Below, one piece after another: positions 1 through 20,000 of a DNA stretch of 20,000 nucleotides (the first letter of the stretch is position 1; the number at the start of each line of letters is the position of its first letter). Position numbers and translations under genes: made by a program. The stretch lies in sequence record SRR31156797_7944. The stretch is one strand, 5' to 3'. Below the pieces are notes generated by a model. It did no database searches, was not told the DNA's origin, and saw nothing but the letters and a program-made list of their open reading frames with translations.

Positions 1-769
1 TGCCGATGGCTACGGCCCCCTTGCTGCCGAAGGCCTCCACCCGCTGATCATAGCCGTAGACGGCCTTTCTGCTGGCGTCGATCACGGCGATGGCCCCGTT
101 CTCAAACCTCAGGGTCACCACGGCGGTGTCATAGTCCCCGGCCTTGCCGATCTCCTCGTCGATGCGGACGTCCGCCGCGGCGAAGACCTCGGTGACCTCG
201 CTGCCCGTCAGGAAGCGGGCCATGTCAAAGTCATGGACGATCATATCGCAGAAGATCCCGCCGGAAACCTTTACGTACTCCACCGGAGGGGGAGAGGGAT
301 CCCGGGAGGTGATCTTCAGGATATGCACATCCCCCACCTTACCGGCGTCTATGGCCGCCTTGACCGAGGCGAAGTTATGATCAAAGCGCCTGTTGAAGCC
401 GACCTGATAGATAACGCCCGACTCTCTGACAACCTTCAGGGTCTCCTTGATCTTGTCGATGTCCAGGTCCACAGGTTTTTCGCAGAACACATGCTTGCCC
501 GCCAGGCAGGCTTCCCGGGACAGGGGCGAATGGGTATCCGTCGAGGAACAGATAAACACCGCCTCGATCTCGGGATCGTCGATGATCTCCCTATGGTCTT
601 TGCAGACCTTCTGAACGCCCAGGCTCTTCATCAGGGCGGCGGCCTCATCCGTCAGGTAGGGATCGGCCACGGTCTTGATGGTGACGCCGGGGATCTCATA
701 GGCGATGCTTTTGGCATGCACCTGCCCTATCCTTCCGGCGCCGATGATTCCGACAACAATATCTGCCAT
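1..769 (-). CDS. iolG: myo-inositol 2-dehydrogenase (Gfo/Idh/MocA family); 3' end runs off the window
   Basis: Not in the ORF track; translated by hand from the ATG at 769: MADIVVGIIGAGRIGQVHAKSI...CSSTDTH...GKHVFCEKPV...QVGFNRRFDHNF...ITSRDP...SGGIFCDMIVHDFDMARF...AVYGYDQRVEAFGSKG. The RBS AGGAG overlaps the iolD stop codon. Confidence 0.93.
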   Translation of the reverse strand, partial: MADIVVGIIGAGRIGQVHAKSIAYEIPGVTIKTVADPYLTDEAAALMKSLGVQKVCKDHREIIDDPEIEAVFICSSTDTHSPLSREACLAGKHVFCEKPVDLDIDKIKETLKVVRESGVIYQVGFNRRFDHNFASVKAAIDAGKVGDVHILKITSRDPSPPPVEYVKVSGGIFCDMIVHDFDMARFLTGSEVTEVFAAADVRIDEEIGKAGDYDTAVVTLRFENGAIAVIDASRKAVYGYDQRVEAFGSKGAVAIG

Positions 770-780
770 TCCGTCTTCTC

Positions 781-2643
781 CTAGTACTGCTTGATCTCAG
801 CAGACTTTTCCCTGATCTTCCGGGCCGCTTTTTCTACCTCGTCATGGGAAGAAACCTCGGCGGTTCCGACCCTCCACCAGGCCTCGTAGCCCTCTGTCAT
901 GGTACCGGGAAGGACCTTGATATCCAGCAGGTTCAGGGTGTCCGACGTCTTCAGTTCGGGGAATACCGCCTTCAGTTCGTCCATGGTCCCGGCTTCAAAC
1001 CCCTTGGCGCCGTAGGCATTGGCCAGGGCCGCGAAGTTGATGGGCAGGCACTCACCGGTCAGTCTGTCGGTTGCGCTTTCCCTGTAGCGGAACTCATTGC
1101 CGAAGCTGGGAATTCCCTGGCTTCTCTGGAGGTTGTGTATACACTGGAATCCGCTGTTGTCCAGGAGGACGATGTTGATCTTGATGCCCTCCTGCAGAGC
1201 CGTAACCAGCTCGGTGTGGAGCATCAGGAATCCGCCGTCTCCCACGAGGCAGTAGACCTCCTTGTCGGGCTCGGCGATCTTGGCGCCGATGGCGCCGGCG
1301 ATCTCATACCCCATACAGGAGAAGGCGTATTCGGCGTGATAGGCGTTGTGGGAGTTGGTATTCCATACCCTCTGGCAGTCGCTGGGGAGGCTTCCGGAGG
1401 CGCATACGACGATGGCGTCCTTCTCGCAGAGCTCGCGGCTGAGCGCGCCCAGGACGGTGGACTGGGCCAGCCCCTCTTCGGGTTCGATGCTGAAAAGCCT
1501 GTCCAGCTCGGCGGCCCACTCGGAGCGCGCGTCCCCGATCTCGCTCTTGTAGCCGGACTTGTATCCCCGCTTCTTCAGTTCCGCCCTCAGCTGCCGAAGG
1601 GCCAGTTTGGCATCGGCAAAATAGGGCTCGGCGTCCATCTTGTGGGCGTCCATCTCATTGATATTGATGGTGACCATGGCCGAATCGTACTTGTAGGCGG
1701 ACTTGGATGAGGTACAGAAGTCGTTCAGTCTGGTCCCGATTCCCAGGATAAGGTCCGCATCCTTGGCGATCTTGTTGGCGGCCAGAGTACCGGTGACTCC
1801 GGCCCCTCCCAGGTTGTACTCATTGTCGGCGGGAAGGGTGCTCTTTCCGGCCTGTGTCTCGCCGAAGGGGATATTGAACTCGCTGCAGAAGGCCTTCAGC
1901 TCCTCTCCGGCCTCGGAGTACTTCACGCCGCCTCCGCAAATGATAAAGGGTTTCTTCCCGGCTTCGATCCTGTCGGCCAGGCGCTGGAGCGAGCCCTCGT
2001 CCAGACAGCGGCGCTGGTTGTAATGAACCCTCTTTCGGAAGAACTCCACGGGGTAGTCGTAGGCCTCGCCCTGAACGTCCTGGGGCAGACAAACCGTAAC
2101 GGCCCCCGTCTCGGCGGGATTGGTCAGGACGCGCATGGCGTTGATCATGGCGAGCATCAGCTGCTCGGGACGGGTGACCCGGTCCCAGTACTTGCTGACG
2201 GGCTTGAAGGCGTCGTTGGCCGTGATATTGTGGTCGTAGCTCTGCTCGATCTGCTGCAGAACGGGATCGGGCTGTCTGTTGCCGTAGGAATCGGCGGGCA
2301 GGAAGAGCACGGGGATCCTGTTGGCCGTGGCCGTACCGGCGGCGGTGACCATATTGAGGGCGCCGGGACCGATGGAGGAGGTGACCGCCATGATCTGGCG
2401 TCTCTTCTTCTGCTTGGCGAATCCCATGGCGATGTGGGCCATGCCCTGCTCGCTCTTGCCCTGGATGAACTTGAGGGAGTGGCTCCTGTCCTCAAGGGCC
2501 TCGCCCAGCCCCACGACGATGCCGTGACCGAAGATCCCGATGACGCCGTCGACGTACTTGATCTCCTCACCGTCGATGTTCAGGTACTGGTTATCCAAAA
2601 ATTTCACTAAAGCCTGTGATGTGGTCAATCTTATCGTTTTCAT
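781..2643 (-). CDS. iolD: 3D-(3,5/4)-trihydroxycyclohexane-1,2-dione acylhydrolase (ThDP-dependent)
   Basis: 620 aa. MKTIRLTTSQALVKFL N-terminus, GIFGHG, TSSIGPGALNMVTAAGTATANRIPVL, RQPDPVLQQIE, YWDRVTRPEQL, SCMGYEIAGAIG, GDG...N ThDP motif, WWRVG C-terminus. RBS AAAGGAG. Confidence 0.96.
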   Translation of the reverse strand: MKTIRLTTSQALVKFLDNQYLNIDGEEIKYVDGVIGIFGHGIVVGLGEALEDRSHSLKFIQGKSEQGMAHIAMGFAKQKKRRQIMAVTSSIGPGALNMVTAAGTATANRIPVLFLPADSYGNRQPDPVLQQIEQSYDHNITANDAFKPVSKYWDRVTRPEQLMLAMINAMRVLTNPAETGAVTVCLPQDVQGEAYDYPVEFFRKRVHYNQRRCLDEGSLQRLADRIEAGKKPFIICGGGVKYSEAGEELKAFCSEFNIPFGETQAGKSTLPADNEYNLGGAGVTGTLAANKIAKDADLILGIGTRLNDFCTSSKSAYKYDSAMVTININEMDAHKMDAEPYFADAKLALRQLRAELKKRGYKSGYKSEIGDARSEWAAELDRLFSIEPEEGLAQSTVLGALSRELCEKDAIVVCASGSLPSDCQRVWNTNSHNAYHAEYAFSCMGYEIAGAIGAKIAEPDKEVYCLVGDGGFLMLHTELVTALQEGIKINIVLLDNSGFQCIHNLQRSQGIPSFGNEFRYRESATDRLTGECLPINFAALANAYGAKGFEAGTMDELKAVFPELKTSDTLNLLDIKVLPGTMTEGYEAWWRVGTAEVSSHDEVEKAARKIREKSAEIKQY

Positions 2644-2656
2644 ACAATCTCCTTTG

Positions 2657-3493
2657 CTATTCTCTCCAACCTAAAAGTCGATATTTTTCTTCGGCCGCCG
2701 CCTGCACGGCGGCCATGGGCTTCTTCAGCAGCTTGACCCTGTCAAACTCATGGGGATTCGAAAGGACTTCCTCCTTCAGCTCCCGGCCGTAGGCCATCCT
2801 CAAAGCGGTTCCGATATTCATCTTCCCCACCCTGGTCCCGCACAGACGCCGCACGTCCTCGTCGACGATGCCCGACGTGCCGTGTATGACCAGGGGGACA
2901 TCGGTGCAGTTCTCGATGGCTTCCAGACGCCCGAAATCGATCCGCGCCGACTTGGTCTGCATCCTGTGGAGCGATCCCACCGCCACGGCCAGGGCGTCCA
3001 CCCCGGTTTTCTCCATAAACTCCGCGGCCTCCTCCGGAACAGTGAGGACGGACTCGACCTCCTCATTCCTGTCCGTATAGGGGACCGATCCCAGTTCGGC
3101 CTCCACGGAGACCTTAAACCTCCGGGCCTCTTTCATAACCCTTCTGGTATTCTCAATATTCTCTGCCAGAGGCAGCGCCGATCCGTCGTACATGACCGAT
3201 GTGTAACCGGCTTCCATGGCACGCAAAATTGAAGCAAACGTTTTCGTATGGTCTAAATGAATAATCACGGGAACACGGCTCTCCTCCGCCAGGGAGCGGT
3301 AAAGGGCCGCCGAGCTGTTCATATCCATATGGTCCACCGCGTCCCTGTTGGACATCAGGATCACCGGCGCCCGGAAGGCCTCGGCCGCCCGTATGACCGC
3401 CAGAGCGTCCTCGTACCCGAAAACGTTGAAGCCCGGGACGACTCTGTCCTCACGGGAGGCGGCCCGGATGTAGTCGTTCATATTCGCCAGCAT
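2657..3493 (-). CDS. iolJ: class II aldolase, likely 6-phospho-5-dehydro-2-deoxy-D-gluconate aldolase
   Basis: HLDH, SVMYDGS, VEAELG, LVIHGTSG and KMNIGT class II FBA motifs; lies between iolC and iolD. Start reset to ATG 3493 (MLANMND), with GGGGAG upstream and the iolC stop 4 nt away. Confidence 0.85.
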   Translation of the reverse strand: MLANMNDYIRAASREDRVVPGFNVFGYEDALAVIRAAEAFRAPVILMSNRDAVDHMDMNSSAALYRSLAEESRVPVIIHLDHTKTFASILRAMEAGYTSVMYDGSALPLAENIENTRRVMKEARRFKVSVEAELGSVPYTDRNEEVESVLTVPEEAAEFMEKTGVDALAVAVGSLHRMQTKSARIDFGRLEAIENCTDVPLVIHGTSGIVDEDVRRLCGTRVGKMNIGTALRMAYGRELKEEVLSNPHEFDRVKLLKKPMAAVQAAAEEKYRLLGWRE

Positions 3494-3497
3494 GCTT

Positions 3498-4493
3498 TCA
3501 GCTCCCCTTCCCGGCCCTGTAGGCCCTGATGAAATCCCGCACCTCCGCAAGGGTCGGCATGGATTCGGAGCAGTCGGGGCTCTGCACCACGATGGCGGCG
3601 GCTCCGGCGCCCAGCTCCATCCCCTCGGCGACGCCTTTGCCGCTTAACAGGCCGTAGATCAGGCCCCCCGCATAGGAGTCTCCGGCCCCCATGGTCTTCA
3701 ACGGGGTCACAGGGAACACGGCGCCCTTGACGACGCTGCCGTCCCTGTTATAGGCGACGGAGCCCTCCCGGCCATGCTTGATCACCACAAGCTCCGCATT
3801 CCAGTCGAACCATCTCTTCGCCGTCAGCTCGTCGTCCCTGTTGGCGGGCATGGAGAACTTCTCCAGCATATCGAACTCCTCCCGGGTTCCGAGAATGACA
3901 TTGCTTTTCTCGGCTGCCAGGGAGAGATAGATGCCGCTCTCCTCCGCCGACTTCCAGGTATAGTCCCTGTAGTCGATATCGAGCAGCACCTTGGTGCCGT
4001 GCCTGAGAGCGTATTCCAAGGCCGCGAAGACCGCCTCTCTGGAAGGGCTCCGGGACAGAGCGGTTCCCGAAACGACCAGGAGCTTCGCCTTTCTGACATA
4101 CTCCTCGTCGATGTCCTTGATGCTCAGGTTCAGGTCGGCCACGTTGTCCCGGTGAAGGATATAGCTGCTGTCTCTGGGGGAACGGATCTCCGTAAAGGCC
4201 AGGCCGCTCATCCCGCCGTCCATATCGGCCTGCAGGTGACTGGAATCTATCCCCTTGCGGTCGAAGTAGCTGCGGATAAAGCGGCCGTGCTGATCATCCG
4301 AAACCCGCCCGATAAAACCGACCTTGAGATCATAGCGCGAGCAGGCCACGGCGATGTTCGCCGGAGACCCGCCCACCGTCTTCCTGAAGGTCATGTTCTC
4401 TTCCATGGGAACGTTCATGTCCACGGCATTCAGGTCTATCCCGGCCCTCCCGAGGGCGATGACATCGATGGTTTTGCCGTCAGCGAATTCCAT
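3498..4493 (-). CDS. iolC: 5-dehydro-2-deoxygluconokinase (PfkB family)
   Basis: DVIALGRAGIDLN, VGGSPANIAV, DDQHGRF, VSGTALSRSPSREAV, LDIDYR, KTMGAGDSY PfkB anion-hole motif; iol context. Confidence 0.93.
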   Translation of the reverse strand: MEFADGKTIDVIALGRAGIDLNAVDMNVPMEENMTFRKTVGGSPANIAVACSRYDLKVGFIGRVSDDQHGRFIRSYFDRKGIDSSHLQADMDGGMSGLAFTEIRSPRDSSYILHRDNVADLNLSIKDIDEEYVRKAKLLVVSGTALSRSPSREAVFAALEYALRHGTKVLLDIDYRDYTWKSAEESGIYLSLAAEKSNVILGTREEFDMLEKFSMPANRDDELTAKRWFDWNAELVVIKHGREGSVAYNRDGSVVKGAVFPVTPLKTMGAGDSYAGGLIYGLLSGKGVAEGMELGAGAAAIVVQSPDCSESMPTLAEVRDFIRAYRAGKGS

Positions 4494-4507
4494 ATCCCCT
4501 CCCCGTC

Positions 4508-5314
4508 CTATCTGTCGGGCCAGATCTTGGCGTCGGGCTCCTGGGCCCAGAGGTGCTGCTCCTCAAAGTCGGGCCCGAGGTAGGGATTCCCGTCCAGATG
4601 GCGGATCACCCACAGGAAGTACATGGCATAGCCCGGCGCGGCGACCTGGGGATGAACCAGATCGGGGGGAATGACCACCGTATCGTTCTGCTCGAGGCAG
4701 ACGCCCTGATCGCCCAGCCTCAGGAGACCGAAACCGTTCTCGGGAAGGAAGCGGTAGAAGTAGATCTCGGGCTGATTATGGGAGTGGGAGGGGAATCCCG
4801 CCCATTTCCCGGGATAGTGGACGTCCTCGCCGATCATAAAATTGGCATTCTCGTGGATGGACTTGTCCAGGATGGTCCGGACCTGTCTGGTCCCCGTTTC
4901 GTTCATGGTGCCCTTGCCGCGGACCTCGTTCCTCAGCTCGGCGCTGCCGAAGAGCTTTGAAGGAAAGGTTTTTTCGTTTGCCGTCTTGTGTACGGAAAAC
5001 TCCGTATCGTCCTTCAGAGCCCTGACGGCCAGCTTCGTACCGGGAGACAGGTGCATCGTATAGGGATCGTGGTCATACAGGTTGTCCCGTTTGATCACGA
5101 CGGTTTCGTCATCCCAGCTGAGCTCGGCCTCGCCCTGAAGAAGGAGAAAGATCCGTTCCAGGTCCTCATCGCTCTCAAACTCATCCCCCGAGGCCATGTT
5201 CAGAACCCCAAAGGTCATGAGCATCTCGGGATTGCTCTCTTCGGACACCACTTCGGTGTAGCCCGGCTTGAATCCCTCTTTGTTTCTGATCTTGTACTTT
5301 GCTTCCAAATCCAC
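4508..5314 (-). CDS. iolB: 5-deoxy-glucuronate isomerase (KduI/IolB family)
   Basis: GKWAGFPSHSHNQPEIYFYRF and HPQVAAPGYAMYFLW cupin motifs. Probable GTG start at 5314, with GAGGA 8 nt upstream overlapping the end of the preceding gene. Confidence 0.88.
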   Translation of the reverse strand: MDLEAKYKIRNKEGFKPGYTEVVSEESNPEMLMTFGVLNMASGDEFESDEDLERIFLLLQGEAELSWDDETVVIKRDNLYDHDPYTMHLSPGTKLAVRALKDDTEFSVHKTANEKTFPSKLFGSAELRNEVRGKGTMNETGTRQVRTILDKSIHENANFMIGEDVHYPGKWAGFPSHSHNQPEIYFYRFLPENGFGLLRLGDQGVCLEQNDTVVIPPDLVHPQVAAPGYAMYFLWVIRHLDGNPYLGPDFEEQHLWAQEPDAKIWPDR

Positions 5315-5318
5315 TGTA

Positions 5319-6002
5319 TTAATCCTCTGTTTTCTTCTCAATGACGCCCGGGTTCTCACGGAAACGCTTCAGCATCTCTTCCACATGCTCCACAAGGACC
5401 TTTTCTATCTTCATCGTCTTCACCGACGGCCGGTCGTCATCCCGCTTCCCGCCGGTGGTGTCATAGGCCTGGGCGATCCAGTCCACGCACATATCCGGAG
5501 GGATGATACTGGTATCCAGTATAAGGTCGAATTCGGTACTGTTGTTGTAATCGAATCGGAAATCCGACTCCACGAAGGAGCGCCTCACCCGATCATTTTC
5601 CTTTACCATCTTTTTCGCTTCCGGCTCGGACAGGTTCTTGTCCTCCATCAGCCGGTGGATACGGCATGCCTCGGGCGCCTTGATCCGGATATTGATGACG
5701 TCCGAATAGGTATCCAGCAGACCGAAACTGCCCCGTCCGGCGATGACCACGTTGCCATGATGGGCCACCGCCATAATGACCTCGGCCAGGAAGTTGATGG
5801 TCATCTCGCGATACACATCATAACGCTCCCACATGCCGGGCACTTTCTCATAGATATTGTCGAACTTGCTGAACCCGTACTCCTTCATGATCTTGGAGAG
5901 CTGATTCTTGTCCACATAGTCGTAATCAAGCTTTTCGGCAAGCTTCTTTCCCACATAGGTACCCATGCTGCCGAGCTTTCTGGATATTGTAATAACTGCC
6001 AT
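5319..6002 (-). CDS. cytidylate kinase-like family protein (Cytidylate_kin2 type), function unknown
   Basis: VITISRKLGSMGTYVGKKLAEKLDYDYVDK N-terminus, GNVVIAGRGS, IRIKAP..CRIHR, NDRVRRSF, FDLILDTS. RBS AGGGAG. Confidence 0.8.
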   Translation of the reverse strand: MAVITISRKLGSMGTYVGKKLAEKLDYDYVDKNQLSKIMKEYGFSKFDNIYEKVPGMWERYDVYREMTINFLAEVIMAVAHHGNVVIAGRGSFGLLDTYSDVINIRIKAPEACRIHRLMEDKNLSEPEAKKMVKENDRVRRSFVESDFRFDYNNSTEFDLILDTSIIPPDMCVDWIAQAYDTTGGKRDDDRPSVKTMKIEKVLVEHVEEMLKRFRENPGVIEKKTED

Positions 6003-6018
6003 TGAAGACTCCCTGGGC

Positions 6019-6079
6019 TTTCATCCGGGACCGGGCCCCGGGATGAGAGAACATATCCCCCGGCCCAGCGGCCGGGAGA
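6019..6079. other. two tandem GC-rich inverted repeats between the permease and kinase-like genes
   Basis: TTTCATCCGGG...CCCGGGATGAGA (about 6019-6048, imperfect) and CCCGGCC-cagc-GGCCGGG (6059-6076). No U-tract on the minus strand. Confidence 0.5.
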
Positions 6080-6094
6080 AAGATGCGATATACC

Positions 6095-7078
6095 TTATTT
6101 CTTTTTCTGTTTCCGGGCGTCGATCAGAACGGCGATCACGATGATGAATCCCTTCACGATCTGCTGCCAGTAGGCGTTGACGCCCAACAGGTCCATACCG
6201 TTGTTCAGAACGCCGATGATCAGAGCCCCAATGACGCAGAAGGGGATCGAACCGATACCGCCGGAAAGGGAGGTGCCGCCGATTACGGTGGAGGCGATGG
6301 CGTCCAGCTCATAGGACAGGCCGTAGGTGGGGTTACCCGCGGAGGTTCTGGCCGTCAGGATCACAGCGGCCACGGCAGTGAAGAAACCGGCCAGAGCGTA
6401 AACCTTGACCAGGGTCTTCTCCACATTGATACCGCATATCCTGGCGGCCTGCTCGTTGCCGCCGATGGCGAACACGTGGCGGCCGAATCTGGATTTGCTC
6501 AAGAGGATATGGGCGATGATCCCCATGATCAGGTAGATCCAGATGGGGATGGGGATGCCCGCGAAGCTGCCCGTACCGATAAAGGTGAAGCTGTCCTTCA
6601 GGTCGCCCACGGGGCGTCCCTGGGTCACCAGGGCCGCCGCTCCCCTGGCCACGGTCATCATCCCCAGGGTGGCTATGAAGGGAGGGATCTTTCCGAAGGC
6701 ATGGAGGGAACCGTTTATGGCGCCCATCAGAAGACCGAGGATCACAGCCGCGAGCAGACCGAGGGCTATGGGCGCCACGATGCTGAAGGACTGGTCGGGA
6801 TTCACCTTGTTCTGGGACATGGAAGCCACGACGACCGAGATCAGGGCGACCATGGAGCCGGACGACAGGTCGATACCGGTTGTGATGATGGCGAAGGTGA
6901 CGCCAAAGGATATGATACCGATGATGGACACCTGGCGGATAACGTTTGTGATATTCCGGACGGACCGGAAAGCCGGGGATACGACGGACAGTATCAGACA
7001 AAAGGCTACAAAGATGACGACGATACCGTATTTACTCATAAAGGCGCCGAAGCTGGGCCTTCCTAATGCTTTCTGCAT
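6095..7078 (-). CDS. sugar (probably inositol) ABC transporter permease, RbsC/MglC family
   Basis: GIDLSSGS, IPPFIATLGMMTVARG, FGRHVFAIGGNEQAARICGIN, YELDAIASTVIGGTSLSGG; multiple hydrophobic segments. Confidence 0.93.
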   Translation of the reverse strand: MQKALGRPSFGAFMSKYGIVVIFVAFCLILSVVSPAFRSVRNITNVIRQVSIIGIISFGVTFAIITTGIDLSSGSMVALISVVVASMSQNKVNPDQSFSIVAPIALGLLAAVILGLLMGAINGSLHAFGKIPPFIATLGMMTVARGAAALVTQGRPVGDLKDSFTFIGTGSFAGIPIPIWIYLIMGIIAHILLSKSRFGRHVFAIGGNEQAARICGINVEKTLVKVYALAGFFTAVAAVILTARTSAGNPTYGLSYELDAIASTVIGGTSLSGGIGSIPFCVIGALIIGVLNNGMDLLGVNAYWQQIVKGFIIVIAVLIDARKQKKK

Positions 7079-7097
7079 GGTTTCAAAACCTCCTTGA

Positions 7098-8603
7098 TTA
7101 AAGCGATTCGCCTGTGGCGAGGGCCAGGATCTTTTCCTGGGTTGCTTCGTCCCGGCTGAGTTCGCCGGAACACTTCCCTTCGTGCATGACCATGATCCTG
7201 TCGCTTATGGCGAGGATCTCGGGCATCTCAGACGACACCATGATGATGCTCTTGCCCATCTTGGCCAGCTCACCGATGAGACGGTGGATCTCCGACTTGG
7301 CTCCCACGTCGATCCCTCTCGTGGGCTCGTCGAGGATCAGGACCTCCGGGGTCGTCAAGAGCCAGCGGGAGATCAGAACCTTCTGCTGGTTCCCTCCCGA
7401 GAGGTTCTTGATCAGCTGCTCCAGGGTAGGCGTCTTGATGGAGATGGCCTCCCTCTGCTCCTGGCAGTTCTCCCTGATCTTCTTCCTGTCCAGCAGACCG
7501 TTTTTGAGGTAGGTCCCCACATCGGGCATGATGATATTGTCCTTGATGGACAGCTCGGGGAAGATCCCCGTCAGCTTTCTGTCTTCCGTCACAAAGGCGA
7601 TGCCCTGGTTGATGGCGTCGATGGGCTCATGGATCTCGACCTTCTCTCCGTCCATCCGGATCTCTCCCGATTCGGCCGGCTTGTATCCGAATATGGCCTC
7701 CATGACCTCGGTCCGCCCGGCGCCCATCAGTCCGGCCACGCCCAGAACCTCTCCCCTTCTCAGACTGAAGCTGACGTTCTGGAATTTCTTGCCGTTGCAG
7801 AGATCATTGACCTCCAGGACGGTCTCGCCGATGGCGGCCAGCTCTTTATGGAAGAACTCATCCATGGAACGGCCGACCATCATGCTGATCAGCCTGTCCT
7901 TATCGAAGTTTTCGATAAGATCGGAACCGATGTACTCGCCGTCCCGAAGCACCGAGACCTCATCGCAGATAGCGAAGATCTCATCCAGTTTGTGGGAGAT
8001 GTAGATGATGGCGATTTTCTTCTTCTCTTTGAGATCCCTGATAATGTCATAGAGCTTATCGATCTCTTTGTCTGTCAGTGCGGAGGTGGGCTCATCCATT
8101 ATGACCAGGTCCGCGTTATAGGATACAGCCGTGGCGATGGCTACGAGCTGTGCATTTGCAATACTGATATCAGACATCATGACGCTCGGGTCGATGTCTA
8201 TTCCCAGCTCATCAAAGAGCTCTTGGGTCTCTTCAACCATCTTTTTCTGATTGATAAGATTCAAGCCTTTGGTTTTAATTACTTCCTTTCCCAGAAAGAC
8301 ATTACTGGCAACCGTAAGATTGGGAACCGGACTGATTTCCTGGGGGATCATGCTGATTCCGCCGTTGATGGCATCGATGGGGCTTTTAACAGCATAAGGC
8401 TCGCCCTTGAATTTCACCTCACCTTCGTCAGGCTGATAGATGCCGTAAAGGATCTTCATCAGCGTGGACTTCCCCGCTCCGTTTTCACCCATGAGAGCAT
8501 GAACGGTCCCCTTCCTGATCGTCAGGTCTACGCCTTTCAATGCCCTTACGCCTGGAAAGGACTTGGATACCCCTTTTATCTCCAGGACATTTTCCGTACT
8601 CAT
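7098..8603 (-). CDS. sugar ABC transporter ATP-binding protein, RbsA/MglA family (two ABC domains)
   Basis: Walker A GENGAGKST, MDEPTSAL, YISHKLDE, LSGGNQQK, LDEPTRGIDVGAK. Confidence 0.95.
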   Translation of the reverse strand: MSTENVLEIKGVSKSFPGVRALKGVDLTIRKGTVHALMGENGAGKSTLMKILYGIYQPDEGEVKFKGEPYAVKSPIDAINGGISMIPQEISPVPNLTVASNVFLGKEVIKTKGLNLINQKKMVEETQELFDELGIDIDPSVMMSDISIANAQLVAIATAVSYNADLVIMDEPTSALTDKEIDKLYDIIRDLKEKKKIAIIYISHKLDEIFAICDEVSVLRDGEYIGSDLIENFDKDRLISMMVGRSMDEFFHKELAAIGETVLEVNDLCNGKKFQNVSFSLRRGEVLGVAGLMGAGRTEVMEAIFGYKPAESGEIRMDGEKVEIHEPIDAINQGIAFVTEDRKLTGIFPELSIKDNIIMPDVGTYLKNGLLDRKKIRENCQEQREAISIKTPTLEQLIKNLSGGNQQKVLISRWLLTTPEVLILDEPTRGIDVGAKSEIHRLIGELAKMGKSIIMVSSEMPEILAISDRIMVMHEGKCSGELSRDEATQEKILALATGESL

Positions 8604-8638
8604 ATAGACTCCCGCTTAAATAAAAGAACACTTTCCTT

Positions 8639-8666
8639 AAAATGGGGAGAGCCTGAACCCTCCCCA
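8639..8666 (-). terminator. stem-loop after the binding-protein gene (partial terminator or mRNA stabiliser)
   Basis: Minus strand TGGGGAGGGT-TCAG-GCTCTCCCCA followed by TTTT, about 20 nt after the SBP stop codon. Confidence 0.6.
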
Positions 8667-8685
8667 AAATCGATCTAAAAACTGA

Positions 8686-9627
8686 TTACTTGTACTCGCT
8701 CATATTCTCGGGAGTGACGGTTTCGAAGGGGATCCAGTCCCACTTGTCAACGCCGTTCCCCTTAACCAGGTCGTACGCGGCCTTGGCGCCGTTGTAACCC
8801 TGGGCATTCATGTTCTGGAAAACAGTCACGTCCAGCCCCTTTCCGAGGTACTCGAGGGCGTCGGGAGTGGCGTCTACTCCGCCGATAATGAGATCAGCGT
8901 CCGCGATATTGGCGCCCTGGGCGGCCAGAAGGGTTCCGATGGCCATCTCGTCGTTGTTACATACGATGGCGTCCAGATCGGCACCGCTCTGAATCCAGTT
9001 CTCGGCGACCTGCATTCCCTTGGCTCTGTCCCACTTGGCTTCCGCGTCCATAACCACTTCGATATTGTCGTACTTGGCGAAAACCTGCTTGTTTCCTTCG
9101 GTTCTCATACGGGCGGCCTCGTGTCCCAGGGGTCCCATGATGATTCCGACCTTTCCGCCTTCGGGCTGCAGGGCTTCCGCTACCCACTCGGCCTGCAGGA
9201 TTCCGGCCTGGATGGACTCGGAACCTGTGTACACATCAAAGTCGTTGTGGAACTCTTCGGCGGGCATTCTGTTGGCGATGACCAGCTTCACGCCGTCGTC
9301 CTTACACTTCTTGAAGACAGGCTTCAGAGCGGAGATGTCTACGGGAACGATAAGGATGGCGTCCACGCCCTTGACCAGAAGGGTCTCGACCTGATTCAGC
9401 TGAACGGCCGCATCGTCTTTGGCATCGGTCATGATAACCTCTACATCCTCATGCTCGGCATCGAAAGCGCGAACGCCGTCCTGCAGGTAGGTCTGCCCCT
9501 TGTCTGAGAAGCTGCTCATCGCCGCGCCGATCTTTACGCTGCCATCATTCTGCCCCTCTGCAAAAACAGATGCGGGTACGATAAGCATAACCAGTGCGAT
9601 CATAACCAATGCGAATCTTTTACTCAT
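8686..9627 (-). CDS. sugar ABC transporter substrate-binding protein (RbsB-like, probably inositol-binding)
   Basis: Signal peptide MSKRFALVMIALVMLIVPASVFA without a lipobox Cys; DAKDDAAVQLNQVE, AKWDRAKG, CNNDEMAIG, GGVDATPDA, TVFQN. RBS GGAGG. Confidence 0.92.
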   Translation of the reverse strand: MSKRFALVMIALVMLIVPASVFAEGQNDGSVKIGAAMSSFSDKGQTYLQDGVRAFDAEHEDVEVIMTDAKDDAAVQLNQVETLLVKGVDAILIVPVDISALKPVFKKCKDDGVKLVIANRMPAEEFHNDFDVYTGSESIQAGILQAEWVAEALQPEGGKVGIIMGPLGHEAARMRTEGNKQVFAKYDNIEVVMDAEAKWDRAKGMQVAENWIQSGADLDAIVCNNDEMAIGTLLAAQGANIADADLIIGGVDATPDALEYLGKGLDVTVFQNMNAQGYNGAKAAYDLVKGNGVDKWDWIPFETVTPENMSEYK

Positions 9628-9679
9628 AGTTTTCCTCCAATTTTGTTGTCATCTACGGCAGGTTTTCGCCGTAAACAAC

Positions 9680-9722
9680 CAAACGTTTGCTCTATTATTA
9701 AACGAAAAAAACAGGCTGTCAA
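9680..9722 (-). promoter_or_regulatory. sigma70-type promoter of the iol transport/catabolism operon with a LacI-type operator
   Basis: Minus strand TTGACA (9722-9717), 17 bp, AATAAT (9699-9694), followed by the perfect palindrome CAAACGTTTG (9680-9689) over the predicted +1. Confidence 0.75.
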
Positions 9723-9763
9723 ATTAATTCTGAGTGAATCCATCAAATTTCTGCGATCCACCC

Positions 9764-9788
9764 GAAGCCGGCACAGCCGTCCGGCTTC
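9764..9788 (-). terminator. hairpin directly after the IolE-like gene
   Basis: GAAGCCGG-9 nt-CCGGCTTC starting 1 nt after the stop codon; no clear U-tract. Confidence 0.45.
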
Positions 9789-9789
9789 C

Positions 9790-10689
9790 TCAGAGCTGGG
9801 AAATCAGAAAATCCCTACTGGCTTTGATGTCCTTCAGAGCTCCGCCCGCGTCCCTGGGATCCCGCTCCTGCTCCACCGTGACCCATCCCGAATACGCCAG
9901 TTCGTCAAGGGTTTTCAAGACCCCGCCGTAGTCGACACAACCCTTCCCGATGGAACACATCACCCCCTTCCCGCAGGCATCGAAGAATCCCAGGCTGTCG
10001 GCGATAGCCGCTCCGTAGACCTCCGGATTGATATCCTTGAAGTGCACGTAATCCAGCCTTTCCGCATATTTTCTGAGCGATTGCACGGGATCGTCACAGG
10101 CATAATAGAGGTGGCCCGTATCCAGGCAGAGCCCGGCGGCCTCTGGGGAAATATCGTGAACGACCCGCTCTATTTCATCATCAAATTCTATATAACCTCC
10201 CGCATGGGGATGAATTACAGGACGAACGCCAAATTCGACCGAGGCTATTTTCGAGATGATTTTTATATGCTCCATCATCCTTTCCCAATCCCCGGCTTCC
10301 AGACGCGGCGCCGATTCGGGGTGCCCGGCCGTGTTGTTCCTGTCCGCCTTGACCGCATCGATGACGACCAGGTAACAGGGCGCCCCCTTTTCAGCGCTGC
10401 GGGATACGAGGGAACAGATCTTTCTGGTCTTGTCCGCCAGCATGGTCCTGTCCGCCGAGGGGCTCAGGTCATCGTAGATCGTGCCGGCGATCAGCTGCAG
10501 ACGCTTTGCGTGGAGCAGCTCCTTCAGATGCTCCGGTTCGGTGGGGAGGTAGCCGTATGGTCCCAGTTCAATGGCCCGGAATCCGCTCTCCCCCGCCTCA
10601 TCCAGGACGGTCCTCCAGGACGGATTATCGGGATTTCCCGGATCTTCGATCCCCCAGGAACAGGGGGCGACGGCAAAGTTAAAATCCAT
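9790..10689 (-). CDS. iolE: IolE/MocC-like inosose dehydratase (xylose-isomerase-like TIM barrel)
   Basis: APCSWGIE, IELGPYGYLP, HPHAGGYIE, LCLDTGHLYY, VHFKDI, GKGCVDY, WVTVEQE. Only IolE-type gene in the window, with an iol operator upstream. Exact activity within the family is uncertain. Confidence 0.65.
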   Translation of the reverse strand: MDFNFAVAPCSWGIEDPGNPDNPSWRTVLDEAGESGFRAIELGPYGYLPTEPEHLKELLHAKRLQLIAGTIYDDLSPSADRTMLADKTRKICSLVSRSAEKGAPCYLVVIDAVKADRNNTAGHPESAPRLEAGDWERMMEHIKIISKIASVEFGVRPVIHPHAGGYIEFDDEIERVVHDISPEAAGLCLDTGHLYYACDDPVQSLRKYAERLDYVHFKDINPEVYGAAIADSLGFFDACGKGVMCSIGKGCVDYGGVLKTLDELAYSGWVTVEQERDPRDAGGALKDIKASRDFLISQL

Positions 10690-10709
10690 TATATCGCTCC
10701 TTTTTTACT

Positions 10710-10729
10710 CAAACGCTTGCTTTATTATG
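10710..10729 (-). promoter_or_regulatory. LacI-type operator and -10 element upstream of the IolE-like gene
   Basis: caaacgcttgctttattat is nearly identical to caaacgtttgctctattat at 9680-9698. Minus-strand -10 CATAAT at 10729-10724; no good -35. Confidence 0.65.
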
Positions 10730-10831
10730 CATCAACTTCTAACATAAGGAAAGAGAAGCTTTTCCATTCCCGATAACAGCCCGGAGAACTTGCTTTACAT
10801 ATCTATGAAAAAAATGGAGAATCATATAGTT

Positions 10832-11839
10832 ATGAAGGTGACCATCAAAGACATAGCCCATAAGCTGGATCTCAATTTCTCTTCCGTCTCCAGAGCCCTG
10901 AACAATAAGCCGGGAGTCAGCGAGGAAACCCGGCGGCTGGTGATAGAAACGGCCAGGAAGATGGGCTACCGCCCCAATGTCATAGCCCGGGGACTGGTAA
11001 AGAACGAAACGAAGACCCTGGGCATCCTGATGCCGGATATCGTCAACCCCCTTTTCGGAGAGATTACGACGGCCATAATAGAAACCGCCAACGAACAGGA
11101 TTACGATGTGTTCCTCTGTATCTCCAACTGGAGCAAGCTGAAGGAAACCGACAACATCAACGCCATCCAGCAGAAGCAGGTCGACGGCATCATCATAAAG
11201 TCCGTGAGCGACGACAACACCAAGCTTCTGGAACAGACGAACATCCCCGTCATCGGCTATGAAACCTGGAGCAGGAACCATAACTTCAGTTCCGTCAGCA
11301 CCGACAACGAAAGGGGGGGGTATATCGCCGCCCGGCACCTGATAGACTGCGGTTACGAAAAAACGGCCATCCTCCACGGGCCTCTCAACTCCACCGCCGG
11401 TCTCCACCGGCGAAACGGATTCCTTCGGGCTTACGATGAATGCTCGAAAGCCTTTGACGATTCGCTGCTCTATATAGGCGAATACAATATAAAAAGCGGC
11501 TATCAGATGGCCTGCAGGCTCTTTGAAGAACACAGCCATGTGGATTCCATCTTTGCGGGCAACGATGTCATCGCCCTGGGCGTCCTCCAGTGCCTGGAGG
11601 AGAGGGGGATCAAGGCGGGAAGAGAGTTCGGCCTGATCGGTTTTGACAACATCAGCTTCTCCCACCTTCCCCAGATCCAGCTCACCACGATCAAGCAGCC
11701 CAAGTACAGCATCGGCAAGATCATGACCAAGATGGTCCTGGACGAAATAAAGAGCCGCGGCAAAGGGGAGAAGGTCCCCCCCCAGCGCATCCTCCTTCAG
11801 CCCGAACTCATCGTCCGGGAAACAACAGCCAAAAGATAA
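10832..11839 (+). CDS. LacI-family transcriptional regulator, probable inositol regulon repressor
   Basis: MKVTIKDIAHKLDLNFSSVSRALNNKPGVSEETR HTH, hinge YRPNVIARGL, NDVIALG, GFDNI, LTTIKQP. Start set at ATG 10832. Confidence 0.93.
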   Translation: MKVTIKDIAHKLDLNFSSVSRALNNKPGVSEETRRLVIETARKMGYRPNVIARGLVKNETKTLGILMPDIVNPLFGEITTAIIETANEQDYDVFLCISNWSKLKETDNINAIQQKQVDGIIIKSVSDDNTKLLEQTNIPVIGYETWSRNHNFSSVSTDNERGGYIAARHLIDCGYEKTAILHGPLNSTAGLHRRNGFLRAYDECSKAFDDSLLYIGEYNIKSGYQMACRLFEEHSHVDSIFAGNDVIALGVLQCLEERGIKAGREFGLIGFDNISFSHLPQIQLTTIKQPKYSIGKIMTKMVLDEIKSRGKGEKVPPQRILLQPELIVRETTAKR

Positions 11840-11900
11840 CCCTCCCCTTAAAGCCGGCGCCCCCTCCGGGAAGGAGATCAGAGGAGAGGCCGCCGGACGA

Positions 11901-12866
11901 TTAGAGATTCGCCTCTGCAACAGACGCCAAGTGGGGTGCGGTCAGTCCATTCTTATCTATGATAAAGGCATGATCGCCCAGAGGCTGGAATTTATCCCCC
12001 AGACTGACAATGATCTGTCTGGGTGTGTTCTCGCATCCGGCCTTGTACTCCGCGACGGCGGCGCCCAGGCCTCCGACGGAGCTGTGCTCCTCAACCGTCA
12101 GGATCAGACGGTTTTCCGCAAAGACCGAATCCAGGATATCCGTATCCAGGGGCTTGACCGTATGCATGTCGATCACCCTGGCGGAGATCCCTTTCCCATT
12201 GAGAAGATCCGCCGCTCCCACGGCCTCGGCCAGCATGGAACCGCTCGAGATAATGGCCACGTCCTTTCCGGGACGATACTCGACGGCCCTGCCGATCTGA
12301 AAATCGAAGTCTTCGGAATAGAGAACCGGATACCCCGGTCCGCCGGTCAGCCGGATATACACCGGCCCCTGATGCTCAGCCGCGGCGTACAGGGCCTTGT
12401 AGAGCTGCAGGGGATCGGAGGGGGCCATAACCGTGAAGTTGGGGATGGCCCGGGCCACCGCCATATCGTCCATGGCGTAATGGGTGTTTCCCAGAGGTCC
12501 GAAGCGTACCCCCGCTTCGATGCTGACCACCTTGGCGTTCAGATTCATATATCCCATATTGACCCTCATCTGCTCGGCGCAGCGCATGGGCACGATGGCG
12601 GCCAGGCCCACCGCAAAGGGCAGGACCCCTTCCGCCGCCAGGCCCGCCGAAAAGTTGATCAGGTTCTGTTCGGCGATTCCCACATCAAAGAATCTGTCGG
12701 GATAGCTGTCCCGGAAGGCCGTCAGACGGGCCGTGGGGGTCAGGTCTGCCGTTACGGTGCACATCTCGGGATAGTCTTCGGCCATCATAACCAGGGTGTC
12801 CCCCATAACCGTTCGATGTCCGGCCTTGGACCATTCCCGAAGTTTATCTAAAGGCAATTTGCTCAT
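11901..12866 (-). CDS. split transketolase, C-terminal (pyrimidine-binding) subunit
   Basis: TADL, YPDRFFDVGIAEQN, RCAEQMR, GNTHYAMDD, GPVYIRL, DMHTVKPLD, VEEHSSVGGLG. Start reset to ATG 12866 (MSKLPLD), RBS GAGGAG. Confidence 0.92.
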   Translation of the reverse strand: MSKLPLDKLREWSKAGHRTVMGDTLVMMAEDYPEMCTVTADLTPTARLTAFRDSYPDRFFDVGIAEQNLINFSAGLAAEGVLPFAVGLAAIVPMRCAEQMRVNMGYMNLNAKVVSIEAGVRFGPLGNTHYAMDDMAVARAIPNFTVMAPSDPLQLYKALYAAAEHQGPVYIRLTGGPGYPVLYSEDFDFQIGRAVEYRPGKDVAIISSGSMLAEAVGAADLLNGKGISARVIDMHTVKPLDTDILDSVFAENRLILTVEEHSSVGGLGAAVAEYKAGCENTPRQIIVSLGDKFQPLGDHAFIIDKNGLTAPHLASVAEANL

Positions 12867-12909
12867 GGTATATCTCCTCTCTCGCTCAGGGCTTTGCTCA
12901 AGCCGCTTC

Positions 12910-13743
12910 TTATTTTTCCAGATCCGAAACGGCCTGCTTGTAGTGTTCCTCGTCCATGGGCCTGGCATGCCAGCTGAGGCTGCCCTCCATAAAGGAAACG
13001 CCCTTGCCCTTGACGGTATCGGCAATGATGACGTGGGGCTTGCCGCTTTGGGAGTCTCTCATCTTCTCCAGGGCGGCGATCACGGTCTCCAGGTCATTCC
13101 CTTCTTCGATGACCATGACCTCCCAGCCCACGGCCTTCCAGAGGGAGACGAGGTCCACATCCATGATGTCGCTGGTCTTGCCGGCCAGCTGAACGCCGTT
13201 CCGGTCGACGATGGCCACAAGGTTGTCCAGTTTGTTCTTGGCGGCGTTCATGGCCCCTTCCCAGACGCTGCCCTCATTGCACTCGCCGTCTCCCATCAGG
13301 CAGTACACCCTGTGATCCTTCTTCTGAATCTTGGCGGCCTTGGCCATGCCGCAGGCCACGGGGAATCCGTTGCCCAGGCTTCCGGAGGAGACCTCTATCC
13401 CGTATTTCTGATTCCGGCTGGGGTGGCCCGACAGGAAGCTGTTGTCACCCTTGAAGCTGTACATCTGCTCCCGCGTGATGTAACCGGTCTCGACCAGGGC
13501 GGCATAGTAGCAGAGGCAGGCATGGCCCTTGCTCTGAACGAAGCGGTCCCTGCGGGGCATCACCGGATCCTTCGGATCATGATTCATGATCCTGAAGAAA
13601 AGGCCGGCCACGATCTCGATGCTGGACATGGCGGGTCCGAAATGCGCCCCCCTTCCGCCGGCGGCGTAGCCCATCTCAATAACATCGCGCCGCATCTCCA
13701 GCGCCTTCTGCTCGATCATGTCGATCGTATAGTTCTCCTGCAT
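12910..13743 (-). CDS. split transketolase, N-terminal (ThDP-binding) subunit
   Basis: GAHFGPAMS, RDRFVQSKGHA, LSGHP, SSGSLGNG, GDGECNEGSVWEG...DRN, TVKGKGVSFME...WH. Confidence 0.93.
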   Translation of the reverse strand: MQENYTIDMIEQKALEMRRDVIEMGYAAGGRGAHFGPAMSSIEIVAGLFFRIMNHDPKDPVMPRRDRFVQSKGHACLCYYAALVETGYITREQMYSFKGDNSFLSGHPSRNQKYGIEVSSGSLGNGFPVACGMAKAAKIQKKDHRVYCLMGDGECNEGSVWEGAMNAAKNKLDNLVAIVDRNGVQLAGKTSDIMDVDLVSLWKAVGWEVMVIEEGNDLETVIAALEKMRDSQSGKPHVIIADTVKGKGVSFMEGSLSWHARPMDEEHYKQAVSDLEK

Positions 13744-13750
13744 ATCCTTC

Positions 13751-14638
13751 CTACTCCTTATTAATCGTATAAAGATGGCCGCTGTACTGCCCGCCGGGAA
13801 CGGCAGCCGCTTCGTACCTCGCCAGATCTATCATCTTCTGAACATCCAGGTTCAGCTCATAACCCATCTCTTCCAGCATGTAGGCCAGATCCTCGGTGGC
13901 CAGGTTTCCCGATGCTCCGGGAGCAAAGGGACAGCCCCCCAGCCCGCCCAGGGTGGACTGTACCTTACAGACGCCCTTCTCAATGGCCGCCAGGGTATTG
14001 ACCATGCCCATGCCCCTTGTGTCGTGGACATGAACCATCAGCTCCAGATCCGGATAGGCGTCGCCGACGGCATCTATGGTCTGCCTGACCTGGGACGGGT
14101 TGGCCATGCCCACCGTGTCGCAGAGATTGACGGTCCTGATCCCGCACTCCGCATAGGGCTTTAGAAAGGGGATCACATCGCGGGCGTGCTTCATGCCTTC
14201 AAAGGGACAGCCGAAGGCGGTGGCCAGATCCAGGCAGACAGCCATCCCGGGATAGGCCTCCCGTATCTTCCGCAGCTCCTCAAGGGACTCCTCATGGCTC
14301 CGCCTGATATTGGCCCGGTTATGGCTCAGGCTGAGGGAGACCACATAGGAGATCGACCCGATCCCCGCCTCCCGGGCGTTCTGAGCGCCCCTGAGATTGG
14401 GGACCAGGGCAAACAGATCGGCGTCCGGATAGCGCCTCACGCATGTCTCGGCCAGTTCCCGGGCGTCCCTCATCTGGGGGATCGCCTTGGGGCTGACGAA
14501 GGAGGTGATCTGCACATGCTCCATACCGGCATCCATCAGTCCGTCGATGATCCTCAGCTTCGTATCCAGGGGAATATACTCTTTCACATTCTGGAACCCG
14601 TCCCGGGGTCCGACCTCATAGATCTCTATCTTTTTCAT
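13751..14638 (-). CDS. hydroxymethylglutaryl-CoA lyase family protein (DRE-TIM metallolyase)
   Basis: EVGPRDGFQN, TSFVSPKAIPQMRDA, AFGCPFEG, HVHDTRGMG, GGLGGCPFAPGASGNLATED. Start overlaps the upstream stop (ATGA). Confidence 0.92.
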   Translation of the reverse strand: MKKIEIYEVGPRDGFQNVKEYIPLDTKLRIIDGLMDAGMEHVQITSFVSPKAIPQMRDARELAETCVRRYPDADLFALVPNLRGAQNAREAGIGSISYVVSLSLSHNRANIRRSHEESLEELRKIREAYPGMAVCLDLATAFGCPFEGMKHARDVIPFLKPYAECGIRTVNLCDTVGMANPSQVRQTIDAVGDAYPDLELMVHVHDTRGMGMVNTLAAIEKGVCKVQSTLGGLGGCPFAPGASGNLATEDLAYMLEEMGYELNLDVQKMIDLARYEAAAVPGGQYSGHLYTINKE

Positions 14639-16101
14639 GTGTCACTCTCCAGCATGGTCCCCTCTTCCCTGAGTCGTCTGTACCAGTCGAAGGCCGGGAC
14701 GGGAAGCTGGGGATGATGTCCTCCGCACTGTGACCTGGCCTTTTCCAGATAGCTCCGCAGCTGCTTTTTATAGCTTTCGGAGGCACAGTTTTCGATGATC
14801 GCCTCGGCGCGCTCCAGCTCATCCAGGCCCCTAAGATCGGCCACGCCGTTTTCGGTGACTGCCACATCGATATCGTGTTCCGAGATATCCACGTGGGAGA
14901 CCATGGGGACGATCCCCGAGATGGCCCCGCCCTTGGCGGAGGATGGGAGAAGCATGACCGAAAGCCCCGCGTTATGGGCGAAGCCCGCGCCTCCGCCAAT
15001 GCCGTTGACTACCCGGCTGCCCCCTATATGGCTGGCGTTCACATTCCCGTAGATGTCCATCTCGATACCCGAGTTCAGGGCGATCACGCCCAGACGGCCG
15101 ACGACCTCGGGGCTGTTGGTGATATCCCCATTGCGAATGACTATCTTCCTCCGAAGTTCCGCGCCGCTTTCAAGGATCTCCACCGCCCGGTCGCTCATCC
15201 CGATGCCGCCGGTGGATACGGCGGCCGCCCTGCCCGAGGCCAGAAGCTCCAGGACCGGCTCTGTCACTCCCCCGCAGAAGAACTGCAGATCTCCGAAACC
15301 GGAACGGGCGAAGCCGTCGGCCAGAGAGTCGGCCAGGGCCCCGAATCCGAGCTGCACGGGAGGAAGGGCGGCCCCTCTGCCGTACTCCTTCTCCAGAAAA
15401 CCGAAGAGCCGGGAGGCTATGCTGTCCGTAAGCTCCGTGCCCCTGGGCCGGGCCCCCATCCTTTCGGGGAGGGAGGTTTCCACGATACAGCGGATCTTCC
15501 CCGCATCAACGGGAACCGAGCCGCCCCCTATCCTCTGATCCGTTTTGACCAGGGGGATGGGCTGTGTATGGGGAGGGTCAGCGGGCACATGGATATCATG
15601 GAGTTCCCTCAGAAGCTCGGGCTGGGCGGAGTTGATCTCGACGATGACCTCTTTCGCCGCATCCAGCAGGTAGTGGACCATACCGACCGAGCTCGTAGGG
15701 ATCAGCCGTCCCTGGTCGTCGAAGCCCAGGGCCTCCACAACCGCCACATCTATCTCGCCGAAGCTTCCGTTCTTCAGAAGGCGGGGCATCTTGCACATCT
15801 GCTGCTCCACATAGCGCAGCTCCCCCCTGTTGGCCTGAGCCGACAGGGTTCTGCCGGCCACCATGGGAGCCCGCCGGGCCACGATCCCCTCCGTTCCCAG
15901 CAGCTCATCCAGCCAGGGGACATTCGCCCCTGTCAGCAGATTCAGAGAGAGGCTCTCGCCCGCCTGCTTCCGCTTAACCAGTTCTCCCGGAACGGCCTTG
16001 GGGTAGCCCGCCATGGCCCATCCGCTCATGGCGACGGTCATGCCGTCCCTGATAAGATAGGCAGCCTCGGAGGCGGAAACCTTCAGCTTATTCATATCCA
16101 T
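14635..16101 (-). CDS. acetyl-CoA hydrolase / succinate CoA-transferase family protein (Cat1/AarC/ScpC-like), catalytic Glu apparently replaced
   Basis: SGWAMAGYPKAVP, IDVAVVEA, IPTSSVG, VIVEIN, HDIH, SPEVVGRLGVIALN, EMDIYGNVNASH, NGIGG, IVPMVSHVD, VTENGVADLRGL, GGHHP. Start reset to ATG 16101 (16095 also possible), just after the ALDH stop. Confidence 0.88.
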   Translation of the reverse strand: MDMNKLKVSASEAAYLIRDGMTVAMSGWAMAGYPKAVPGELVKRKQAGESLSLNLLTGANVPWLDELLGTEGIVARRAPMVAGRTLSAQANRGELRYVEQQMCKMPRLLKNGSFGEIDVAVVEALGFDDQGRLIPTSSVGMVHYLLDAAKEVIVEINSAQPELLRELHDIHVPADPPHTQPIPLVKTDQRIGGGSVPVDAGKIRCIVETSLPERMGARPRGTELTDSIASRLFGFLEKEYGRGAALPPVQLGFGALADSLADGFARSGFGDLQFFCGGVTEPVLELLASGRAAAVSTGGIGMSDRAVEILESGAELRRKIVIRNGDITNSPEVVGRLGVIALNSGIEMDIYGNVNASHIGGSRVVNGIGGGAGFAHNAGLSVMLLPSSAKGGAISGIVPMVSHVDISEHDIDVAVTENGVADLRGLDELERAEAIIENCASESYKKQLRSYLEKARSQCGGHHPQLPVPAFDWYRRLREEGTMLESDT

Positions 16102-16118
16102 GAACTTAAAAACTCCCT

Positions 16119-17531
16119 TCAGCCCTTGGGGGTGAAACCGGCGAAGAGCTCTTCGTCCGAGGGCTGGCGGCTGGGGATCTCGCGGATGACCCAGGTATTG
16201 TTCATATAGTGTTTCAGTTCGATATTCTCGGAGGCGATATTGCCGCCCCATGTTCCGCATCCCAGGGAGCTGGTAAAGGGCATACCGCTCGTCCAGCTTC
16301 CCGTGTTGGTAGCGCCCTGGGCCTGATTGACCACGACCCTGGTGGTATAGGTTCCCAGGGCGTACTTGTCGACGTTTCCGGGGGTTCCGGAGTAGATGCC
16401 GATGGAATGGCCGGCGCCGGAGTAGGCGTGGTTCTCGTTGGCGATGCGGATGACCTCATCGATGCCATCGCTCTTGTAAACGGTGGATACGAGGCTCATC
16501 TTCTCGCCGGCGAAGGGCGTGGCCTCCCCGGTCTTGTCCTCTTCCACCAGAAGGAAGCTGGTTCCCTCGGGGATCTTTATCCCGGCTATCCTCGCGATGT
16601 TCTCCACAGGAGAGGCGACGATGTCACGGTTGAGAACATGGTCAGCGGGCCAGTTGGGCCAGATCGCCTTCTGCACCCTTGCCTTCTCATCGGCATCCAG
16701 CATATGGGCGCCCACCTTCGCCAGTTCGGCCAGGGCGTCGCCGTAGACGCCCTTGTCTATGATGATGCTGTTATCGCAGGAACAGCCCGCGGCGGTGTCG
16801 AAGGTCTTGCTGGCCTTGATCTTGACGGCCGCGTCTGCCAGATCGGCGGTCTTGTCGATGTGGATCATCGAATTGCCCGCTCCCACGCCGTAGGCGGGGG
16901 TTCCGGAGCTGTAGGCGGCCTTGACCATGGGAGATCCTCCGGTGGCCATCACCAGATCGCACTGGGCCATGAGTTCGTTGGTCAGGGGGATGGAAGGCTC
17001 CTCAATGGGGATGAACAGATCCTCGGGGGCCCCGTACTTCCTCATAACGTCCCGGATCAGGTTGACCGTCTTCGCACAGGTGTTCTTGCCACGGGGATGG
17101 GGGGAATAGATGATGGCGTCCCGGGCCTTTACGGCGAAGATGGCCTGGATAAGGGGATGCATCTCGGACTGGGTGCTGGGCACCAGAGAGCCGATGACGC
17201 CGACGGGCTTCGATATGCGAACCAGCCCTCTCTCGGGTATCTCCTCGCAGATCCCCACGGTCTTCACGTCCTTCACATCAAAGAGTACGCCCCGGCACTT
17301 GGCGGCGACCTTTATAAACTTGGAGGGAACGTCTCCCAGACGGCATTCATCGTAGGAGAACTCCGCCAGTTCCTGTACCAGCTCGTCATTGGCGACGATC
17401 TCCCAGACAATGGCGTAGGCCAGCTCGTCCACCCTCTCCTGGCTGAAGCCCTCCGCTATCTTCTGAGCCCTGCGAGCCCTGCCCATCAATTCGGTAATAT
17501 ATGCTGCTGCCTTCTGCGGATCTTTCATCAT
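16119..17531 (-). CDS. CoA-acylating aldehyde dehydrogenase (AdhE-N/SucD/SauS-like)
   Basis: SQERVDEL, KPVGVIGSLVPST, SPHPRG, ATGGSPMVKAAYSSGTPAYGVGAGN, SKTFDTAAGCSCDN (catalytic Cys), FAGEKMS, GAGHS, LGCGTWGGN. Three tandem ATGs; GGAGG spacing favours 17531 or 17528. Confidence 0.92.
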   Translation of the reverse strand: MMKDPQKAAAYITELMGRARRAQKIAEGFSQERVDELAYAIVWEIVANDELVQELAEFSYDECRLGDVPSKFIKVAAKCRGVLFDVKDVKTVGICEEIPERGLVRISKPVGVIGSLVPSTQSEMHPLIQAIFAVKARDAIIYSPHPRGKNTCAKTVNLIRDVMRKYGAPEDLFIPIEEPSIPLTNELMAQCDLVMATGGSPMVKAAYSSGTPAYGVGAGNSMIHIDKTADLADAAVKIKASKTFDTAAGCSCDNSIIIDKGVYGDALAELAKVGAHMLDADEKARVQKAIWPNWPADHVLNRDIVASPVENIARIAGIKIPEGTSFLLVEEDKTGEATPFAGEKMSLVSTVYKSDGIDEVIRIANENHAYSGAGHSIGIYSGTPGNVDKYALGTYTTRVVVNQAQGATNTGSWTSGMPFTSSLGCGTWGGNIASENIELKHYMNNTWVIREIPSRQPSDEELFAGFTPKG

Positions 17532-17550
17532 CATGTCCTCCGGAACTTAT

Positions 17551-17568
17551 AAAGCATACGTTTGCTTT
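17551..17568. promoter_or_regulatory. near-perfect 18-bp palindrome, LacI-type operator matching the iol operators
   Basis: AAAGCATACGTTTGCTTT has one mismatched pair with its reverse complement and lies between the predicted promoter and the RBS of the ALDH gene. Confidence 0.7.
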
Positions 17569-17581
17569 TCGATAGAAACAT

Positions 17582-17656
17582 ACTATACCCTTTCTATCGC
17601 AACTGTAAAGTTTCGTTTGGGTTTCGTTTGAAATTTATTTTATTCTGATCTAAGAT
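17582..17656. promoter_or_regulatory. back-to-back promoters of the ALDH operon and the DeoR gene
   Basis: Minus strand: TTTACA (17609-17604), 16 bp, TATAGT (17587-17582). Plus strand: TTGAAA (17628-17633), 17 bp, TAAGAT (17651-17656). Confidence 0.55.
17610..17630 (+). repeat. direct repeat GTTTCGTTTG x2 with 11-bp period; candidate DeoR site
   Basis: Exact 10-mers at 17610-17619 and 17621-17630, between the two -35 elements. Confidence 0.6.
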
Positions 17657-17696
17657 AAGCATGCCTATAGCAAAATTGATAACGAAAGGAAAAAAG

Positions 17697-18461
17697 ATGT
17701 CCGACAGTCCTATTGAGATAACAAGGAAACTCCTGATTCAGAACGGCAAGGTGTATGTCAACGACCTGAGCCGCCGTTTCGGCGTCAGCAAGGTTTCGGC
17801 AAGGAAGTATCTGGCCAGACTGGAGGACGAAGGGATAGCCCAGAGGTTCTACGGAGGGGCGTCCCTGCTGAAGAAGGAGAAGCCCGATCAGGGGGACGGC
17901 GGTTTCTATTCGGATCCCCTCCTCCTGTCCCTGGCGCGGACGGCCCGCGGGCAGATCGAGGACGGGGACTCCCTCTTCATCGGCTCGGGAAGGAGCTGCT
18001 GCGTTCTGGCCAGGGAGCTGAAGGGCATCAAAAACCTGACGGTGGTCACAAACAACATAACGGCCCTGACCGATCTGAACAGAAACGCCACCCGGGTCTT
18101 CCTGATCGGCGGCGAGCTGACGACCACGGACAACAGCACCCTCTTCTCAAGCTGGGAGTCACACCAGCTTATGCCGGAGAACATCTTCGTCAACAAGGCC
18201 TTCACAAGCACATCCGGACTGGACCTGAAGGCGGGGATCACCGTGGACTCGATCATCAGCACCTATATCTTCAAGCACATCCCTGAGATGGCCCAGCAGT
18301 GGTATCTGATGGCCGATTCGGGCAAGTACGACAAGATTTCCATCTATTCGGTCGCAGATTTCGACAGCATTGACGTCCTGATCTCCGACCAGGTCCCTCA
18401 GAATTACAGGGAACACTGCCGCAAGCATGAGGTCAGGATCATCTCCCCCTCCCGGCTCTGA
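17697..18461 (+). CDS. DeoR/GlpR-family transcriptional regulator
   Basis: HTH VNDLSRRFGVSKVSARKYLARLEDEGIAQRFYGGA; sensor domain IEDGDSLFIGSGRS, TVVTNN, LIGGEL, MADSGKY. Start ATG 17697 with AAAGGA upstream. Confidence 0.92.
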   Translation: MSDSPIEITRKLLIQNGKVYVNDLSRRFGVSKVSARKYLARLEDEGIAQRFYGGASLLKKEKPDQGDGGFYSDPLLLSLARTARGQIEDGDSLFIGSGRSCCVLARELKGIKNLTVVTNNITALTDLNRNATRVFLIGGELTTTDNSTLFSSWESHQLMPENIFVNKAFTSTSGLDLKAGITVDSIISTYIFKHIPEMAQQWYLMADSGKYDKISIYSVADFDSIDVLISDQVPQNYREHCRKHEVRIISPSRL

Positions 18462-18468
18462 GCCGCCG

Positions 18469-18548
18469 GGGCTCCCGTGCGGAGCCCTTCGGAGCGCAGA
18501 AAAGCCGGATGACGGGCCTCCGGAGGGAAACGCTCCCGGCGGAGGCCC
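18469..18548. terminator. two GC-rich hairpins between the convergent DeoR and SDR genes
   Basis: GGGCTCC-cgtgc-GGAGCCC (18469-18487) and GGGCCTCCG...CGGAGGCCC (18514-18548). Confidence 0.5.
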
Positions 18549-18559
18549 CAGCCGCTTCG

Positions 18560-19309
18560 CTAGAGGAAGTCCTGTCCCCCGTTGACCTGTATGATCTCGC
18601 CCGTCAGGAAGGACGCTTCATCGCTCACCAGAAATCGTATCACCTTGGCGACCTCTTCGGGCCGGCCCAGCCTCTTCATCAGGATATTGTCCTTCCAGGA
18701 GGCGAAGACCTCGGGCCTGGTCTTTCTGATGCCGTCGTGAAAGGGGGTGTCGATGGTACCCGGAGACACCCCGTTAACCCTGATGCCGTACTCGGCCAGA
18801 TCCTTGGCCAGGGCCCGGGTCAGGGTGGTGACGGCGGCCTTGGAGCTTCCGTAGATACCGGCGCCCGGACCTCCGGCGTTCCAGGCGGCGTTGGAGCTGT
18901 AGGTGATGATGGAGGGGTCATCCGACTTCTTCAGAAGGGGGATGGCCGACCGCGAGTGAAAGAAGACGCTGTCCAGGTTCAGGGCCATCACCTTTCTGTA
19001 GAAGGAGGTCTCCATATCCTCGAAGCGGCTCCTTCCGCCAAGGCCTCCGGCGTTGTTCACCAGAACGTCCAGCTTTTCGTATCGGACGCTGATCTTCTCG
19101 AAGGCGGCCAGAACGGCCTCTTCGTCGCATACATCATAGACATAAAGCTCCGCCTTGATGCCCATGCCCTCCAGCTCGGCCAACGCGTCTTCTCCCTGGG
19201 CCCGGTCGATTCCGTTCAGGATAATATCATATCCCCCTTCTCCCAGGGTTCTGGCCACGGCTCTGCCGATGCCGCCGGTGCCTCCGGTGATCATTGCGTA
19301 TCTACTCAT
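18560..19309 (-). CDS. SDR oxidoreductase resembling 4-deoxy-L-erythro-5-hexoseulose uronate (DEH) reductases
   Basis: TGGTGGIG, NNAGGLGGR, GGPGAGIYGSSK (YxxxK), VSPGTIDTPFH, TGEIIQVNGGQ, which match motifs I recall from Sphingomonas A1-R-type DEH reductases; directly downstream of kdgF. Confidence 0.8.
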   Translation of the reverse strand: MSRYAMITGGTGGIGRAVARTLGEGGYDIILNGIDRAQGEDALAELEGMGIKAELYVYDVCDEEAVLAAFEKISVRYEKLDVLVNNAGGLGGRSRFEDMETSFYRKVMALNLDSVFFHSRSAIPLLKKSDDPSIITYSSNAAWNAGGPGAGIYGSSKAAVTTLTRALAKDLAEYGIRVNGVSPGTIDTPFHDGIRKTRPEVFASWKDNILMKRLGRPEEVAKVIRFLVSDEASFLTGEIIQVNGGQDFL

Positions 19310-19333
19310 AATCGTTCTCCCTCAATTTCATAT

Positions 19334-19675
19334 TCACTCGGTTTTCAGAAAATCTTCCCTGCAGGGTGTGAAAATATCCAGCAGAACGCCGGCCTTCAGG
19401 CAGACGGCGCCATGCTCGATACCGGGCTGTTTGAATGTGGAGTCCCCCGCCCTCAGGATCTGTTTCTCTCCCCCGATGGAAAACTCGAACTCCCCCGAGA
19501 GGATGTAGGTGATCTGCTCATGGGGGTGGCTGTGGAGGGCTCCCACGGCCCCCTCTTCGAAGTGCACTTCCACGCACATCAGGTTGTCATGACAGGCGTT
19601 GATCTTTCGCTTCACACCGCCGCCGAGATCCTCGAGCTCAATCTCGTTTCCGGGGAAAAAATTCTTCAGTTCCAT
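19334..19675 (-). CDS. kdgF: KdgF-type cupin (linearisation of unsaturated uronates)
   Basis: 113 aa: LGGGVKRKI, LMCVEVHFEEGAVGALHSHPHEQITYILSGEFEF, EHGAVCLKAGVLLDIFTPCREDFL. ATG 19675 lies 8 nt after AAAGGAG. Confidence 0.85.
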   Translation of the reverse strand: MELKNFFPGNEIELEDLGGGVKRKINACHDNLMCVEVHFEEGAVGALHSHPHEQITYILSGEFEFSIGGEKQILRAGDSTFKQPGIEHGAVCLKAGVLLDIFTPCREDFLKTE

Positions 19676-19728
19676 TGTCATTACTCCTTTATGCTTACTC
19701 ATCAGATCTGGGTGACCACGCTTATTCA

Positions 19729-19743
19729 TTTCATATTGTGAAA
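19729..19743. promoter_or_regulatory. IclR-type operator 1 in the kdgF leader
   Basis: TTTCAtattgTGAAA palindrome downstream of minus-strand TTGACA (19793-19788), 18 bp, TAAGAT (19769-19764). Confidence 0.65.
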
Positions 19744-19841
19744 CACAATTTCTTAATAAGACAATCTTATCCAGAATTGACCGGAGCTGTCAAGGAATAT
19801 CAGGGCATTTCCAAGTGATTATTTCTTGACTGCAACCGTTG

Positions 19842-19856
19842 TTTCGTATTATGAAA
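19842..19856. promoter_or_regulatory. IclR-type operator 2 just upstream of the regulator start
   Basis: TTTCGtattaTGAAA, a near copy of operator 1, ending 6 nt before the ATG. Confidence 0.6.
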
Positions 19857-19862
19857 TAAAAT

Positions 19863-20000
19863 ATGAGCGACGCAAAAGAGAAACTGAATACCATAGGCAA
19901 GGCCATAGCCGTTATCGAGACCATACAGAGGGCGAACCGTCCCATGAGCATCAAGGAGATCGCGGAGCGGCTGGGTATGAACAAATCGTCCCTCCACCAT
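19863..20000 (+). CDS. IclR-family (KdgR-like) transcriptional regulator, 5' part only
   Basis: Not in the ORF track; translated by hand: MSDAKEKLNTIGKAIAVIETIQRANRPMSIKEIAERLGMNKSSLHH, an IclR N-terminal HTH; divergent from kdgF. Confidence 0.85.
   Translation, partial: MSDAKEKLNTIGKAIAVIETIQRANRPMSIKEIAERLGMNKSSLHH

Follow-up and report, generated by a model that had tools for sequence, protein, structure and literature searches.

A conserved five-gene cassette encoding a split transketolase and an HMG-CoA-lyase homologue is linked to inositol catabolism genes

Background

In the classical myo-inositol pathway (IolG, E, D, B, C, J and A), the IolB product 2-deoxy-5-keto-D-gluconate (DKG) is phosphorylated by IolC and cleaved by the aldolase IolJ, and malonate semialdehyde is oxidatively decarboxylated by IolA. 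Classical transketolases (TKs) use an Asp to read the hydroxyl adjacent to the aldehyde carbon, and engineered variants of this residue accept non-hydroxylated aldehydes. The HMG-CoA lyase (HMGL) family includes (R)-citramalyl-CoA lyase. According to the accessible portion of PMC12890257, a split TK acts on an acidic-tailed sugar in the sulfo-TK pathway, one variant having a CoA-acylating sulfoacetaldehyde dehydrogenase; in the 3-hydroxypropionate bi-cycle, mesaconyl-CoA C1-C4 CoA-transferase (Mct) moves CoA between the carboxyls of a C4/C5 dicarboxylate (PMC9813914, as excerpted). Searches of the published literature found no pathway combining an acylating aldehyde dehydrogenase (ALDH), a CoA-transferase, an HMGL-type lyase and a TK, in agreement with the original prediction for the locus described here, and the chemistry of this locus matches no pathway found in print.

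Results

The window, meaning the whole 20,000 nt stretch of record SRR31156797_7944 that was analysed, contains five co-oriented minus-strand genes between 11901 and 17534, as identified from the open reading frame listing and Pfam/NCBIfam scans. With the starts chosen here, the gaps along the cassette are 17, -4, 7 and 43 nt, the stop codon of the CoA-transferase gene overlapping the start of the lyase gene (ATGA), and a purine-rich stretch resembling a ribosome binding site (RBS) precedes each start. Internal ATGs were chosen for the CoA-transferase and TK C-terminal (TK-C) genes because the longest reading frames (16260 and 13025, respectively) overlap the upstream genes; the TK-C orthologues also start at the chosen position. 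The packed co-oriented genes, the gaps, the divergent DeoR gene and the inositol neighbour of the original prediction were all seen again, as was the lack of any transporter, kinase or isomerase within the cassette in the Pfam/NCBIfam scans. The features are as follows.

2..10689, minus strand: linked iol cluster with ABC transporter (Pfam/NCBIfam scans), comprising the next eight entries
2-769: iolG, partial
781-2643: iolD
2657-3550: iolJ-type class II aldolase
3498-4493: iolC
4508-5359: iolB/KduI-family gene
5319-6002: cytidylate-kinase-like gene
6095-9627: ABC permease, ATPase and substrate-binding protein (SBP)
9790-10689: iolE-like gene, divergent
9677..9692, no strand assigned: second GCAAACGTTTGC-type palindrome copy, between iolE and the gene for the ABC substrate-binding protein (pattern search)
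10790..11839, plus strand: LacI-family regulator between the cassette and iolE (PF00356 and PF00532)
11901..12866, minus strand: split TK Pyr and C-terminal subunit with remodelled substrate pocket (PF02779 and PF02780)
12910..13743, minus strand: split TK N-terminal subunit, ThDP/PP-domain (PF00456, 164 bits)
13751..14638, minus strand: HMG-CoA-lyase-family (DRE-TIM) acyl-CoA lyase (PF00682, 141 bits)
14635..16101, minus strand: class I CoA-transferase of the acetyl-CoA hydrolase/transferase family (PF02550 and PF13336)
16119..17534, minus strand: CoA-acylating ALDH of the SauS/SucD/EutE type, cassette gene 1 (PF00171; RBS GGAGGA)
17535..17660, no strand assigned: divergent control region (consensus scan, spirochaete alignment and window-wide pattern search)
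17661..18461, plus strand: divergent DeoR-family regulator (PF08220 and PF00455)

These five genes recur in unchanged order, with 59-96% protein identity, in genomes of Spirochaetota, Actinomycetota and Gemmatimonadota and on metagenome contigs, which answers the question raised by the original prediction of whether they are kept together. The order is present in five of the best 12 genome loci (L001-L005), in 11 of the 401 genomes sampled from one class and, as far as the contigs reach, in the form of cassette neighbours at all 13 metagenome loci with a lyase identity of at least 65% (L081-L093); because it recurs in all three sets, the arrangement is far beyond chance. All five proteins are approximately 70-75% identical between the three phyla.

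Co-occurrence with iol genes, also raised in that prediction, extends to every cassette genome considered: the cassette adjoins iolB/D/E/G, or lies approximately 15 kb or less from them, in 14 of 14, and IolB-family genes are present in all 14, mostly on the contig carrying the cassette. At one metagenome locus (L093) it sits inside a one-strand array of LacI, cassette, SBP, ABC, iolG, iolE and iolD, and in genome G046 it is flanked by iolD/B/G on one side and iolE/B/D on the other. Cassettes occur in ten of 87 IolD-positive genomes and one of 314 IolD-negative genomes. The iolE-like protein of the window scores 164 bits against TIGR04379 (cut-off 290), the IolE of a second iol cluster in the relative G004 scoring 407 bits, and the scans detected no iolA in the window.

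Upstream of the cassette, a consensus scan identified a promoter-like TTTACA-16-TATAGT at 17609..17582 on the minus strand, with two CGAAAC direct repeats immediately upstream of the -35 and a palindrome, AGCAAACGTATGCTT, in the leader at 17552-17566. All nine aligned intergenic regions from spirochaetes carry the arrangement CGAAAC-N5-CG(A/T)AAC-TTTACAG, and eight of them carry the palindrome. Across the window the palindrome pattern has six matches (three sites, both strands) where 0.17 are expected. In spirochaetes the palindrome GCAAACGTTTGC is common to the cassette leader and the iolE/SBP promoters: with up to one mismatch, it lies upstream of the cassette, iolE and/or the SBP gene at most spirochaete loci, against an expectation of approximately 0.04 per 20 kb. 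A LacI orthologue, 60-78% identical, occupies the same position in G004, G158, G174, G005, G292, G371 and L084, and the LacI-family regulator is a candidate binder of the palindrome; the DeoR orthologue, 62-87% identical, keeps its divergent placement at eight spirochaete loci with enough flank. The cassette is thus physically, and apparently by regulation, part of inositol catabolism, and the original suggestion that its substrate comes from a neighbouring pathway is backed by both the co-localisation and the shared motif.

None of the cassette proteins reached the curated cut-off of a characterised equivalog in the NCBIfam scan. The top model for the ALDH is acylating sulfoacetaldehyde dehydrogenase SauS (457.9 bits, cut-off 600) and its best solved relative is an acetylating succinate-semialdehyde dehydrogenase (8cei, 285 bits); orthologues in cassette loci are 70-93% identical. 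The CoA-transferase scores 465.2 bits against the ScpC succinyl-CoA:acetate CoA-transferase model (cut-off 500) and 465.4 bits against the YgfH subfamily model (cut-off 658.7), with 2g39 and the AarC succinyl-CoA:acetate CoA-transferase as its best solved relatives. By these similarities, the pair are most like C4-dicarboxylate semialdehyde/CoA enzymes (SucD, ScpC/AarC). SauS-like ALDHs, 49% related to the cassette ALDH, or 55-58% when compared with the copy in G292, also terminate ordinary spirochaete LacI-iolB-D-E-G operons, and in G292 a related ALDH gene is flanked by genes for a transaldolase-like protein and an MmdA-like (malonyl/methylmalonyl-CoA decarboxylase-like) carboxyltransferase. 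These contexts point to malonate semialdehyde for the ALDH family, and it is the likely substrate of the relatives in ordinary iol operons.

The lyase matches PRK05692, the generic HMG-CoA-lyase subfamily, over its full length (274.6 bits, cut-off 246). On alignment to solved HMG-CoA lyases, the catalytic Arg, Asp, His-x-His, Cys and Asn are retained in 26 of 26 cassette lyases, in all of which the Glu matching human E72 is Gln. They form a single supported clade (98 SH-aLRT), nested among lyases encoded downstream of family III CoA-transferases; the operons of these nearest relatives are of the dicarboxylate type and also encode TRAP, citrate-type or MFS transporters, along with aconitase-like and PrpF proteins. 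The closest non-cassette lyases, located in CoA-transferase operons, are 61-63% identical. Several relatives are accompanied by glycerate-route or D-2-hydroxyacid dehydrogenase genes, which is consistent with a small 2-oxo or hydroxy acid product, and at L105 a related ALDH lies immediately 5' of a related lyase without a transferase.

The TK N subunit keeps the catalytic His residues and the GDG...N metal/ThDP motif when aligned to the split TK 6yak and human TK. The TK-C pocket was compared with human TK, the Carboxydothermus split TK and 10 cassette orthologues. Relative to human TK (4kxu numbering), the substitutions are His416 to Glu117, Ser420 to Arg121, Glu423 to Pro124, Asp424 to Leu125, Arg474 to Gly and Ser345 to Thr45, with Arg318 (Arg18), the cofactor Glu and His129 retained. 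In all 11 cassette TKs the classical Asp is Leu, two of the four phosphate-binding residues are absent and one Arg has been acquired; the loss of these residues is at odds with a classical keto-sugar-phosphate reaction.

Discussion

Gene content, conservation, iol linkage, the shared operator and the non-classical TK pocket are all observed. The five genes are best regarded as one conserved, horizontally mobile catabolic module added to inositol (cyclitol) breakdown, and we propose, as part of the best explanation, that they would be expressed jointly with the iol genes.

Our tentative preference is for a TK-dependent, kinase-free branch for DKG ending in acetyl-CoA and glyoxylate, although its substrate, step order, products and ketol-unit acceptor are all things that we infer from sequence. 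By derivation, DKG has the same D-threo ketose configuration as xylulose 5-phosphate, with -CH2-COO- replacing -CH2-OPO3. The split TK would take the C1-C2 ketol unit off DKG to leave (R)-malate semialdehyde (3-hydroxy-4-oxobutanoate), which the SauS/SucD-like dehydrogenase would convert to the malate 1-thioester. When the substrate of an acylating ALDH is a 2-hydroxy aldehyde, CoA would end up on a carboxyl unsuited to a 3-hydroxyacyl-CoA lyase, and this would give the succinyl-CoA-transferase-like enzyme its role: shifting CoA to the other carboxyl to form 3-hydroxy-3-carboxypropanoyl-CoA (malyl-CoA), for cleavage by the HMG-CoA-lyase-type enzyme to acetyl-CoA and glyoxylate. The order TK, ALDH, transferase, lyase was already proposed in the original prediction; it is kept and made specific here, the chemistry being still conjectural. 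The gene sets of G001, G003 and G046, which have iolG/E/D/B and the cassette, with no IolC above cut-off and no IolJ detected with the query from the window, would favour a branch starting from DKG, as would, by analogy, the split TK and acylating ALDH that serve an acidic-tailed sugar in the sulfo-TK pathway (PMC12890257, accessible portion). The conservation of the module, its inositol linkage, the resemblance of the ALDH and transferase to C4-dicarboxylate enzymes and the gene contexts of the lyase relatives, L105 included, also count in favour of this route.

Several observations speak against this route from DKG, at least in its simple version. Malate semialdehyde bears the very hydroxyl that the Asp replaced by Leu would read, and use of glyceraldehyde 3-phosphate, the customary acceptor, depends on the phosphate site, so the pocket appears ill suited. 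IolC is present in ten of 11 spirochaete cassette genomes and IolJ of the window type in eight of 14 cassette genomes, which would make the branch redundant there. The ALDH relatives would suggest malonate semialdehyde instead, and neither malate synthase A/G nor, above cut-off, glyoxylate carboligase was found in the five cassette genomes searched.

It is rather unlikely, yet deserves weighing, that the cassette instead handles malonate semialdehyde as the IolJ product in organisms lacking IolA. The ALDH would form malonyl-CoA and the transferase would hand CoA to acetate or another acid, whilst the TK, without its Asp or phosphate site and with a new Arg, would accept this short, acidic, non-hydroxylated aldehyde; the pocket does suit a 2-deoxy acidic aldehyde. 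Of the 14 cassette genomes, 12 have no MmsA/IolA above cut-off, 11 have IolC and eight have IolJ. Sulfoacetaldehyde, the substrate of the best family model, is isosteric with malonate semialdehyde, and in addition to the G292 arrangement, related ALDHs lie approximately 13 kb or less from IolD in at least 14 cassette-free genomes, ending the iolB-D-E-G operon in four. However, genomes without the cassette often lack IolA too (nine of ten cassette genomes against 55 of 77 cassette-free IolD-positive genomes; Fisher p = 0.28), an MmsA-like gene (438 bits) directly adjoins the cassette cluster in G046, and neither IolC nor IolJ was found in G001 or G003. Nor do the lyase and TK gain a chemically economical role: in a closed scheme, the TK would join hydroxypyruvate and malonate semialdehyde into a C5 keto acid, whose CoA ester the lyase would split into acetyl-CoA and a C3 oxo-aldehyde, with the ALDH and transferase regenerating hydroxypyruvate, but this requires a 2-oxoaldehyde and a 2-oxoacyl-CoA merely to replace one ordinary enzyme, its net reaction being that of IolA.

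We consider it doubtful that the linked iol cluster degrades a different cyclitol, such as a C-methyl or otherwise modified inositol. From a ring-opened keto acid with a tertiary or altered carbinol, the TK would then release an aldehyde of the citramalate-semialdehyde type, and the lyase, serving as an (R)-citramalyl-CoA lyase, would yield pyruvate and acetyl-CoA. Two IolD copies are present in seven of ten cassette genomes and four of 77 cassette-free genomes, counts that are not phylogenetically independent, and there are usually two iol clusters, each with a separate ABC transporter; the second has canonical IolE (407 bits) and IolG (486 bits), the cassette-linked IolE-like protein falling below its cut-off. 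One of the operons with a 61-63% identical lyase, carrying aconitase-like and PrpF genes, suggests citramalate-type substrates, the hydrophobic Leu that replaces Asp might lie opposite a methyl group, and pyruvate requires no extra enzymes, consistent with the missing glyoxylate enzymes. Nothing favours any particular substrate, however; the cassettes of Actinomycetota and Gemmatimonadota accompany canonical IolB (262-276 bits).

A variant of the sulfoquinovose sulfo-TK pathway, with SqwGH as the split TK and SqwD as the acylating ALDH, is highly improbable. A split TK does share the cassette with a SauS-like acylating ALDH, and the SqwD variant is reported from Spirochaetes (PMC12890257, accessible portion), but the ALDH score does not reach the SauS cut-off (458 against 600), a sulfoquinovose isomerase, SqwI-type isomerase, isethionate reductase/exporter and ADP-forming ligase were not found in the window or related loci, the lyase and transferase would have no function, and both linkage and operator are shared with iol genes. 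That unrelated housekeeping genes (a pentose-phosphate TK, a leucine-pathway HMG-CoA lyase, a fermentation ALDH and transferase) are adjacent by chance is scarcely credible, for although housekeeping members are known in every family and the lyase exceeds the generic HMG-CoA-lyase subfamily cut-off, gene order is kept over three phyla with similar identity for all five proteins, the genes overlap or are closely spaced, the TK pocket is incompatible with classical sugar phosphates and no leucine-catabolic genes were found nearby in scans of the window.

Returning to the route from DKG, its parts can be set against known systems. The ALDH (8cei) and transferase (4eu3 family, 2g39) have relatives in Clostridium kluyveri SucD/Cat1 and AarC/ScpC, which handle succinate semialdehyde, succinyl-CoA and succinate; the cassette proteins score under the equivalog cut-offs, and those systems have no TK, lyase or iol context. 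The lyase shares Arg-Asp, His-x-His, Cys and Asn with HMG-CoA lyase and (R)-citramalyl-CoA lyase (HMGL-like DRE-TIM enzymes), but has Gln for the human E72 Glu, no leucine-catabolic context and a clade among lyases paired with family III CoA-transferases. Mct offers a precedent for a CoA shift ahead of a lyase-pathway enzyme (PMC9813914, as excerpted); it belongs to family III, whereas the cassette transferase is a class I enzyme, for which we infer such a shift, intramolecular or by self-exchange. In sulfo-TK sulfoglycolysis (SqwGH, with SqwD and SqwKL in one variant), as in the proposed route, a split TK cleaves a ketose with an acid rather than a phosphate tail and a SauS-family CoA-acylating dehydrogenase oxidises an acidic aldehyde, and both systems occur in anaerobic Spirochaetes (PMC12890257, accessible portion). 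In contrast to it, the cassette has no sulfoquinovose/sulfoerythrose isomerases, exporter or ADP-forming ligase, and has a class I CoA-transferase, an HMG-CoA-lyase-type enzyme, iol linkage and operator, and an ALDH below the SauS cut-off, the pocket comparison covering human TK, the Carboxydothermus split TK and cassette orthologues. The classical myo-inositol pathway includes none of the four cassette activities and its iolA is missing from the window, yet the cassette lies in iol clusters, its proposed substrate is the IolB product, and the net outcome would be similar, namely acetyl-CoA and the entry of carbon into central sugar metabolism.

Organisation and conservation of the cassette

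The original prediction described five tightly packed, co-oriented genes with gaps of 17, -4, 7 and 43 nt and a divergent DeoR-family gene, all of which is borne out by the ORF list, the domain scans and the chosen starts. The cassette encodes an aldehyde dehydrogenase (ALDH), a CoA-transferase, a lyase related to HMG-CoA lyase (HMGL) and the two parts of a split transketolase (TK), and lies next to a cluster of myo-inositol (iol) catabolism genes.

Features of the window
16119-17534, minus strand: CoA-acylating-type ALDH (ORF list, Pfam and NCBIfam scans)
14635-16101, minus strand: class I CoA-transferase (PF02550 and PF13336)
13751-14638, minus strand: HMGL-like lyase (PF00682, PRK05692)
12910-13743, minus strand: transketolase N part (Pfam scan)
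11901-12866, minus strand: transketolase Pyr/C part (Pfam scan)
17661-18461, divergent from the cassette: DeoR-family gene
10790-11839, plus strand: LacI-family gene, downstream of the cassette
Beyond the LacI gene, minus strand: iolE-like gene, ABC transporter, cytidylate-kinase-like gene, iolB, iolC, iolJ-type aldolase, iolD and a partial iolG

The G+C content of the window is approximately 50-64%. A purine-rich stretch resembling a ribosome binding site is found 5' of every cassette start, and a terminator scan returned nothing exceeding shuffle expectation. No kinase or isomerase gene was annotated by Pfam within the cassette itself; iolA (Pfam and NCBIfam scans) and leucine-catabolic carboxylase or hydratase genes (Pfam scan) were absent from the window. 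The cytidylate-kinase-like gene (PF13189; 5319-6002, minus strand), which separates iolB from the ABC permease gene within the iol cluster, is 79-96% identical in a genome locus (L001) and a metagenome locus (L084). A short-chain dehydrogenase gene is located just past the DeoR gene (18560-19309, minus strand); the closest relative does not have it there and carries a TRAP transporter instead (L170).

With the lyase used as a query over one genome per species, the same five-gene order was found in an Oceanispirochaeta MAG, with proteins 82-96% identical, as well as in three Actinomycetota/Acidimicrobiia MAGs and a Gemmatimonadales MAG (69-76%). The closest genome record (G004), together with other genomes, stood in for the genome of the window, the G004 proteins being 76-96% identical over the shared stretch. 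Among metagenome contigs, those encoding a lyase at least 65% identical had the cassette neighbours in 13 of 13 loci, as far as each contig reaches, and the full cassette was present in none of the 39 loci with a lyase of 61% identity or less. In the class of the closest relative, 11 of 401 sampled genomes encode a cassette TK C part at 71% identity or above, and the full cassette was found in all eight neighbourhoods fetched from these genomes. The expectation that the gene set would be conserved as a unit is therefore upheld across phyla. A quick maximum-likelihood search with IQ-TREE placed the cassette lyases in one clade (98 SH-aLRT), which falls among lyases whose genes come after those of family III CoA-transferases.

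In the Gemmatimonadales locus (L005:3338-5857), the genes immediately preceding the cassette, in the same orientation, encode an SMP-30/gluconolactonase-like protein and an FGGY kinase (xylulokinase-like, below cut-off). This arrangement may point to a non-phosphorylated ketose that has to be phosphorylated in that organism.

Association with inositol catabolism

Inositols are plentiful as a source of carbon in soil, sediment, plant and gut environments. The spirochaete layout DeoR, cassette, LacI and then iolE with an ABC transporter and its substrate-binding protein (SBP) gene recurs in genomes G004, G158, G174, G005 and G292 and in the metagenome locus L084, and partly in G371. A further metagenome locus (L093) has LacI, cassette, SBP-ABC, iolG, iolE and iolD all on one strand, and the cassette of G046 is flanked by iolD/iolB/iolG and by iolE/iolB/iolD. 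The Actinomycetota and Gemmatimonadota cassette genomes have a canonical IolB (262-276 bits), and their IolD, IolG-like and IolE-like genes are separated from the cassette by 3-15 kb. IolB-family matches were present in all 14 cassette genomes, mostly nearby. Ten of 11 cassette genomes fall among the 87 that are IolD-positive, and one among the 314 that are IolD-negative; as the genomes are related, p-values for this comparison are indicative only. Two IolD copies are found in seven of ten cassette genomes, as against four of 77 without the cassette. A canonical IolE (407 bits) is encoded in the iol cluster lacking the cassette; the IolE-like protein of the cluster linked to the cassette reaches 164 bits.

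The region between the DeoR gene and the cassette was compared between the window (17535-17660) and loci L001, L084, L174 and L177-L181. It contains a conserved TTTACA -35 box and a -10-like element; two CGAAAC direct repeats precede and abut the -35 box in 9/9 spirochaete loci, and a palindrome of the type GCAAACGT(A/T)TGC lies downstream, in the leader, in 8/9. Within the window this palindrome occurs in the cassette leader, between iolE and the SBP gene and inside iolJ (six hits, with 0.17 expected), and in related loci the cassette, iolE and the SBP gene are preceded by copies differing at no more than one base (approximately 0.04 expected per 20 kb). Since the palindrome is common to them, the cassette very probably shares a regulon, on this sequence evidence, with the iol transporter genes. 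The anticipated link to the neighbouring inositol cluster is thus supported both by the co-occurrence of iol genes and by the common palindrome, the cassette being linked to iolB, iolD, iolE and iolG and sharing operator sites with the iol regulon. The LacI-family protein would be the candidate for binding the palindrome, and the DeoR protein for binding the CGAAAC repeats. It is highly probable that the cassette constitutes a mobile five-gene unit of cyclitol catabolism.

The third copy, a GCAAACGTTT-type palindrome at 3232-3247, lies within the iolJ coding region and is a possible internal operator or roadblock site. A 9 bp inverted repeat, CGATAGAAA / TTTCTATCG, surrounds the -10 element in the window alone.

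Inositol pathway genes in cassette genomes

IolC exceeds its cut-off in 11 of the 14 cassette genomes, being missing from G001, G003 and G046, and IolJ of the type found in the window is present in eight. Only G001 and G002 have an MmsA/IolA above cut-off, well away from the cluster, and in G046 a 438-bit copy adjoins iolD. This scarcity first pointed to the cassette as a replacement for IolA. A test for a complementary distribution gave no significant result: IolA is present in one of ten cassette genomes and 22 of 77 cassette-free genomes (p = 0.28), and so is missing from 9/10 and 55/77, respectively, of the IolD-positive genomes of the class. Dihydroxyacetone kinase (Dak1) was found in four of five cassette genomes, never near the cassette, and is therefore of no help in choosing a pathway.

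At least 14 genomes without the cassette encode, no more than approximately 13 kb away from IolD, ALDHs resembling SauS, the acylating sulfoacetaldehyde dehydrogenase. Ordinary iol operons of spirochaetes have the order LacI-iolB-iolD-iolE-iolG-(SauS-like acylating ALDH), as at L187:9567-16944, L189:11781-19015, L190:6017-13496 and L191:4438-12337 (genomes G266, G242, G164 and G231, respectively). These operons are without iolA, include neither iolC nor iolJ and, in three of the four, are followed by a YdcZ-type DMT exporter gene. The data suggest that malonate semialdehyde is oxidised to malonyl-CoA in this class, and not decarboxylated by IolA. A transaldolase-like gene adjoins iolD/iolB at L186:2366-6489 (G292) and L173:1272-2330 (G046). 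In G292 this gene, followed by genes for a SauS-like ALDH (527 bits) and then for an MmdA-like carboxyltransferase (719 bits), precedes the second iol cluster. Inositol may thus also be degraded by a variant route with a transaldolase, in which 2-deoxy-5-keto-D-gluconate (DKG), the product of IolB, is converted through malonate semialdehyde and malonyl-CoA to acetyl-CoA.

Family placement of the ALDH, CoA-transferase and lyase

The ALDH matches the SauS model NF047625 with 457.9 bits, below the cut-off of 600, and is not a SauS equivalog by this measure; none of the 401 genomes of the class has a match over this cut-off. Its closest solved relative is the acetylating succinate-semialdehyde dehydrogenase of the Clostridium kluyveri type. 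The CoA-transferase has the PF02550 and PF13336 domain architecture and its solved relatives are AarC-type enzymes; it scores below the cut-offs of its two nearest models, both of succinyl-CoA transferases (465.2 bits to NF053853, ScpC, cut-off 500; 465.4 bits to TIGR03458, YgfH, cut-off 658.7). The lyase is a full-length member of the generic HMG-CoA-lyase subfamily PRK05692 (274.6 bits, cut-off 246). All 26 cassette lyases retain the catalytic Arg, Asp, His-x-His, Cys and Asn residues, and in all 26 the equivalent of human E72, a Glu, is replaced by Gln, which separates them from HMG-CoA lyase proper. (R)-citramalyl-CoA lyase also belongs to the HMGL family. No statement placing it there was found in PMC6689899 or PMC12290011. 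Judged by sequence, none of the five cassette proteins is an equivalog of a characterised enzyme.

Relatives of the lyase occur in other contexts. A metagenome operon (L105:7870-14072) comprises GntR, an acylating ALDH (45% identical), an HMGL lyase (49%), a gene of the 3-hydroxyisobutyrate/tartronate-semialdehyde reductase family, an Fe-ADH and a glycerate kinase, and a DUF4147/MOFRL glycerate kinase lies opposite the operon. This ALDH-lyase pair, without a transferase or TK, appears to feed a glycerate route. In three Firmicutes loci (L007:4810-9879, L006:7793-10832 and L011:7779-12721), lyase relatives follow family III CoA-transferases and are accompanied by PrpR/sigma-54-type regulators. 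Large and small aconitase-like subunits are encoded together with PrpF in one locus, a tandem pair of lyases in another, and a D-2-hydroxyacid dehydrogenase alongside a canonical split transketolase in a third. These loci look like uncharacterised organic-acid pathways.

The transketolase pocket

When aligned to the split TK 6yak and human TK, the N part conserves the His residues of the aHfg, skgHa, sgHp and swHa motifs and the GDGE...NEG motif, the roles of which in catalysis and in ThDP and metal binding are established. Hence the cofactor motif and catalytic His residues of a classical TK (EC 2.2.1.1) are present; of its phosphate-binding Arg/Ser/His/Arg set and Asp, the first Arg alone is retained. 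The C part was aligned to human TK and the Carboxydothermus split TK, and then to ten cassette orthologues and four other split TKs. In 11/11 cassette sequences (human numbering, 4kxu), Ser345 is replaced by Thr, His416 by Glu, Ser420 by Arg, Glu423 by Pro, Asp424 by Leu and Arg474 by Gly or Ala; Gln428, a His in bacterial TKs, corresponds to His129 followed by Tyr or Phe; and Arg318 and the cofactor Glu are retained. Work on transketolases has defined the phosphate ligands and an Asp that senses the hydroxyl adjacent to the aldehyde carbon. These uniform changes remove two of the four phosphate ligands together with that Asp, and bring in a new cationic side chain. Engineered variants at this Asp reportedly accept non-hydroxylated aldehydes. 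As far as can be read from the alignment, the cassette TK pocket does not fit the recognition of classical sugar phosphates.

In the same alignment, three non-cassette split TKs adjoining related lyases in Firmicutes retain the His, Asp and Arg. A split TK in the metagenome locus L091 has Tyr and Thr plus lysines at pocket positions, and two further spirochaete split TKs likewise vary there. Genome G266 encodes, approximately 13 kb from its iol operon (L188:4505-10441), two further split TK pairs whose pockets depart from the canonical residues in other ways; a gene for a Zn-dependent alcohol dehydrogenase separates the pairs, and one for another SauS-like ALDH follows them.

Proposed chemistry

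We tentatively propose, with a little less than even confidence, a TK branch running from DKG via malate semialdehyde and malyl-CoA to acetyl-CoA and glyoxylate. By our own derivation, DKG would have the D-threo ketose configuration and end in a carboxymethyl group, which would make it the carboxy counterpart of xylulose 5-phosphate. The TK would cleave it to give 3-hydroxy-4-oxobutanoate, the acylating ALDH would set CoA on the carboxyl beside the hydroxyl, a dicarboxylyl-CoA transferase could shift the CoA to the other carboxyl, and the HMGL-type lyase would then yield acetyl-CoA and glyoxylate. This is the sole linear scheme found that needs all four activities, each near the substrates of its relatives. 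It would account for genomes with iolG/E/D/B and the cassette, but without IolC or IolJ, and a small 2-oxo acid as product would agree with the location of lyase relatives beside genes of the glycerate route or for D-2-hydroxyacid dehydrogenases.

Confidence is held down by four contrary points: the TK pocket changes; the fact that most spirochaetes also carry IolC and IolJ; the absence of malate synthase, and of glyoxylate carboligase above cut-off, from all five cassette genomes searched; and the likely specificity of the sister ALDHs for malonate semialdehyde. Two alternatives deserve serious consideration: a route through malonate semialdehyde, which is rather doubtful, and the degradation of a different cyclitol, giving citramalyl-CoA and pyruvate, which is improbable.

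Distinctly improbable, too, is a phosphate-free TK cycle with glyoxylate as ketol acceptor and catalytic carrier. The remodelled TK would move the ketol unit of DKG onto glyoxylate made by the module's own lyase, and the resulting 3-oxo-tetronate, a beta-keto acid, would lose CO2 to form dihydroxyacetone; malate semialdehyde would be converted by the ALDH, transferase and lyase to acetyl-CoA and fresh glyoxylate. The net conversion would be of DKG to acetyl-CoA, dihydroxyacetone and CO2, without consuming ATP or passing through a sugar phosphate. Such a cycle would jointly explain the lost phosphate site and Asp and the gained Arg, the need for four enzymes and the missing glyoxylate-consuming enzymes. 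CoA activation of DKG or 5-deoxyglucuronate before the lyase (glyoxal-type products) and a condensing lyase acting on malonate semialdehyde were rejected as chemically poor, and 3-hydroxyglutaryl-CoA routes for want of a C7 or C5 source.

Comparison with known pathways

The cassette gene set is not described in the full-text literature searched, a body from which most subscription journals and supplements are excluded, and neither 'D-malyl-CoA' nor 'R-malyl-CoA' is mentioned among the matches listed. To our knowledge, the textbook bacterial inositol route has long been regarded as essentially complete. The cassette is distinct from that route, which finishes with three steps catalysed by a kinase, an aldolase and IolA. 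For the apiose TK pathway (AptAB), apiose/apulose kinase and isomerase genes would be expected close by; the cassette contains neither a kinase nor an isomerase gene.

If the DKG branch is correct, the cassette would provide a natural TK for carboxylated, non-phosphorylated substrates, of interest for biocatalysis, and a new substrate for the HMG-CoA-lyase family. All of the proposed intermediates are obtainable enzymatically from inositol, making assays concrete and cheap.

Going by PMC12890257, the closest known logic is that of the sulfo-TK pathway and its SqwD variant (SqwGH/SqwI/SqwF or SqwD/SqwKL). Its sulfoquinovose and sulfoerythrose isomerases, sulfonate exporter and ADP-forming ligase are absent from the window and the flanks of related loci by Pfam; the cassette differs further in an ALDH below the SauS cut-off and in its linkage to iol genes. 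We infer that this five-gene module, conserved across phyla and wired into iol clusters, represents a new branch of inositol breakdown that follows TK/acyl-CoA logic. Such a TK-type branch, if real, would parallel the split between the sulfo-TK and sulfo-TAL pathways in sulfoglycolysis.

Follow-up and report, generated by a model that had tools for sequence, protein, structure and literature searches.

The window analysed here is a single stretch of 20,000 nucleotides from sequence record SRR31156797_7944. It carries inositol (iol) genes, two regulator genes and an operon that begins with a CoA-acylating aldehyde dehydrogenase (ALDH) gene. The site under study, a short palindrome at 17551 to 17568, lies at the promoter of this operon. 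The following genes were called, with the family evidence for each in brackets:

2..9627, minus strand: iolG (partial), iolD, iolJ, iolC, iolB, a cytidylate-kinase-like gene, ABC permease, ABC ATPase and SBP (Pfam)
9790..10689, minus strand: iolE-like gene, a separate unit (Pfam; TIGR04379 IolE at 164 bits, under its cut-off of 290)
10832..11839, plus strand: LacI-family regulator, termed LacI-1 (Pfam LacI and Peripla_BP)
11901..13743, minus strand: split transketolase, with TktN at 12910-13743 and TktC at 11901-12866 (Pfam)
13751..14638, minus strand: HMG-CoA-lyase-like protein (Pfam HMGL-like; NF004283 at 275 bits, cut-off 246)
14635..16101, minus strand: CoA-transferase of the acetyl-CoA hydrolase/transferase family (Pfam; ScpC-like at 466 bits, cut-off 500)
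16119..17534, minus strand: CoA-acylating aldehyde dehydrogenase (ALDH), first gene of the operon (SauS-like NCBIfam model at 458 bits, cut-off 600)
17697..18461, plus strand: DeoR-family regulator, divergent from the ALDH operon (Pfam HTH_DeoR and DeoRC)

The genes from iolG to SBP form one unit, which would be read from a predicted promoter at about 9700. The LacI-1 gene is flanked by the iolE-like gene on one side and the ALDH-CoA-transferase-HMG-CoA-lyase-like-transketolase operon on the other. In the split transketolase, TktN has the Transketolase_N domain and TktC has Transket_pyr and Transketolase_C. The ALDH is SauS/SucD-like, with a weak Pfam Aldedh match, and its best solved relative is the acetylating succinate-semialdehyde dehydrogenase 8cei. 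The PDB matches of the HMG-CoA-lyase-like protein are HMG-CoA lyases. The CoA-transferase probably starts at the Met at residue 54 of its open reading frame, as its relatives align from about residue 54. A 410-aa ORF following the DeoR gene was assigned no family by Pfam or NCBIfam, and an ESM Atlas search with it returned only sub-threshold hypothetical clusters.

The original prediction described three related sites in the window, each just downstream of a minus-strand -10-like hexamer, and all three were found as described. These sites, a fourth near-consensus match and the promoters called by a promoter scan are listed here:

3234..3245, no strand assigned: fourth near-consensus site, GCAAACGTTTTC, within the iolJ coding region
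9679..9690, no strand assigned: predicted LacI-type operator of the SBP/ABC/iol operon, CCAAACGTTTGC
9694..9722, minus strand: predicted promoter of the SBP/ABC/iol operon, TTGACA-17-AATAAT
10709..10720, no strand assigned: predicted LacI-type operator of the iolE-like gene, TCAAACGCTTGC, located between this gene and the LacI gene
17551..17568, no strand assigned: predicted LacI-type operator of the ALDH operon, AAAGCATACGTTTGCTTT, called from its sequence and conserved core
17582..17609, minus strand: predicted sigma-70-type promoter of the ALDH operon, TTTACA-16-TATAGT

The 12-mer core of the SBP box begins 4 nt downstream of the -10 hexamer. The promoter scan called no promoter for the iolE-like gene, where a CATAAT hexamer (10729..10724) was picked out by eye 3 nt from the box core. 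The ALDH box is an 18-mer that begins 14 nt downstream of the predicted -10 and ends 17 nt before the ATG at 17534. This places it at approximately +7 to +24 relative to a start site predicted from the hexamers alone, and the hexamers themselves are kept in relatives. Its span of 17-34 nt upstream of the ATG falls within, at the near edge of, the range in the part of PMC4052901 that we draw on.

When the window was searched with the 12-mer GCAAACGTTTGC and up to two mismatches, four matches were found against 0.55 expected, and none of 200 shuffled windows reached four. The match at 3234 may serve as an auxiliary operator or may simply reflect coding constraint; the same 12-mer is present inside iolJ of two related genomes, G001 (L002) and G006 (L202). 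The palindrome at 17551, in which 8/9 pairs match around a central CG, is less exceptional by itself. The window holds two 18-mers with 8/9 pairs where 2.9 are expected, and one with a central CG where 0.79 are expected. Since palindromy alone is at chance level, what speaks for an operator is how similar the sites are to one another, where they are placed and that they are conserved in orthologous promoters.

The same chance-level frequency could mean that the palindrome has no role in DNA binding, being either fortuitous or a small hairpin in the 5' untranslated RNA. The site does lie in the predicted 5' leader, where a 6-bp hairpin of -6.7 kcal/mol is possible. However, this hairpin is no better than those of shuffled sequence (z = -0.51; 49/200 shuffles fold as well), and the window has no Rfam match. 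What is conserved at the site is the sequence itself, which is of the same type as the iol boxes and shows no compensatory changes, and the box is lost or changes type along with the regulator, as described below. We therefore consider a chance palindrome or RNA hairpin extremely improbable.

According to the part of PMC4052901 used here, operators of the LacI family are palindromes of even length (16-22 nt) centred on a CG, and a single motif serves both PurR and RbsR. The 18-mer at 17551-17568 has this form, and like PurR/RbsR/CcpA-type operators it has AAAC/GTTT half-sites and the core GCAAACGTTTGC. LacI-1 resembles the regulators of this type as well, since it combines an N-terminal LacI HTH with a periplasmic-binding-protein fold, and its best family and structure matches are RbsR, PurR, CytR and CcpA. 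The E. coli PurR box has the exact core GCAAACGTTTGC. LacI-1 falls far under all equivalog cut-offs and so is none of these named regulators, and its predicted regulon consists of inositol genes and the ALDH operon. The lacO1 operator lies in the early transcribed region, and the position of the ALDH box in the predicted transcript is similar, so that a bound repressor would be expected to hinder initiation or promoter escape. In contrast to lacO1, the ALDH box has no established auxiliary operator pair for looping, the 3234 site being 14 kb away and in another unit.

LacI-family control of inositol genes has precedents. Table 1 of PMC4052901 (Ravcheev et al. 2014) lists seven LacI groups, not orthologous to one another, with a predicted role in regulating inositol use. 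Experimentally, IolQ of B. subtilis was shown to be a LacI-type repressor of an inositol dehydrogenase gene, protecting +4 to +30 of iolX, with the consensus AGAAARCGCTTKCK (PMC5504672, as far as that paper is drawn on here). As with IolQ and the 'IolR' groups in the sections of these papers that we used, the LacI-family gene of the window is beside inositol genes and the boxes are at the start of the transcribed region. The LacI-1 boxes, being GCAAACGTTTGC, differ from the IolQ consensus given in that source. Outside its supplementary regulon tables, the inositol regulons of PMC4052901 that we consulted contain no ALDH/CoA-transferase/HMG-CoA-lyase-like/transketolase operon.

The original prediction named phylogenetic footprinting of orthologous promoters as one check on the shared operator. 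A search with LacI-1 found five syntenic loci in marine spirochaete assemblies (L001-L005), with 65-79% identity, and a search of the order added a sixth (L096). Together with the window, these make up the footprinting set of seven genomes with a syntenic LacI orthologue. At the ALDH promoter, 7/7 of these genomes keep the box, in the same position between the -10 and the ribosome-binding site. It reads GCATACGTTTGC in the window, L001, L002 and L096, and as the mirror form GCAAACGTATGY in L003-L005, while the sequence flanking it has diverged to the point of being unalignable among the seven. The iolE-like promoter carries nCAAACGTTTGC in all seven genomes. At the SBP promoter the box is present in all six genomes where that promoter was visible; orthologous SBP-promoter sites reading nCAAACGTTTGC were found in L002, L003, L005, L096 and L107. 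The ALDH box always has one deviation, GCATAC, which is absent from the iol boxes. In a wider alignment, the core of the ALDH box is conserved in 7/9 orthologous promoters. Footprinting therefore bore out the prediction at all three promoters. One exception was found: a metagenomic lineage (L116/L117/L125) has a LacI-1 orthologue with 65-72% identity, and its ALDH promoter has the DeoR box only. The iolE and SBP boxes are present in L117 and L125 even though the ALDH promoter lacks the LacI box, so membership of the ALDH operon in the regulon is not universal.

Judged by sequence, the 17551 palindrome belongs with the two iol boxes as a LacI-family operator of one specificity class. The kind of site is ordinary, a textbook LacI-type operator, and its interest is as a functional lead to an uncharacterised operon.

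Such a motif might also belong to a global, cre-like network, which the original prediction gave as grounds for giving up the link to inositol. To estimate its distribution, six related genomes were scanned with up to one mismatch, a setting at which a very degenerate global motif would be under-counted. The scan found 35 near-consensus sites against 13 for the reversed control, or 4-7 per genome. All were annotated, and 27 of the 35 are at inositol clusters or at the ALDH operon: at the ALDH operon itself, at SBP, iolE or iolB promoters, inside iolJ, or at second iol-like clusters with their own LacI gene. The remaining eight include three at LacI/alpha-amylase loci (GCAAACGTGTGC), one beside a glycogen phosphorylase gene, one before a LacI gene of unassigned target, one between two ABC transporter genes and two inside ORFs.

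These counts bear on the possibility that a global catabolite regulator like CcpA acts at the boxes, in which case they would serve carbon catabolite control of many operons and would not be specific to inositol. CcpA is the best solved relative of the LacI protein (188 bits), and the motif resembles the general LacI/cre core in the part of the IolQ paper cited here (PMC5504672). Against this, LacI-1 scored 190 bits with the ccpA NCBIfam model TIGR01481, far under the cut-off of 442, and its gene is always embedded in the iol/ALDH locus. The sites are also few in each of the six genomes and, with 27/35 at inositol or ALDH loci, are not spread over many diverse operons. A CcpA-like network is thus very unlikely. 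The motif is better described, from its distribution, as that of a small local regulon plus some near-cognate boxes of other LacI proteins, since most of its sites are at inositol or ALDH loci. The genome-wide scan and the footprinting both favour the link to the iol regulon that had been proposed for the ALDH operon.

The protein most likely to bind the 17551 box is the LacI protein encoded at 10832-11839, as judged by gene neighbourhood and co-conservation. The LacI-1 gene adjoins the operon in 7/7 box-bearing genomes, so that a nearby cognate LacI gene and the box are conserved together, with the exception of the L116/L117/L125 lineage. G001, the closest large assembly, has the ALDH box, and its next-best LacI paralogue is only 34% identical to LacI-1.

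Another possible explanation is that the box is indeed a LacI-family operator, bound mainly by a paralogue instead of the protein at 10832, and that the operon answers a different sugar signal. Possible binders would be a duplicate of the LacI-2 type, the LacI (25% identical) that regulates a second iol-like cluster, and a maltodextrin-type LacI. Three genomes (G039, G040 and G041) have a second paralogue that is 60-67% identical to LacI-1, with an identical recognition helix, NFSSVSRALNNKPGVS; its gene is divergent from iolB-iolC and is accompanied by two boxes. The binder is therefore ambiguous in those genomes. G001 also has a 25%-identical LacI in a second iol-like cluster, which uses TGCAAACGTTTGTA boxes, and the LacI/alpha-amylase loci use GCAAACGTGTGC. 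The conserved GCATAC deviation, which sets the ALDH box apart from the iol boxes, would also suit a different binder. These points are countered by G001, whose ALDH box coexists with so distant a next-best paralogue, by the physical adjacency of the LacI-1 gene to the operon in every box-bearing genome, and by the box type found in G030 (see below). Taken together, we regard these alternative binders as unlikely. Cross-talk with other LacI regulons is possible, as their boxes are near-identical, e.g., TGCAAACGTGTGCA at LacI/alpha-amylase loci.

Two genomes that have the ALDH operon and lack LacI-1 were informative. G026 has the DeoR-ALDH operon, no LacI-1 orthologue (the best match is 35% identical) and no box at the ALDH promoter. 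No LacI-1 orthologue was found in G030 either. The iol-linked LacI of G030 belongs to a different group, is 34% identical and has the recognition helix YATVSR in place of FSSVSR. This genome contains five GTAAACGTTTAC-type sites: two beside its LacI gene, one inside the iol operon, one at an unannotated locus and one at the ALDH promoter. The last of these, GTAAACGTTTAA, is at the aligned position of the promoter and is of the GTAAACGTTT type, that of the genome's own iol LacI. The loss of the box in G026 and its change of type alongside the regulator in G030 indicate that the ALDH box tracks the inositol LacI. On these comparisons, the strongest argument for a regulatory link is that the ALDH promoter box goes with the particular LacI by which the inositol genes are governed. 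The operon may have been recruited at least two times independently into non-orthologous LacI inositol regulons, one with GCAAAC-type and one with GTAAAC-type boxes.

The original prediction also held that the ALDH operon is under additional DeoR control. A second conserved element was found between the ALDH and DeoR genes:

17597..17631, no strand assigned: predicted DeoR-type box, TCGCAACTGTAAAGTTTCGTTTGGGTTTCGTTTGA, a conserved block with three GTTTCG/CGAAAC units

This box overlaps the -35 hexamers of both the ALDH promoter and the predicted DeoR promoter, and its block TCGnAACTGTAAAGTTTCGnTTnnGTTTCGnTT is invariant in 9/9 aligned promoters. It occurs once in the window, once per genome in 5/5 genomes and not at all in controls, always at the ALDH/DeoR intergenic region and never at iol promoters. 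The DeoR gene divergently adjoins ALDH in L001-L005, L096, L097 and L099. The box invariance and its single occurrence per genome support the predicted DeoR control, and the pattern fits a dedicated local DeoR repressor that would also regulate its own gene. The best NCBIfam match of the DeoR protein is AgaR, at 114 bits with a cut-off of 260. AgaR sites contain TTTCRTTT repeats, and IolR of B. subtilis is a DeoR-family repressor that is released by a phosphorylated iol intermediate. Like IolR/AgaR-type repressors, the DeoR protein of the window has HTH_DeoR and DeoRC domains, is divergent from its target and has a short repeated box overlapping the promoter. It differs from B. subtilis IolR and AgaR-type repressors in that its box is at the ALDH/DeoR intergenic region and not at iol promoters.

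The best-supported reading is that the 17551 box places the ALDH operon in a shared inositol LacI regulon, with DeoR co-control, and from the comparative sequence evidence we give this a probability of roughly 0.7. The operon shares its operator type with the iol promoters and is also linked or fused to iol genes. The analysis shows the sites themselves, where they lie, that they are conserved and that genome-wide they are restricted to inositol loci, and it shows that the operon is linked to iol genes in gene clusters. We infer the identity of the binding protein, repression upon binding and the nature of the inducers. In the proposed mechanism, a LacI dimer would, without inducer, sit on the early transcribed region (approximately +7 to +24, like lacO1) and block transcription from TTTACA-16-TATAGT. 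The SBP and iolE-like promoters would be repressed from LacI boxes that begin 3-4 nt after the -10. The divergent DeoR protein would act as a second, dedicated repressor by occupying the triple GTTTCG-repeat box over both -35 hexamers. Since LacI and DeoR would both repress the one operon, its full expression would need two signals.

Next, the relation of the operon to inositol catabolism was considered. Metagenome contigs contained about 45 copies of the operon (ALDH with at least 57% identity), and in some of these it is physically joined to inositol genes. It is fused to iol genes in L118 (ABC then ALDH) and L180 (iolC-iolB then ALDH), and it is also joined to inositol genes in L123 and L189. 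In L194 the order is iolE-SBP-ABC then ALDH, with the GCATACGTTTGC box kept and DeoR absent. More distant ALDH homologues in metagenomes, with 47-50% identity at about 35 loci, were set aside because they are of another subfamily and the rest of the operon is missing. All matches to the locus in sequencing runs were contigs; those of one metatranscriptome contributed five short pieces, of which four are similar by at least 95%, and which fall on TktC, the TktN/HMGL junction and DeoR; as contigs, they have no bearing on transcription, start site or regulation, and the uncovered parts carry no meaning.

Among 38 genomes of the order, the operon is present in seven and iolD in 21, and all seven operon-positive genomes have iolD. 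In 400 further genomes sampled from the phylum, a search at E ≤ 1e-70 gave no match to the HMGL-like protein. A canonical IolA (TIGR01722 over its cut-off) was found in none of five related genomes, and the ALDH of the window, being SauS/SucD-like, is not one either, which raises the question of whether the operon replaces it. An IolA-like gene lies next to iolD in G037 and G038, which lack the operon. Six iolD-positive genomes (G007, G027, G029, G031, G032 and G036) have neither the operon nor an IolA-like gene, and for this reason the complementarity of operon and IolA is only suggestive and the phyletic pattern does not give clean support for replacement.

The closest relatives of the ALDH are acylating sulfoacetaldehyde and acylating succinate-semialdehyde dehydrogenases. 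Those of the CoA-transferase are succinyl-CoA:acetate transferases, and those of the lyase are true HMG-CoA lyases. These matches point to a substrate that is an aldehyde with an anionic group, which by homology could be malonate semialdehyde or a C4 carboxy-aldehyde. To the extent that enzyme families and gene context can tell, the operon most likely encodes a CoA-dependent branch, either terminal or lateral, of inositol catabolism in anaerobes in which no canonical IolA was found. That this is an undescribed CoA-dependent branch, in general form, is a tentative proposal to which we give clearly less than even odds; such a branch may replace the missing IolA or bypass IolC/IolJ, and it may also be gated by a dedicated DeoR sensor. 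In the literature searched on inositol breakdown and on the operon's enzymes, of which some papers were covered in part, no description of this operon was found.

Other anaerobes handle the end of the pathway in various ways. In Anaerostipes, the last 3-oxopropionate step is carried out by a 3-oxoacid CoA-transferase (PMC8355322, in the part used here), and in Dysosmobacter the sections of PMC13311982 that we draw on assign the 3-oxopropionate step to an oxoacid dehydrogenase complex. A term count of the main text of PMC13311982 found neither 'transketolase' nor 'lyase'. In having both a split transketolase and a CoA-acylating dehydrogenase for an anionic aldehyde, the operon recalls sulfoquinovose transketolase pathways (PMC11659671, PMC12890257; parts of each). 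Unlike in the sulfo-transketolase pathway, the ALDH is under the SauS cut-off, and no sulfosugar genes were seen beside the operon.

A scheme that parallels the sulfo-transketolase pathway is speculation, although it is chemically consistent, and it is far less likely than a new branch in general. In this scheme, the transketolase would take a C2 ketol from unphosphorylated 2-deoxy-5-keto-gluconate, whose C4/C3 stereochemistry, counted from the keto end, matches that of fructose. The SucD/SauS-like dehydrogenase would then convert the resulting carboxy-aldehyde into a C4-dicarboxylyl-CoA, and the Cat1/ScpC-like transferase together with the HMG-CoA-lyase-like enzyme would yield acetyl-CoA.

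The operator serves as a functional label: through it, a conserved, uncharacterised five-gene operon of marine anaerobic spirochaetes can be assigned to their inositol regulon. The fate of the last inositol intermediates in anaerobes is still being established one organism at a time, and the locus offers a candidate set of enzymes and two candidate sensors that are directly testable. It also provides an example from nature of a single operon whose box type matches the LacI in control of the inositol genes in each genome.

LacI-type boxes at this operon extend beyond the relatives described above. A different palindrome, TTGGAACGTTCCAA, was found at eleven metagenome loci (ten distinct), being perfect in ten and having one mismatch in L129, and it is placed 120-159 nt upstream of the ALDH gene. 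In the one such locus that was annotated, no iol genes were seen near the operon. These loci suggest that the operon is often under LacI-type control, and not always in an inositol context. In L118, where the operon follows the transporter genes, one gene lies between the ABC permease and ALDH.

The putative LacI-type operator in front of the ALDH operon (the ALDH box, window positions 17554-17565) and its orthologous sites each contain exactly one departure from a perfect palindrome. One half of the box reads GCATAC in the window and in the related loci L001, L002, L096, and L194. The deviation sits on the opposite half of the box in L003-L005, and both L003 and L005 additionally have a T for C at the end. 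No GCATAC-type deviation is present in the boxes at the iol promoters. The single deviation in the ALDH box may serve to tune its affinity.

The iol-type box is replaced by a 14-bp palindrome, TTGGAACGTTCCAA, in a GC-richer metagenomic lineage carrying the same operon (L128, L129, L132, L136, L138, L140, L142, L144, L148, L152, and L153). This palindrome is found 120-159 nt upstream of ALDH and is perfect in ten of these loci, with one mismatch in L129. At a further locus, L118, a perfect GCAAACGTTTGC box (9097-9108) comes immediately after TktC of the ALDH operon, and a second, divergent split transketolase pair (40% and 35% identical) follows it.

A near-consensus box, GCAAACGTTTTC, was also seen inside the coding region of iolJ (window 3234-3245). 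The same 12-mer occurs within iolJ of two related spirochaete genomes, G001 and G006, and in two others, G019 and G041, it is intergenic, upstream of iolB. The copy inside iolJ may act as an auxiliary operator, or it may have arisen by coincidence in the coding sequence.

Three further features of the window were considered, as listed here.

Further features of the window
5319-6002, cytidylate-kinase-like gene (PF13189), within the iol operon, with iolB on one side and an ABC permease gene on the other
within 10794-10834, predicted LacI promoter, TTTACA-17-GAGAAT, ending 9 nt short of ATG 10832
18509-19741, ORF of 410 aa, downstream of DeoR

The short distance from the end of the predicted promoter to the start codon suggests that the LacI mRNA is leaderless or has a very short leader. 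Another ATG in frame with LacI, at 10814, is present in the window and in L002 and missing in L001. The cytidylate-kinase-like gene occupies the same place in L002, L005, and L096, at 82-96% identity, and in G019 a PF13189 gene adjoins iolB. The cytidylate-kinase-like gene is not known to have a role in inositol catabolism. The 410-aa ORF belongs to no family in Pfam or NCBIfam, gave no match by tblastn against L001-L005, and had only sub-threshold Atlas matches, with low recognition. The opposite strand holds ORFs of 249 and 131 aa. The 410-aa ORF may not be a real gene.

A variant of the lyase-transketolase module was found in L100, from genome G012 (6516-13629). It is headed by a sigma-54 activator (PrpR_N), after which come a family III CoA-transferase, an HMGL-like gene with 50% identity, the TktN and TktC genes, and a D-2-hydroxyacid dehydrogenase. 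Genes for GFO/IDH, AP_endonuc_2, and a four-carbon acid-sugar kinase adjoin the module. The conserved core would seem to be the lyase and the transketolase.

In L097 (G026, 417-6045), the DeoR-ALDH operon is adjoined by another operon, which has a GTAAACGTTTCC box upstream and comprises creatininase-like, AP_endonuc_2, Zn-ADH, GFO/IDH, and UxaE genes. This neighbouring operon is similar to the Thermotoga-type inositol route. In L087 (G001, 744-10600), a second iol-like cluster consists of SBP, ABC, iolG, LacI, iolB, iolD, an iolE-like gene, and iolG. The cluster's own LacI shows 25% identity. Upstream of the SBP gene are two TGCAAACGTTTGTA boxes, spaced 200 bp apart.
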